Virus record (IMG/VR): IMGVR_UViG_3300010282_000006
Coordinates: 74,315-115,129 of that record
Length of the DNA: 40,815 nucleotides
Origin: a virus
Lineage: Duplodnaviria > Heunggongvirae > Uroviricota > Caudoviricetes
Reading direction: 5' to 3' (one strand)
Positions within the stretch are counted from its first letter, which is position 1. Each line of letters starts with the position of its first letter. The notes below the pieces were generated by a model. The model had not been told where the DNA came from. It did no database searches and saw only the letters and a program-made list of their open reading frames with translations. Shown in pieces: positions 1 through 40,815 of this stretch. The translations under genes were made by a program, and so were the position numbers.

Positions 1-393
1 CTTGACATGTATCCGCATGTGCGCGAGAGATTTGCGGCGGCGGGGCTGCCAGATCCGTACAACGGAGCGTTTCAGGCGTCCGAAGAACAATTCAAAGACG
101 TCGATCTTGTTGTGCGGGCGGCCAGACTATTTTGGCTTGGTTCGCATGGGACTCTGGACGGGCTGCGGATCGAGGCGTGTGCAGAGCCGATGCTGAATGA
201 CGACGAGGACGTCGGCGTGACGCGCTGCGGATGCGTTTCTGCCTATGACCTCGCGCTGCTCGGCCTTGAGCCGGACGATTGCGGCGGCGGAGGGTATCAG
301 CGGAAGGACTGTATGTGCTACGCCGGTAAGGTGGAGCTATTGGAGCGCAAAAAGCAGTGTCTGCACGGTTGTCTGTACTGTTATTGGAGGTGA
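1..393 (+). CDS. DUF1848-like protein with C-terminal Cys cluster, 5'-truncated by window edge
   Basis: Frame open from base 1; C-terminal CGC..QRKDCMC..CLHGCLYCYW resembles the DUF1848 (radical-SAM-like) C-terminus. Confidence 0.55.
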   Translation, partial: LDMYPHVRERFAAAGLPDPYNGAFQASEEQFKDVDLVVRAARLFWLGSHGTLDGLRIEACAEPMLNDDEDVGVTRCGCVSAYDLALLGLEPDDCGGGGYQRKDCMCYAGKVELLERKKQCLHGCLYCYWR

Positions 394-399
394 GATTTA

Positions 400-825
400 T
401 TGGGCGTCAATGGGTATGTTGAATATAAGGCGGTCACGAAGGAATTGCTGGATTTTATTCGCGTTGGCGATCGTGTGAAGGTTAACGACTGGAAGGCGGG
501 TTACGAAGTGCGCGGCGTGTCAGCCAATTATTTTGTAATGGCTCGCACATTCGGTAAGCACGATCATTATTCGGTTTGCGAAAAGAAACCGTGGGAAGGT
601 GTTGGCCACAATGCCATGCGCGGCGGAATGTTCCATGTCGGCACGGACTTCTGGTGCTTCGGCGCGCCGATCTCATGCGATAACCTCTATCGCTTTGCCA
701 ATGCGGATGCAACGGCTGAGTATCTTGGCTTGTTTGAGGATGGCGTGAGCCAGCTTTCATGCCGCACATCTGTGCCGATCAAAAGACTGTATATCAAACG
801 GGCGAAGGGAGATACCGAGAGATGA
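400..825 (+). CDS. hypothetical phage protein
   Basis: 141-aa ORF preceded by GGAGGTGA, tightly packed with neighbours. Confidence 0.7.
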   Translation: MGVNGYVEYKAVTKELLDFIRVGDRVKVNDWKAGYEVRGVSANYFVMARTFGKHDHYSVCEKKPWEGVGHNAMRGGMFHVGTDFWCFGAPISCDNLYRFANADATAEYLGLFEDGVSQLSCRTSVPIKRLYIKRAKGDTER

Positions 826-841
826 AATAGAGGGTGTAGTG

Positions 842-1006
842 ATGAAAATATGGATCATAAGCTATTATGATGTCGGTGAAGATCCTGTTGTGACTCCGTT
901 TGACAATAAGGATGCCGCGACAAAGTGCTATGAACACTTTATTGGGGAGCACGACAGGGTAAACATTGACGAGTGTGAGGTTTACAGCAGCTTCATTGTG
1001 AGCTGA
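842..1006 (+). CDS. small hypothetical protein (54 aa, MKIWIISYYDVGEDPVV...), not in ORF track
   Basis: ATG 842 after AGAGGG RBS, stop TGA 1004-1006; fills the gap between neighbours. Confidence 0.6.
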   Translation: MKIWIISYYDVGEDPVVTPFDNKDAATKCYEHFIGEHDRVNIDECEVYSSFIVS

Positions 1007-1032
1007 GCTGGTTGTTTCAAGAGGAGGTACTT

Positions 1033-1668
1033 TTGAAAATGAAAGAACGGTTTATTGAGCTGTATCGGCGGTATATTACGCGCGAGGGCGCGGATAAGCT
1101 GCTGGCGTGGCTGGAAAAGAGTGATTTTTTCAATGCGCCGGCAAGCACGAAATACCATCTTGCTGAGGCTGGCGGTTTGTGCAAGCACAGCCTGCATGTT
1201 TATGACCGGTTGGTCGGTCTTGTAGATATGGAGGCGCGATACAATCCGGATTTTGTGCGGCCGAGCGACGAAAGTATCGCAATTTGTTCGCTTTTGCATG
1301 ATCTTTGCAAGGTCGGCGTTTACATTTCCGAGCCAAAGAACCAGAAGACGTACGACCCCGATAAGGTTGCCGCCGCGCAGGGATGGCAGGTCAAGCATGA
1401 CGATCTCGGCGATTTCATCTGGGAGACGGTGATGGGTTATCGGTTCGACGATCCGATGCCTTACGGTCATGGCTCGAAGAGCGTCTACATCATCGGCGGA
1501 TTTATGAAGCTGACGCGAGAGGAGGCGTTCGCAATCCGCTATCACATGAGCATGTGGCAGAGCGACGATATGGGCGATCCTGGCAAGGCGTACGATATGT
1601 ACGAGCTGGCGCTTTTGACGCACATGGCGGATGAGCTGGCGTCGTTCGTGGATGAGAAGGAGGGATGA
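1033..1668 (+). CDS. HD-domain phosphohydrolase
   Basis: APASTKYH..GGLCKHSLHV, LLHDLCK (HD), YHM and HMAD motifs; AGGAGG RBS at 1022. Confidence 0.8.
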   Translation: MKMKERFIELYRRYITREGADKLLAWLEKSDFFNAPASTKYHLAEAGGLCKHSLHVYDRLVGLVDMEARYNPDFVRPSDESIAICSLLHDLCKVGVYISEPKNQKTYDPDKVAAAQGWQVKHDDLGDFIWETVMGYRFDDPMPYGHGSKSVYIIGGFMKLTREEAFAIRYHMSMWQSDDMGDPGKAYDMYELALLTHMADELASFVDEKEG

Positions 1669-1732
1669 TGAAAATGACGGAGGCGAAAAAGAACAGCGAC
1701 TCGCTTCTGAATCCGCAGGAAGTGAGCGACGG

Positions 1733-2332
1733 ATGAGGACTGAAAGCGAGTATCAAAAGCTCGTCGAAGACAACCATAAGCTGATCTATGGCTTTCTCAA
1801 TAAGAACCATCTTTCCGATGACTGGTATGGAGAATGCGCCGTTGGACTGTGCAAGGCCGCCAGAGCTTATGATGAGAGCAGAGGTGTTAAATTTTCCGTG
1901 CTCGCCTATCGGACGATGATGAACGAGGTTCGGATGCGGATGCGGACGGAGCGTAAGTTGTGCGATGCCATGTCGTTCGACGAGTTGGTGACGGACGAAT
2001 CGAGCAATACTTTTGGGTATTTTGTTTCAGACCCGTATGACCGATTGGAGGCGCAGGATACCATCGCGCTTTTTGAGTGGGTGATTGAGCGGGCAAAGCT
2101 GAGCGATCTGGACATCATATATCGGCGGCTGCAAGGGCAGTCCGAATGCGAGATTGCCGCTGCACGCGGAACAACGCAAGCATGGGTATCAAAGCGACTT
2201 GTGATGGTGAAGCGTTGTTATGCTGATCAGAGACAGATGTACTGCGCGGTAAGCGAAGAAGATGAGGCGGAACGTGCTGCGCTGCGCGCAAAAATCGTCT
2301 GTTGTCTGAGGGAGCGCGTCGGAACTAATTAG
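1733..2332 (+). CDS. phage sigma-70-family (SigF/SigK-like) sigma factor
   Basis: Region-2-like GLCKAARAYDESRGVKFSVLAYRTM and region-4 HTH SECEIAAARGTTQAWVSKRL. Confidence 0.75.
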   Translation: MRTESEYQKLVEDNHKLIYGFLNKNHLSDDWYGECAVGLCKAARAYDESRGVKFSVLAYRTMMNEVRMRMRTERKLCDAMSFDELVTDESSNTFGYFVSDPYDRLEAQDTIALFEWVIERAKLSDLDIIYRRLQGQSECEIAAARGTTQAWVSKRLVMVKRCYADQRQMYCAVSEEDEAERAALRAKIVCCLRERVGTN

Positions 2333-2366
2333 CGCGACAATAATCTATCTATTTGGAGGGAAGGAT

Positions 2367-2618
2367 ATGGCGTGGTATTGGATCGTTTTCCTGACGATTC
2401 TCATTTTCTGGACGGTTTCGATTATTCTGGCACAGTTTGACGAGGATTTGGCGCTGCGCTGGGCGTTCGGTCTGCTTTACCCGCTTCTTTATTGGCTCTG
2501 CTACCCGATCAGAGCAATCCGGCAATATGAGGACTATCGGGAGCACTACGAAAAGCACGGGATTACCAAGTGGCAATTCCTGTTTGGAAAAAGAACAAAG
2601 AAGGATGTGATGCAATGA
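2367..2618 (+). CDS. small membrane protein
   Basis: Two hydrophobic Trp/Tyr-rich stretches; GGAGGGAAGG RBS. Confidence 0.65.
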   Translation: MAWYWIVFLTILIFWTVSIILAQFDEDLALRWAFGLLYPLLYWLCYPIRAIRQYEDYREHYEKHGITKWQFLFGKRTKKDVMQ

Positions 2619-3043
2619 AACTAAAGGACACTTTGGAGGCGATTTGCGAGCTGGAGCAGAACGACGGGTTTGCGCCGCTGAGCGATAAGACGAGGAAGGC
2701 GGCGCTTTTGGCGCTCGGCGCGTACGATCCGCAGCAGCAGGAATACATCGAACAGCTCGAAGCCGAGTGCAAGACCTACATGGACGCGGCGGAGCTGTAC
2801 GGAATTGACGCGATGACGATGCTATCGCTGGCGCGCAGCCAGATCAAGACATCCGCGAACAATATCCGCCTTTCCGAACAGATGGAAGAGTATCGCAAGC
2901 TGTTCAACGAGCTGCCGAGGAATCTCACGGACGAGGATGTTACGCGCGCGATCATCGCTTATGACGGGAACGGAGCGATGCCGTACTGCGATCTTGTTTG
3001 GGCGGCGCTTTGGGCGGTGAGAAAATATCTCAGAATGAGGTGA
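2615..3043 (+). CDS. hypothetical phage protein
   Basis: ATG 2615 with AAGGA RBS, overlaps upstream stop. Confidence 0.65.
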   Translation: MKLKDTLEAICELEQNDGFAPLSDKTRKAALLALGAYDPQQQEYIEQLEAECKTYMDAAELYGIDAMTMLSLARSQIKTSANNIRLSEQMEEYRKLFNELPRNLTDEDVTRAIIAYDGNGAMPYCDLVWAALWAVRKYLRMR

Positions 3044-3047
3044 AGCG

Positions 3048-4271
3048 ATGACCGTTACGGTTTGCGACATGATTATGGGCGCTGGCAAGACCAGCGCCGC
3101 AATCGCAAAAATGAACAGTGATACGGAAAGCCGCTACATCTTCATTACGCCGTTTCTCGCCGAGGTGGAGCGAATCAAGGAGGGCTGTGCCGCGCGTTCG
3201 TTTTACGATCCGAAGAATTTCGGATGCCGGAAACTCGATGACCTGCACGAAAAGCTGTCACGCGGCTGCAACATTGCCAGTACGCACGCGCTGTTTCACA
3301 CCTATAACGACACTACCATCAGACTGATCCGTGAGGGTGGGTACAAGCTCATACTCGACGAGGTGACGGATGTTTACGAAAACTTGAAAATATCCCCGAA
3401 GGACATTGAGTTGCTGAGGCATCACAATACGATCTCCGTCAGTGAAGCCGACGGTCGCGTGCGCTGGCTGGACAACGAGTATGACGGCGAGTTCAATGAG
3501 CTGCGCGATACGATTTTGACCGGGCATGTGACGCTTTGCAAGGGCTGTATGATGCTTTGGACGTTCCCAATCGAGGTGTTTGAAGCGTTTCGTGACGTGC
3601 TGGTTTTGACGTATCTGTTCGACGCTCAACCGCAGAAATATTACTTTGACATCAACGGCGTCGGCATAAGGAGAATCGGCACGACGTATGAGCGCGGCGC
3701 GTATCACTTCTGCGATGTGCCTGCTGTTCCTGCGTATGTGAGGACGCTGCGCGATAAGATCCATATTCTTGACGACGCAGCGCTGAACGCGATTGGAGAC
3801 GTGGACGGTACGCTTTCCGTATCGTGGTATCAACGCGAAGCGAAGAGGCGAGGCAAGCCAAGCATCAACAGGCTCAAAAACAACCTCGGCAACGTATTCA
3901 AGCACCGTTATGGAACGCCGATGAAGAGGAACCTTTGGACGACGTACAAGGATTATTGCGACGTTTTGAAGGGAAAGGGCTATACAGGCGGATTTCTTTC
4001 TTGGAATACGCGGGCGACGAACGCATACCGCGACCGCGACCATCTGGCGTTTTGCGTCAACCTCTATTTCAACCCGGTGCTCAAAAACTTCTACATGGAG
4101 CGCGGCGTCGATGTGCAGGAGGAGCGCTGGGCGCTTGGCGAGATGATTCAATGGATCTGGCGCAGCGCAATACGGGACGGGAACGAAATTTGGCTTTACA
4201 TCCCGTCGCGGCGGATGCGAATGATACTGCTTGACTGGCTGGACGAGCTGGCAGGCGAGGAGGTGGCGTGA
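3048..4271 (+). CDS. SF2 helicase-like P-loop ATPase
   Basis: Walker A MGAGKT, Walker B LILDE, late QWIWRSAIR motif. Confidence 0.7.
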   Translation: MTVTVCDMIMGAGKTSAAIAKMNSDTESRYIFITPFLAEVERIKEGCAARSFYDPKNFGCRKLDDLHEKLSRGCNIASTHALFHTYNDTTIRLIREGGYKLILDEVTDVYENLKISPKDIELLRHHNTISVSEADGRVRWLDNEYDGEFNELRDTILTGHVTLCKGCMMLWTFPIEVFEAFRDVLVLTYLFDAQPQKYYFDINGVGIRRIGTTYERGAYHFCDVPAVPAYVRTLRDKIHILDDAALNAIGDVDGTLSVSWYQREAKRRGKPSINRLKNNLGNVFKHRYGTPMKRNLWTTYKDYCDVLKGKGYTGGFLSWNTRATNAYRDRDHLAFCVNLYFNPVLKNFYMERGVDVQEERWALGEMIQWIWRSAIRDGNEIWLYIPSRRMRMILLDWLDELAGEEVA

Positions 4272-4275
4272 AACA

Positions 4276-4584
4276 ATGGATGATTTCAAGGAAACTGCGT
4301 GGGATCATGTGTCAGGCGAGAAGTATGCCACTTTTTCAACCTCTGAGAAAAAGTGGATGCGAGCGATCGAGGATCTGAAAGAGAAGTATCCAAGCGACGT
4401 CGATATACGATACAAGGGGGATGAAACCATTGTCGTGCGTCTGCCGGCCTCGTGGTTTAAGCTGAGACCAAAGAAGCAGAGCAACATGACGGATGAACAG
4501 AAGGAGGCGGCGCGTAAGCGCCTTGAGGCTGCGAGAAGCAAGCGGTTTGAAAAAATCCAAGATGATCGGGCGGTGAGCGGATGA
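4276..4584 (+). CDS. hypothetical protein, translationally coupled to the RNA polymerase gene
   Basis: ATG 4276 after GGAGG; stop overlaps RNAP start (ATGA). Confidence 0.65.
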   Translation: MDDFKETAWDHVSGEKYATFSTSEKKWMRAIEDLKEKYPSDVDIRYKGDETIVVRLPASWFKLRPKKQSNMTDEQKEAARKRLEAARSKRFEKIQDDRAVSG

Positions 4585-7400
4585 CTGGAGGCGTCTACAT
4601 CGTGTCGGCAGACGCGAAGGATCTCTTTCTTGCCAACTACTCCTCAGAGCGTTGCGCCGGCTATACGGTGAAGTACAGCTCTGATGGGAATGCTGGTGAG
4701 TATAATACAAAGCGGTTTATCAACACATTGGATTACAGTCTTGACCTCATCAAGCTGCGCGAAGTATATGAGAAGGTTTACCGACGCATGGACTTTACGT
4801 TCAACAAGCGTGGTAAGGAATACTGCCGCCGTGTGATCAACGTGACGTTCAAGTATAACATCAAGGAGTTCAATCGGTTCTCAGGCAATACCTATGTTAA
4901 ATTCGGATATTTGCCGAGTGACGTGGAGCTGCGCGACGGCGTGTGCGTGCGTGACGGAGAGTTGCTGGCGGTGCGTGTGGACGAGCCGGTGAAGCATCCG
5001 ATTGACAATGCAATTCTTGGCAAATGTTTCGCGTTTGAGGATGGCATGTATCGCCTCGGCAAACAGATGAAGGTGATTTTTACGGTGGCGCAGCTTCGCG
5101 AGAGGCTGTATCGGGATGGGTTCCGATGTGACGGGATCGACTTTTGCCGGTTTAAGAGATCCAGCGGTTCGAGCCGCGTTGGAAAGTGCCTTTTCATTGA
5201 CAAAGACCTGTATCGCCGGATGCACAAGTGGGAGATGTGCGGATTGACGGTGAAAGACGGGCAGGAGGTAGATCTTGCAGCGTTGGAGGCGTACATCTCG
5301 CTGACGTTGAGCAGCATCATCGACACGATTCCCCTGCGTCCTGAGAACTTCCTTGTGATTGATGACTACAAGAGCGCTTTCCGTGATCGAGCCGTCGTTT
5401 CACGCATTGGCGCAGACGGATGGTTGCAATCGAAACCGGAAGAGGTGGACGTTGAGAATAGCATTTGGGATGGACAATCTCTGATCGAGAAGGATGCGAT
5501 GGGGGCGTATCAGAATCGCGGCATGATCCTGCTGCGCAACCGATTCTTCAAATCCGCTTGCTTCAACGCCAATATCCAGCAATTCTTCCGCGATAACGGC
5601 ATTACTGAGATTTCTCAACTGCACGGATTTACGCTGGCGAAACGTGTGGAAGATATCAAGATCATTACGACGCCGAGCAGCATCAAGTATGTGAAATTCG
5701 GGAGCCTTGAACGGTGGCTGCGTCTCTTGGATGAGGATGGGGACTTCGGCGTGGTGAAGCACGAGAAGCCTACGCACTTTTTTGATGGGCGTATGGTGCA
5801 AATCCACTATCAGCTTCTCAACACGTTGCAGCTTTCGCAGGCGGACGTCGATGAGCTGGTAAAGCCTGCGCTTTCGTATCTGCAAATGATTCACGATGAC
5901 CCCGCAGTTCTGCGCTATCACATTCGTTACAGCGGAGAGGATGAGGAGATCCACGACGCGGCAACCACGAACGATGTGATATACCAAATGCTCGGTGTGA
6001 GCGACAGGTTTTCCCAAACGCGGCTTTACTATGACTTTAAGCAGGATCTAACAGAGTCGTTTATGAAGACGCTGCGGTGCGGACACATATTGGTCGATGG
6101 AAATTACTCGACACTGCTTGGCAATCCTGTTGAGATGCTTTTGTCAGCGGTTGGAAAATTTGACGGAACGAGTCAAATTGGCGTCGGGAACGTCTATTCC
6201 AAGCGATTCCAGTTCAACCAAACGCTTCTTGGCAGCCGCAGTCCGCATGTGACGATGGGGAATATTTTGCTGTCAAAGAACAGGGCAAACCCGCAGATCG
6301 AACGCTATTTCAACCTGACGAACGAAATCGTCTGCATCAACAGTGTTGGAGAGAATATTTTGATGCGGCTTTCCGGAGCCGATTTTGACAGCGACACCAT
6401 GCTTTTGACCGATAATCCTATACTTGTGCGCGCGGCTGAGAAAAACTACGGGAAGTTTCTTGTGCCGACGAGCATGGTGGAAGCGAAGAAGGTCGTTCGG
6501 CATTATACATGGTCGGAACAGGCCGATCTCGACATCAAGACGAGCGTGAACAAGATCGGTGAGATCGTCAATCTCTCTCAGGAATTGAATACGCGGCTGT
6601 GGCACACGATCAACGGCGGCGGGACATTTGAAGAGGTTGAGGAGCTGTATTGCAATATTGCAAAGCTGGATGTGCTTAGCGGCATTGAGATCGACAAGGC
6701 GAAAAAAGAGTTTGCGGTGGACAGCATCGGCGAGATTAAGCGGCTCAAGCAGCAGTATGAGATCCGCGATGATGACGGAAGGCAGGTTAAGCCGAACTTC
6801 TTTGGAAAGATCGCTCGCATGAAGGGCTATTATGACAGCGCGCGGAAGAATTATCGCTTTCACGATACGACGATGGACTATCTGCAACACAGCCTGAACC
6901 GTTTTCGGGTGAATCGGAAAAAAGATGGGTTCATCCCGTTTTCCGATATGCTGATTCCGCGTGACGGGTCGATTGGGCTTGCGGTATGGTATCCGCAGGT
7001 GAACCGCATTTTGGAGCTGGTGCGAAATATGCGCGCGCAGATCAGGGCGGTATGGGATGACCGAGAGAGCAGTATGGAAAACCGCGACAGGGCGATGTTG
7101 GTGGACGAAATCCGCAGGGAGTGTTATGACTACATTAAAGCAATTCGCGTCAATCGCAATACGGCGTATCGCTTGCTCCTTGCAATCGAAGAGCCGCAGA
7201 ATAAGGATATTTCAAGGAGCCTTTTCTATATGCTCTTTTCGCTCCCCAATCAATGTTTTCTCGATCTTATTGAGGAAAGCCGCGAGCCGATCATGCTGCT
7301 AGAAGAAGATGATACAGCGGCCGGCAGCATCACGATTTATGGTCGGCGTTTTCGTAAGATTCCATCCATCCCGTGCAAAATATCCGGTGTAGTTTGCTGA
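4581..7400 (+). CDS. yonO: YonO-like single-subunit double-psi-barrel DNA-dependent RNA polymerase (RdRP-like fold)
   Basis: 939 aa; RSSGSSRVGKCLFI, RNRFFKSACF, GSRSPH and catalytic loop LSGADFDSD (6381-6395); SPbeta-like synteny with HU, phosphoesterase and terminase. Confidence 0.8.
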   Translation: MTGGVYIVSADAKDLFLANYSSERCAGYTVKYSSDGNAGEYNTKRFINTLDYSLDLIKLREVYEKVYRRMDFTFNKRGKEYCRRVINVTFKYNIKEFNRFSGNTYVKFGYLPSDVELRDGVCVRDGELLAVRVDEPVKHPIDNAILGKCFAFEDGMYRLGKQMKVIFTVAQLRERLYRDGFRCDGIDFCRFKRSSGSSRVGKCLFIDKDLYRRMHKWEMCGLTVKDGQEVDLAALEAYISLTLSSIIDTIPLRPENFLVIDDYKSAFRDRAVVSRIGADGWLQSKPEEVDVENSIWDGQSLIEKDAMGAYQNRGMILLRNRFFKSACFNANIQQFFRDNGITEISQLHGFTLAKRVEDIKIITTPSSIKYVKFGSLERWLRLLDEDGDFGVVKHEKPTHFFDGRMVQIHYQLLNTLQLSQADVDELVKPALSYLQMIHDDPAVLRYHIRYSGEDEEIHDAATTNDVIYQMLGVSDRFSQTRLYYDFKQDLTESFMKTLRCGHILVDGNYSTLLGNPVEMLLSAVGKFDGTSQIGVGNVYSKRFQFNQTLLGSRSPHVTMGNILLSKNRANPQIERYFNLTNEIVCINSVGENILMRLSGADFDSDTMLLTDNPILVRAAEKNYGKFLVPTSMVEAKKVVRHYTWSEQADLDIKTSVNKIGEIVNLSQELNTRLWHTINGGGTFEEVEELYCNIAKLDVLSGIEIDKAKKEFAVDSIGEIKRLKQQYEIRDDDGRQVKPNFFGKIARMKGYYDSARKNYRFHDTTMDYLQHSLNRFRVNRKKDGFIPFSDMLIPRDGSIGLAVWYPQVNRILELVRNMRAQIRAVWDDRESSMENRDRAMLVDEIRRECYDYIKAIRVNRNTAYRLLLAIEEPQNKDISRSLFYMLFSLPNQCFLDLIEESREPIMLLEEDDTAAGSITIYGRRFRKIPSIPCKISGVVC

Positions 7401-7617
7401 AAACACGCAGAAATGTATGGATTTTGCAAGGTTAGTTCTGAACAAATGTGCGGATACCGCCAATGTTTTGTGACTGGACAGGAGATCGCAGAATTTCCCG
7501 ATACAGGATGGAGGGGCGCTTTTTTCACCTGCTGTATGTCTTCGCGCGAGCGCGCAAGCGTAATGTGGTAAAAAACGACCCGTATCGTCCAAATCTATTT
7601 GAAAAGGATGTAGTTTT

Positions 7618-7857
7618 GTGATTTCTATTACCAAGGACGAGAAGATGCTTTTGGAGAAGCTGTATCCGCAGTACAAGTATCCGCGCACGATGAAGCAGCG
7701 TACAAAGCGCCATCATTATTTCTGCACGGAGTCCGAGGAACTGATGCGCGCGATTGCCGACACGAACAGCGCTGCGGCAGAGCTGGTTCGCGAGTTTGAC
7801 CGGCGAAGAGCAATGCGCGAGCGCCGCAGGCGGCACGATAGGAGTCGTGATCGTTGA
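7618..7857 (+). CDS. small basic hypothetical protein
   Basis: GTG start after AAAAGGA; 79 aa. Confidence 0.6.
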   Translation: MISITKDEKMLLEKLYPQYKYPRTMKQRTKRHHYFCTESEELMRAIADTNSAAAELVREFDRRRAMRERRRRHDRSRDR

Positions 7858-8051
7858 TGGCGTATCAGGACAGGATTGAGCGATATGAACACGCCACGAT
7901 CGACTGCGCCGACGGTACGCTGACGGAGTATCGTGACGACGCGGCCAGATCGTACGCGATCGACGAGATACTCAGACGTTGGGACGGCGTGCCGGACGTG
8001 ACCATTACGATCGAACGGCGGCGTGAATTACCGCCGACAGAAGGAGGGTGA
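7857..8051 (+). CDS. small hypothetical protein
   Basis: Coupled overlaps with both neighbours. Confidence 0.6.
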   Translation: MAYQDRIERYEHATIDCADGTLTEYRDDAARSYAIDEILRRWDGVPDVTITIERRRELPPTEGG

Positions 8052-9283
8052 CGGAGGACGTGAATCCCAATTATGAGCGCAGAGACGGTGAGGGTGCCTA
8101 TGAGTACGGGCTTCGGCTGATTGCGACGAAGGTAGAGGAGCGACCGGAGGATCTGGATTGGCAGGACATCGTTGAAGCGATTGGCCTTGATTGCCACCGT
8201 GACAGTTTGCGCAAGGCTGCGTCTGTGACGCCGTACTCAGGATATGCTGTGATGCAGTATTTCAAAAAGAAGACGGGCTCGTCCTCTGACGCTTCGCGAG
8301 ACGCCTATATCGACGAGATCGAGGAGAAGACCATCAAAATGCGTAAGGAGGCCAAGCGATTTTTCGATCAGCGTCGCGAGTTCAACAAGCTCGTGGATCG
8401 CTTGGGACGCGAGGAGCATCTGGAGGATCGCCTCGTTGCGGCGGCACAAGAGCTGAATTGCTTATCCCCGCTCGCAGTCGAGAAGGAGAGCCTTCATTGC
8501 AGCGATGGAGAAGAGGCCGTGCTTGTGCTCGCCGATTGGCACTATGGTATGGTGACGGATAATATCTGGCAGCATTATGACACGGATGTTTGCCGAGAGA
8601 GAGTGGAAAAGCTCGTGACCGAGACGATTAAGAGATTGCGGCTGCATCGTCCGAGGCGTCTGCATGTCGTTTTGCTCGGCGATATGGCGCATGGCGCAAT
8701 CCACACGAGCGTTCGAGTGGCGAGCGAGGAGCTTGTTTGCGAACAGGTGATGCAGGTGAGTGAGATCCTTGCGCGATCAATCGCCGCTCTTGCCGACGAG
8801 GTTGAGGAAACCGTTGTTCATGCGACGTATGGGAACCACCTGCGTACGGTACAGAACAAGAGCGACAGCCTGCACGCAGACAATATGGAGCGGTTGATCC
8901 CGTGGTGGCTGGAGCAGCGGCTTATGGGGCGTGGCGATGTCGTTTTCCCGGAGGCGGAATACTACGAGTTTTTGTACTTTGACGTCTGTGGTTATCATGT
9001 GTGCGCAACGCATGGCGATCTCGACCATGTGAAGAGTGCCGGCCGCACGCTCAACACGCTCTTCCAGAAGAAGTACGGAACCGGAATCGACTACGTTCTC
9101 CTTGCCGATAAGCACCACAAGGAAGAATTTGAAGAGCTTGGCGTCGAGACGATGATCGTTCGTGCGCTTTGCGGCGTAGACGACTATGCCAACGACAGGC
9201 GACTTTATTCGATACCGGGACAGCTCTTACTATTTTTCAAAACCGGCATTGGTGCCGACGCATACTATCAAATCAGGCTGTAG
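8048..9283 (+). CDS. calcineurin-like metallophosphoesterase with N-terminal helical region
   Basis: DWH, GDMAHG, GNH, THGD, ADKHH metal-binding motifs. Confidence 0.8.
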   Translation: MTEDVNPNYERRDGEGAYEYGLRLIATKVEERPEDLDWQDIVEAIGLDCHRDSLRKAASVTPYSGYAVMQYFKKKTGSSSDASRDAYIDEIEEKTIKMRKEAKRFFDQRREFNKLVDRLGREEHLEDRLVAAAQELNCLSPLAVEKESLHCSDGEEAVLVLADWHYGMVTDNIWQHYDTDVCRERVEKLVTETIKRLRLHRPRRLHVVLLGDMAHGAIHTSVRVASEELVCEQVMQVSEILARSIAALADEVEETVVHATYGNHLRTVQNKSDSLHADNMERLIPWWLEQRLMGRGDVVFPEAEYYEFLYFDVCGYHVCATHGDLDHVKSAGRTLNTLFQKKYGTGIDYVLLADKHHKEEFEELGVETMIVRALCGVDDYANDRRLYSIPGQLLLFFKTGIGADAYYQIRL

Positions 9284-9309
9284 GCAGCCATAAGGAAGGA
9301 ATGATACCA

Positions 9310-9627
9310 TTGACCAAGGAAGACCTGACCTCGGTGATGTCCGAGATGGGGTACTGCAAGGATCAGGCCAATGAGTTTATCACGGAGCTGTTTCGCACCA
9401 TCGGAGAAACGCTTGTGCGTGGCGAGTCTGTGCGCATCCGTGGTTTCGGGCTTTTTGAGGTTAAGACGCACAAGGGGCATTTGGCGCACAACGCCATCAC
9501 TGGCGAAAACCGTATGCTGGAAGCATATCCGGTCGTTTCGTTCCGCCCCGGCGACAACCTCAAGTCCGCCGTGAGGAGCGGCGACGCCGAAAAGCTCAAA
9601 GTGCCGTCCAAAGCGGCAATTCAATAA
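9310..9627 (+). CDS. hup: HU/IHF-family histone-like DNA-binding protein
   Basis: GESVRIRGFGLFEV...HNAITGE...YPVVSFRPG signature; TTG start after AAGGAAGGA. Confidence 0.85.
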   Translation: MTKEDLTSVMSEMGYCKDQANEFITELFRTIGETLVRGESVRIRGFGLFEVKTHKGHLAHNAITGENRMLEAYPVVSFRPGDNLKSAVRSGDAEKLKVPSKAAIQ

Positions 9628-9735
9628 TTCGTATTCACTAATCATGCCCTCGGAGGTCTTCGGACTGACCGTGAAAGCTCAACGTTTGCGGACGCATGAG
9701 AAAGGCGCGGGCTTTATTTATCTACGGAGGAGTTT

Positions 9736-9963
9736 ATGCCGAGAATCGCAAAGGGGCGTCAGTCCGGCGAGAGGACTGTGCGCAATTTGCCTGCGAGCGA
9801 GAGCGGGTACGGCGTTCGCTATATTGCCAAGTCCGGCGCGGAGTATTGCGTCAGCCATTGTCCTGAGAAGGATCGGTTTACGCTTTGGCGCGTGACAGAC
9901 GGCGGATATGTCAGAATACAGACAGCGCCTACGCCGCAGGAGCTTTATGCGCTTGCAAAATAA
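9736..9963 (+). CDS. small hypothetical protein
   Basis: GGAGGAG RBS; 75 aa; ends 3 nt before tRNA-Tyr. Confidence 0.65.
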   Translation: MPRIAKGRQSGERTVRNLPASESGYGVRYIAKSGAEYCVSHCPEKDRFTLWRVTDGGYVRIQTAPTPQELYALAK

Positions 9964-9966
9964 TAC

Positions 9967-10052
9967 GGGAGAGTGGTAGAGCGGTCAATTACAGCAGACT
10001 GTAAATCTGCCGCCTTCGGGCTGCGATGGTTCAAATCCATCCTCTCCCACCA
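9967..10052 (+). tRNA. tRNA-Tyr(GTA), CCA encoded
   Basis: Acceptor GGGAGAG/CTCTCCC, anticodon arm GCAGA-CTGTAAA-TCTGC, long variable arm, GGTTCAAATCC T arm, ends ACCA. Confidence 0.95.
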
Positions 10053-10057
10053 AGTAT

Positions 10058-10133
10058 TGCGGGATATAGCAGAGGTTAGCTTACCAGCCTCATGAGCTGG
10101 AGGTCGGTGGTTCGAGTCCACCTCCCGCAACCA
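10058..10133 (+). tRNA. tRNA with CAT anticodon (Met; fMet-like body), CCA encoded
   Basis: Acceptor TGCGGGA/TCCCGCA, anticodon arm CCAGC-CTCATGA-GCTGG, GGTTCGAGTCC T arm, ends ACCA. Confidence 0.9.
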
Positions 10134-10288
10134 TAGCCGCGTTCGATTAACGCAAGGGCGGCGTTCGCCAGAGAGATGCCACATGGCGCTCAGGAGTTTC
10201 GACGCGGCAAAATGATATGACCGACCTGCCATGTGTAGGCGCGGTGGAGCCGCCGCGCAGACGCGAGCTGCGCGGCGGTGTGAACTTC

Positions 10289-10326
10289 ACGTCACGGATT
10301 CCGTATGGTTTCCGTGACGTTTTTTT
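10289..10326 (+). terminator. intrinsic terminator closing the tRNA region
   Basis: ACGTCACGGA / TCCGTGACGT stem followed by a T run. Confidence 0.75.
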
Positions 10327-10359
10327 CATGTCTTGCTCAGTGAGAAGGGAGGTGTCGCT

Positions 10360-11328
10360 ATGGCGGTGAAAAAGCAACTGAAAAAGACAGTTCCGAAAAT
10401 CAACAAAAACGCGAAGCCAAGCGACATCGTTCCGCAGACTGTTTCTGACGAGTCATACCGTTGCTCCTGCTGCGGGCATAAGTATCCGAAGCAGGAAGGG
10501 AATTTCAATGTTTCCAAATCCCCGATCTACAAAGGGAATAACGGCTATATGACCATCTGTAAGCGCTGTATCGGACAGCTTTTTGACCAGTACGTCGACT
10601 TTTTTGACAAGGATGAGGATGCTGCGATGGAGCGCATCTGCCAGATTACGGATATGTATGTGGACGATACGGCATGGGCGGCAAGCCGCAAGGTCAGCGC
10701 AAACCGCAGCCGTATGAGCGCGTATGTGTCCAAGCTCAATCTCAACCAGAGCACGGTCGGAGCGACATACGCGGACACGCTTTTGCGGCGCTGGGAGGAA
10801 GAGATCAAAAACGCGGAGAGTATTGAACAGGCGGCAAGGAACGGCGCGGACGAGGACGCTGCGCGTCGGTTCGGGCTTGGTTTTTCCGACAGTGATTACG
10901 ATGCGATGCAGGCGGAGTATGACAGTTGGGTGCAGAAGGAAGGAAAGCCCATCGACAAAAGACAGGAAGAGCTTTATGTGACGATGTGCTTTCTGCGGCT
11001 CAACCTGCAAAAAAGCGTGCAGAACGGTAGCGCCGGCGTCGGCACTGTTGCAAATTCCTACAAGAGCTTTATCGAAGCGGCCACGACTGAGATCGAAGAT
11101 CGCAAGCGTCTTGCCGAGCAAGAGGCTGAGATGAAGCCGGTCGGTATGCTTTTCAAGACCATTGAGCAGTACACGCCCGCTGAGTTTTATAAGGACAAAA
11201 AGCTCTACGCAGATTTTGACCAGCTTGGCGAGTACATCGAGCGGCACATGGTTCGACCGTTGCGCAACCTTCTGACGGGAACGAAAGAGCTGGATAAGGA
11301 GTTCAGTCTTTCCGGAGCGGAGGAGTGA
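10360..11328 (+). CDS. putative terminase small subunit with N-terminal Zn-finger-like Cys pairs
   Basis: CSCCG...CKRC; directly upstream of and coupled to TerL; strong GGGAGGTG RBS. Confidence 0.5.
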   Translation: MAVKKQLKKTVPKINKNAKPSDIVPQTVSDESYRCSCCGHKYPKQEGNFNVSKSPIYKGNNGYMTICKRCIGQLFDQYVDFFDKDEDAAMERICQITDMYVDDTAWAASRKVSANRSRMSAYVSKLNLNQSTVGATYADTLLRRWEEEIKNAESIEQAARNGADEDAARRFGLGFSDSDYDAMQAEYDSWVQKEGKPIDKRQEELYVTMCFLRLNLQKSVQNGSAGVGTVANSYKSFIEAATTEIEDRKRLAEQEAEMKPVGMLFKTIEQYTPAEFYKDKKLYADFDQLGEYIERHMVRPLRNLLTGTKELDKEFSLSGAEE

Positions 11329-11333
11329 TCGTC

Positions 11334-13139
11334 ATGGAGCCAAACTACGAAAGGCTGATGGACGAAAACCAGCTCCATTTGTACGAAAAATTTCCAAGCA
11401 GTCATTATTTGAGCGATCCGGAGCATGTGAAGCGGCTGATGGACTGGATGACGTTTTGGCGGCGCAATCCCGGTCGATTCGCGGAGCAGTATTTCAACAT
11501 CAAGCTGCATATCTACCAGCACATCATTTTGCGGTTTATGTTTTGTTGTCCGAGCTTGATGGTTGTTGCGTCCCGTGCGGCAGCAAAGAGCTTTGTGATT
11601 GCGGTTGCGGCGTGTGCGATGTGCATTTTGTATCCCGGCACGCTTCTGGTCGTCGGTTCTGCAACAAAGGGGCAGGCAAAGCTCATTGTGAGCGAAAAGA
11701 TCAAAAAGCTGATTTTGCCGAACGCCCCGCTTTTGGACGCTGAGATCCAGACGATCCGAGACAGTCAGAATGAAACGGAAGTCGTTTTTAAGAACGGAAG
11801 CTCCATCGTTGTTGTGCCGGCGATCGACTCGGCGCGCGGCCACCGAGCGACGGCGTTCGTCTACGAAGAGTTCCGCATGATTCCAAAGCACATCATTGAT
11901 ACGGTGTTTTCGCCGTTTCTGGAGACGCGCGTACCTCCGTGTATGCACACGGAGGAGTATGAGCATCTGATCGAGGAGCCGAAGGAGGTCTATATCAGCT
12001 CTGCGTGGTACAAGAGCCATTGGATGTGGAACATGATCAAGCTGTTCACCAAGGACATGCTGAACAAGGGAACATCCATGCTGATTGGAATGGATTACTC
12101 CATCACGCTCAAGCACAAGATCAAGACGCGCAACTATCTCATCAAGGAGCGCAAGAAGCTCGACCGCGTGGCGTGGATGATCGAATACGAAAACCAGATG
12201 GTTTCCGAGAACGCGCACGCCTACTTTACCTATGAGCTTTTGAACAAGAACCGCGTATGGAAGCGCGCGTTCTATCCGCGTCGTGCCGAGGACGTGATTT
12301 CGCATACGAAGAACCGGTATGCCATTCCCAAGCAGAAGGGCGAGATCCGCGTTATCGCGTGCGATATTGCATCGGAGGGCGGCAACGGAAACGACAACTC
12401 GATTTTCTCGTGCATCCGCGCGCTGCCGGAGAGCAAGGAGTACAAGGCGACCGACACGGGCGGCGAGCATATCGAGGTCAAGCAGGGCTATCGGCGTCAG
12501 GTGGTTTACATCGAGGCGCAGAAAGAATTTGAAACGACGAAGCAGGCAATCCGCATCAAGCAACTCTTTGCTGATTTTGACGCGGATTATTGCGTGCTGG
12601 ATACCAGAAATGCTGGAGTTTCGATTTATGACAGCCTTGCAAAGGTGCTCTACGATGAAGAACGCAATGTGGAGTATGAGCCTTGGACGTGCATGAACGA
12701 CGACAAGCTCAAGGGCAGAGTCGTGATTTCCGGACAGAAGGAGGTCGTTTTCTCCATCAAGGCGCAGCTTGAGACGAACAGCGCGATTGCTGTGTGTATG
12801 AAGAAGACGCTGACCGACCGCATGATCGACCTGATGGTGAACCATCAGGAGGGTGTTGAAGAGCTGATGCGGCATGTGCCGGAATACTCGTACGCTGACG
12901 TTGACACACAGATTTTCTACGAACGGCCGTATCTGGAAACCGTTGCGCTGGTGAACGAGATGATTTCGCTGGAGTATACCATCACAGATCAGACGCAGCT
13001 TATCAAGATTGCGGAGAGGCCGAGTGAGCGGAAAGACCGCTACACCTCGGTTTCGTACGGTAACTATTTCATCGAATTGTTGGAGAAAGACCTGTTTTCG
13101 GACAATTCTGATTATGAGTACACACCATTATACAACTGA
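11334..13139 (+). CDS. terL: terminase large subunit
   Basis: Walker A ASRAAAKS, Walker B FVYEE, nuclease motifs IACDIA and KDRY. Confidence 0.85.
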   Translation: MEPNYERLMDENQLHLYEKFPSSHYLSDPEHVKRLMDWMTFWRRNPGRFAEQYFNIKLHIYQHIILRFMFCCPSLMVVASRAAAKSFVIAVAACAMCILYPGTLLVVGSATKGQAKLIVSEKIKKLILPNAPLLDAEIQTIRDSQNETEVVFKNGSSIVVVPAIDSARGHRATAFVYEEFRMIPKHIIDTVFSPFLETRVPPCMHTEEYEHLIEEPKEVYISSAWYKSHWMWNMIKLFTKDMLNKGTSMLIGMDYSITLKHKIKTRNYLIKERKKLDRVAWMIEYENQMVSENAHAYFTYELLNKNRVWKRAFYPRRAEDVISHTKNRYAIPKQKGEIRVIACDIASEGGNGNDNSIFSCIRALPESKEYKATDTGGEHIEVKQGYRRQVVYIEAQKEFETTKQAIRIKQLFADFDADYCVLDTRNAGVSIYDSLAKVLYDEERNVEYEPWTCMNDDKLKGRVVISGQKEVVFSIKAQLETNSAIAVCMKKTLTDRMIDLMVNHQEGVEELMRHVPEYSYADVDTQIFYERPYLETVALVNEMISLEYTITDQTQLIKIAERPSERKDRYTSVSYGNYFIELLEKDLFSDNSDYEYTPLYN

Positions 13140-13155
13140 GAGGAGGTGAGGCAGC

Positions 13156-14814
13156 ATGGCAGACAGGTCGAGATTTCGGTTGTTTGAGCCGAGAGGCGGG
13201 ACGAGAAAGCCGGACATAAGGACGGAGCAAAGCGCGAGCGAGGCAGCGCCGGCGTCTGGCGGAGAGGTCAATTCCTTCGGCGCGTGGGTGAACATCAACG
13301 TGGATCGCATGGGCGGCGAGCAAGCGCCGTTCTCGCCGGAGGAGGTTACGCGCATGGCGCAGAACCCGACTTTGTATATCAGAGAGCTTCGCGCGTGGGC
13401 GAAGTGGGCGTATTACGCCAACGGCACGGTGACGAACGCCATCGACAGCTTGGAGACGCTGCACTCGCTGGACTATATTGTGGTGACGAAGCCTAAGCGG
13501 GAAAACGTGCCGTGCGGAAAGACGCGACAGCAGCGGGACAAGATGGAGTCCGTGCTGCGCGCCATCCGCTACAAGGAGGTCATCCGCAACGCTATTCACC
13601 AAGAGGTGAACGACGGTATGTACGTCGGCTATGTGGAGACGCGGCGTGTGAGCGTCGACAAGCGCATGGCGCTGACGGACGAGGACATCCGCAGCATATC
13701 AGAGATCAGCGAGAGTGGCGTCAACACAATGGTTTTCACGCTTCCCGTCGACTATGTGCGGATCATCGGACGGCGAAACAACTGCTATGAGGCCGCGTTT
13801 GACCTGCGGTATTTTGATCAGTTTTCCGAAGATGAGCGGAAGCTGCGGCTGCGGAGCTTTCCGAAGCAGATTCAGGACGGTTGGGAGAAGTATGCAAGCG
13901 GCGTATATCAGAACGGCGAGTGCTGGCTGCGTCTCGACTGGCGCAAGACGATCGTTGTCAAGATCAAAAGCGGCGTCAACGATCCGTATGGCATACCGTT
14001 TGCTGTGGCGGCGCTCGACGACATCGACTACGCCAACTACTTCACCAAGACGAAGCGACACGTTCTCGACACGGTGAACAACCAGATCTACTACGAAACT
14101 TTCCCGGAGGGAAAGGACAAGGGAACGAGCGCGCTGACGGATAAGCAGCAAAAGGCGCAGCACAACACCGTCAAGGGCGCTCTGACAACGCGCAGCGAAA
14201 ACGGCGTGAGTTTCTTTTCGCTTGCGGCTGGTACAAAGATGGAGCGGCTTCCGGTCGATGTCGACATTCTTGACGAGGAGAATGACAACGGCATCAAGGA
14301 TAAGGTAAACGACGGAATCGGCTTTTCCTCTGCCGCGCTGGGCGGCAGTTCGACCGGCAACTATGCCACGGCGTCGCTTAACCTTGAGGTCATATCCGGT
14401 AAGGTGTTCACATGGATCGAGGCGATTGTCGAGGAGCTGAATAAGTGCCTGAGTTATGGTGTGATGAAGGATGCGGATTATCGCGTTGAGTTCCGTGTGC
14501 TGCCGATTACGTTCCTCAACCGCGAAAAGCAGATCAAGGTTTTTTCCGACCTGTATGCGCGCGGGAAGGGAAGCCTTTTGGCGTGGATTGCCGCGAGCGG
14601 CGTGAACGCGGACGACTATCTGACGTTGATGGATTATGAGCTGGATGAAGATTTTGAGAATCGTTATCCGGTTCACAAGACGTCATTCACCGTTTCTGGC
14701 AAGGACGCGCCGGACGACGACGTGGATAAGAGCCACGCTGGAGCGGAACAGAATCCCAGCACGGAGAGCACCACGGAGAACGACGGAAATTCGCTCCCGT
14801 CTCCCAATTCGTGA
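13156..14814 (+). CDS. portal protein
   Basis: 552 aa, follows TerL; PYGIPFAVAAL and FSLAAGTK portal-like segments, acidic low-complexity C-tail. Confidence 0.75.
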   Translation: MADRSRFRLFEPRGGTRKPDIRTEQSASEAAPASGGEVNSFGAWVNINVDRMGGEQAPFSPEEVTRMAQNPTLYIRELRAWAKWAYYANGTVTNAIDSLETLHSLDYIVVTKPKRENVPCGKTRQQRDKMESVLRAIRYKEVIRNAIHQEVNDGMYVGYVETRRVSVDKRMALTDEDIRSISEISESGVNTMVFTLPVDYVRIIGRRNNCYEAAFDLRYFDQFSEDERKLRLRSFPKQIQDGWEKYASGVYQNGECWLRLDWRKTIVVKIKSGVNDPYGIPFAVAALDDIDYANYFTKTKRHVLDTVNNQIYYETFPEGKDKGTSALTDKQQKAQHNTVKGALTTRSENGVSFFSLAAGTKMERLPVDVDILDEENDNGIKDKVNDGIGFSSAALGGSSTGNYATASLNLEVISGKVFTWIEAIVEELNKCLSYGVMKDADYRVEFRVLPITFLNREKQIKVFSDLYARGKGSLLAWIAASGVNADDYLTLMDYELDEDFENRYPVHKTSFTVSGKDAPDDDVDKSHAGAEQNPSTESTTENDGNSLPSPNS

Positions 14815-14830
14815 AGGGAGGTGAACGGAA

Positions 14831-16033
14831 GTGCTTGAAAAGGTACAGACCAGATTCCCGATTTTTGAGATCGAGAGTAAGGCGGCGCTGAACGGGCGAC
14901 GCCATATCAAGGTGATTTTGCACGAGATTTTCCCTGACGACACGGCATGGCAGGAAAACGGAATCTCGTGGAACGAGCAGTATGTGCGCGACAACATGGA
15001 GACCGTAAAGGGTATGTCGCTGACGGTTGAGTTTTTGAACGAAGACCGTGACGTTCCGTACGGACACGGCATGACCGGCGCGCGCAACAATATGCCGATT
15101 TTCGAGGACGCCACGATGGTTGGCTTCTGCGATAAGGCGTATGTGGAGGATGTGCAGCTCGGCGGCGAAACGCACCGCGTTTTGATCGCGGAGGGATGGC
15201 TGGACGAGATGCGCTATCCGAGGTTCGTTGACTGGCTTGCTTTCCACATGGCTGACGGCACCGTGAAGGGCAGCGTTGAAATTGTGGGAAAGCGGGAAAA
15301 CGACGGCGAGATTATTTACTCCGGCGGTTGGAAGGAGCGAGGACGTGTTCCACAGATTTACGAGTACAGCGGATACGCGATCCTTGGCGTCAAGCCGGCA
15401 GATGAGACGGCGATCGTGATGGAGTTAAATAATAAAAAATCTGCGAAGGAGGATGACAGCATGGATTTTGAACAGATGAAGAACGATGTGACGGCCGCCG
15501 TCTCGAATGCTATGGTCGAGGCCAATAATCGCTGGGATGAGTATTGGGCGAAGCTCAGCGAAAAGGACGCCAAGATTGCACAGCTTGAGGCGGAGATCAA
15601 GGACAAGGAAGCCGAAATCGCGCATGTCGAGGAAGAGAAGGCGCAGCTTCGCGCCGACTTCGACGCGAAGGAAGCCGGCCTTTCCGAGGCCAATGCCAAG
15701 CTCGAAGAGGCGAACGCCAAGCTCGCCGAGGTCGAGAAGAAGAATGCCGAGCTTGCCGACGAGCAGGCGAAGGCGGAGCTGAACGCGGCTCTTGCTCCCT
15801 ATACCGAGGAGCAGCGCAAGGTCGCCGAGGCGGAGATCAGCGCGTTCAACGAACATCCCGGCAGCATCGAGATCAACATGATCGTTGGCAAGATCTGTAC
15901 GGAAATCGTGCGCGCCGCGCATGAAGCGAAGCTCGTCGAGCAGAACGCGGCGAGCGACATCGACGTGTTTGCGATGGGTGACAGTGCTGCGAAACAGCAG
16001 CCGGAAGCTGACGATAACGTCAGCGTTTACTAA
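14831..16033 (+). CDS. prohead protease/scaffold fusion
   Basis: Globular N-terminal domain (VKGSVE) plus long Glu/Ala/Lys coiled coil (EANAKLEEANAKL); between portal and capsid genes. Confidence 0.7.
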   Translation: MLEKVQTRFPIFEIESKAALNGRRHIKVILHEIFPDDTAWQENGISWNEQYVRDNMETVKGMSLTVEFLNEDRDVPYGHGMTGARNNMPIFEDATMVGFCDKAYVEDVQLGGETHRVLIAEGWLDEMRYPRFVDWLAFHMADGTVKGSVEIVGKRENDGEIIYSGGWKERGRVPQIYEYSGYAILGVKPADETAIVMELNNKKSAKEDDSMDFEQMKNDVTAAVSNAMVEANNRWDEYWAKLSEKDAKIAQLEAEIKDKEAEIAHVEEEKAQLRADFDAKEAGLSEANAKLEEANAKLAEVEKKNAELADEQAKAELNAALAPYTEEQRKVAEAEISAFNEHPGSIEINMIVGKICTEIVRAAHEAKLVEQNAASDIDVFAMGDSAAKQQPEADDNVSVY

Positions 16034-16052
16034 TTGAAGGAGGTACACCAAC

Positions 16053-16514
16053 ATGAAGTACAAGACCATTGGCGCGTTCAAGAACGTGCAGAACGTTGGC
16101 TATTGCAAGGCCGCTGTCGATATGAAGGTCGGCATGGGCGTCATTCTCGATCAGGCCGCGAAGACTGCCAAGCTCCCGACCACGGCTGCCGAGGCGAAGG
16201 CGTGCTATCGCATTGCCACCAACATCGACGACAAGCCGGAGATGCGTCAGTTCTCCGATACCGTCGTGATCAACGCGGGCGAGAAGGTGCGCGCGGACGA
16301 CCTGAACACCGTCGCGAATCTGGAGATCGAGTTTGCGGCGGCCGAGATCAGCACCGCGTATGCCAACATCGCCAAGAACGACAAGCTCGTGTTCGGCATC
16401 GGCGGCCTTCTGGAGAAGACCGACGACGTTGACGGCTACAAGGTCTATTTCGAGGTCATCGACAAGACCGCGTACATGGGTTCCGGCGTGCTCGCCGTGA
16501 TCCGCGTGCAGTAA
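16053..16514 (+). CDS. putative capsid decoration/cement protein
   Basis: 153 aa immediately before the major capsid gene; same strong C-ending codon bias. Confidence 0.55.
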   Translation: MKYKTIGAFKNVQNVGYCKAAVDMKVGMGVILDQAAKTAKLPTTAAEAKACYRIATNIDDKPEMRQFSDTVVINAGEKVRADDLNTVANLEIEFAAAEISTAYANIAKNDKLVFGIGGLLEKTDDVDGYKVYFEVIDKTAYMGSGVLAVIRVQ

Positions 16515-16538
16515 GAAAGATAAAAGGAGGGCTATACA

Positions 16539-17645
16539 ATGAGCATCTATGAAATCAATATGGCGAACGCCCGTCCCGACGTCGCTCAGGCGCGCGTGAC
16601 CGCGAAGTCTCCCATTGTTGAGGTCTTCTCTGCGCTGGTGCGCGGCGAGACGCCCAACGTCAGCGACAAGGTTCTCGACAAGTCCGTCGTTGAAATCAGC
16701 TCCCTCGCTGAGAGAGCGCTGAACGGCGACGAGATCGCGCGCAGCGAGATCAACGCGATCATCCGCTTTTCCATCGAGCCGAAGCTGATGCAGTCGATCA
16801 AGCTGTTCAACTTCCTCGGCTCCTTCAAGCGCATCGGCTACAACGAGCAGGCGCTCATGAAGACCTACAAGTACGAGAGCATTGACAGCCGCATTCAGGC
16901 GTCCAGCTCCGACGTGCCGTTTGCGGCTGTCAACTGGCGTGAGTATCCGATTGCCACGCAGACGATTTCTGCCGGTATCAGCATCGACTACCGCGAGCTG
17001 CAGAGCAAGAACTTCGACGGCAATCTCGCCGAGGGCATCAATCAGGTCAAGATCGACATGCAGAACAAGGCCGTCTACTATGTGATGACCGTGCTTTACA
17101 ACGGTCTGAAGAACGCCAGAGGCGTCAAGCATTTTGCCGAGTCCACCGGCATCGCCAAGTCCGGCGTTGACAATATGCTCAAGTCCATGCGTCGCTACGG
17201 CAAGGTCAATATCGCCGGCGACTACAGCGTCGTGAGCCAGTTCAATGACTTCGCCGGCTACCTGACCGTCGGCGCGAACACCATTCCGTTCGGCGCGGAC
17301 GTCGTGGCGGATGAGATCCGCAAGACCGGCCTCATCAGCTACTACAACGGCGCGTATGTCACTGAGCTTCCGAACGCGATCAACTGGACGAAGCTCAACA
17401 GCGCCGGCACCGACTACGATCTCTATATGCCGCAGGGTCTCCTGTTCTTCCTGCCGCAGGGCAGCGTTTCCCCGCTGCAGTGCTTCCTGCGCGGCGGCAT
17501 GACCAGCATGACCGGCGACGACATCGTGACGCGCCAGCGCATGACGCGCTTCGACATGGAGTTCGGCGCTGGCATCGCGGAGGGTATGGAGGATCAGATC
17601 GGTCTGATTTCCGACACCAACTACGACCGCCCGAACGTCAACTAA
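16539..17645 (+). CDS. major capsid protein (HK97 fold likely)
   Basis: 368 aa, position, highly biased codon usage, followed by a terminator. Confidence 0.8.
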   Translation: MSIYEINMANARPDVAQARVTAKSPIVEVFSALVRGETPNVSDKVLDKSVVEISSLAERALNGDEIARSEINAIIRFSIEPKLMQSIKLFNFLGSFKRIGYNEQALMKTYKYESIDSRIQASSSDVPFAAVNWREYPIATQTISAGISIDYRELQSKNFDGNLAEGINQVKIDMQNKAVYYVMTVLYNGLKNARGVKHFAESTGIAKSGVDNMLKSMRRYGKVNIAGDYSVVSQFNDFAGYLTVGANTIPFGADVVADEIRKTGLISYYNGAYVTELPNAINWTKLNSAGTDYDLYMPQGLLFFLPQGSVSPLQCFLRGGMTSMTGDDIVTRQRMTRFDMEFGAGIAEGMEDQIGLISDTNYDRPNVN

Positions 17646-17666
17646 CCGTTTCACGCGGCAAATATG

Positions 17667-17699
17667 AGAGGGAGGGGTTTTGAGCCTCTCCCTCTTTTT
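17667..17699 (+). terminator. intrinsic terminator after major capsid gene
   Basis: AGAGGGAGGGG/CCTCTCCCTCT stem plus TTTT. Confidence 0.75.
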
Positions 17700-17753
17700 C
17701 GCGAATACCCAAATAATCCCCTAAATGGGGTGTATGAAAGGAAAAACACAACT

Positions 17754-18224
17754 ATGGCAACGAACAACAATGTTCTGGTAGACAATCTGTGCTCTTGGCC
17801 GCTGTATTTTCGCCGTGCGACCGGTCAGGGCGACGTGATGATTCCCGCGAACGCGAAGGGCTATCCGCTTCTCTCCCGCGAAGAGGTTCAGGCGCAGATC
17901 CAGCTTGGCAACGTCATGTTCACCGGTGAGGACGGGCTTGGCAGTCATGCGCGAATCCGCATTGTGGATGATGCGGCGCGCCGCGACGTGTTCGGCATCG
18001 AGGGCGTTTCGACCGGCGAGGTCGTTGTTCTCGACGATGAGGCAGTGAAGGCGCTGCTTGCGATCAAGAGCAAGGCGAAGTTCAACGAACGCCTGCACGA
18101 GCTTGTGAGCACCGACGCTGAGAAGCGGATGCTGGTGGATCTCGCGTTCAAGTGCGGCGCTGAGGATGCGGAGACGTGGAAGGTCGACACGCTGCGCGCG
18201 CTTGCGGACGACAGAACTTTTTAA
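17754..18224 (+). CDS. hypothetical head-region protein
   Basis: ATG 17754 after GAAAGGA; 156 aa. Confidence 0.65.
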   Translation: MATNNNVLVDNLCSWPLYFRRATGQGDVMIPANAKGYPLLSREEVQAQIQLGNVMFTGEDGLGSHARIRIVDDAARRDVFGIEGVSTGEVVVLDDEAVKALLAIKSKAKFNERLHELVSTDAEKRMLVDLAFKCGAEDAETWKVDTLRALADDRTF

Positions 18225-18245
18225 TGCCTGAAAGGAGGCGTGGCT

Positions 18246-18638
18246 ATGGCGACGACTTTTTCGGACATCGAGACTATCTTCCATTCCATGCCTTTGACGA
18301 AGTTTGAGATTCCAGAAAACCTTGAGGCGGCGTGGCTGAATGTCGCCGTTGCGGATTATGAGCTGAACCTCGATGTGGAGCTTGGCTATGATGCAGACGC
18401 AAAAGTGTTTGCACTCGATCTGTCGATGCTTGCGCAGCGGACGCTTGCACAGATGATGTACGTTCAGTACCTACAGCGCGAGCTGAGTCGTGTGATGGCG
18501 CTGACCGGCATTTATGGCAAGGACGTTCAGCTCACCGGACAGGATTCGACAAAGCGCGTGACAAAGGCAGAGTTGGATGACCAGATTGCCAATGTGGAGA
18601 AGCTGCTGCATCGGCAGAAAGATCCTGCTTACGGATGA
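18246..18638 (+). CDS. putative head-tail connector/adaptor
   Basis: 130-aa helical protein in neck position; AGGAGG RBS. Confidence 0.5.
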   Translation: MATTFSDIETIFHSMPLTKFEIPENLEAAWLNVAVADYELNLDVELGYDADAKVFALDLSMLAQRTLAQMMYVQYLQRELSRVMALTGIYGKDVQLTGQDSTKRVTKAELDDQIANVEKLLHRQKDPAYG

Positions 18639-18651
18639 GGAGGTGCGAGGC

Positions 18652-19710
18652 ATGTCAGAGGAGTCGAGGGAGTGGTATCGGATGAATCGCCCTCTATTCA
18701 ACAGCGGGTTTGAGGACGACGAGTTCTGGGCATACGGACAAGACGGTTTTGATGAGCTGTTGGGTTCCTTTGTCGCCTCGGACGTCCTGATTTATGATAA
18801 GAAGATCGCGTTGCCGCCGCAAATGGCGCGTGCGATTATACAGCAGCGCACAAGCGATGTGTCCGGATCTGCGACTGTGCGGCAGATTCTTTGCAGGATC
18901 GGTACGCTTCACTGTGGTCAGTATGTCAAGTGTGAGAACGCGCTTTGGTTGGTCGCGACGTTGCCGGACAACAATCGGGTTTACGAGAAGGCAATTCTGT
19001 GGAAGTGCAATCATACGCTGCGGTTTCTCTCGCCTGTTACAGGTGAGGTCGTAGAGTACCCCATTCACAGCGCCAATGCAACGCAGTACGGCGACGGTGA
19101 GAAAAACAAGCCGAATATCAGCATTGGCGACGACCAGCTCCTCATTTATGTCCCGTATAATGAGGAGACGATCCTGATTGACAACGGTTTTCGTTTCATT
19201 ATGGACAAGAATCGAGTTCATCCAAGCGTTTACACCGTGACGAGAGTGGACTCCACATCGTTTGCGGTGGGTGGTGAGAGGTTTGACGACGGGCTTTTGC
19301 AATGGATGGTGCTGCAGGGGCAGTTCAACGAGGCAACAGACAGCCGTAATGAGATGATCGCTGATTTCTACAAGCCCAAGGATGGCGATACTGATGAGGA
19401 GCCGGGAGCTGGCGGTTATACGCTGACGCTGCGCGATCTTGAAGGGGACTATCGGCTTGCCATTGGCGAGGAGAAAACAGTCGCGGTCGGCTGCGTTGAC
19501 GCGAGCGGTGCGGACGTTACGACATTCCACTATCGTATGGAGTACGATCTTGCGGACGGCGCGGCAACGGCGAGCGACATCGGGAACCACATGATTCTAC
19601 TGCGCGCCGAGGATGACGAGCAGTTTGTCGGTAGGGAAGTAACGATCCGCGCAATCAGCGACGACTTTGGAAGCACTGCGGAAATGACCATTCGCATCGT
19701 TGAGTGGTAA
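18652..19710 (+). CDS. putative head-closure/neck protein with C-terminal beta-rich (Ig-like?) extension
   Basis: GAGGAGGTG RBS; neck position; beta-strand-like C-terminal ~100 aa. Confidence 0.45.
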   Translation: MSEESREWYRMNRPLFNSGFEDDEFWAYGQDGFDELLGSFVASDVLIYDKKIALPPQMARAIIQQRTSDVSGSATVRQILCRIGTLHCGQYVKCENALWLVATLPDNNRVYEKAILWKCNHTLRFLSPVTGEVVEYPIHSANATQYGDGEKNKPNISIGDDQLLIYVPYNEETILIDNGFRFIMDKNRVHPSVYTVTRVDSTSFAVGGERFDDGLLQWMVLQGQFNEATDSRNEMIADFYKPKDGDTDEEPGAGGYTLTLRDLEGDYRLAIGEEKTVAVGCVDASGADVTTFHYRMEYDLADGAATASDIGNHMILLRAEDDEQFVGREVTIRAISDDFGSTAEMTIRIVEW

Positions 19711-19726
19711 ATACGGAGGTGTGGAT

Positions 19727-20227
19727 ATGGCACATTTCAAAAGCATCATCGACCAGAAGCAGGCGCTAAAAAGGGCGCTGCTGAAAAGCCAAAGCGTTGT
19801 CAATCTGCTGGTGAATACCGGAGATAACGTTCTGACGTTCGACCAAATTCAGACGGGGAGCAAAAGCCCCGCGAAGGACTTGATCAAAACGCATTTTTAT
19901 ATCCCGGGGACGCAGCAACACGATAAGAACTTCATCACAATGCGCTCGCGTGTTTCGTTTGCGGACAGCAATGTCGTCAAGGAGACGGAGCTGATCGTAT
20001 TTGTCGTCTGTAACGAAGACCAGATTGACCTTTTGCAGGGGTCGCGCGCAGACCTGCTTGCTGACGAGATCGACCAGATCCTCAACACGACGGATGCTCA
20101 GCTTTTCGGCTACGGATTTATCAAGATAGGCAGCGCCGAAGAGGTGCAGTTTATCGACGGATATTCCGGTTGGCAGCTTCGCTATGGCGTACATGAGATC
20201 AATCGAAAGGCGGAAAATCTGGCATGA
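19727..20227 (+). CDS. putative tail completion/terminator protein
   Basis: 166 aa; LLADEIDQIL pattern typical of tail terminators; position. Confidence 0.45.
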   Translation: MAHFKSIIDQKQALKRALLKSQSVVNLLVNTGDNVLTFDQIQTGSKSPAKDLIKTHFYIPGTQQHDKNFITMRSRVSFADSNVVKETELIVFVVCNEDQIDLLQGSRADLLADEIDQILNTTDAQLFGYGFIKIGSAEEVQFIDGYSGWQLRYGVHEINRKAENLA

Positions 20228-20976
20228 GCAGCGATTACGACGCACTGAGGATTTTGCGCGGGAGACCGTGTGAGATCGGCGGCGGCATCACTGTTCGTCA
20301 GCCGATTCTTGATGAGATCGAGAATTACGGCGAGCGCGACTACTTTGCGCTGGTGCGGACGCTTTGCGCGACGCCGGCAGATCAGAAGGTAGCGATATGG
20401 GATGCGCTGCATATCTATTGGGATGCAATGGACGAATACGAGCTGTTTGTGTCGCTTTTTGGCGCGGTGCAGAAGCAGGATTGCTCCATTTTGTTTTCTG
20501 GGCTTGACGTCGGCAGCTTTCAGCCGATGATCGACTCAAAGACACAGGAGGTAATACTACGCAACGTGGACGGCGTTGTGATCGACCGCTCAATCCACGC
20601 GAGCCTGACGGATTATCTGCGTAAGGTACACCGTTTTACAAAAAACGTGGACGTCGGTGCGGACATCGGGACGAAGGATATTATGATCGCGGACGACCGC
20701 GATGAGATGGAGCTTGCTGCACGCAAGCCGCCTGTCTCGCTTCTTTCGCCGCTCATATCTGCTATGACGAATTGCGCGGAGTTCAAGTACGGTTTCTTTG
20801 AGGTGTGGAATCTGCCGATTGGCGCTTTCATGGACGCCGTGGCGCGTGTGCAAAAGGTGAAGAGCTGTGATTACACGATTCGCGGTATTTATGCCGGCAA
20901 CGTGGACATCAAGAAGATCCCAAAGAGTCAACTGGACTGGATGGCAGAGCTGAAGCAGCCTGTGTCTGTGTCATAA
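20224..20976 (+). CDS. hypothetical tail-region protein
   Basis: 250 aa, coupled to upstream gene. Confidence 0.6.
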   Translation: MSSDYDALRILRGRPCEIGGGITVRQPILDEIENYGERDYFALVRTLCATPADQKVAIWDALHIYWDAMDEYELFVSLFGAVQKQDCSILFSGLDVGSFQPMIDSKTQEVILRNVDGVVIDRSIHASLTDYLRKVHRFTKNVDVGADIGTKDIMIADDRDEMELAARKPPVSLLSPLISAMTNCAEFKYGFFEVWNLPIGAFMDAVARVQKVKSCDYTIRGIYAGNVDIKKIPKSQLDWMAELKQPVSVS

Positions 20977-20997
20977 AAACTGAATACTTTTAACGAC

Positions 20998-21020
20998 GAG
21001 AGCCGGAAGGCTCTCTTTTT
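20998..21020 (+). terminator. intrinsic terminator upstream of major tail gene
   Basis: GAGAGCC-GGAA-GGCTCTC-TTTTT. Confidence 0.75.
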
Positions 21021-21047
21021 ATTTCAATATGAAAGGAAGATGTTACC

Positions 21048-21830
21048 ATGTTCAATGCAACCAACTTCATCATTGACAAGGTTCGTCGCGTTACCCGCGT
21101 GAACCTCAACTCCGGCGAAGTCGATTTCTCTATTACGAGCATTGCGAATCCGCAGATCGAGTTCACCGGCGAGTCCACCGACAAGACCGATGCGCAGGGT
21201 ACGCTGCTTGCCCGTTTAGACACCGCCAAGGGCGTCAACTTCTCTGGCGAGGGTTCTCTGCTCTCTCTCGGCCTGATGGCTGCGCAGCTCGGTACTGATG
21301 TTCAGGTCGCCACTTCCGCTGCGAAGCTGACCGGCAAGGTCTTCGAGACGCTGAAGGTCGTCACCTCCGGCGATCCCGCTGCCAAGACCGCTACGCTCAC
21401 CCACACGCCGAGCACTGCGCCCGCCTGTGTTTACACCCTCTCCGAGGACAAGAACATCAACGGCAAGATCGAGATCGGTGCCGATGAGGGCGACGCCACC
21501 ATTTCCGGCAAGGTCATCACTCTGCCCGACGGCTTCACCGGCACTATGATCGGCGTCCTGTACGAGTACGAGACCGAGAGCGCAGTCAAGGTCGTTGACG
21601 GCAGCGAGAACTTCGCCGAGGCTGCGGAGTACATCGTCGACATCCTTGCGGCGGACGTCTGCAATCCCGCGAGCAAGCGCGCTGGCGTGATCGTGTTCCC
21701 GAAGGCGAAGATCGACAACAACTTCTCGATCAATCTCACCACCGAGGGTACGCATCCGTTCGGCTTCACCGCGCTCAAGGACTATTGCTCCGACGATGCG
21801 GAGCTGTGCTACGTCCTCTTCAACGAGTAA
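21048..21830 (+). CDS. major tail tube protein
   Basis: 260 aa, Thr/Gly/Ala-rich beta pattern, capsid-like codon bias. Confidence 0.7.
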   Translation: MFNATNFIIDKVRRVTRVNLNSGEVDFSITSIANPQIEFTGESTDKTDAQGTLLARLDTAKGVNFSGEGSLLSLGLMAAQLGTDVQVATSAAKLTGKVFETLKVVTSGDPAAKTATLTHTPSTAPACVYTLSEDKNINGKIEIGADEGDATISGKVITLPDGFTGTMIGVLYEYETESAVKVVDGSENFAEAAEYIVDILAADVCNPASKRAGVIVFPKAKIDNNFSINLTTEGTHPFGFTALKDYCSDDAELCYVLFNE

Positions 21831-21842
21831 GAGGATGCCGGC

Positions 21843-22169
21843 ATGACGAGAGTTTGCCAGATTTGCGGCGCGTCGTATGAGACCTGTTATGTGTGCGAAA
21901 AGACGCGCAGTTGGCGGACTCTTACCGACACGCAGGAGCATTATCGCGTTCTTCTTGCGCTGATGGACTATAGAAGCGGCAGTAAGACTGCGGATGAGAC
22001 GCTGGACGCACTTCTCCGCATGAATGTGGAGCTGGACGACCTGAGCGGCTATACGCAGAGTACGGCAAAGCTGCTGCAGGAGATCATTGGTGACAAGGAA
22101 GAAAGGGAACGGCGCACAAACGACTTCCAAACGTGGCGCGCCTCTTTTTCCAGCGACGATAAGGAGTGA
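21843..22169 (+). CDS. hypothetical protein with N-terminal CxxC..CxxC zinc finger
   Basis: CQICG..CYVC; 108 aa. Confidence 0.6.
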   Translation: MTRVCQICGASYETCYVCEKTRSWRTLTDTQEHYRVLLALMDYRSGSKTADETLDALLRMNVELDDLSGYTQSTAKLLQEIIGDKEERERRTNDFQTWRASFSSDDKE

Positions 22170-22198
22170 AAAAAGGCGGGCGGATGCCCGCCTTTTTT
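22169..22198. terminator. bidirectional intrinsic terminator
   Basis: AAAAAAGGCGGGC-GGAT-GCCCGCCTTTTTT. Confidence 0.8.
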
Positions 22199-22217
22199 TA
22201 GCGTATGGGAGGAAGGT

Positions 22218-22784
22218 ATGAAAATCATTGCTGTAGACCAAGCGCGACGCGGCGCGTGGTCGGTTTTTGACTATGAAGAAAAGAAATTGCTCGATTACGG
22301 TGTGTGGTCGTTTCCGAGCGAGAAATGCACATTTGAACAAGCTGTTTTGCAAATCGAAACCCTGCTCGATGGAGTGATACGCAAGCATGGTGTTGACGCT
22401 GTTTTTCTTGAAGATATCCAACTGCGCAGGAACGTGCAGTCCTTTAAGAAGCTGGCGCAGCTTCAGGGCGTACTCGTGAACTTATGTAAGAAGAACGAAT
22501 ACCTTTACGGTTTGGTTCCACCGGCACAGTGGCAGAGTTTTTGCAAGGCAAGAGGCAGAACAAACAAAGAGATCAAGGCGAAGGTGACTGAGATCGAGGG
22601 CGTAAAAAAGACGTCCAAGATCCTTTTGATCCAAGCGGCAAGAAACATATATGGGGTCGAGACGGATGACGACAATCTTGCCGACAGCATTATGCTGGGT
22701 CATTACTGCGTCAACCAAATCAAGATCATTTCCAAAGGAATCAATGAAGCAGAGACAGAAACAGGAGGATCGCACTATGAGTAA
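22218..22784 (+). CDS. ruvC: RuvC-like Holliday junction resolvase
   Basis: IIAVDQ, VFLEDI and DNLADSI acidic catalytic motifs. Confidence 0.7.
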   Translation: MKIIAVDQARRGAWSVFDYEEKKLLDYGVWSFPSEKCTFEQAVLQIETLLDGVIRKHGVDAVFLEDIQLRRNVQSFKKLAQLQGVLVNLCKKNEYLYGLVPPAQWQSFCKARGRTNKEIKAKVTEIEGVKKTSKILLIQAARNIYGVETDDDNLADSIMLGHYCVNQIKIISKGINEAETETGGSHYE

Positions 22785-23418
22785 TCAGAAAAGCATGGGC
22801 TTTGAGTTTGAGAGGGATTTCATCGACGTCGATGGCCTGATGGATACGCGACTGCCCGATCCGACGATGCTGGAATACTACCGTGGGCTGCATGATCGCA
22901 TGATCGAGTGGAACGGAGACATTGACGACGGCACACTTGAAATCGCGCATTATATCCGCAAGTGGAACCGCGAGGATTGCGGCCTTGAACCGGAGAGGCG
23001 TAAGCCGATTCGCATTTTCATCAACTCGGGCGGCGGAAGCGTGGATGCCGTGATGAACGTGATCGACACGATCCGCCTCTCTAAGACGCCTGTTTACACC
23101 ATCGGCCTCGGTCGTGTTTACAGCGCGGGCGGGCTTCTCCTGATGGCAGGACATAAGCGTTACATCTTCGAGCATACGAGCTGCCTTATTCACGATGGCT
23201 CTTCCGGCGCGGTCGGCAGCATCGGTAAGATGCTGGACAACCTTGAATTTACCAAGGAGCTTGAGCGTCGGCTGAAGAAGTATGTTCTTGACGCGACGAA
23301 GATCGACGAGGAGACGTTCGACAAGAACTATCGCCGCGATTGGTTCCTGTTCAGCGACGAGATGATTGCGCTGGGCGTCGCGGATGAGATCGTGAACGAT
23401 CTTGACGACATCTCATAA
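22777..23418 (+). CDS. clpP: ClpP-family serine protease
   Basis: IFINSGGGSV, GRVYSAGG (catalytic Ser), LIHDG (His), RDWFL. Confidence 0.8.
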   Translation: MSNQKSMGFEFERDFIDVDGLMDTRLPDPTMLEYYRGLHDRMIEWNGDIDDGTLEIAHYIRKWNREDCGLEPERRKPIRIFINSGGGSVDAVMNVIDTIRLSKTPVYTIGLGRVYSAGGLLLMAGHKRYIFEHTSCLIHDGSSGAVGSIGKMLDNLEFTKELERRLKKYVLDATKIDEETFDKNYRRDWFLFSDEMIALGVADEIVNDLDDIS

Positions 23419-23433
23419 AAGGGAGGCTCGTGT

Positions 23434-24153
23434 ATGGCGCGAAAGAACACGCAGAGCGCACAGACGGACATCGCGGCGGCAAAGGATGCGCCGCAGACGC
23501 TCAAAGATCATCCGTACTACGGACTCAGACTTGACGAATATCAGGAGGCTTTTCGCGACGCGATCTGGAACCCCGATATTCGCTTTGTTTCTGTTGACGC
23601 CGTTGCAGGTTCCGGCAAGACCACCATCGCAATCGCTACGGCGTGTTTGCTGTATGCCTATGGGTTGGTCGACGGCTGTATCTATTGTAGGACGCCGGCA
23701 TCCGAGGGTCGGATCGGTTTTCTTCCGGGCGATCAAGCGTCAAAAGAAAGGCCGTATATGCAGCCTCTTTACAATACGCTGTGCAATATCGGCGAGAATC
23801 CATACACGGCGATCGACACCAGCTCCAATATGGAGAACCGGAAGTATCAAACCGGTTATTGGCAGGCGATTACAGACGTGTATCTGCTCGGCGACGATTT
23901 CAAGAATAAGGCGGTCGTTATTGACGAAGCACAGTGCATGACGACGGATCAGCTTCGCACGATCATCACCAGATGCCACGATAGCTGCAAGGTCATGGTG
24001 ATCGGCTCAACGCTCCAAATACAGGGCATTGCCAAGGAGGAGTCAGGGTTTACGCATTGCATTGAGCATTTTGAAGATCGTCCGTGGGCGAAGCACTGCG
24101 TTTTGGTGAACAACTATCGTGGTGAGATGAGCGCATGGGCGGACAAACTTTGA
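23434..24153 (+). CDS. phoH: PhoH-family ATPase
   Basis: AVAGSGKT, RIGFLPGD, VIDEAQ, GSTLQ motifs. Confidence 0.85.
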   Translation: MARKNTQSAQTDIAAAKDAPQTLKDHPYYGLRLDEYQEAFRDAIWNPDIRFVSVDAVAGSGKTTIAIATACLLYAYGLVDGCIYCRTPASEGRIGFLPGDQASKERPYMQPLYNTLCNIGENPYTAIDTSSNMENRKYQTGYWQAITDVYLLGDDFKNKAVVIDEAQCMTTDQLRTIITRCHDSCKVMVIGSTLQIQGIAKEESGFTHCIEHFEDRPWAKHCVLVNNYRGEMSAWADKL

Positions 24154-24175
24154 TGAATATTTGGAGGATTCCAAA

Positions 24176-24799
24176 ATGAAGAAAATTTCTGTGGATACGG
24201 TCAGGACATATCTCAAGGCAGTGGGCGATCCGACCGACGCCAAGGTAAGCATGAAGCTCGCGGATGGCACGGAGATCGGCGTGACGTTGCGCACGAAATT
24301 GTCTACGACCGAAAAATCCGTGTTCATTTCTCGCGTGCTGAGCGGGTGCTTTGACGAGCGCGGCGATTTTCGCCCCGAATATGTCACGCCCATGCTGCGC
24401 GCGACGATTTTGCAGATGTGCAGCGACCTTCCTGCGATCTCTCCGCGCGGCAAGAGCGCGGATCTCGACATCGACGCGATGAACACTCTGTATGAGACGC
24501 TTGCCCTTGATGAGCTGGATGACGCCGGCTATCAGAGGATAATGCGCGAGATGGTCTTCCTGTGCCAGGACGCGATTGAGTGGCGCAAGTCGCGCGAGCT
24601 TCACAGCGCCGAGAACGCTGTGAGGAACGCGGCGAACGCCATTCGCGAATTGATGAGCGTGTTGACAGACAAGTTTGGCGCGCTCGATATGGATGCGCTT
24701 GCAGAAAGTGCGGGAAGGCTTGCCAAGACAACAGACGGACTGCAGGGCGACGCGCTTCGCGAAGCCTTTGTTAAGGCCGGTTTGGAAGTTGTGAAGTAA
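24176..24799 (+). CDS. hypothetical protein, possible tail assembly chaperone
   Basis: 207 aa helical protein two genes upstream of TMP; GGAGG RBS. Confidence 0.45.
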   Translation: MKKISVDTVRTYLKAVGDPTDAKVSMKLADGTEIGVTLRTKLSTTEKSVFISRVLSGCFDERGDFRPEYVTPMLRATILQMCSDLPAISPRGKSADLDIDAMNTLYETLALDELDDAGYQRIMREMVFLCQDAIEWRKSRELHSAENAVRNAANAIRELMSVLTDKFGALDMDALAESAGRLAKTTDGLQGDALREAFVKAGLEVVK

Positions 24800-24821
24800 T
24801 ATCGAAAAGGAGGCGTGCGCA

Positions 24822-25358
24822 ATGAAGGCAATGTCAATCAGCGAGGCGCTTAGATATGCGAATCAGAAGATCCGTCCGATGGTCAACGACGCATTGGGCG
24901 GGGAAGTCCTTGATACCGTCGCCGAGGTTGAGCACGCGAAGATCCAGAGTGAAGTGTACGACAAGCACAAGCCGAAGCATTACAAGCGGCGCGGCGATCG
25001 CGGCGGCCTTTCTGATATGGAGCACAATCTTGCAATCAACAACGCATCACTCAAGCTCGGCGCGTTGTATGTTGAGAACGTGACACCGCCCAATCCGTTC
25101 AACAACGGCGTCGGCGTGCGACCAATCGACGGTGTAGGCGGGTACTCATCGACAACTCCGGATGAGCCGATTGCCGGACTTGTTGAGCGTGGAACCTACA
25201 ATCCGAACGGGTACGGATACGATTACTGGTCTGATGCGTTTGCCAGACCGTTTATCGCGAAGACGCGCGCGGCGCTGCGCGGCGGGAAAGCGCAGAAAGC
25301 GCTTGCGGACGGACTCAGACGGAATGGTCTGACGGTTATTACTAAGAAAGGACGGTGA
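24822..25358 (+). CDS. putative neck/tail component (HK97 gp10-like)
   Basis: YKRRG..GGL and RPFIAKT motifs; coupled to TMP. Confidence 0.4.
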   Translation: MKAMSISEALRYANQKIRPMVNDALGGEVLDTVAEVEHAKIQSEVYDKHKPKHYKRRGDRGGLSDMEHNLAINNASLKLGALYVENVTPPNPFNNGVGVRPIDGVGGYSSTTPDEPIAGLVERGTYNPNGYGYDYWSDAFARPFIAKTRAALRGGKAQKALADGLRRNGLTVITKKGR

Positions 25359-28300
25359 TGAGCTTGGCTGAAAATGACGATCTGATGATAGTGGTAAGGA
25401 CGCGGCTGGAGGCTGACGAGGAAGCGTCGGCACAGCGAATTTCGGCGCAGCTTCCGTCCATTGCGGCAAAAATCAACGAGAAGAGCAGCATCAAGGTCGG
25501 TGTGACGCTGGATGAGCGCAACACCGACAGGCTGCAAAACAGCATTTCCCAGCAGCTTTCGCGCATACATGTCGATCCCGTCAATATTGGCATCAAGGTA
25601 ACGGGTGATGCAAAGAAGATGCTGCGAGAGGCAATGGCCGGCAGCGGTATCGACGAGAGCTCCGAGCTGATGAAGTCCATGACGAAGAACCTCACCGGCA
25701 TGGATGTGCAGGTCGGTAAGATCCATGCGCAGTGGGTGAAGGTGGGAAGGCAAAAAGAGCGGCTGCTACAGCTCGACATCTACGGGCGCGATGCGCTTGG
25801 TAAAGAAGTTCTGCTGATGCAGCAGTATGCGCAAAACGGGCGCAAGGTTGATGAGCAGGTAAAGGACGTCACGTTGAATATTGATAAGCTCAACAGACAG
25901 TCCGAGCAGGCGGCGAGAAAAGAACAGCGCGACAACGAAAACCGCCTCAATTACATTCGCGCGCAGAGCGACGCCCTTGAAAAACTTAAGGCGCAGTATT
26001 TGTCGCCGAAGGACGGTCTTCACGGAGAGAATCTGGAGAGCGCCGAGTCGCAATATGCGAAAATATCTGCGAGGCTTGATGAGCTGCGCGCAAAGAACGG
26101 CGCGTTGACGGACGAGGAAAAACGCGGCATTGACGGCGTTATCGCCGAGATGCAGCGCGAGATACAGACCATGAAGCAGGTGGAGTCCGTCGAAGAGAGC
26201 GCGGCGCGCAAGTCAAAAAGTGAAAATGACGCGCGCGTGGCTTCGCTTACCACGTTGTCGTCAAAGCTGGATGCCGTACAGAAGAAGTATCAGGGCTTGA
26301 CCGGCGTGAAGGGCGTGCAGGGTGAAGGCCATCTGAGCGAGCTGAACCGGAAGTATCAGGAAATCTTTGATACGATTACGCGGTTGCAAGGTGCAACTGG
26401 CGCGCTGAGCCAGACGCAAAGGACGGAAATTGACGCGCAGATCAAAGAACTCGACAGGCTAAGCGATCAGTATTACCGTGTTGAGCATGTGGCGACGCAG
26501 CTTCGCACCAAGAATGTCTGGGAGGTCAATTCCGATTATGCGAATGAGCTGGACGTCTACGCGAAGAAGCTGCAAACGTCCGGGCTTTTGACGAAGGATT
26601 TTGAAGAACGTATCGCCTCGCTTCGCAATCAGCTTTCAACCGCGTTTGACAGCAAGAGCCTGACCGACTTTGCAGATCAGTTTGACCGCTTGAAGGGCGC
26701 GGTCGGATCGTTCAAGGCCGGACAGGAGCTTGAGGCGACGATCGGGCGCATCAACAGCGAGATGGCGGTCATGCCGTCTCAGTTCCAGGCGGCGGAAAGA
26801 CGTCTTGAAGGCATAATTCATCCAACCGAAACGCTTGAGGCGAACATGAGGCGGCTTCGGGATCTTTCGGCGCAGGTCAACAGTGAGCAGGACGCCAACC
26901 GCAAGATTGAGGCGTACAACCGGCTGAAACAGACGCTTGCGCTGGTAAATACCGAGATGGCGGCGCTGACGCGAACGCAGAATACTGGACTGCGCGACGA
27001 GAAGCTGACGGCGAATTTGGAGAAGGCGAAGGCGGATCTTCTGACGGTCGGAAGAACGTGGAGCGCGCTCAAGGCTGACAAGGGACTGAATTTGCAGTTT
27101 GAGCAGCTTTTGGCGAATCTCGACCGCGTGAACAATGCCGGAGATCTTTCCAAGTGGCGCGCGGAGTTCAACGCCTTTAAGAGTGAGGTCAAGGCTGCCG
27201 GAAAGAATGTGCAGTCGCTTGGTGACATCCTCAAGAACAACCTTGGCAAGGTTTTGCAGTGGGTGAGCGCAACAACGCTTTTATTCCGTGCGATAAGGTA
27301 CTTGCGGCAAGGCATCCAGACGGTTGTTGACCTTAATACCGCGATGATCGACCTACGCAAGGTGACGAAGGCAACCGGCGAAGAGTACGAGGCGTTTTAC
27401 CGCCAGTCGAATGAGACGGCAAAGCAGCTCAATCTGACGACGCAGGAGGTCATTTCGCAGACGGCCGAGTTTGCCCGATTGGGATATGCACTTGAGGATG
27501 CCTCGAAGCTCGCGCAGAACGCAGCAATCTTCAAGATGGTCTCTCCCGGCATGAGTCAGGAGACGGCGGTTGACGGACTTATCAGCATCGTCAAGGCGTA
27601 CGGCATTGAGGTCGAAGACACAATGGATGGCATCATCTCGAAAATCAACGAGGTGGGTAATAAGTTTGCCGTCAGCAACAACGACCTCGTTGAGGTGATG
27701 ACGCGCGCGTCGAGCGCGATGTCCGCAGCCAACAATACGTTTGAGGAGACCGTTGCGCTTGCGACGGCTGCTATTGAAATCACGAGGGACGCCGCCACGA
27801 CGGGCAATGCCCTGAAGACGCTTTCCATGAGGATTCGCGGCTACGACGAGTCCACGGAGGAATATTCCGAGGACGTTGCCGTTCTGACCGGCAAAATCGC
27901 CGATCTTACAAAGGTCGCAGGGAATGGCGGAAAGGGCGTGAGCCTCTTTGAGGTAGGTGATCCCAACACATATCGTTCGACCTACGCGATCTTGCAGGAC
28001 ATCGCGGCGATCTGGGACGAGTTGACAGACAAGAACCGCGCGCAACTGCTGGAAGCTCTGTTCGGTAAACGTCAGGCGCAGGTTGGCAGCGCGATCCTTT
28101 CCAACTTCTCTCAGGCAGCCGACGCGATGGACAAGATGGCGGACAGCGCAGGAAGCGCCGAGCGCGAGATGGCGAAGGTTATGGAGAGCGTGGAGTACCG
28201 CGCGAACGCCCTCAAGGAAACTTGGGTAGGCATTGCGCAGAATATATTCCAGAGCGACGATTTGAAGCTGGGGATTTCCCTTCTCCAGACTATCTCCAAT

Positions 28301-28396
28301 GTTATTGATACGCTGACCGACAAGCTGGGATTGCTTGGCACGGTCGGCATCGCGGCGACTATCGCGTCTTTGCGTAAGTTGAACGCGACGGCGGGT
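25355..28396 (+). CDS. tape measure protein, exon 1 (1014 codons; unspliced frame reads on to stop at 28471)
   Basis: Long coiled coil plus TMP core (FEETVALATAAIEITRD..GNALKTLSMRIRG); ends at U of the P1 U.G pair. Confidence 0.85.
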
Positions 28397-28609
28397 GAAC
28401 CCAAAGTGACGGGTTTCATGATTGCGCCCGCCTATACCCCGGTGGCGACACGGAACGAGCTTGCGGCATGACCGCAGGCAAGGGGGTATTGGAAAAACCG
28501 ACGAACATGGCTCCGCGTGGAGCTGCGAGTTTAGATCATTCTCGCACGGGAAGCCCGAAAGGGTAATCCGCAGCCAAGCTCATTATACAAGCAGTCTCAT
28601 AAAACAGAA

Positions 28610-28642
28610 CAGAGAGCCGGTGCTACTTTCACCGGCTCTCTG
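28610..28642 (-). terminator. intrinsic terminator for antisense peptide gene
   Basis: 13-bp perfect stem CAGAGAGCCGGTG/CACCGGCTCTCTG followed on minus strand by TTCTGTTTT. Confidence 0.75.
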
Positions 28643-28656
28643 CCGCAGTCTGCGCA

Positions 28657-28740
28657 TTACCTGTCGCGCCTGCTGAGAATTGCGTCGTAGAGAGCCATCG
28701 AAATGAGGTTCAGTACGATGATGTTGATGTACTCAGCCAT
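28657..28740 (-). CDS. 27-aa hydrophobic peptide, type I toxin-like (MAEYINIIVLNLISMALYDAILSRRDR)
   Basis: GGAGGTG RBS 6 nt before ATG; single hydrophobic helix plus charged tail; own promoter and terminator. Confidence 0.65.
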   Translation of the reverse strand: MAEYINIIVLNLISMALYDAILSRRDR

Positions 28741-28830
28741 AGCGTTCACCTCCGTCACGTCCGAAGTGTCGGGCGAATCGCAGAGCGATTGAAGCACAGA
28801 GGCTTGTACGGAGGACAGACTGACAAAACG

Positions 28831-28859
28831 ATTATACTGCGACAGGCAGAGCTTGTCAA
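28831..28859 (-). promoter_or_regulatory. perfect sigma-A/sigma-70 consensus promoter (antisense, inside intron P6 loop)
   Basis: Minus strand TTGACA (28859-54), 17 nt, TATAAT (28836-31). Confidence 0.85.
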
Positions 28860-28999
28860 ATTGTATGGTGAGAGGGTTCAGAGAGCATAATGTCGGCACG
28901 GTCTACGGATTGTGATGGGGTGCTCCAAATCCAACCGCCCGCCAGAAATGGCGGGCGGTCAAAATGATATGCGGTCAAGCCGCCGCAGATCGAAAATGG

Positions 29000-29683
29000 C
29001 TAAAATCTACATCCACAGTTGTTGCATTTCCACGTTTTGCCTATGTCACCGGCTCCAAAAATGCCAAAGGCGTAGACCTTGAGAAAGCTGCCGGTCTTGG
29101 AGATTTTCGTCAGACTGGTAGAGCGGCAATAAGGGCAGGTAGGGATGTTGGCTGCAGGTTTTGGTACGGCGGTTGAAATCGGTTTCCATGTCGAACGATC
29201 AACCAGATCCTTGACGGGTGCTGGAGGTTCGCGCGGGGGAAGGTCGCGAAGAGAGCGGCTACGGTTGAGCTGACCGTATAAGTCATTTAGGTGAGCTTTG
29301 TATTCTTGAGACAATTTATCGCCGATGTTGCGAGGAAAAATCAGTTGCTCAAAATGATCCGCTTCTTTTTCCAAAACGCCGCTCGACTCTGATTGCGGCA
29401 AGTCGATTTCAACGTATGGCGCGTTGCAGTTACACATTGGCTTGCCATTTTTGCTTGGCTGAGCCTCGTTGTAGTAATACTCTCTCGCGCATTTGGCGCA
29501 GACCTTGACACGCGGCTCCTTTGATGAAAGCTGGAACATTGCAACCTGCGACAGAAGTTTTTGGTGGTAGTCGCTTTGCTCCTTCTGCTTGAGATGGTTC
29601 GCAATCGGAAAGCCGCAGTGCGGACAGGACACCGCTGCGGAAGACACTTGCTGATTGCACTCAGGACACACGATAAGCGCCAT
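29000..29683 (-). CDS. triple zinc-ribbon protein (antisense, inside intron P9 region)
   Basis: CPEC..CPHC, CAKC..CNC, CPYC..CNNC; AAAGGAG RBS 10 nt before ATG 29683. Confidence 0.8.
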   Translation of the reverse strand: MALIVCPECNQQVSSAAVSCPHCGFPIANHLKQKEQSDYHQKLLSQVAMFQLSSKEPRVKVCAKCAREYYYNEAQPSKNGKPMCNCNAPYVEIDLPQSESSGVLEKEADHFEQLIFPRNIGDKLSQEYKAHLNDLYGQLNRSRSLRDLPPREPPAPVKDLVDRSTWKPISTAVPKPAANIPTCPYCRSTSLTKISKTGSFLKVYAFGIFGAGDIGKTWKCNNCGCRF

Positions 29684-29713
29684 AAACCACACGCTCCTTT
29701 CTGCTTGCTATGG

Positions 29714-29742
29714 ATTATATCACTAACACAACGGGATTTCAA
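29714..29742 (-). promoter_or_regulatory. sigma-A promoter with extended -10 driving the zinc-ribbon gene
   Basis: Minus strand TTGAAA (29742-37), 17 nt, TG-n-TATAAT (29719-14). Confidence 0.8.
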
Positions 29743-29784
29743 CGATAATCTTCGTATTGATCACACGAGGGTTGGGATGGATTG

Positions 29785-32700
29785 GCAATTATGCCCGTTG
29801 TGGAAGCGCTTCGAGCAACGCAAATTGTTTACGATGACACCATTGCGGCACAGGCGACGTATGCTACACAGCTTACAAGTCTGGATGTTGTTCATCAAAA
29901 AGCGGTGCTGAGCCAGATGAACCTCAACAGTACGCAGCGTGAAGCTATTTTGAATTTTGCAAAGTTGTCAGCCGCAGGACAATCTTATACCGTTGGCACT
30001 TTGGCGTTGGCAGCGGGTGTTGATAAGGTTAGGCTTGCCGAGTCTTTACAGCTTGCCGAGACCGAGCAGTTGACGGCAGAGACGATCGCGTGCGCTGTTG
30101 CGACTGGAGCGCTTCGTGGGGAAGATGCGCAGCTCGTGATTCAGTTTTTGACACATAAGGCGGCGACGGACGGCGTGACAGCATCGACGAATCTGATGAA
30201 CATGTCGCTCAAGGAGACCGCCGCGCTGATGTTGGCGACTCCTATGGGCTGGATCACCATGCTCACCATGCTTATCCCGCTGCTCATTACCGCAGCCAAG
30301 AAATTCAAGGAGTTGTATGACGCGGCGCATCCGACACTTCAGCAGATGCAGGACGACCTTGGTGATGCAGAGAATGAACTGGACGAACTGGATGGCAAGC
30401 TGGACGAGAACAAAAAGCGGATCGCGGAGCTTCGCGCACTGCGCGATGGAGGCACGATTTCCATTGTGGAGAGTGAGGAGCTAAAGCGGCTCGAACGCGA
30501 GAACGAGCTTCTTACCCAGCAAATTCAGCTTCAGAAAGACCTGATTGCCGCGAGGCAGAATGACATTTATACGAAGGCTGCAGAGGATGCGGGCGCATGG
30601 CTCAGTGACAGCGGCTACGAGATCAAAGGTCATGGCAACTCTGAACGGCAGGAGCAGGCGTACACCGGCGCTGGCGGCCTTTCTGCAGCAATTAACGACT
30701 ACAAGACCGCCAAGGCTGCATTCGATCAGGCGGTTGCTAACGGAGCTGCCGCTGCGACGGACGCTGAAAAGAAGAAATTCAAAGAAGCCGCAGACGAGTA
30801 CAAGGCGTCTATGGAAACCGCGCTTGCGCGTATGGTCGATTTGCAGGACGAGGCAATCAAGCTGCGCAATGCGCTCAATCCGGACGATCCGGAATCCGCA
30901 GGGCTGATTCGAGAACTCGATCTCGCGCTTGACCGCATTGCTGTGCTGCAAGATCCTGAATCTGCGCGCAACTCCATTTTCGGTCGCTTCTTTGAAACGG
31001 AAGCAGACCTCACCAACGAGAAAATCGCTGAGTTCAACACATATCTCAGGGAGCTCGGCCTGATTACGGAGGACATCCCGAAGGACGAGCTTGCCGATAT
31101 GCTCAGAAACACAGGCGATGCAGCGGAGGACGAGGCGGACAAAATCAAGGGGCTTATCGACGTGCTCGATAAGTTTGGCGTCGAGTCCAAAGAAATCTAT
31201 GCGCACGGCGGCAACGTGGATCTTCTTGACCGGCGCGTGGTGGAAGTCACCAACGCCAACCTCGGCAAGGTTCAGACGCACGACGCCAACGCACAGGTCG
31301 GCGACCGCATGACGGTGCTCTCGAAGACAATTCAGCACGGTGACGCCGCGCTGGTTGTGACGCCGATTCTCCCGAATGGCGAAATTTTGTCCGACGCAGA
31401 GCTTGACAAGTATGTCGAAAAGGTCGTTAAGGCGGCAAAGAAGGACAAGAGTACCAACTATCAGGCATACGACCAGAATGGTGTCTTTCTCGGTGTGTTT
31501 GGCGATCACGCCACATTTGAAAAGAACAACGAGGAAGCAGAGCGGTTTGCCGAAAGGCTGCATGATATCCATGAGGCAATTCTGGAGGCCGGAAGCGGCA
31601 GCGAGCTTTCCGAGCTGGTTGCGGAGCTGCAAGACCTGACGGAGTACACTCCGAGCGTTTCGACGTTGGCGGAGAAATTTGCCGACGCCGAGGGCAAGGT
31701 TGAAAAGCTCGGCAAGGCACTGCAGGAGTTCGGCAAGGAAGGTTCGATTGCAGCGGACACACTCGCTGAAATCGGCAAGGACTTCGGCGATTATGAGAGC
31801 TATGAAAAATTTGCCAAGGTGCTGATGGACTCCACCTCTACGATGGAGGAGGCGCAGGCGGCGGCTGACGCGCTGGCAAGCGAGTTTATGAACTCGACGA
31901 CGGCGCTTGACATGCTGCGCGAGGGCAATGCCGATCTTGTGAAGGCGATGCTCGAAAAGATTGGCGTGACGAACGCGGATGAAGTTGTGGAATCCCGCCT
32001 GCGGATCGTGCGGTTGGAAGCGAAGGTCGCGGCGCTGGGCTTGGCGGACGCCGAGTGGAGCGTTGTCGAAGAGAAGCTGCGCGAGATCGGCGTGACCAAT
32101 GCGGACATTACCGCGATTGAAGCATTGCGCAAAAAGCAGATTGAGGCGAAAATCGCCACAACCGATTTTGCAACTGCGAACGCAAGCACAATCGCTACGC
32201 TCATTCAGATGGCAAATGCCGCTGGCATTGCCGGAAAGCGGATGGAGATCCTTGCGCAGATGCAGCGTGTTGAGGCGTCTGAGACAGATAAGACGTCCGC
32301 TCGTTATGGCGCATATATGGCAGATGCAAAGAGGCGGCTTCTGGAGGGCTTCACTGACGATTTGAAGGTGGAGTTGCCAGAAATCAAGGTCGTTGTGCCG
32401 AAGGCCAACGGTTCCGGCAGCGGCTCCGGAAGCGATTCTTCCAAGAAGGAAACGGAAAAGTATTTCGCCGAGATCGACCGCTTCCGCGATGCGGTCAAGC
32501 GGCTTGCAGATGCGCAGGAGGAAGCGGAGAGGCTGAACGGCGAGCTTGGGCGCACGGAAGGTCTGTGGGATCAGGTCAAGATTCACAAATCTCTCGTGGA
32601 CACCTACGAGAACGAGCAGACGGCGTTGCACGATCTCAACGAAGAGCGCCGCAAAGCGATTCGAGAAGGGGTCGAGAAGCTGCAAAATCTTGGCTTTGAC

Positions 32701-34785
32701 GTCATCTATGACGCAGAGACCAACGACCTCTTCATCAATAACCTTGAACATCTCAACGATCTTGCCACGACGGATCTCAACAAGTACGAGACGATGGCTG
32801 ACATGTCCGTCAATATTCTCGGTCAGTACGACAACGCCCAAGAAGCGACCAACGGACTCATCAAGGACACCGAGGGCATCATCGACAACATCACCAAGTT
32901 CAACGACGCCAACAAGGAAGGTTCGGAGACGTGGTGGGAGAGACGCGACGCCATTCATGCGTCGAAACAGAGCATCATCGACGATCTTAAACAGATCACG
33001 GAAAACGCGCACGACGCGGTGGATGAAATCCAAAACGTCTATGACACGCTGCACGCGGCGGCAGATGAGTTTGCGGCAAACGACGGCTATTTGACCATTG
33101 ACACCTATCAATCCATTTTGCAGCTTGGCACGCAGTATATGGCGTATCTTTACGATGAAAACGGTCTTCTTGTCATCAACGAAGAGCGTATTCAGGCTGT
33201 GATTGCGGCAAAGACGGAACAGCTTGCGCTGGAACAGGCGCTCACCTATGTGGATCGGCTGAGACTGGCGCTGGAAAAGGGTTCTATTGAAAATCTGAAC
33301 GAGCTGCTGTATGCGACGCAGGATGCGACCGATGCGACATGGGATTTGGTGTACGCCAACCTTAAACTGCTCGATTTGTCGGATGATCAGTTTGCGGCGG
33401 CGATGCACAACATCAATGCGATTCGCTCGCTTGCGGACGCTGCGGTTGCCGGAATCGGAAAGAGCGCCGGAGCGTTTGCCGACTCGCTCAATGAGATGAA
33501 GGACGGGTTGGACAGTATCCTTCGGTACACGATGGATATGCTCAGGCAGCGGATCGAGGATCAGATCGACGCGCTTGAGGAGCAGAAAAGCGCCTACGGC
33601 GATTTGATTGACGCGCAGAAAGAAATGCTGCGCAATACCAAGAATCAGAACGATTATCAGAAATCGGTTGCGTCCAAGCTCAAGGAGATGGCGAAGCTCC
33701 AAAAGGAGATCGCCTCTTTGACAACGGCGGCGGAATCAGGAGACCGAAGCGCGGCTGCGAAGCGCGCGAAGCTCCAAGAAGAGCTTGCCGAGCTGAGCGA
33801 GGATCTTGCGGACGAGCAGAACGAGCACGCTATCGAAGTAGCCGAGAAAGCGCTTGACAAACAGCAGGCAGCTTTTGAGGCGGAGAAGGATGACGAGATC
33901 AAGACGCTACGAAATAGTATTTCTTCTCAACAGAAGCTCTACGATATGGCAATTAGCTATATTGAAAGCCGTTGGGACAAGCTCTATGGTGAGCTGATCG
34001 ACTGGAACACTGAGTACGGCAGCGACCTCAACAGCGATATCGCGTCCGCATGGGACAAAGCGTATGAGGCAGCAGAGCGATACGGAAGCTATGTAAGCGC
34101 GCTGGGAAGCATTGACGCGGACATTGCCGCAACGAGCGGCGGAAACAGAGGAAATACCGCCACTGGCGTTAATACTGCTGTCGGCAGGACGAGCACTTCT
34201 GGCAATGAAGCGATGGCGACGGCATGGGTCGAGCAGATGAAAGCGAACAGCGCGGCGTGGCACAGCGCGAGCGATAAGCGCAAGGCTGATTTGGCTGCTG
34301 AAAACAAGCGTATCGCTAAAGAGGAGCTTCCGGAATGCGGCGTAATCGCAGACATCGGAGACGACGGTGTGTGGTATCTCAAAAACGGGAAGAGGCTCTA
34401 CGACGTCTATCACAGCGGCGGAATCGTTGGCGGTGACGCTTCGCTTAAGCAGGACGAGCTGTTCGCAAAGCTCCAAAAGGGCGAGATGGTCTTATCGCGT
34501 GAAATGGTAGATCGGATGATCCGGCACTTTGATATGCTCAAGAAGCTGGGGGAGTCCATTGCGAGCCGACCGATGGACGGTCGGCTGCTTGCGCAAGATC
34601 TTGCAGCGCTTGGCATCGGCAAGACGGTGAATAACGTGACGAGCAACGAGAGCAGCCGGCCTGTGAGCATCGTGTTTGGCGATACGCATATCAGCGGTGC
34701 GGATAAAAGTACGGTTCAGCAGCATGTGATGCTTACCGAAGGTATGAAGAAGGAAATCGCGCGTTGGCTTGGTTTCCGTATGTAG
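29785..34785 (+). CDS. tape measure protein, exon 2 (1666 aa; spliced product ~2680 aa)
   Basis: No RBS before the ORF-track start; helical/coiled-coil sequence; C-terminal YHSGGIVG..KGEMV TMP motif; in frame with exon 1 after splicing. Confidence 0.85.
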   Translation, partial: AIMPVVEALRATQIVYDDTIAAQATYATQLTSLDVVHQKAVLSQMNLNSTQREAILNFAKLSAAGQSYTVGTLALAAGVDKVRLAESLQLAETEQLTAETIACAVATGALRGEDAQLVIQFLTHKAATDGVTASTNLMNMSLKETAALMLATPMGWITMLTMLIPLLITAAKKFKELYDAAHPTLQQMQDDLGDAENELDELDGKLDENKKRIAELRALRDGGTISIVESEELKRLERENELLTQQIQLQKDLIAARQNDIYTKAAEDAGAWLSDSGYEIKGHGNSERQEQAYTGAGGLSAAINDYKTAKAAFDQAVANGAAAATDAEKKKFKEAADEYKASMETALARMVDLQDEAIKLRNALNPDDPESAGLIRELDLALDRIAVLQDPESARNSIFGRFFETEADLTNEKIAEFNTYLRELGLITEDIPKDELADMLRNTGDAAEDEADKIKGLIDVLDKFGVESKEIYAHGGNVDLLDRRVVEVTNANLGKVQTHDANAQVGDRMTVLSKTIQHGDAALVVTPILPNGEILSDAELDKYVEKVVKAAKKDKSTNYQAYDQNGVFLGVFGDHATFEKNNEEAERFAERLHDIHEAILEAGSGSELSELVAELQDLTEYTPSVSTLAEKFADAEGKVEKLGKALQEFGKEGSIAADTLAEIGKDFGDYESYEKFAKVLMDSTSTMEEAQAAADALASEFMNSTTALDMLREGNADLVKAMLEKIGVTNADEVVESRLRIVRLEAKVAALGLADAEWSVVEEKLREIGVTNADITAIEALRKKQIEAKIATTDFATANASTIATLIQMANAAGIAGKRMEILAQMQRVEASETDKTSARYGAYMADAKRRLLEGFTDDLKVELPEIKVVVPKANGSGSGSGSDSSKKETEKYFAEIDRFRDAVKRLADAQEEAERLNGELGRTEGLWDQVKIHKSLVDTYENEQTALHDLNEERRKAIREGVEKLQNLGFDVIYDAETNDLFINNLEHLNDLATTDLNKYETMADMSVNILGQYDNAQEATNGLIKDTEGIIDNITKFNDANKEGSETWWERRDAIHASKQSIIDDLKQITENAHDAVDEIQNVYDTLHAAADEFAANDGYLTIDTYQSILQLGTQYMAYLYDENGLLVINEERIQAVIAAKTEQLALEQALTYVDRLRLALEKGSIENLNELLYATQDATDATWDLVYANLKLLDLSDDQFAAAMHNINAIRSLADAAVAGIGKSAGAFADSLNEMKDGLDSILRYTMDMLRQRIEDQIDALEEQKSAYGDLIDAQKEMLRNTKNQNDYQKSVASKLKEMAKLQKEIASLTTAAESGDRSAAAKRAKLQEELAELSEDLADEQNEHAIEVAEKALDKQQAAFEAEKDDEIKTLRNSISSQQKLYDMAISYIESRWDKLYGELIDWNTEYGSDLNSDIASAWDKAYEAAERYGSYVSALGSIDADIAATSGGNRGNTATGVNTAVGRTSTSGNEAMATAWVEQMKANSAAWHSASDKRKADLAAENKRIAKEELPECGVIADIGDDGVWYLKNGKRLYDVYHSGGIVGGDASLKQDELFAKLQKGEMVLSREMVDRMIRHFDMLKKLGESIASRPMDGRLLAQDLAALGIGKTVNNVTSNESSRPVSIVFGDTHISGADKSTVQQHVMLTEGMKKEIARWLGFRM

Positions 34786-34800
34786 AACCGATGAAAAATA

Positions 34801-34826
34801 GCGGATGCGTCAAACGACGCATCCGC
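34801..34826. terminator. perfect 11-bp hairpin between TMP and Dit; T run only on the minus strand
   Basis: GCGGATGCGTC-AAAC-GACGCATCCGC preceded by AAAAATA. Confidence 0.5.
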
Positions 34827-34849
34827 ATATTGCGGGAGGTGAGAAAGGA

Positions 34850-35632
34850 ATGTATCGGGCTTATGACTTTACATTTGCCGGTGTGTCTGCGAGTATGTAC
34901 GGAATGTATGTTGCTGACATTGGAAACAAGAAGCACGGCGACCACAGCTTCGGCAACGTCGCCAACATCGTTGAGACGAGAATTGCAAACCGTGTGACGC
35001 CAATCCATTATGGCGTGCGCTATCACGACGAGCCGCTGACGTTCACGCTCATCTTCGGAGCGGACAGGGTTCTCGACCGATATGAGCTGCAGGAGATCTC
35101 CAAATGGCTCACCGGCTATCAGGAATATCAATGGCTGAGTATTGACCAGCCAGACTTGGAACACATTCAGTTCCGCTGTCTGGTCGAGAGCCTGACGCCA
35201 ATCAGCATGAAATGGATGCCGATGGCATTTGAGGCAAAAATCGTGTGTGACTGCCCTTATGGGTACAGCTATCCGTTTGAGAAAACGTATGTCATCCACG
35301 AAGAGACCGCTGTTCTGTTCTACAATGACGGCAGCAGCCGAGTACCTTTGAAGCCTATAATCGAGGTTTCGCTTGCGCAGGGCTGCACAGAGCTGACCAT
35401 CACCAATCATACAACGGGCGAGACTGTCCGATTTTACGATTTGCCGAGCGGCGGCATTTCTTTTGTCGTTGACAGCGAGAATGAGGTGGTGGCCGCAGAA
35501 GATGTCACAGATATCTACGAGTGCTTCAACTATGTGTTTCCGTCGTTTGTGGCGGGTGACAACAGATTGACAATCACGGGAGACGGCATAGTAAAGCTGA
35601 GCGGACGTTTCTTGTATAACGTTGGCGCGTGA
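34850..35632 (+). CDS. distal tail (Dit)-like protein
   Basis: Follows TMP; YDFTFAG, EISKWLT, CDCPYGY, GDNRLTITG pattern. Confidence 0.75.
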   Translation: MYRAYDFTFAGVSASMYGMYVADIGNKKHGDHSFGNVANIVETRIANRVTPIHYGVRYHDEPLTFTLIFGADRVLDRYELQEISKWLTGYQEYQWLSIDQPDLEHIQFRCLVESLTPISMKWMPMAFEAKIVCDCPYGYSYPFEKTYVIHEETAVLFYNDGSSRVPLKPIIEVSLAQGCTELTITNHTTGETVRFYDLPSGGISFVVDSENEVVAAEDVTDIYECFNYVFPSFVAGDNRLTITGDGIVKLSGRFLYNVGA

Positions 35633-35644
35633 GGAGGGGATGGC

Positions 35645-38600
35645 ATGTATCTCGATTATTCTAAGCTGAAAAGCGGGGAGATCAGGCAGCCCGTTCTGCG
35701 CCTGAAAACGATGGCAGGGAAAACGCTCGGCGCAATTCCATACGTCCACAATCTGAAGTTTGACATTCGATATGCGGACATCAGCGAAATGGAGTTTGAG
35801 GTTCCCTATCTGCAAAACGGGAAAATCAACCCGCTCTATCAGGCGATTACTGGTTACAAGGTTGTTTACACGGACGACCTTGGTATCTATATTTTGGCAA
35901 CTCCGAAGAAAAGCGGCAACGGTTTGATGGAGACAAAGACCGTGCATGGTTATTCGCTGGAAAAGTTGTTTGAAAAGAAACGCCTGTTTTTGGAGGAGGG
36001 AACCTACAATTTCTGGAATCCGGACGATCCGGATGATACGGTTTTGGGACGCATCCTAGAAACAGACAGAACATGGCATCCCGGCTATGTCGATCCGAGG
36101 CTGATTGGCTGCTACCGTACTTTCGACCAGTATGACAGCGACCCGCTGACGTTCTGCTACAGTAACGCGGCAGAGAAATATCAGTGCGTTGTGGTGTTTG
36201 ACGTCTACGACAAGATGATCAACGTCTACGATGCAAGCAAGAGCGGCGGTACGCTTCCAATCTATCTGAGCCACCAGAATCTTGTGGATACGGTGGACGT
36301 TGAGGAGCAGACGGACGAGCTGGCAACCAAGCTGCGCGTCTACGGCGCTGACGATTTGAGTATCTGGGACGTGAATCCTACCGGCGCGGATTATCTGATC
36401 AATTTGGACTACTTTATCTCCAACGGAGAATTGGACGTGCGGCTGGACGGCGCAGAGAAAACTCTTGCAGATCGCGTGAAGGAGTGGGAAGCCGGCATTC
36501 TTCTGAAGCAGACGTATTATACGAGGCTTGTGGCTGCGCGCGCGTCCAAAATAGCGCAAAAGCTCTCTGCTGAAGCGGAACTGACCGAGTTGAATGGTGA
36601 TATGGATGCGCTGTTGGCGGCGCAGAGCGCTATTATCCAAGCATATTCGCTGGAGGATACAAAAGCGGGACGAGACGACCAGCAAGAGGTACTGGACGCA
36701 AAAAACGATGAAATCACCGAAAAGAAAAAAGACATCCGAGATAAAGAAGCCGAAATTAAGACGCTTCAGGACGAGATCGACGAAGATACGACAGACATAC
36801 AGAGCGTTCACGATGAGCTTGGATTCACTACGTTCTTTTCAGAGAACGAGCAGACAGTGCTCAACCACTATTTGATCGAAAGCGAGGTCTCCGAGGAGAC
36901 TTTTGTTGCGTCCGATGTGGAAGCGTCCGCTTCCGGCGAGCTGAGCACGATTTCCGGAGTCGTTCAGATCGAGCAATCCAAAATTGAGAGGATCGACGAA
37001 GCGGAAACGGGAATATATGTGTTTAGCGGCGGACGCCTGCGGGTGGTAGAAGCGGGCATCACGGCGGACATCGTGCGTGGCACGATGGAGGAAGACGCCG
37101 ACGCACACACCTATGTTCTGACGCTGTATCTCGGTGCGACAACGCATGGTGAGAACGACTACCAAAGCGGAACGCTTACTGTGTCCGGCAGATATACACA
37201 GATTTCCAGTGATATTTCAGCCGTTACCGTGGATGGTGTGACGACCTATCAAGGAGAGTGTATTGAGCTTTCTGTTGAAGAGAGCAAGGCTTTTTTCACA
37301 GTAAATGTCAACGATTATCAGAAGTATTCCGTTGCGCGCGAGCTGTACGATTTCGGCGCGGGTGTTCTGGAGGAAAAGGCGTGGCCGGTCTACGAGTTTT
37401 CGATCAGCAGTGCGAACTTCTTGTTTCAAAAAGAATTTGAACCGTTTAAGGATGAGCTGAGGCTTGGCAGAGGAGTCCATCTGAATCTCGGCAGCGACGG
37501 CGTAGTTACGGCAAATATCATCGGCATATCTTTGGATTTTGAGCATCCGGAGGAATTTGCGCTGATCTTTTCTAATCGGTTCCAAAGCATTGACCAAGTG
37601 AGAAGACCAATGAGTGAGCTTAAACAATATGGTGCTTCCAGCCGCAGCTTTGACGCGAATAAGTACATTTATAACCGCGCAGCGAGCAAAAGCACGCAGG
37701 TGTCGCGTTTTATGGAGAGCCAGATCAATGCTGCGGTCAACTCAATTCGCGCGGCGAACAACCAGAGCGTTTTAATCGACGGTGCCGGCATTCATATTGG
37801 CGGAGAGTCTGATGTTCAGGTGCGCATGATCAACGATATGATCGCTATGTCAGATGATAACTTCCAGACGGCAAAGGTTGCCATTGGCCGCTTTGCCAGT
37901 CCGGAAACCGGCGTGCAATTCGGCGTTAATGCCGAGGTGATTGCGGGTAAGCTCTACGTCGGGCACAATCTGATCCTTGAGAACACCAAGGACGACGGTA
38001 CGATGATGTTCAAGGTGGATGCGACTGGCGCATGGCTCTACAACGCTCCGTATGTCATGCAGAGCGATCACGGAGGTGAACTCGTAATTCACCCTGATTA
38101 CGGACTTGCAGCCGGAACGGGGAACCTGTTTACGACGAGCGGTACTACGGTGATTCCTGCGTTTATCGACTCGAACGGAGATGTCGAGTTGGACAGCGAT
38201 GGGATGCCGAAAAACGCGAACTTCTATCTGGATGCACGCGATGGAAGCGCCTATTTTCGTGGCAAGGTGATTGCGACGAGCGGCGTGTTTAATGGTGTCG
38301 TAAAGGCAAGCGATTTCCAGTTGAAGAGCGGCGAAACCTTCACGAGTATCCTGAACGCGGCGAAGAACGCCATCACTGGAGATTATATAGAAAGCCTGAC
38401 AGCCGATAAGATCACGGCGGGAACCATTGACGCGAATGTTGTCACCATCAGCAATTTGGTTGTCGGGAGCAATGTCGCAATGGGGGAGAACGCCACTATT
38501 TCGTGGAGCAATGTAACAGGGAAATCTGCTGTAACCAATGCTATTGCCAGCGCACAGGATGCGGCGAACAGCGCCGCCAGTGACGCTGCATACGCTGAAC

Positions 38601-38995
38601 AGCTTGCGAAAAAGATTGCAAACGGAACATACAGCGGTGGAACGTTTATCAGCGGAAAGACAATCTATTCCCCTGAGATAGTCGGAGACGAAATTTCTGT
38701 CAAAGGCGGTAAGTTCCATGTGTATGACAGCAACGGAACCGAATTTGGCTATATCGGTCGTGCGCATGGAGCGATCTCTTCTACCGAAAAAACAAACGGC
38801 ATCGCAATGTCAACTGTCAATATTGCTGAGATAGAGCATGACACCGTTGGCAATTATGTCATTGTCACAACTGCTGGTGTGAGAATGCACTCCGGGAGCA
38901 ATATCGACCTCTACCTCACTCCGTCCGGTGCTTATTACAAAAACAGCTCCGGCGATACAGTGGAGATTGGCGGGAATACGGCGACATTTGGATAA
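35645..38995 (+). CDS. tail-tip/Tal-like minor structural protein (host recognition)
   Basis: 1116 aa after Dit; N-terminal Tal-like region (ATKLRVYG), central coiled coil, C-terminal beta-rich repeats (ADKITAGTIDA). Confidence 0.7.
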   Translation: MYLDYSKLKSGEIRQPVLRLKTMAGKTLGAIPYVHNLKFDIRYADISEMEFEVPYLQNGKINPLYQAITGYKVVYTDDLGIYILATPKKSGNGLMETKTVHGYSLEKLFEKKRLFLEEGTYNFWNPDDPDDTVLGRILETDRTWHPGYVDPRLIGCYRTFDQYDSDPLTFCYSNAAEKYQCVVVFDVYDKMINVYDASKSGGTLPIYLSHQNLVDTVDVEEQTDELATKLRVYGADDLSIWDVNPTGADYLINLDYFISNGELDVRLDGAEKTLADRVKEWEAGILLKQTYYTRLVAARASKIAQKLSAEAELTELNGDMDALLAAQSAIIQAYSLEDTKAGRDDQQEVLDAKNDEITEKKKDIRDKEAEIKTLQDEIDEDTTDIQSVHDELGFTTFFSENEQTVLNHYLIESEVSEETFVASDVEASASGELSTISGVVQIEQSKIERIDEAETGIYVFSGGRLRVVEAGITADIVRGTMEEDADAHTYVLTLYLGATTHGENDYQSGTLTVSGRYTQISSDISAVTVDGVTTYQGECIELSVEESKAFFTVNVNDYQKYSVARELYDFGAGVLEEKAWPVYEFSISSANFLFQKEFEPFKDELRLGRGVHLNLGSDGVVTANIIGISLDFEHPEEFALIFSNRFQSIDQVRRPMSELKQYGASSRSFDANKYIYNRAASKSTQVSRFMESQINAAVNSIRAANNQSVLIDGAGIHIGGESDVQVRMINDMIAMSDDNFQTAKVAIGRFASPETGVQFGVNAEVIAGKLYVGHNLILENTKDDGTMMFKVDATGAWLYNAPYVMQSDHGGELVIHPDYGLAAGTGNLFTTSGTTVIPAFIDSNGDVELDSDGMPKNANFYLDARDGSAYFRGKVIATSGVFNGVVKASDFQLKSGETFTSILNAAKNAITGDYIESLTADKITAGTIDANVVTISNLVVGSNVAMGENATISWSNVTGKSAVTNAIASAQDAANSAASDAAYAEQLAKKIANGTYSGGTFISGKTIYSPEIVGDEISVKGGKFHVYDSNGTEFGYIGRAHGAISSTEKTNGIAMSTVNIAEIEHDTVGNYVIVTTAGVRMHSGSNIDLYLTPSGAYYKNSSGDTVEIGGNTATFG

Positions 38996-39022
38996 CTTTT
39001 TGAAATAGAAAGGAAAACAAAA

Positions 39023-39322
39023 ATGAACTATCCTGTTGAATTGGCAAAGGATGACTGTAACGAGCTTGAGCGGCTTCACTACATGGTGGAAGCAAGAGCG
39101 CACCTTATACAAAGACTCATCACTGGAGCGACAAATCCCAAAGAGGCTGATTTGGTTATTGACAGATACCTGTCGGAATACGACAAATGCTTCAAGGAAT
39201 ACGATAAGGTCAAAAGTCGGCTCGAAGCCAAGTATAAACCGTCTGAGTATGCGGAAACAGCGAAGTCCTGGACTGTTGACTTCAACACCGGCGTTATGAC
39301 ATTCGAGGTGGCGGATGCTTAA
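39023..39322 (+). CDS. CXXX-repeat peptide modification system accessory protein (putative)
   Basis: 99-aa helical protein coupled to the radical SAM gene, as in CXXX-repeat maturase loci. Confidence 0.55.
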   Translation: MNYPVELAKDDCNELERLHYMVEARAHLIQRLITGATNPKEADLVIDRYLSEYDKCFKEYDKVKSRLEAKYKPSEYAETAKSWTVDFNTGVMTFEVADA

Positions 39323-40619
39323 AGATAGAGGCGATTTCGCCGAGGAGATCATGAGGATTTTCCCAGAGGAATCGCCGTCTGGTGAGCCGAAATCTGTTTT
39401 GACATTCACATTTCAGGTCACGACAGACTGCTCGCTGTGCTGTACCTATTGCTACCAGACCAACAAGGGGCATGAAATGATGACATGGGATGTTGCGAAG
39501 GCTGCGATCGACTATGCTTTCGACTCCGCGAACGACCACGATTCCATATTTTCCTACGATTTCGTTTCTGGCATCATTGTTGATTTCATTGGTGGAGAAC
39601 CGCTGTTGAACATTGATTTGGTCACGCAGATTATTGATTATTTTGAGGAACAGCTTGTTTTGCGTGATAGCCCATGGTTGTTCAAACACAGATACAGCTT
39701 CAGCACAAACGGCGTTGCTTATTTCGACGACAAGGTTCAAAGTCTGTTGGCGAAATATGGCGATCTGATTTCTATGGGTGTGACTGTAGACGGGCATAAG
39801 GAGCTGCATGATAAGTGCAGGGTGTTCTGCAATGGTCATGGCAGCTACGATCTCGCAATCAAAGCGTCTTTGGATCAGAAGAACCGCTTTGGTAACGACT
39901 CGACAAAGATTACTCTTTGTCCAGAGAATATTGACGAGACTTCGCGTGCGATTATTCACATGCTGAACCTCGGATACAGATATATCCATGCAAACTGTGT
40001 TTTCGAGGAAGGATGGGAGCCCGTCCACGCGAGGACACTTTACCAAGAGATGAAGCAGATTGGTGACTACATCCTTGATAATGACTTGGAGGATTCCTGC
40101 TATGTCTCTCTGTTTGGCGAGAATGATTTTTCTCCGCTGACGGATGAGGATACGAGTAACTGGTGCGGTGGCGTCGGATCTATGATTGCAGTTGATTATA
40201 AAGGAGACTTCTATCCATGTATCCGATATATGGAGTCTTCCATTGGGAAAGATCGGAAGCCGTTGATTATCGGGAACATTCATGACGGCGCGTACAAAAC
40301 GGCGAAAACCAAGAAAATCAAAGAGGCATTTTCCCGCGTAACCAGACAAAGCCAATCCGAGCAGAGTTGTATTGATTGCCCGATCGCAAGCGGTTGTGCA
40401 TGGTGTTCGGGATACAATTATCAAAAGTACGGAACGGTCAACAAGCGCGCAACGTTTATTTGTGTAATGCACAAAGCGAGAGCACTTGGAAGCTGGTACT
40501 ATTTCAAAAAAGAAGCGAAGAAAAAAGGAGCAGACCACAAAATTGAATTATTCTTACCAGAGAATGACGCCATAGCGCTCATCGGAGAAAAAGAGTGGTC
40601 GTTCTTATGCAACGTATAG
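39315..40619 (+). CDS. radical SAM/SPASM peptide maturase, CXXX-repeat target family
   Basis: CxxxCxxC (CSLCCTYC), FIGGEP, SPASM cysteines WCGG..YPC..CIDCPIASGCAWC..FIC. Confidence 0.85.
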   Translation: MLKDRGDFAEEIMRIFPEESPSGEPKSVLTFTFQVTTDCSLCCTYCYQTNKGHEMMTWDVAKAAIDYAFDSANDHDSIFSYDFVSGIIVDFIGGEPLLNIDLVTQIIDYFEEQLVLRDSPWLFKHRYSFSTNGVAYFDDKVQSLLAKYGDLISMGVTVDGHKELHDKCRVFCNGHGSYDLAIKASLDQKNRFGNDSTKITLCPENIDETSRAIIHMLNLGYRYIHANCVFEEGWEPVHARTLYQEMKQIGDYILDNDLEDSCYVSLFGENDFSPLTDEDTSNWCGGVGSMIAVDYKGDFYPCIRYMESSIGKDRKPLIIGNIHDGAYKTAKTKKIKEAFSRVTRQSQSEQSCIDCPIASGCAWCSGYNYQKYGTVNKRATFICVMHKARALGSWYYFKKEAKKKGADHKIELFLPENDAIALIGEKEWSFLCNV

Positions 40620-40632
40620 GAGGTGAGTGAGA

Positions 40633-40815
40633 TTGGCGTGTTCTCGATGCGCAGATTCCTGCACAACCGGATGTCAGAACACCTGCTACGGAGGTTGTAG
40701 TAGTACCTGCAAAGGTTCCTGTTCAAACACCTGTGGTATCAACTGCGGCAGCGGATGTAGCGGAACATGCTCCTCTTGCTCTGCGGCAGGAACGTGTTCG
40801 ACCGGTTGTAGTAGT
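40633..40815 (+). CDS. Cys-rich CXXX-repeat precursor peptide/protein, 3'-truncated by window edge (not in ORF track)
   Basis: AGGAGG RBS 40618-23, TTG start; MACSRCADSCTTGCQNTCYGGCSSTCKGSCSNTCGINCGSGCSGTCSSCSAAGTCSTGCSS: 15 Cys in 61 aa, 11 at exact 4-residue spacing. Confidence 0.85.
   Translation, partial: MACSRCADSCTTGCQNTCYGGCSSTCKGSCSNTCGINCGSGCSGTCSSCSAAGTCSTGCSS

Follow-up and report, generated by a model that had tools for sequence, protein, structure and literature searches.

In a large temperate phage of the SPbeta-like type, from the gut or rumen, the gene for the tape measure protein (TMP) is most likely interrupted by a functional group I intron that carries protein genes not recognisable as homing endonuclease genes; we put the probability of this reading at about 85%. 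The intron occupies positions 28397–29784 of the 40,815-nt stretch of DNA that was analysed, here called the window, and divides the gene for a TMP of 2680 aa (Table 1). As judged from comparison with 21 distinct copies from other phages, for 18 of which a 3′ splice site could be predicted, the core with its helices and the splice junction are shown, and the RNA is presumably catalytically active.

Table 1. Positions of the intron, its helices, its cargo genes and the flanking exons in the window.
Feature	Positions	Strand	Remarks
TMP exon 1	25355..28396	+	1014 codons; PhageMin_Tail domain at aa 686-904
Group I intron	28397..29784	+	1388 nt; base after U28396 through omega-G29784
P1 hairpin	28391..28431	+	GCGGGU 28391-28396 / GCCCGC 28426-28431; U28396.G28426 at splice site
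P1a	28397-28402 / 28411-28416	+
P10 guide CAUGAUUGC	28417-28425	+	pairs with exon-2 29785-29793
P2	28435-28440 / 28483-28488	+	encloses P2.1
P2.1	28459-28466 / 28472-28479	+
P3	28498-28503 / 28891-28896	+	CCGACG / UGUCGG
hpA	28510-28514 / 28519-28523	+	hairpin between P3 and P4; family-specific
hpB	28524-28529 / 28541-28546	+	hairpin between P3 and P4; family-specific
P4	28547-28550 / 28567-28570	+	CGGG / UCCG
P5	28553-28556 / 28561-28564	+	GAAA loop; A-rich J4/5 and J5/4
P6	28572-28575 / 28875-28878	+
P6a	28579-28583 / 28868-28872	+	terminal loop L6 holds private cassette
L6 cassette	28585..28860	-	276 nt; promoter/ORF/terminator
Cassette promoter-like site	28859-28831	-	TTGACA-17-TATAAT; 12/12 consensus match
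Cassette predicted ORF	28740-28657 (including stop)	-	27 aa, hydrophobic with basic tail; RBS GGAGGTG
Cassette terminator-like site	28644-28608	-	consensus match
P7	28881-28888 / 28920-28926	+	G[A]GAGCAU / GUGCUCC; A28882 bulged
P8	28897-28903 / 28908-28914	+	UACG loop
P9.0	28928-28932 / 29779-29783	+	AAUCC directly after P7' / GGAUU directly before omega-G29784
P9	28934-28943 / 28950-28959	+	GAAA loop
P9a	28970-28974 / 28983-28987	+	on minus strand, with T-run, terminator-like site of zinc-ribbon gene
Zinc-ribbon gene	29000..29683	-	227-aa protein P0011; three zinc ribbons and conserved middle module; RBS AAGGAG
Zinc-ribbon promoter-like site	29714..29742	-	TTGAAA-17-TATAAT with TG extension; 11/12+TG; -10 invariant in close relatives
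TMP exon 2	29785..34785	+	1666 codons plus stop; first 9 bases are P10 partner of guide

The divided tape measure gene and its junction

The original prediction that the two ORFs on either side of the intron are exons of one gene was borne out. The exon-1 ORF as called (25355..28471) continues for 25 codons into the intron and ends at a UGA (28469–28471) in the loop of P2.1. When 28396 was joined to 29785 in silico, the frame continued across the junction (...NATAG/AIMPVV...), and the spliced product aligned with two uninterrupted homologues in a single HSP each, crossing the junction, over 2446 columns at 55% identity for P0007 (2580 aa) and 2438 columns at 53% identity for P0006 (2568 aa). 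Both intron-less homologues are colinear with it across the insertion site. Because the alignments contain a gap of four residues just before the junction, homology alone leaves the junction unfixed to the base; it is the P1 and P10 pairings, together with the reading frame, that fix it. In 18/18 copies for which a 3′ splice site could be predicted, the junction is phase 0/phase 0, and in all of these exon 2 is open for 729–1767 codons starting exactly from that site.

Might the two ORFs instead be translated as separate TMP proteins, with no splicing, the conserved RNA having another role or simply regulating the antisense genes? Gene callers annotate at least two ORFs in all relatives, an in-frame TTG (29782) and ATG (29791) lie close to where exon 2 begins in the window, and the covariance-model match described below is not significant. 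However, ten copies have no ATG, GTG or TTG in the first 40 codons of an exon 2 that is nonetheless open from the exact splice site, the uninterrupted homologues run straight through the junction, and covariation backs the group I helices as a complete set, P1, P10 and P7 among them. We therefore consider separate translation extremely improbable.

Helices of the intron and its group I identity

Splicing would proceed as follows. On the late pre-mRNA, the guide (28417–28431) would pair with the end of exon 1 to form P1, with the U.G pair at 28396, and with the start of exon 2 to form P10, while the P3–P8 and P4–P6 domains would fold about P7. P9.0 would bring omega-G29784 into the G-binding pair of P7, and two transesterifications would ligate 28396 to 29785, yielding a single 2680-aa TMP.

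Of the features that had been proposed, P1, a 9-bp P10, P4/P5 with an A-rich internal loop, P7 with a bulged A, P9.0 and omega-G29784 were recovered. In five copies, 98% of the helix cells paired, versus 35–43% in slid registers; over the 21 distinct copies the values were 89% and 39–43%, with 35 compensatory positions, among them one in P1, four in P2, four of six in P3, two of four in P6, one in P7 and three in P8. Thus, P3, P6, P7 and P8 of the core topology P3-P4-P5-P6-P7-P3'-P8-P7', with its P3/P7 pseudoknot, all show compensatory changes. RNAalifold, run unguided, recovered P1, P2, P3, P4/P5, P6, P8 and P9, arranged as in a group I intron. Phages with exons that share 64–71% identity at the protein level have ≈90% identity in the intervening DNA, and this conservation begins at P1.

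The U.G pair of P1 is present in 21/21 copies, and position 2 of the helix covaries (C-G in six, U-A in 15). P10 is shorter in the relatives, at 5–8 bp; the guide and the exon-2 start covary between clades. A pairing of at least 6 bp between each copy's own guide and its exon-2 start, directly after GAUU/AUUU+G, leaves one candidate site in most copies. P9.0 and omega-G are likewise arranged in 18 copies. In P7, a pair that is C-G in eight copies is U-A in 13, while G28881-C28926, the bulged A28882 and G28883-C28925, the presumed G-binding pair, are invariant in the 21 copies.

The original prediction had named the lack of a group I covariance-model hit as a refutation of the intron, and a search of the window with Rfam RF00028 gave no match. 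Two relatives with a contiguous core, L006 and L011, scored 11.8 and 10.0 bits (E about 7), versus a gathering score of 50. The miss is probably due to the two conserved hairpins between P3 and P4, hpA and hpB, both of which covary in all clades; to our knowledge, paired hairpins at this place are not a feature of the classical group I subgroups. By contrast with the overall score, the P4/P5 segment matches the Rfam consensus gGGguAAuCCGCAGCC, and agreement extends almost letter for letter over the segment P5'-J5/4-P4'-P6-J6/7-P7. In our judgement of these sequences, the comparative evidence outweighs the absent model match. The introns form a lineage that is missed by current models, and its hallmark is the two extra hairpins. 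P4 is the least certain helix and the P4–P6 domain the weakest part of the assignment, because P4 has only 4 bp and is invariant and because the two J3/4 hairpins are atypical; a canonical P4 has about 6 bp and is connected to P3 through a short J3/4.

The record is classed as a provirus with a CheckV completeness of 89%, the window's copy carries a 276-nt insertion in L6, and its P8 contains three G.U pairs where relatives have G-C. These features would suit a decaying relic in a defective prophage, in which cargo insertions have disabled a once-active intron. However, L6 is a usual, tolerated insertion site and the ends of the insert lengthen the P6a stem; every core helix is fully paired in the window's copy, both exons are intact over 2680 codons, and the form with the cassette was seen again in an independent sample. 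A relic is thus very unlikely, and a functional intron remains the preferred reading.

Genes carried within the intron

As predicted, the peripheral regions of the intron hold two antisense genes with promoter-like sites, and neither product in the window matched LAGLIDADG, GIY-YIG or HNH motifs. The two promoter-like and two terminator-like sites occur on the minus strand only. The zinc-ribbon gene, which lies in the P9 extension beside the 3′ splice site, would be transcribed from its own sigma-A/sigma-70-type promoter, with the reversed P9a hairpin acting as terminator. Host polymerase could express the cargo genes without relying on the late operon, as in a lysogen. Since everything between the splice sites would be removed from the TMP message, cargo could be gained or lost without harm to the essential TMP.

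The L6 cassette has the anatomy of a moron, with its own promoter-like and terminator-like sites around an ORF that is present or absent in related phages. It is an exact 276-nt indel at 28584/28861, in relatives as well as in natural populations: contigs from two DNA runs omit exactly 28585–28860, while a third run carries the cassette. A search for further copies beyond the window's lineage found none. Its 27-aa ORF, which has no relatives, may encode a membrane-type peptide. Other cargo differs between members of the family. A 58-aa gene is found in the introns of relatives only, and predicted introns of 3.1–4.5 kb elsewhere contain genes for an Asp-protease-like protein and a STAND-like ATPase and others with no assigned function, with up to four additional genes in introns of up to 4.5 kb. 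Variation of cargo around a conserved core at homologous loci, which had been anticipated, was therefore seen both in relatives and in natural populations. The cargo proteins of the copies examined matched no homing-endonuclease family (LAGLIDADG, GIY-YIG, HNH, His-Cys, PD-(D/E)xK or EDxHD), no transposase or defence family and no nuclease fold.

The zinc-ribbon gene behaves differently from this variable cargo. It was never absent from the intron copies examined, lying at the 3′ end of the intron in the same place and orientation in all 21 distinct copies, and its linkage to the intron persists as protein identity drops to about 25–30%, with the Cys motifs conserved to 28%. The gene is thus no free-floating moron, and its strict linkage argues against a mere passenger; an intron-tied function (mobility, splicing or maintenance) explains the pattern no less well than a passenger role would. 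The original idea that the intron is a safe harbour for morons holds best for the L6 cassette and for the ATPase and protease genes elsewhere.

This pattern raises the question of whether the intron is real and the zinc-ribbon protein is its own factor, expressed antisense under its own promoter: either a new site-specific DNA endonuclease or DNA-binding homing protein, or a maturase-like RNA-binding cofactor. Besides the invariant linkage, nucleic-acid binding is common among zinc ribbons. Phages in which this particular RNA core was not detected have similar antisense zinc-ribbon genes at the corresponding split of the TMP gene, as expected of homing endonuclease genes moving between introns, and antisense homing endonuclease genes are known in nuclear group I introns (PMC9548176). 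On the other hand, no histidine is invariant in the family, which shows none of the HNH, His-Cys, GIY-YIG, LAGLIDADG or PD-(D/E)xK motifs or folds; the string D122...E127-x-K129 falls in a predicted loop-helix rather than a beta hairpin, and the N- and C-terminal ribbons are also found in numerous short proteins of phages and Firmicutes that have no connection with introns. On balance, we regard a dedicated intron factor as rather unlikely.

A bolder reading, to which we give somewhat less than even odds, is that this is the first described phage group I intron lineage to serve as a gene-carrying platform. The conserved ribozyme would be in lasting association with an antisense zinc-ribbon gene that has its own promoter and whose product may represent a new class of intron-associated protein, and the loops would accumulate and exchange accessory genes (for a toxin-like peptide, a STAND-like ATPase and an aspartyl-protease-like protein) that are expressed in the prophage yet spliced from an essential virion message.

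Relation to other introns and mobile genes

Group I introns of bacteria and phages are usually viewed as empty ribozymes or as vehicles for homing endonucleases. In the IStrons of Clostridioides difficile and Bacillus, the ribozyme is fused to an IS200/IS605-type element, and the cargo is the transposase set that mobilises it. The introns described here resemble IStrons in having a 5′ ribozyme core followed by 3′ protein cargo other than recognisable homing endonucleases, and in their occurrence in Firmicutes; unlike in IStrons, the cargo proteins gave no match to a transposase family. Phage morons are promoter–gene–terminator units inserted between phage genes. The L6 cassette, an indel between near-identical phages, and formally also the zinc-ribbon gene share this promoter, ORF and terminator anatomy and an orientation independent of the late operon, but they reside inside an intron within an essential gene.

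The closest precedent is provided by the introns TMP-IVS1, IVS2 and IVS3 of Bacillus cereus group prophages, which are also group I (Tourasse and Kolsto 2008, PMC2504315). Features in common with the present intron are a place within the TMP of a temperate phage of Firmicutes, recognition of the splice sites through P1 and P10, several insertion sites in one TMP, and presence in some but not others of a set of related phages. Interruption of a prophage TMP by a group I intron is thus already documented (PMC2504315), and of the arrangement that had been thought possibly undescribed, the unusual part is the cargo. The B. cereus group introns belong to IA1/IA2 and contain a homing endonuclease gene, its remnant or nothing (PMC2504315), whereas the window's intron lacks the IA-specific P7.1/P7.2, has the two P3–P4 hairpins, escapes detection by RF00028 and contains antisense genes with promoter-like sites of their own, none of them recognisable as a homing endonuclease gene.

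Antisense cargo is found in the L2066 nuclear rDNA intron of Didymium squamulosum, which carries the homing endonuclease gene I-DsqI on the strand opposite its host gene (PMC9548176). Independent expression would be common to both; L2066, however, is a eukaryotic group IE intron in an rRNA gene with a proven His-Cys box endonuclease (PMC9548176), whereas here the host gene is a protein-coding phage gene and the cargo protein has no recognisable nuclease motif. In the giant mitochondrial intron ND5-717 of hexacorals and corallimorpharians, a peripheral segment encloses ordinary genes (PMC6545197). As may hold for our intron, in which no homing endonuclease is recognisable, the enclosed genes are unrelated to intron mobility and leave the host transcript by splicing. 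In that organellar intron, core mitochondrial genes lie inside P8, and excision in corallimorpharians occurs by back-splicing (PMC6545197), while the window has accessory cargo in L6 and the P9 extension, partly under its own promoters on the opposite strand.

With its 21 or more distinct copies among phages of the gut and rumen, the family points to a third role for phage group I introns, namely the sheltering of independently transcribed accessory genes within an essential late gene, the cost of which to that gene would be removed by splicing. A new activity linked to the intron may be sought concretely in the zinc-ribbon protein, which is invariably present. The arrangement would also bring late phage RNA and genes presumably expressed from the prophage into a natural sense/antisense relationship. 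As these introns go unnoticed by standard covariance models and by gene callers, giant TMP genes are annotated as two to four ORFs plus "hypothetical" genes. In relatives, another site of the same TMP is occupied by a second element, which looks conventional and has an HNH-like ORF.

Tape measure gene and its genomic setting

The two long open reading frames (ORFs) of the tape measure protein (TMP) are separated by 1.3 kb containing two minus-strand ORFs. A homology search with exon 2 as query returned four split relatives of 1670–1739 aa, together with three longer proteins (2240–2580 aa) in which a PhageMin_Tail domain is combined with the exon 2 match. Joining position 28396 to 29785 gives a product of 2680 aa, which aligned as a single HSP with each of two uninterrupted TMP homologues, P0007 (2446 columns, 55% identity) and P0006 (2438 columns, 53% identity). 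The alignment crosses the junction (slash; ...ATAG/AIMPVVEAL vs ...SASIMPVITSL), with a gap of four residues just upstream of it. Thus, as originally predicted, the two ORFs are exons of one TMP gene.

Coordinates (window positions) of the TMP ORFs and of the features between them
Feature	Position	Strand	Description
TMP N-terminal ORF	25355–28471	same as 29782–34785	1038 aa, PhageMin_Tail domain
TMP C-terminal ORF	29782–34785	same as 25355–28471	1667 aa
L6 cassette	28585–28860	−	276 nt, exactly in the P6a loop
Zinc-ribbon gene	29683–29000	−	227-aa protein
Promoter-like site of zinc-ribbon gene	29742–29714	−	TTGAAA-17-TG-TATAAT, then AAGGAG RBS

The window is included in a provirus record of 115 kb, and its DNA is contained in bovine gut metagenomes. 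Among deposited phage genomes there was no near match to the window; TMP relatives there were only distant, and none was found for exon 2. In relatives, the genes adjoining the TMP belong to SPbeta-type Pfam families (YomU tube, YomN). In one related locus, an IS110-family transposase gene (DEDD_Tnp_IS110, Transposase_20; L007:19160–20383, minus strand) is inserted among the tail genes; L003, which is otherwise similar, does not have it. Two neighbouring tRNA genes lie on the plus strand of the window at 9967–10049 and 10060–10127 (Rfam tRNA, 59.1 and 45.9 bits).

RNA core and predicted splice sites

Positions 28389–28582 and 28868–29001 are ~90% identical in DNA between phages whose exons are 64–71% identical at the protein level, and this conservation starts at P1. 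Unguided folding of five copies with RNAalifold gave helices in the group I order: P1, P1a, P2/P2.1, P3 (CCGACG/UGUCGG), a P4–P5 hairpin, P6/P6a, P8, P9 and P9a. The P7 pseudoknot was placed by hand, outside the RNAalifold output, and pairs G[A]GAGCAU (28881–28888) with GUGCUCC (28920–28926); its first pair, bulged A and following G-C pair correspond to the classical G-binding geometry, as judged from the predicted pairing. P9.0 is formed by AAUCC (28928–28932), directly after P7', and GGAUU (29779–29783), directly before the terminal omega-G at 29784.

Over 16 helices in the five copies, 98% of cells held standard pairs, versus 35–43% when the 3' partners were slid by 1–3 columns as a control, and 12 positions were compensatory. 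When the set was extended to 21 distinct copies, the most diverged at 65% identity, 89% of cells paired (39–43% slid) and the compensatory positions rose to 35, including four in P2, four of six in P3, two of four in P6 and three in P8. An exchange in P1 is C-G in six copies and U-A in 15, and one in P7 is C-G in eight and U-A in 13; in P3, for instance, CCGACG/UGUCGG is replaced by CAGCCG/UGGCUG. P4 does not vary among the copies, and is therefore conserved but uninformative for covariation. Two hairpins between P3 and P4 (28510–28523 and 28524–28546) covary in all clades and are a hallmark of this intron family. Two other pairings were rejected: J8/7-P7' as AAUGAUAUGCGG after a GC-rich hairpin, which is not kept in the relative L011 and corresponds to the terminator-like site of the cargo gene on the opposite strand, and a longer P4 via GCUGCG (28522–28527), which is broken in relatives.

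The in-frame stop of the exon 1 ORF is a UGA in the P2.1 loop (CAUGA, 28469–28471). Close relatives keep a UGA in this loop, so that ribosomes would halt before the catalytic core. In more distant copies the stop comes further on, as in L035, where it lies in the hairpin A loop.

Rfam yielded no group I intron in the whole window at curated (gathering) thresholds, nor in 28200–30000 in a permissive search (E up to 10), and the group I match was never significant in permissive searches of relatives. Relatives with an uninterrupted RNA core scored only 11.8 and 10.0 bits against the Rfam group I model RF00028, for which the gathering score is 50. The original prediction had named the lack of a covariance-model hit as refuting the intron, and this result, taken alone, would do so. 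Within the weak RF00028 alignment, however, the Rfam consensus for P5'-J5/4-P4'-P6-J6/7-P7 (gGGguAAuCCGCAGCCAAau...aaaAgGUUCAaAGA) was matched almost exactly. The model failed only because it could not locate a canonical 5' strand of P4, and the two hairpins between P3 and P4 are probably behind this failure.

The 3' splice sites were predicted by two requirements: the 9-nt guide of each copy had to form 6 or more bp with the start of the candidate exon, and this start had to follow immediately upon GAUU/AUUU (or a close variant) and a G; the estimated number of chance hits was 0.05–0.12 per locus. Most copies had one such site only. Guide and exon covary between clades, with ...GAUUGC facing GCAAUU in the window and ...GAUGU facing GCAUC in the distant clade. 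In each of the 18 copies for which a site was predicted, the phase 0 frame of exon 1 stays open as far as the 5' splice site, and that of exon 2 runs on from the 3' splice site for 729–1767 codons; the other phases close within 1–41 codons. A separately translated second protein would be hard to reconcile with these frames, and ten of the 18 copies lack ATG, GTG and TTG in the first 40 exon 2 codons. We consider the intron to be genuine with a probability of about 0.93; its splicing is predicted.

Cargo genes

The zinc-ribbon protein begins with a zinc ribbon and ends with another that is strongly conserved; between them lie, in this order, a conserved middle module (CxxC...CxC...PGVEVDYP...PRNIGDxxSxEYK) and a variable linker. 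The P9a hairpin in reverse, followed by a T-run, is the terminator-like site of its gene. The fold was predicted with a mean pLDDT of 79, and neither a nuclease nor any other informative fold was found with PDB Foldseek, VIA-align wide (best Z 4.6, on a helical hairpin) or AFDB clusters (unnamed zinc-ribbon proteins only); Atlas features, NCBIfam and PADLOC gave nothing informative. The gene is never absent from the intron copies examined, which points to a role tied to the intron. That the protein is a new mobility or splicing factor is a tentative and rather unlikely reading; the gene could be merely the oldest passenger.

The L6 cassette carries a promoter-like site (12/12, TTGACA-17-TATAAT), a GGAGGTG RBS, an ORF for a predicted hydrophobic peptide of 27 aa that ends in a basic tail, and a terminator-like site of 15 bp. 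It is missing from the introns of relatives. Contigs from two independent DNA runs skip exactly its 276 nt, while a third run carries it, so the cassette is a natural insertion/deletion polymorphism. Neither viral contigs nor the rest of its genome contained another copy. Both terminator-like sites were detected on the minus strand only, and the antisense ORFs with their promoter-like and terminator-like sites have the anatomy originally described.

Other cargo varies. Close relatives have a 50–58-aa gene behind the zinc-ribbon gene that is absent in the window, and the downstream region differs in L011. In the distant clade, the predicted introns are 3.1–3.9 kb long, with sense-strand ORFs including an aspartyl-protease-like protein. 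The largest predicted intron of the family (4493 nt; L038:5200–9692, minus strand of the locus) contains a 402-aa STAND-like P-loop ATPase (AAA_16), ORFs of 117 and 142 aa, as well as the zinc-ribbon gene. So large an intron, with four genes inside, would be unusual among phages. Family searches of the cargo proteins elsewhere, including NCBIfam and PADLOC, matched no homing endonuclease, transposase or known defence family. The proposal that the intron is a safe harbour for passenger genes fits the variable cargo; the ever-present zinc-ribbon gene differs in this respect and points to an intron-bound role.

Prophage TMP genes of the Bacillus cereus group have group I introns at three sites, of types IA1/IA2, containing a homing endonuclease gene, a remnant of one, or nothing (PMC2504315). 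The phage introns described in PMC4299906 and PMC12880540 carry homing endonucleases or no cargo. Antisense homing endonuclease genes are present in nuclear rDNA introns (PMC9548176), and a giant mitochondrial group I intron encloses ordinary genes (PMC6545197). Searches of open-access literature turned up no phage or bacterial group I intron described as carrying antisense, self-promoted cargo that is not a homing endonuclease.

Related loci and a second element

Full-length relatives of the zinc-ribbon protein are 33–43% identical to it. The three that were looked up are each encoded antisense in the gap between an ORF with PhageMin_Tail and a large ORF for the C-terminal part of the TMP, and next to each is a diverged copy of this RNA. 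An nhmmer profile of the core matched 17 of the 80 viral loci collected via the zinc-ribbon family, and every match was on the opposite strand to the zinc-ribbon gene. Scans with 21-mers recovered the known relatives plus L011 and nothing else, and an 18-mer scan of genome contigs gave 21 matches, all by chance in coding sequence.

In about 20 further viral loci, a zinc-ribbon relative lies antisense to, and 0.8–5 kb downstream of, the PhageMin_Tail region, with neither this intron core nor an Rfam group I match detected (L043, L044, L046, L054, L057, L058, L061, L065, L071, L080, L085 and L095, around 6000–11000 in each). The TMP is split at an equivalent place in L043, L061 and L080. Two of these loci have RNA matches at the Rfam gathering level, in TMP sense orientation and placed between the upstream piece of the TMP and the zinc-ribbon gene: a Fusobacteriales-1 RNA (L057:8576–8702, minus strand, 73.5 bits) and a skipping-rope RNA (L095:8755–8838, minus strand, 68.3 bits).

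A 1262-nt element occupies another TMP site in two relatives (L006:4676–5937 and L003, about 4646–5922). This site is empty in exon 1 of the window (27659/27660), and the relatives are 95–99% identical on both flanks. The element was undetected by Rfam; its end, ...GAUACAGUCUGAAC...AGAUUG, resembles phage IA2 introns. Unlike the cargo of the window-type intron, which gave no such match, its sense-strand ORF (304 aa, DUF2726) has matches in PHROG families with the annotation HNH/homing endonuclease. A second homing intron, of the conventional kind, is the probable identity of this element.

Follow-up and report, generated by a model that had tools for sequence, protein, structure and literature searches.

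The locus described here raises the question whether a loop of a group I intron in a phage tape-measure gene holds a gene of its own, on the strand opposite to the gene that it interrupts, and whether that gene encodes a toxin. The original prediction for this DNA was a self-contained type I toxin-like unit in the intron P6 loop, with the intron RNA itself as antisense partner. The window (the whole stretch that we analysed, 40,815 nucleotides) belongs to a 115-kb record of a temperate phage, classed as a provirus and carrying two tyrosine recombinases. The phage is SPbeta-like, since upstream of the tape-measure gene its relatives have a gene of the YomN family; the sequencing runs in which the stretch occurs are bovine-gut and gut metagenomes according to their records.

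Sequence comparison indicates that the tape-measure gene is interrupted by a genuine group I intron. Four uninterrupted tape-measure proteins (P0012, P0005, P0011 and P0017) align colinearly over the junction between exon 1, which ends with ...KLNATAG (28396), and the second ORF, which starts with AIMPVVEAL... (29785), and the gene is in one piece in ten related Oscillospiraceae prophages, for example those of Dysosmobacter segnis and Hominicoprocola fusiformis. When the intervening sequences of 14 relatives were aligned, 78 consensus pairs emerged, 40 of them with compensatory changes. Covariation was found in P1, P2, P6/P6a, P7 and P8; the U.G pair of the 5' splice site is invariant in all 14 relatives while its neighbours in P1 covary, and P3, the partner of P7 in the pseudoknot, is paired in every sequence and covaries at three positions. 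The intron thus laid out has its U.G at 28396, a core of P1 to P9 from 28397 to about 28990, an antisense cargo after P9, and the omega-G at 29784. This G immediately precedes exon 2, and relative L024 has an identical GGATTG/GCAATTA junction. An end of the intron at G28988, followed by an exon 2 of four codons (IENG, then stop), was ruled out, as the homologues and L024 place the start of exon 2 at 29785. The Rfam model Intron_gpI matched neither the window nor an insert-free relative, even at E<=10, and this family seems to lie outside the current Rfam group I model. Of the best 120 tape-measure homologues, about 100 have a C-terminus that is read from the same intron, which is therefore widespread at the tape-measure site; among INPHARED phages only the 5' core of the intron was matched, in one record. 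On either side of the post-P9 cargo (28989-29003 and 29740-29784) lie short stretches complementary to each other, GAUCGAAAA near 28988-28996 and UCUUCG...GAUC near 29750-29765, with counterparts in L024; a helix between them could bring the remote 3' splice site close to the core.

The unit was said to lie in the P6 loop, and its place can be specified as the terminal loop of P6a. P6 is formed by AGCC/GGUU (28572-75/28875-78) and P6a by CUCAUU/GGUGAG. From one arm of P6 to the other the window has 300 nt, versus 18-53 nt with a plain P6a hairpin in all other introns of the comparison (59 IMG/VR loci and nine further loci from assemblies), and the cassette unit is absent from the approximately 75 related introns examined. 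Public metagenome runs compared over 28300-29900 show that the cassette is optional. Long contigs of 9.6 and 19.7 kb, from two DNA runs of two studies and about 97-99% identical to the window, skip exactly 28585-28860. Contigs from two other studies carry the cassette: one matches 28598-29003 with 8 differences, the other 28704-28854 with 2; the cassette-bearing contigs are about 98% identical and their ends are intact. The insert begins 1 nt upstream of the -35 hexamer and extends 23 nt beyond the terminator stem of the unit that it contains. The joint of the cassette-less contigs has no shared letters, and the insert shows neither a target duplication nor an obvious mobility gene. The empty site consists of a 6-bp P6a closed by the loop UUGUAU, and the first six bases of the cassette, AUACAA, pair with this former loop, which makes the 12-bp closing stem. 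This stem forms on the plus strand with P>=0.96 for 11 of its 12 pairs. Two of these are G.U pairs, whose minus-strand equivalents would be A.C mismatches; the stem therefore serves the intron RNA. Since all other relatives are without the cassette, a gain in this lineage is the parsimonious direction. As far as sequence and fold prediction go, the cassette is enclosed by the 12-bp stem and would be removed together with the intron, which would leave the tape-measure protein uninterrupted. The features of the locus are listed in Table 1.

Table 1. Coordinates of the tape-measure exons, the intron and the antisense units of the window.
Feature	Coordinates	Strand	Evidence
Tape-measure exon 1 (PhageMin_Tail domain)	25355..28396	plus	Domain and homologue alignment
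Group I intron of the tape-measure gene	28397..29784	plus	Colinear uninterrupted homologues; covariation in 14 relatives
P6a closing stem, 12 bp	5' arm 28579..28590, 3' arm 28861-28872	plus	Fold
Optional cassette, 276 bp, whole unit	28585..28860	minus	Skipped exactly in contigs of two studies
Sigma-70/SigA-type promoter, TTGACA-17-TATAAT	28831..28859	minus	12/12 consensus match
Leader, about 84 nt, with anti-SD CCUCCGU (28814-28808)	28741..28824	minus	Sequence, fold, pair probabilities
5'-3' long-range helix	5' arm 28815-28822, 3' arm 28646-28653	minus	Pair probabilities
Shine-Dalgarno region, ACGGAGGUG	28747..28755	minus	GGAGG 8 nt upstream of ATG 28740
27-codon ORF and stop, encoding MAEYINIIVLNLISMALYDAILSRRDR	28657..28740	minus	Coding 28740-28660, stop 28659-57
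Intrinsic terminator, 15-bp stem (9 G-C), 7-nt loop, U run	28598..28644	minus	Consensus scan
Second antisense unit, with zinc-ribbon protein gene 29000-29692	29000..29742	minus	Promoter TTGAAA-17-TGnTATAAT, 29742-29714
Tape-measure exon 2	29785..34785	plus	Homologue alignment

Consensus scanning and the sequence itself place a complete small transcription unit on the minus strand at 28598-28859, and the claim of a self-contained unit held, with promoter, RBS, peptide and terminator each at the position given in the original prediction. The promoter predicted as perfect does match all 12 consensus positions, with the -35 hexamer at 28859-28854, a spacer of 17 nt and the -10 hexamer at 28836-28831. 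It is the sole 12/12 sigma-70 match on either strand of the 115-kb record, for which by our own estimate about 0.04 would be expected by chance; there are four other sites with one mismatch, including the promoter of the antisense zinc-ribbon gene. Transcription is likely to start at G28824, which gives a leader of nearly the 85 nt first proposed, followed as proposed by a ribosome binding site at ideal distance from the ATG. The ORF is indeed that of a 27-residue, single-helix peptide with a charged C-terminal tail (SRRDR). Its net charge is 0, and a Kyte-Doolittle mean of 1.8-2.0 over 15-19 residues is sufficient for a predicted membrane helix. The stop codon lies 12 nt ahead of the terminator stem (28644-28608), which is terminator-like on the minus strand only and is two pairs longer than the 13 bp initially counted. 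The unit is beyond what chance would give.

The same is not true of the pairing between the Shine-Dalgarno sequence and the leader, which had been singled out as a mark of type I toxins. ACGGAGG (28755-49), which covers the Shine-Dalgarno sequence, does pair with CCUCCGU in the minimum free energy structure and in the ensemble, with P 0.72-0.94 per pair, but when the leader was shuffled mean pairing of the Shine-Dalgarno sequence was still 0.84, and the observed 0.99 was reached by 14% of the shuffles; sequestration taken by itself is therefore not beyond chance. The AUG is unpaired in the predicted fold. The whole transcript is strongly structured (z = -2.6), and its two ends come together in a long-range helix of nucleotides 3-10 with 172-179 (P>0.9 for nucleotides 3-9, 0.69 for nucleotide 10), a feature absent from the original prediction. 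All these helices of the transcript are Watson-Crick; they would therefore arise in the plus-strand RNA as well and give no clue to which strand has been selected.

Neither the peptide nor the cassette had a relative in the collections searched. The peptide matched nothing in Pfam, PHROGs, PADLOC or NCBIfam, and Rfam gave no match for the unit on either strand, at the gathering threshold or at E<=10. A degenerate codon pattern for the N-terminal half of the peptide returned 0 matches in viral, metagenome and genome contigs, and one for the C-terminal half 0 matches in viral and metagenome contigs. Among 401 Oscillospiraceae genomes the peptide was not found, and the cassette DNA had only short matches at chance level, one of them in the start region of mutS. 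Neither the phage nor about 0.9 Mb of related loci has a second copy or a paralogue of the cassette. An exact look-up of three window proteins in a cluster collection found none of them.

We favour, with slightly better than even confidence, the reading that the unit is a moron-type accessory mini-gene, expressed from the prophage and encoding a small membrane peptide, lodged in the terminal loop of P6a. Morons are extra DNA relative to close relatives, with a promoter and a terminator of their own suited to expression from a repressed prophage (PMC3594210). The cassette is a discrete 276-bp indel between contigs about 97-99% identical, each allele being found in two studies while all other related introns lack it, and an exact presence/absence of this kind between near-identical phages is closer to what defines a moron than to what defines a toxin-antitoxin locus. 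Its predicted promoter and terminator were both found by consensus scan, in a complete and tightly packed gene layout that includes the only 12/12 promoter in 115 kb. The temperate lifestyle of the phage, the hydropathy of the peptide, the insulation by a plus-strand stem and a terminator that works on paper for the minus strand only all point the same way, as does the fact that this family of introns is a hotspot for self-promoted accessory genes. A deviating base composition, which is usual in morons but not obligatory, was not found (51.8% GC in the cassette versus 53.2% in the phage). This ordinary composition and the lack of any homologue of peptide or cassette wherever we searched count against the moron reading, and so would the 27-codon ORF if, as it could be, it were incidental to a functional RNA in spite of the good Shine-Dalgarno sequence before it.

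A moron-type mini-gene at this place would be expected to work as follows. In the lysogen, host RNA polymerase would read the cassette from the consensus promoter and produce a compact, highly paired minus-strand mRNA of about 220 nt, ending at its own terminator short of the ribozyme core. Translation would be damped by pairing of the Shine-Dalgarno sequence with the anti-SD and of the 5' end with the 3' end, and the 27-residue single-helix peptide would insert into the cytoplasmic membrane. The likeliest role for such a peptide would be interference with incoming phages or another membrane-directed function of the lysogen, and a toxin-like activity at high dose is conceivable. During lytic growth, opposing late transcription through the cassette should silence it by collision and by pairing, and splicing would remove it from the late mRNA.

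If the peptide were incidental, the product could be RNA only: a stable antisense RNA of about 220 nt that pairs with the L6a extension of the tape-measure pre-mRNA and either modulates splicing or triggers double-strand-specific cleavage, with less leaky expression of tail genes in the lysogen, or a timing of this expression during induction, as the outcome. The strong structure of the RNA, its perfect complementarity to part of the intron and the precise delimitation by promoter and terminator are all consistent with this. We nevertheless consider this reading unlikely. The sole target sequence is the cassette itself, so that the insert would be the sole reason for the regulation; large inserts are tolerated in L6, a peripheral loop; no Rfam family was matched on either strand; and the strong Shine-Dalgarno sequence, its ideal spacing and an ORF that ends just ahead of the terminator look like the design of a gene.

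A true type I toxin-antitoxin system, in which the peptide damages membranes and the plus-strand intron RNA, as late pre-mRNA or as excised intron, pairs with the toxin mRNA along its whole length and leads to its decay, appears a little more doubtful again. The general shape of the peptide (a hydrophobic helix with a charged tail) and the consensus ribosome binding site at 8 nt agree with this part of the original prediction, the tight fold with a paired Shine-Dalgarno sequence and a 5'-3' helix recalls hok-type mRNAs, any late transcript is fully complementary to the cassette, and prophages of Clostridia do carry type I systems (PMC7699646). The likeness is one of form, however: the charged tail is short and leaves a net charge of 0, sequestration of the Shine-Dalgarno sequence is equalled by a seventh of the shuffled leaders, no known toxin family was matched in Pfam, NCBIfam, PADLOC, PHROGs or, for both strands, Rfam, and an antisense antitoxin with its own promoter is missing. 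That no antitoxin promoter is evident on the plus strand had already been remarked, and the scan agrees, since no promoter-like site of at least 9/12 occurs in 28000-30000; by eye the plus strand offers only a -10-like TATACT that has no -35. The idea of an addiction module with the intron RNA as antisense meets a difficulty of logic. In the lysogen, the state in which the consensus promoter should have its highest activity, the late pre-mRNA is expected to be absent and thus cannot hold a toxin in check, which is the reverse of addiction logic. The intron RNA is physically possible as an antisense partner, and would fit better as a switch by which the cassette is silenced at the onset of lytic transcription.

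Such a switch can be taken further. The peptide would then be a toxin-like product made only while late transcription is off; on induction of the prophage, the intron-containing pre-mRNA or the excised intron would pair with the cassette mRNA and silence it, and this duplex might in turn act on the splicing of the tape-measure mRNA. We regard this state-sensing variant as improbable; if true, it would amount to a type I-like system with a self-splicing intron as the 'antitoxin', and would make intron loops exchangeable docking sites for self-promoted defence or toxin mini-genes. An equally improbable explanation is that a promoter/terminator fragment, functionless for phage and host, was captured in a tolerant loop by illegitimate recombination, as might be said of an orphan sequence restricted to one narrow lineage and flanked by neither target duplication nor obvious mobility gene, but a chance fragment is unlikely to come with a perfect promoter, an optimal ribosome binding site, an intact ORF, a strong terminator and closely trimmed ends, and the cassette allele occurs with intact ends, at about 98% identity, in runs of two studies.

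The moron-type mini-gene has a close, although imperfect, precedent. The first moron to be described, gene 15 of HK97, is a neighbour of the tape-measure gene, and its product is a small exclusion protein of the inner membrane (PMC3594210). Likewise, the cassette is extra DNA that brings a promoter and a terminator of its own, lies among the tail genes at the tape-measure gene, and has a small predicted product of membrane type; unlike gene 15, it sits inside an intron loop and on the strand opposite to its host gene, not between genes. It also departs from morons in general in that its predicted product has only 27 residues and its GC content is not atypical.

The type I systems of Firmicutes prophages, to which bsrG/SR4 and yonT/SR6 of the Bacillus subtilis prophage SPbeta belong, share with the cassette a small hydrophobic peptide with a charged C-terminal tail, a consensus ribosome binding site, a structured mRNA and the location in a prophage. 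Unlike them, the cassette is associated with no self-promoted antisense RNA gene and has no sequence relation to a toxin family. A hydrophobic helix, a charged tail, a consensus ribosome binding site and a compact mRNA are among the criteria for type I toxin genes, and the prophages phiCD630-1 and phiCD630-2 of Clostridioides difficile carry such toxins with RCd antitoxins (PMC7699646); the cassette peptide is shorter than the C. difficile toxins and its tail is not lysine-rich.

Group I introns that carry cargo are represented by the IStrons CdISt1 and BcISt1 and by the ORF-bearing introns of phage T4 td, nrdB and nrdD. They resemble the present intron in that peripheral loops of the ribozyme accommodate large inserts and splicing takes the cargo out. 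The cargo of the present intron differs from theirs in being neither a homing endonuclease nor a transposase, in being antisense, self-promoted and self-terminated, and in occupying two separate sites, L6a and the stretch after P9. ORF-bearing introns are also described for tail genes of Cluster J mycobacteriophages (PMC3706429), and another paper surveys group I introns of the Bacillus cereus group (PMC2504315). Our literature search returned papers that mention both group I introns and tape-measure genes, and nothing pertinent on group I introns together with type I toxins or with opposite-strand, self-promoted genes in phages.

Examples of morons, of type I toxins in prophages and of group I introns with cargo are already known. 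What is new is an antisense, self-promoted and self-terminated mini-gene of 27 codons in L6a that is polymorphic between near-identical phages, of which we found no description in our literature searches. If the predicted expression takes place, group I introns would offer, in their peripheral loops, safe parking places within an essential late operon for accessory genes driven by a host promoter, and splicing would remove the cost to the interrupted gene. Natural phages that differ by these 276 bases only are a ready pair for probing what a 27-residue prophage peptide does, be it exclusion of other phages, toxin-like action on the membrane, or nothing. L6a is also a second cargo site in the widespread tape-measure introns of SPbeta-like phages of gut Oscillospiraceae; every other member examined of this intron family carries its variable cargo after P9.

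This first site holds very different genes in the related introns, on either strand between P9 and the 3' splice site: zinc-ribbon proteins, a protein with a SocA_Panacea antitoxin domain and an aspartic-protease-like protein. In the window it is occupied by the second antisense unit, whose promoter lies about 40 nt from the 3' splice site; the encoded protein, of 230 aa, has an N-terminal and a C-terminal zinc ribbon, and has homologues at the same spot in many related introns. On the minus strand of 28935-28987 a U-rich run follows both the P9 hairpin, whose 9-bp stem is rich in G-C, and a second hairpin (28987-28970); these may terminate the antisense zinc-ribbon transcript before it reaches the ribozyme core.

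Relatives also encode small single-helix membrane proteins of 42-65 aa right after the zinc-ribbon gene, beside P9 (the genes include L024:11271-11447, L087:6396-6524 and L088:6692-6889). Four of these proteins resemble one another (shuffle p<=0.004), and a search with the 58-aa protein of L024 returned only itself. The 27-aa peptide was considered as a relocated or truncated member of this group and rejected, its similarity to them being no better than that of shuffles (p 0.19-0.57). The window has no small membrane protein gene at the corresponding place, about 29001-29003, where the cassette-free contigs are longer by about 200 bases and where one cassette-bearing run has a loose end, with AGGAGG and then ATG.

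In the related phage of locus L094 (6433-7860) the cargo genes are on the plus strand and include that of a SocA_Panacea protein of 331 aa, preceded by that of a 136-aa protein; these two may be a toxin-antitoxin pair inside the intron. A second branch of the introns (L009:6300-9780 and other loci of the L004-L062 series) has about 3.4 kb between the ribozyme core and the next tape-measure-like ORF, with several genes on both strands, one of which encodes a zinc ribbon like that of the window.

Follow-up and report, generated by a model that had tools for sequence, protein, structure and literature searches.

A 227-aa protein with three Cys4 clusters (P0001) is encoded on the antisense strand of a predicted group I intron in a phage tape-measure gene and is equipped with a promoter of its own. 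We propose, tentatively and at somewhat less than an even chance, that the gene is an autonomous accessory ("moron") gene which would be transcribed by the host RNA polymerase and act in phage-phage or phage-host conflict. The DNA analyzed, here called the window (40,815 nt), forms the final 40.8 kb of an IMG/VR record of 115 kb (IMGVR_UViG_3300010282_000006), a provirus by classification, in which two tyrosine integrases are encoded. The 115-kb element also encodes a sigma-like factor, and relatives occur in Oscillospiraceae, Clostridiaceae, Lachnospiraceae, and Ruminococcaceae assemblies.

The zinc-ribbon gene, its expression signals, and selection

The P0001 open reading frame runs on the minus strand from the ATG at 29683 to 29003; together with the stop codon (29000-29002) the CDS occupies 29000..29683. 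A GTG located 9 bases upstream of the ATG would give a protein of 230 aa, and the ATG was chosen as the start because MALIxCPEC opens all homologues. Between P0001 and its 96% identical homologue in L026 (a phage 96-98% identical to the one studied here) we found 28 nucleotide and 10 amino-acid changes, which correspond to a dN/dS of 0.17; the gene is therefore considered real and under purifying selection.

A sigma-A/sigma-70-type promoter with an extended -10 element (TTGAAA-17-TGaTATAAT; 29714..29742, minus strand) precedes the gene. As located by consensus match, the TTGAAA hexamer lies at 29742-29737 and is followed by a 17-nt spacer and the -10 element at 29719-14. The first-pass annotation of this region had already pointed to this motif as TTGAAA-17-TGnTATAAT, with the -35 element ~40 nt from the 3' splice site; both statements held, as 11 of 12 consensus positions plus the TG are matched, the promoter type is kept in eight loci, and the distance is 42 nt from the inferred 29784|29785 boundary. 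An extended -10 promoter was found 18-36 nt upstream of the ATG in all intron-resident homologues examined (8/8), despite their diverged surroundings. Promoter-like sites in the region were not above shuffled sequences in number (2 found vs. 1.4 expected), so it is the quality and the conservation of the promoter that carry weight, not the number of sites. A ribosome-binding site, AAAGGAG (29693..29699, minus strand), is visible in the sequence 9 nt ahead of the ATG. Directly after the P0001 stop codon, a terminator-like hairpin followed by a T-run is present on the minus strand (28970..28987); it is conserved in the alignment, and on the plus strand the same sequence forms a conserved intron helix. 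A 9-bp GC-rich hairpin (28936..28957), which is the intron P9 and covaries in L002 and L007, is a possible second terminator for the antisense transcript. From the quality of the promoter, expression of the P0001 gene may be constitutive.

The gene is oriented antisense to the late tail operon and has a GC3 of 57%, compared to 66-71% in the tape-measure exons. It thus combines the features by which morons are recognized: a host-type promoter and its own terminator (both consensus matches), distinct orientation and composition, and patchy occurrence among related phages. The earlier proposal of a moron-type independent transcription unit is backed by the promoter, the terminator hairpins, the opposite orientation, the GC3 difference, and the location in a provirus with integrases.

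The host intron in the tape-measure gene

Two open reading frames of 1,038 and 1,667 aa that flank the zinc-ribbon gene are halves of one tape-measure protein (~2,700 aa). By homologue alignment, exon 1 (25355..28396, plus strand) ends with ...KLNATAG and exon 2 (29785..34785, plus strand) begins with AIMPVVEALRA..., and hundreds of uninterrupted tape-measure relatives of 2,500-3,000 aa align across the exon junction. Judged by exon continuity, P1/P10 covariation, and ordered core motifs, the intervening sequence (28397..29784, plus strand) is a genuine group I intron, for which splicing is predicted. Exon 1 ends at 28396 (GGU). Its heptamer pairs with an internal guide sequence (IGS) located ~30 nt into the intron, and a U.G pair marks the splice site. 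Across nine loci the exon heptamer takes four different forms, each of them perfectly matched by compensating changes in the IGS. In P10, AUUGC located 5' of the guide G pairs with GCAAU at 29785, with compensatory or wobble variants in L008, L010, and L011; on account of this pairing the 3' splice site is placed after G29784. The J3/4, Q, R, and P7' motifs were found in order in nine loci (the window and eight related loci). The R/P7/P7' core lies at 28874-28932, and the P0001 ORF, which had been assigned to the P9 region, is indeed located 3' of P7'/P9, where it fills the space that separates P9 from the intron's 3' end.

Rfam searches of the window, at the gathering score and at E <= 10, gave no intron match, which we attribute to a 277-nt insertion that splits the core and to the narrowness of the model; the core of the relative L002 gave a sub-threshold match to Intron_gpI (E = 0.079). 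Between KLN/KFR and (I/M)PV, the tape-measure protein predicted from the joined exons has 4 residues fewer than the ten intron-less homologues compared, and an equal 4-residue deficit was counted by hand in L010 relative to intron-less P0095. Moving the 5' splice site to a position after EPKV would bring back the 10-residue spacing of the intron-less homologues; this alternative was rejected since it lacks P1 pairing, whereas the site at 28396 has four-fold covariation.

The 277-nt insertion is located in the P6 loop (28584..28860, minus strand) and is absent from L026. It is a self-contained unit consisting of a perfect promoter (TTGACA-17-TATAAT), a ribosome-binding site (GGAGGTG), a gene for a 27-aa hydrophobic peptide (28740-28657; MAEYINIIVL...SRRDR), and a strong terminator. 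The peptide shares IIVL (residues 7-10) and an RRD tail with a 58-aa membrane protein encoded after the zinc-ribbon gene in relatives; the window intron has no 58-aa gene, and the 27-aa peptide unit is separate. This P6-loop insertion is not part of the zinc-ribbon unit.

Exon 1 of some relatives carries an additional interruption, after KINEVG in L002 (7903-9221) and L026 (7959-9195) and after ITRDAA in L008 (8050-9467) and L011 (10254-10530). The ORFs within these interruptions are on the sense strand and are of the DUF2726 type in L002 and L026, or 156 aa in length with no Pfam match in L008; no gene was called in the extra 277-nt gap of L011. Exon 1 of the window is uninterrupted at both the KINEVG and ITRDAA sites.

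Domains and predicted structure of P0001

The three Cys4 clusters of P0001 (C6/9/20/23, C62/65/84/86, and C183/186/220/223) are invariant or nearly so among 18-29 homologues with identities down to ~35%, in agreement with the antisense 227-aa protein with three such clusters that had been described at first. The N-terminal zinc ribbon (residues 1-26, with C6, C9, C20, and C23; 29606..29683, minus strand) has invariant cysteines and matches Pfam UPF0547/Zn_Ribbon_1 over residues 6-25 (E = 1.6e-7). This UPF0547 match was the only one above the Pfam threshold; the C-terminus gave weak generic ribbon matches, among them Zn_ribbon_PaaD with an E value of 0.047, below threshold. In nine proteins that share the C-terminal module, Zn_ribbon_PaaD matches ranged from 4e-6 to 2e-2, the best scoring 26.7 bits vs. 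a cut-off of 27. The central domain (residues 28-168; 29180..29602, minus strand) contains the C62, C65, C84, and C86 site, a VEVDYP strand, a PRNIGD loop, and three helices plus a hairpin. When it was folded alone by AF2 with 29 homologues, the model reached a pLDDT of 94 and a pTM of 0.87 and consisted of a long helix, a zinc-bound hairpin, and two more helices; the AF2 model of the whole protein had a pLDDT of 78 and a pTM of 0.60. The C-terminal zinc-ribbon module (residues 177-227, with C183, C186, C220, and C223; 29003..29155, minus strand) has a Gly-rich loop FGIFGAGDIGKTW and a terminal GxxF, and it is common to ~2,800 protein clusters.

The Pro-rich linker and the short hydrophobic segment noted in the first reading of the protein were both found again. 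The linker (residues ~150-182) precedes the third Cys4 cluster, which encloses the loop FLKVYAFGIFGAGDIGKTW, and the hydrophobic stretch FLKVYAFGIFGAG comprises 13 residues (200-212), with a best 19-residue Kyte-Doolittle mean of 0.88. This hydropathy is too low for the loop to form a transmembrane helix. A LITAF-like monotopic membrane ribbon was also considered and rejected (13 residues vs. the ~20 or more needed; zf-LITAF-like E = 0.31). We infer that P0001 is soluble or at most peripheral and binds three zinc ions.

The proposed search for a known fold with Foldseek on the predicted model returned no match, either for the whole protein or for the central domain. For the central domain, the best hit among 48,161 PDB representatives had a Z of 3.4 (VIA-wide) and Foldseek against PDB gave none at E <= 0.001; for the whole model, nothing above noise was found in PDB (Foldseek; VIA-wide best Z 3.3), BFVD, or the Atlas (features and shape). 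PDB sequence profile searches with P0001 or its central domain gave no match. All PHROGs matches were of 'unknown function', NCBIfam gave nothing useful for P0001, and no defense model in PADLOC-DB 2.0 matched it at E <= 0.1. Structural matches to C3PO/translin with a Z of about 3 were judged to be helix-packing noise. A Walker A/P-loop NTPase reading of GAGDIGKT was rejected (the motif lies in a low-confidence zinc-ribbon loop, and T is replaced by Q, as in GKQWHC, in the wider module), as was a PD-(D/E)XK reading of GD-x4-EYK (a string that lacks a conserved K and falls within a helix). The CxxC...CxxC knuckles of the N-terminus resemble those of Zn_Ribbon_1/UPF0547, and the knuckles of the C-terminus resemble those of Zn_ribbon_PaaD/IS1595-type ribbons; UPF0547 and the PaaD/IS1595-type ribbons are generic structural modules, whereas the central domain of P0001 belongs to no family.

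Relatives of P0001 and the C-terminal module across the intron family

P0001 has 92 homologues at E <= 1e-3, about 20 of which are full length. The full architecture occurs in ~20-30 clusters and the terminal ribbons only in ~2,800 (2,795) clusters; in the Atlas, most of the clusters closest to P0001 in sequence features are viral. Counting only homologues on long contigs, all placed homologues (L002-L012, L018, and L026; 33-96% identity) occupy one position: they lie in the same tape-measure intron, in antisense orientation, immediately within its 3' splice site.

A scan of IMG/VR for the intron-core pattern yielded 66 loci, of which 40 extend far enough downstream to be informative. In 38 of these 40 copies, an antisense ORF next to the 3' splice site ends in the shared C-terminal zinc-ribbon module, and for 27 of those 38, in which the exon-2 frame is visible, the ORF starts within ~200 nt of that frame. 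A C-module gene is also found by the 3' splice site in L001, and the arrangement recurs in MT837120. This fixed position and orientation across intron copies hints at a link to the intron itself.

The N-terminal parts of the C-module intron proteins are of at least three unrelated types: MALIxCPEC (as in the window), a majority type 'MKIGE...YLREQADPG' with no N-terminal cysteines, and 'MFKK.YIMYCPVCGY'. One protein of the majority 'MKFG/MKIGE' cargo type (L057, 6474-7085) showed a weak and non-significant Pfam match to AIPR, an abortive-infection protein (E = 0.036). Elsewhere, the C-terminal module is fused to the L7/L12 C-terminal domain or to HEAT repeats; in P0244 and one Atlas cluster, the ribosomal L7/L12 C-terminal domain stands between the same two zinc-ribbon handles. 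The L7/L12 case hints that the variable middle parts bind host machinery. In P0214 (L018, 5001-6128; 375 aa), the central Cys4/NIGD domain is tandemly duplicated, and the domain is therefore regarded as an independent module. The picture suggested by these sequence comparisons is of a C-terminal module that may serve as a constant handle with swappable effector parts.

A widespread 190-aa C-module protein, P0065 (144 member sequences, 220 contigs), is encoded at 6001-6573 in L022-L025 (Lachnospira contigs). Its gene is divergent from, and upstream of, a gene for a 770-839-aa protein, and a DUF6558 (PF20195) gene follows five genes on. The searched intron-core motifs are absent at this locus, which looks like a decayed tail region.

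The introns of relatives carry additional cargo. The zinc-ribbon gene is followed, within its own antisense unit, by a partner gene, which encodes a 50-58-aa membrane protein in L026, L002, L007, and L008, a 142-aa protein in L011, and an Mrr_cat nuclease in L018. Sense-strand cargo in the same intron of relatives comprises a PemK-like protein with SocA_Panacea, a PD-T4-10_B-like protein, or an AAA_16 ATPase. PADLOC searches of this neighboring cargo gave ZorD/Mrr-like and PD-T4-10_B matches. In L018 (5001-9583) and L011 (5313-8785) the intron is 4-5 kb long, with Mrr_cat/ZorD-like, PemK-like plus SocA_Panacea, DUF6575/PD-T4-10_B-like, and AAA_16 cargo. Going by these predicted gene products, the intron is a hotspot for defense- or toxin-antitoxin (TA)-like cargo in the relatives.

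Proposed role as an accessory gene and comparison with known systems

If P0001 is encoded by an autonomous accessory gene, the host RNA polymerase would read it from the extended -10 promoter, against the late tail operon; with a promoter of its own, the protein could therefore be made in the lysogen or in early infection, independent of tail-gene expression. Hairpins that also serve as intron helices would terminate the antisense transcription. The gene would sit in a dispensable 3' peripheral region of the group I intron, and since splicing removes the intron, the tape-measure protein would not be impaired by the cargo. The two terminal zinc ribbons may be generic handles around a target-binding, family-specific central domain, and the protein might act by superinfection exclusion, defense, or host takeover. 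The swapping of N-terminal and central parts, the constancy of the C-module, and the duplication of the central domain in P0214 form a pattern typical of conflict genes. The proposal is also favored by the other accessory genes that occupy this intron slot in relatives and by the full-length relatives found on their own in other mobile elements. On the other side, Pfam, NCBIfam, PHROGs, and PADLOC offered only generic zinc ribbons and no functional homologue, the fixed placement of the C-module gene next to the 3' splice site is more constant than expected for an optional moron, and P0001 differs from known exclusion proteins such as HK97 gp15 or Ltp in that its hydrophobic loop is too weak to insert into a membrane.

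The arrangement resembles the prophage morons HK97 gp15 and Ltp of S. thermophilus phage TP-J34, which exclude superinfecting phages, each a promoter-gene-terminator unit readable by the host polymerase among the late tail genes of a temperate phage (PMC3594210; PMC3952083). A further parallel is that gp15 and Ltp have the tape measure as their target (PMC3594210; PMC3952083), and the P0001 gene is in physical linkage with the tape-measure gene. However, P0001 has no sequence or fold similarity to these proteins and is neither a membrane protein nor a lipoprotein; its gene, moreover, lies antisense inside a self-splicing intron and not between genes.

Group I introns in tape-measure genes have been described before: prophages of the Bacillus cereus group carry TMP-IVS1/2/3 (Tourasse and Kolsto 2008, PMC2504315). 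Like the intron described here, these are prophage tape-measure introns that are patchy among related phages and whose IGS/P1 adapts to the exon (PMC2504315). TMP-IVS1/2/3 carry homing endonuclease genes, remnants of them, or nothing, and no promoter-driven antisense zinc-ribbon gene is described there (PMC2504315). A protein gene on the strand opposite to the group I ribozyme is also known from the nuclear rDNA L2066 introns (PMC9548176); those introns, however, are eukaryotic and encode recognizable His-Cys box nucleases, whereas the P0001 gene has a bacterial promoter and no nuclease signature was found in its product.

Alternative explanations

Homing endonucleases shuffle DNA-binding and catalytic modules, and a location within a group I intron fits such genes. 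P0001 could be an intron mobility or maintenance factor, namely a non-canonical homing endonuclease or its DNA-binding subunit, in which the C-terminal ribbon recognizes the tape-measure target and the N-terminal/central part acts on DNA; we regard this as possible but unlikely. In its favor, P0001 is the only substantial ORF in the window intron, and the near-universal presence of a C-module gene by the 3' splice site (38/40 informative copies, plus L001) points the same way. The intron is also patchy: the tape-measure protein of intron-less P0094 is 54% identical to that of the window, compared to 33-38% for the intron-bearing L008, L010, and L011. Antisense homing endonuclease genes do exist in nuclear rDNA group I introns (PMC9548176). 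However, no homing-endonuclease domain or motif (LAGLIDADG, GIY-YIG, HNH, His-Cys box, PD-(D/E)XK, or EDxHD) was found in P0001 by Pfam, NCBIfam, PDB profile, Foldseek, or VIA searches, even with a central-domain model of pLDDT 94, and the N-terminal parts fall into at least three unrelated and unrecognized types. The identities of the zinc-ribbon and tape-measure proteins track each other (68/56, 64/66, 43/38, 38/33, and 35/37%), which argues for long vertical co-residence rather than recent homing. The host-type promoter and the antisense orientation of the gene also speak against a mobility factor, as does the failure to find an empty site: a search of IMG/VR with the exact ligated exon junction gave 19 matches, all of them unrelated chance matches with ~57/180 nt identity.

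Three full-length relatives occur as free-standing genes remote from any tape-measure intron: L021 lies in an integrase/Tn916-Xis region, L046 is on a short Oscillospiraceae contig, and L047 is in a Clostridiaceae prophage whose contig carries an uninterrupted 2,968-aa tape-measure gene at a distance of 41 kb. The function of the protein therefore does not require the intron. The homing nuclease that had been offered as the alternative in the first-pass annotation finds no support in sequence or fold, and the relatives outside introns weaken it further.

It is also conceivable, at a similarly low level of confidence, that the C-module proteins are obligatory, position-fixed passengers of the intron with a new central fold, either as a homing/retention factor or as a target-linked tape-measure exclusion protein.

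A regulatory role, in which the zinc-ribbon protein or the antisense transcription controls the late tail genes, splicing, or the lysis-lysogeny decision, appears rather improbable. Over its whole length, the antisense transcript would be complementary to the intron's 3' 800 nt, and the antisense unit begins 42 nt inward of the 3' splice site. Nucleic-acid binding is common among zinc ribbons, P0001 is net basic (29 K+R vs. 21 D+E), and its model gave structural echoes of the NrdR and TFS4 ribbons. These echoes (Z about 3) are at noise level, however, and the strong protein-level constraint together with the swappable N-terminal domains points to the protein itself, rather than transcription as such, as what matters; moreover, the free-standing relatives have no intron to regulate. 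That the ORF is a chance occurrence or the decaying remnant of a former intron ORF is extremely improbable: apart from the lack of an annotated family nothing favors it, and it is at odds with the 92 homologues and 2,795 module clusters, the invariant Cys ligands, the low dN/dS, and the confident structure model.

Significance

In bacteria and phages, a group I intron is expected to hold either a homing endonuclease gene on the sense strand or no gene at all. In the introns described here, the constant passenger is a backwards, promoter-equipped zinc protein that does not look like a nuclease, and in relatives the same slot collects defense- and TA-type genes. Our literature search found no paper on a promoter-driven antisense zinc-ribbon gene in a phage intron. 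Under the preferred accessory-gene reading, and if the prophage expresses P0001, introns that interrupt essential structural genes would be safe harbors for lysogenic-conversion or conflict genes. Such expression would also provide the first functional handle for an abundant zinc-ribbon module (~2,800 clusters) of gut Clostridia phages.

Follow-up and report, generated by a model that had tools for sequence, protein, structure and literature searches.

Related Systems

The closest described counterpart of the locus analyzed here is the CXXX-repeat peptide maturase system, a cassette type that has been catalogued in silico as TIGR04114 (Pfam PF27846), TIGR04115 and TIGR04116 and is defined on that basis only. 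The three TIGRFAMs models reportedly originate from a 2011 paper. No paper on the chemistry or role of the CXXX-repeat cassette was found in the literature searched, which did not take in that 2011 source, and the sole literature match to TIGR04115 was an unrelated pig-microbiome paper. The window, i.e., the whole 40,815-nucleotide stretch of viral DNA that was analyzed, resembles the NCBIfam system in its three-gene make-up, in an enzyme and a full-length target that score above the family cut-offs, and in a helper whose best match is TIGR04116. It differs in that the helper falls below its cut-off and in that the target is a leaderless, two-domain protein of 258 aa. Two further features are minority forms among CXXX-repeat relatives: the arrangement of the genes (helper, enzyme, target) and that of the domains within the target (repeat, then domain). 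The phage carrying the cassette is a gut-anaerobe phage.

By score, the best characterized relatives are PapB/PapA (freyrasin), the SCIFF maturase and CcpM, with which the locus shares repeated-Cys substrates and SPASM architecture. In contrast to these three, the enzyme of the window has no fused N-terminal recognition domain, and a separate helper of another predicted fold is encoded beside it. Compared with ranthipeptide and sactipeptide systems, the substrate is leaderless, has few acidic acceptors and is found in a phage tail-gene context. A radical SAM/SPASM precedent for a product that is retained as a structural subunit is QhpD, which installs Cys thioethers in the gamma subunit of quinohaemoprotein amine dehydrogenase. 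The links that it introduces are few and specific and lie in a small subunit, away from any phage context, whereas the ladders considered here comprise 35 or more units and the enzyme is not a member of the QhpD family.

Covalent hardening of virions is itself established, as the capsid of HK97 cross-links itself through autocatalytic isopeptide bonds that form a 'chainmail' between capsid subunits. The idea of covalent cross-links hardening a virion part is common to both cases; the difference is that a dedicated iron-sulfur enzyme is proposed here, which would act on a tail-gene-linked protein. The original prediction had presented cross-linked phage structural proteins as new biology, which is too broad in view of HK97, although links installed by a radical SAM enzyme would indeed be new.

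Gene Organization of the Locus

Three + strand genes at 39023-40815 encode a 99-aa helper protein (39023-39322), a radical SAM/SPASM maturase of 434 aa (39315-40619) and the 5' part of a CXXX-repeat target (40627-40815), the last being broken off at the contig end and complete in the sister contigs L003 and L004. The cassette directly follows, on the same strand, the gene for a Tal-like tail-tip or minor tail protein of 1116 aa (35645-38995), which matched phrog_6211 (minor tail protein, 4.9e-69) and phrog_8704 (tail protein) and, weakly, PF06605 (Prophage_tail). Genes for Dit (34805-35632; phrog_33) and the tape measure (phrog_4211) are situated 5' of the Tal-like gene.

The helper starts 27 nt past the Tal stop, the enzyme gene overlaps the helper stop by 8 nt, and the target gene begins 7-13 nt 3' of the enzyme stop, with GTG at 40627 and TTG at 40633 as start candidates. 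TTG is more likely to be the start, because it lies 8 nt past a GGAGG ribosome-binding site read directly from the sequence (40620-40624, + strand) and corresponds to the start set by the gene caller on the sister contig (L004:4798). No terminator-like site was detected between the Tal and target genes, and the first strong one occurs five small genes beyond (L004:7304-7325), several of the small genes before it belonging to no recognized family. The cassette has neither a promoter-like nor a terminator-like signal of its own inside the late operon. These data agree with the earlier claims that the three genes follow the tail-tip gene without an intervening terminator and that they are tightly coupled.

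The window ends where the 115,129-base provirus record ends. It is 100% identical to L004 up to position 40796 and only the final 19 nt differ, which places an assembly break within the repeat. The CXXX repeat breaks assemblies elsewhere too: the contigs of two relatives also stop inside it. The region past 40815, to which the original prediction had pointed for the substrate length and further genes, was read on the identical sister contigs; it completes the 258-aa target and later encodes structural-type products, including a 431-aa protein that matches a virion-structural phrog, Gp80/phrog_240 and the product of a giant, 2288-aa ORF. Among the flanking genes scanned with Pfam and PHROGs, several of which belong to no family, none was recognized as coding for a protease, an ABC exporter or an immunity protein.

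The Radical SAM/SPASM Enzyme

The enzyme passed TIGR04115 (cut-off 350 bits) with a score of 415.5 and an E of 2.4e-124, its residues 30-396 aligning to positions 3-359 of the 359-position profile, and also matched PF04055, PF13353, PF13186 and phrog_1802. It carries the CX3CX2C motif of the radical SAM cluster (C39/C43/C46) and the seven-Cys SPASM motif for two auxiliary clusters (C284, C302, C352, C355, C361, C364 and C383); these cysteines were invariant in the alignment of 17 homologues. The full-length target in turn passed TIGR04114, and the assignment of the triad to the CXXX-repeat peptide maturase systems was supported.

Against models of characterized enzymes, the protein remained far below the cut-offs for PapB (NF047865, 160.9 vs. 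340 bits), the SCIFF maturase (TIGR03974, 107.9 vs. 425), CcpM (TIGR04068, 101.8 vs. 500), QhpD (TIGR03906, 90.5 vs. 453) and anSME (TIGR03942, 59.3 vs. 349). The strongest of these sub-threshold matches (PapB, SCIFF maturase, CcpM and QhpD) are all to enzymes that make Cys-to-carbon thioethers, while anSME oxidizes Cys and makes no link. The core of the enzyme begins at about residue 30, and the protein lacks an N-terminal part of 80-90 residues that its alignments with the SCIFF and CcpM profiles pass over.

The Target Protein

The full-length target contains 35 Cys in 258 aa, and the distance from one Cys to the next is exactly 4 in 31 of 34 cases, a periodicity that is far from chance. The Cys ladder spans residues 3-139, and behind it lies a folded domain that comprises about 115 aa. 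In the ladder, G, S, T, N, K and D occupy the X positions. The ladder is 25% Cys and rich in G/S/T/N, with few acidic acceptors of the PapB type (4 Asp). The complete protein scored 25.1 bits with TIGR04114 (cut-off 20) and the 63-aa fragment encoded in the window 16.5. There is no N-terminal leader, the first Cys being residue 3 if translation starts at TTG and residue 5 if it starts at GTG, although the C-terminal domain could serve as a follower. The expectation of a C-x-x-x substrate with small flanking residues therefore held for the repeat; it did not hold for the idea of a short peptide, since the product is a leaderless protein with two domains.

In Pfam and PHROGs the target matched neither tail-fibre or baseplate families nor any other structural one, and no Pfam family covers its non-repeat domain. 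Fold searches with this domain (PDB Foldseek, BFVD and VIA-align wide) were uninformative, the best hit being a designed filament (Z 6.2). Two uncharacterized gut-phage proteins in BFVD share its fold, and its closest neighbors in the Atlas and BFVD are viral proteins without an assigned role, an observation that is neutral as to whether the target acts inside or outside the particle.

The domain is a phage-typical module, for which 296 representative relatives were collected. Among the best 150 of these 296, most carry the domain C-terminally, behind N-terminal parts that lack the Cys repeat and look FN3-like by eye; with Pfam, fn3 was confirmed in P0141, the single FN3-like one tested, and was weak in P0136. 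The domain also shares homology with the one at the N-terminus of the usual, upstream-type CXXX proteins (hhalign probability 94.8%, E 5e-8). Most relatives have it at the other terminus, which makes the target of the window a minority, permuted variant. Ladder length varied among relatives, the longest ladders having about 540 residues and some 100 Cys, and a folded domain of about 105-115 aa was always present in the targets examined.

The Helper Protein

The top NCBIfam match of the helper was TIGR04116, with a colinear alignment (residues 6-91 on profile positions 4-87 of 90) that reached 15.5 bits against a cut-off of 50. It belongs to a 109-member BLAST family whose genes lie just 5' of the radical SAM gene in 50 of 88 groups of related loci, and 10 of 49 aligned phage-type helpers matched TIGR04116 at E<=0.05 (best 1.1e-30). 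Judged from these alignments, the helper is a divergent relative of TIGR04116 rather than a member.

An AF2 model of the helper (pLDDT 93) consists of a strand, a helical hairpin and a beta-hairpin. An RRE or PqqD-like recognition domain, a winged helix whose three-stranded sheet binds the substrate, was considered for the helper; fold searches with PDB Foldseek and VIA-align returned generic helical hairpins only (best Z 8.0). The modeled helper-enzyme complex scored 0.85, compared with 0.00 for the best of three controls; 58 of 80 solved complexes attained this mark, as did 2 of 110 mismatched pairs, counts that apply only roughly here because self-built alignments were used. The predicted interface involves helper residues 13-45 and enzyme residues 2-16, 108-123 and 147-151. 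The model runs agreed in at least 97% of contacts, with a partner pLDDT of at least 87, and the predicted complex supports binding of the helper to the enzyme. In one relative the helper is fused in frame to the enzyme (L085:9692-11305), and no such fusion was present among the 120 best enzyme homologues.

Distribution and Tail-Gene Neighborhood

The enzyme family comprises 3914 proteins at E<=1e-30, with at least 529 loci in IMG/VR and occurrence in at least 575 species genomes. A set of 167 related loci was compiled and dereplicated into 88 groups, 71 of which had at least 6 kb of upstream DNA. A same-strand CXXX ORF was present near the enzyme in 153 of the 167 loci, and target, helper and enzyme were kept together on one strand across the 88 dereplicated relatives. 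The target was located downstream only in nine of the 88 groups, and the order repeat-then-domain was seen in five. Related cassettes are also carried by cultured bacteria, among them Neglectibacter timonensis SN17 (L106), Desnuesiella massiliensis mt10 (L096), Eubacterium pyruvativorans i6 (L097) and Anaerobacterium chartisolvens DSM 27016 (L123).

The association of the triad with tail modules had been set beforehand as the point on which the structural reading could fail. It did not fail there: of the 71 relatives, at least 49 had baseplate, tail-fibre or tape-measure genes beside the cassette, and a tail-fibre homologue stood immediately 5' of the CXXX gene in 19 groups. Conserved upstream neighbors included Baseplate_J, Mu Gp48 / P2 I, the sheath initiator, the tail-collar fibre N-terminus, YQBQ, tail-fibre phrogs and the tape measure, and endolysin genes were often located 3' of the cassette. 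The position was the same in phages with siphovirus-type and myovirus-type tails. No fusion of a CXXX repeat to a recognizable fibre domain occurred in the 167 loci. A Bacteroidota clade was the exception to this pattern: its targets are small, at about 100 aa including an N-terminal part of 50 residues, and phage or tail genes are absent. BGC-mining tools likely score these cassettes as ranthipeptide or sactipeptide clusters, though most of them sit in prophage tail modules.

Proposed Function and Alternatives

The recurrence of the cassette among the tail genes of hundreds of other phages suggests that it yields an enzyme-modified, tail-associated protein. As a whole, the locus is best explained as a phage late-operon copy of a CXXX-repeat maturation system with such a product, a reading to which a probability of roughly 55% is given. 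The helper would bind the N-terminal face of the enzyme and so replace the fused recognition domain of the related peptide maturases. The enzyme, equipped with its radical-SAM cluster and two auxiliary clusters, would then modify the 35 regularly spaced Cys of the 258-aa protein. That the Cys are the modified residues is quite probable. The most likely chemistry would be the formation of Cys-sulfur-to-carbon (thioether) links within or between neighboring CXXX units; this product, assumed from what related enzymes make, is given about an even chance.

Such links would turn a glycine- and serine-rich thread into a stiff, redox-independent rod, in phages of strict anaerobes, a setting in which disulfides would be unreliable. 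The conserved, phage-typical domain probably docks or oligomerizes the target, which would be co-produced with the tail tip and most likely become a tail-associated fibre, stalk or decoration. Presence of the target in or on the virion is slightly favored, a structural role being supported by gene neighborhood only. The most specific version, in which enzyme and helper staple the Cys ladder into a rigid, redox-independent fibre, stalk or receptor-binding decoration on the tails of strict-anaerobe phages, is put forward tentatively, at somewhat less than even odds. Counted against the main explanation were the Bacteroidota clade, which resembles an ordinary small-peptide system, the use of the slot after the fibre gene by assembly chaperones that stay outside the virion, the scores of the enzyme far under the cut-offs of every characterized thioether maker, its weak likeness to anSME, the scarcity of Asp/Glu acceptors in the ladder, and a target that hit no structural family, gave no informative fold match for its domain and had no counterpart among the 167 loci with the repeat joined to a recognizable fibre domain.

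The slot after the fibre gene leads to the alternative that the modified ladder protein is made with the tail genes and works outside the particle, either as an assembly factor or scaffold for the neighboring fibre or tip, or as an infection factor, intracellular or released, in the form of a metal- or redox-active or counter-defence protein. In P2-like tail modules, chaperones of the P2 G / lambda Tfa type are encoded directly after the fibre gene, which is the position of the cassette in the 19 groups described above. A target that matches no structural family, followed by several small genes of unrecognized kind before the first strong terminator, would also suit such a role. However, ladders of variable length that run to ~540 residues and ~100 Cys, together with a dedicated iron-sulfur enzyme, would be costly for a transient helper, and the docking-type domain is common to relatives with FN3-like N-terminal parts (by eye; by Pfam in P0141 only), FN3/Ig domains being a typical feature of virion parts that are displayed. 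A role outside the particle is regarded as unlikely, with perhaps one chance in a few.

It is considerably less probable that the cassette is phage-carried, RiPP-like cargo (a 'moron'), the ladder being cut off and released to the benefit of the lysogen, whether as a bacteriocin, a signal or a peptide that binds metals, and having nothing to do with the tail. The enzyme does fall in the peptide-maturase branch of radical SAM/SPASM proteins, with PapB as its nearest characterized relative, and the small targets of the Bacteroidota clade, encoded away from phage genes, are what such a system would look like. Against this stand the missing leader, with a Cys already at residue 3, the lack of a recognizable protease, ABC exporter or immunity gene among the flanking genes scanned, translational coupling within the late operon without signals of its own, a position kept across both tail types, and a folded domain of ~105-115 aa that is always retained in the target.

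Similarly improbable is that the Cys are not cross-linked at all. The unmodified repeat would then bind metals or iron-sulfur clusters, or it would undergo another reaction such as anSME-like Cys oxidation or epimerization, in which case the picture of a rigid thioether ladder would be wrong wherever the protein is located. In favor of this, the enzyme lies under the cut-offs of all characterized thioether makers and resembles anSME and other SPASM enzymes at a low level, and the ladder (25% Cys, G/S/T/N-rich) is compatible with metal binding. Against it, the best sub-threshold matches of the enzyme all make Cys-to-carbon thioethers, and a strict period of 4 over hundreds of residues is expected of a unit modified again and again by an enzyme more than of a metal site.

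Should the ladder protein prove to be a modified virion part, as the preferred explanation of an enzyme-modified tail protein has it, a new class of post-translational chemistry would enter phage structural biology, with the first enzyme-installed, radical-chemistry cross-link in a structural protein of a virus. It would also mean that RiPP machinery has been re-used on a leaderless, folded protein by way of a separate helper, and would give a purpose to thousands of unstudied TIGR04115 enzymes in prophages of gut Clostridia. For enzyme engineering, such a system would be of interest because long, regular polymers stapled by thioethers could be made with it. Distant relatives, at about 24% identity, also occur in giant phages of Erwinia and Salmonella (phiEaH2 region).

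Late Region and Cassette Layout

The window covers the final 40.8 kb of an IMG/VR provirus record of 115,129 bases and ends where that record ends. Every gene of its late phage region was on the + strand, from a terminase-like gene (11325–13139) and the portal (13156–14814) through a virion structural protein to the tape measure (25355–28471 and 29782–34785), Dit (34805–35632) and a 1116-aa Tal-like minor tail protein (35645–38995). The two tape-measure ORFs, about 1.3 kb apart, matched separate stretches of one PHROG profile (phrog_4211, positions 450–946 and 2240–2612, respectively), and a 230-aa zinc-ribbon ORF (29003–29692; PF10571/PF13240) lay between them in antisense, on the - strand.

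The cassette followed on the + strand. The 99-aa helper ORF (39023–39322) began 27 nt after Tal, the 434-aa enzyme ORF (39315–40619) overlapped it by 8 nt, and a GGAGG motif (40620–40624) preceded the Cys-rich target ORF, which was open past the window end. The original prediction had described these three closely coupled genes correctly wherever this could be checked. It had also seen no terminator behind the tail-tip gene, and indeed no terminator-like site occurred from Tal to the target; the first strong one was at 7304–7325 of L004, one of two sister contigs (L003 and L004) carrying the same locus. A late transcript would yield all three cassette proteins alongside the tail tip. Five small family-less ORFs (108, 122, 67, 96, and 123 aa; L004:5579–7282) lay between the target and this terminator. 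Beyond it (L003:11466 onward) were a 431-aa protein in which the motif 'DDKD..TI.GAK.YAD' recurs, a Gp80-like protein (PF23140) and a giant 2288-aa ORF, of which residues 1–1333 had no Pfam match.

The cassette is not a new kind, because its type is already catalogued (TIGR04114/04115/04116, PF27846), and no paper on its chemistry, role or phage context was found in the searchable literature. The window adds a siphovirus-type context in which the cassette comes straight after Tal, a target that lacks a leader and has its domain order permuted, a link from the target domain to a wider phage protein family, and a predicted helper–enzyme complex.

Enzyme and Full-Length Target

The enzyme scored 415.5 bits with the NCBIfam model TIGR04115 ('radical SAM peptide maturase, CXXX-repeat target family'), above its cut-off of 350, fell far short of the PapB (160.9 versus 340) and SCIFF maturase (107.9 versus 425) models, and was far under the cut-offs for CcpM, QhpD, and anSME. 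The CX3CX2C motif (C39/C43/C46) and seven SPASM cysteines were invariant across 17 homologues.

The 63-aa target fragment in the window reached 16.5 bits with TIGR04114 (cut-off 20). Both sister contigs, which come from metagenomes, encode an identical enzyme, and L004 matched the window at 100% across 4961 bases, to window position 40796. Just the final 19 bases of the window (40797–40815) deviate from the two otherwise identical contigs, marking an assembly break within the repeat. The contigs of two relatives, L006 and L007 (enzymes 71 and 68% identical), likewise stop about 190–200 bases into the CXXX repeat. Such repeats appear to interrupt short-read assemblies on a regular basis, so that CXXX targets would often be incomplete in databases or go undetected.

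The full target gene (L004:4798–5571) encodes 258 aa and, at 25.1 bits, exceeded the TIGR04114 cut-off, which together with the TIGR04115 score confirmed the earlier assignment to radical SAM/SPASM CXXX maturase systems. Its cysteine ladder spans residues 3–139 and contains 35 Cys, whose spacing is exactly 4 in 31 of 34 cases; G, S, T, N, K, and D occupy the remaining positions, and the ladder is followed by an ordinary, Cys-free domain at residues ∼143–258. As only two residues precede the first Cys, from a well-spaced TTG start, the target has no leader peptide.

The non-repeat domain matched no Pfam family. A confident AlphaFold2 model (50-row alignment, pLDDT 88) comprised three helices with long, ordered connecting loops. 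Fold searches with Foldseek against the PDB and VIA-align against 48,161 chains gave nothing informative; the sole good structural neighbours were two uncharacterised gut-phage proteins (BFVD), and the nearest Atlas clusters were viral. In a full HMMER scan covering 1.84 billion representatives, 296 relatives had E ≤ 0.001, most of them 190–640 aa long with the domain at the C-terminus and, as judged by eye from the first residues, with FN3-like, Cys-poor N-terminal parts; a few had CXXX or other Cys-rich segments. Among four relatives searched against Pfam, fn3 was confirmed in P0141 and, weakly, in P0136, while P0131 and P0150 matched no family. The 609-aa P0150, which ends in the target's domain, is encoded on a contig (L169) where translation of its gene agrees with the database protein only when TAG is decoded as Gln, which points to a stop-codon-recoded phage.

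Profile–profile comparison equated the domain with the N-terminal domain of the usual CXXX proteins of relatives (hhalign probability 94.8%, E 5e-8, 85 columns), and therefore the unit of domain plus Cys ladder is conserved, with its order reversed in the window phage. The domain probably docks or oligomerises the target.

Helper and Its Pairing with the Enzyme

The best NCBIfam match of the helper was TIGR04116, aligned end to end at 15.5 bits and below the cut-off of 50. BLAST linkage placed it in a 109-member family found immediately 5' of the enzyme in 50 of the 88 dereplicated relatives. Because only 10 of 49 phage-type helpers reached TIGR04116 at E ≤ 0.05, this model is narrow and the phage helpers are its divergent relatives. 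The AlphaFold2 model of the helper (pLDDT 93, confident) had a short strand and a long helical hairpin, and a beta-hairpin at the C-terminus completed a three-stranded sheet; fold searches returned generic hairpins only, with no PqqD-like match.

Complex prediction for enzyme and helper scored 0.85, compared with 0.00 for the best of three controls; among solved complexes, 58 of 80 reached this mark, as did 2 of 110 mismatched pairs, and both counts apply only roughly here as the prediction was fed our own alignments. The runs shared at least 97% of contacts, with partner pLDDT of at least 87. In the predicted interface, helix 1 and the hairpin turn of the helper (residues 13–45) contact the N-terminal tail (2–16) and two surface helices (108–123 and 147–151) of the enzyme, leaving the helper sheet free. 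The modelling supports binding of the helper to the enzyme. Pairing is also hinted at by an IMG/VR relative in which the helper is fused in frame to the enzyme N-terminus (L085:9692–11305, 538 aa), and by the N-terminal 80–90 residues that SCIFF- and CcpM-type maturases possess, whereas the window enzyme, whose alignments to them skip this part, does not. We infer that the helper is a detached substrate-handling subunit. Another relative encodes two tandem helper domains (L100:9322–9978, 219 aa).

Relatives and Role of the Target

A first search recovered 3914 enzyme-family proteins at E ≤ 1e-30, and the family was present in at least 529 IMG/VR loci and at least 575 species genomes, mainly of Oscillospiraceae, Lachnospiraceae and other Clostridia, and also of Bacteroidales. 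ORFs were called and clustered for 160 loci, and recurrent clusters were named via Pfam and PHROGs. A same-strand CXXX ORF lay near the enzyme in 153/167 loci. Recurrent upstream neighbours were Baseplate_J, Mu Gp48 or P2 I, the sheath initiator, the tail-collar fibre N-terminus, YQBQ-like proteins, tail-fibre phrogs, and tape measures; endolysins occurred 3' of the cassette. Of the 71 enzyme groups (85% identity) with at least 6 kb of upstream DNA, at least 49 had tail genes adjoining the cassette, a lower bound based on HMMs of the named clusters, and so the proposed association with tail modules extends to relatives. Most relatives have myovirus-type baseplates and the window a siphovirus-type TMP–Dit–Tal set, the association being common to both. 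Few groups share the window's arrangement: the target lies exclusively downstream of the enzyme in 9/88, and the ladder precedes the domain in 5/88.

We favour the target being a tail-associated modified protein, with a probability of roughly 0.55. In 19 groups the gene immediately 5' of the first CXXX gene was a fibre homologue, a slot that chaperones also occupy, and the target matches no structural family; a non-virion late protein, such as an assembly helper, is accordingly a possible though less probable reading.

A quick tree contained one distinct, well-supported enzyme clade (SH-aLRT 100; nine rows, comprising seven Bacteroidota, one Paenibacillus-labelled contig flagged as contamination, and one metagenome chromosome). 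In this clade (L150–L167, Bacteroidales genomes), targets were about 100 aa and often several in tandem, a second SPASM protein (322 aa) was present, the 92-aa helper fitted TIGR04116 well, and no tail genes lay near the cassette; it looks like a cellular, small-peptide form of the CXXX system. Release of the window's target as RiPP-like cargo is improbable, given its coupling within the late operon.

For a tail-associated modified protein, the helper–enzyme pair would act on the ladder once made and, if it works like its closest characterised counterparts, would form Cys-S-to-carbon links. In our own rationale, such links would serve where disulfides fail, in the reducing cytoplasm at assembly and in the anoxic gut on release. 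Separately from location, it is improbable that the ladder is left without cross-links or receives other chemistry.

In eight groups of relatives, a reverse transcriptase gene (PF00078) was located 3–5 kb downstream of the cassette, which could reflect a diversity-generating retroelement belonging to the same host-recognition module. One example (L008:14797–16068) adjoins a 760-aa family-less protein (L008:12110–14389). In giant phages of Erwinia and Salmonella, one of two neighbouring radical-SAM genes encodes a distant relative of the enzyme (∼24% identity; Erwinia phage phiEaH2, L170 = NC_019929, 62552–64793), the pair lying just 3' of an annotated virion structural protein gene and several small hypothetical genes.
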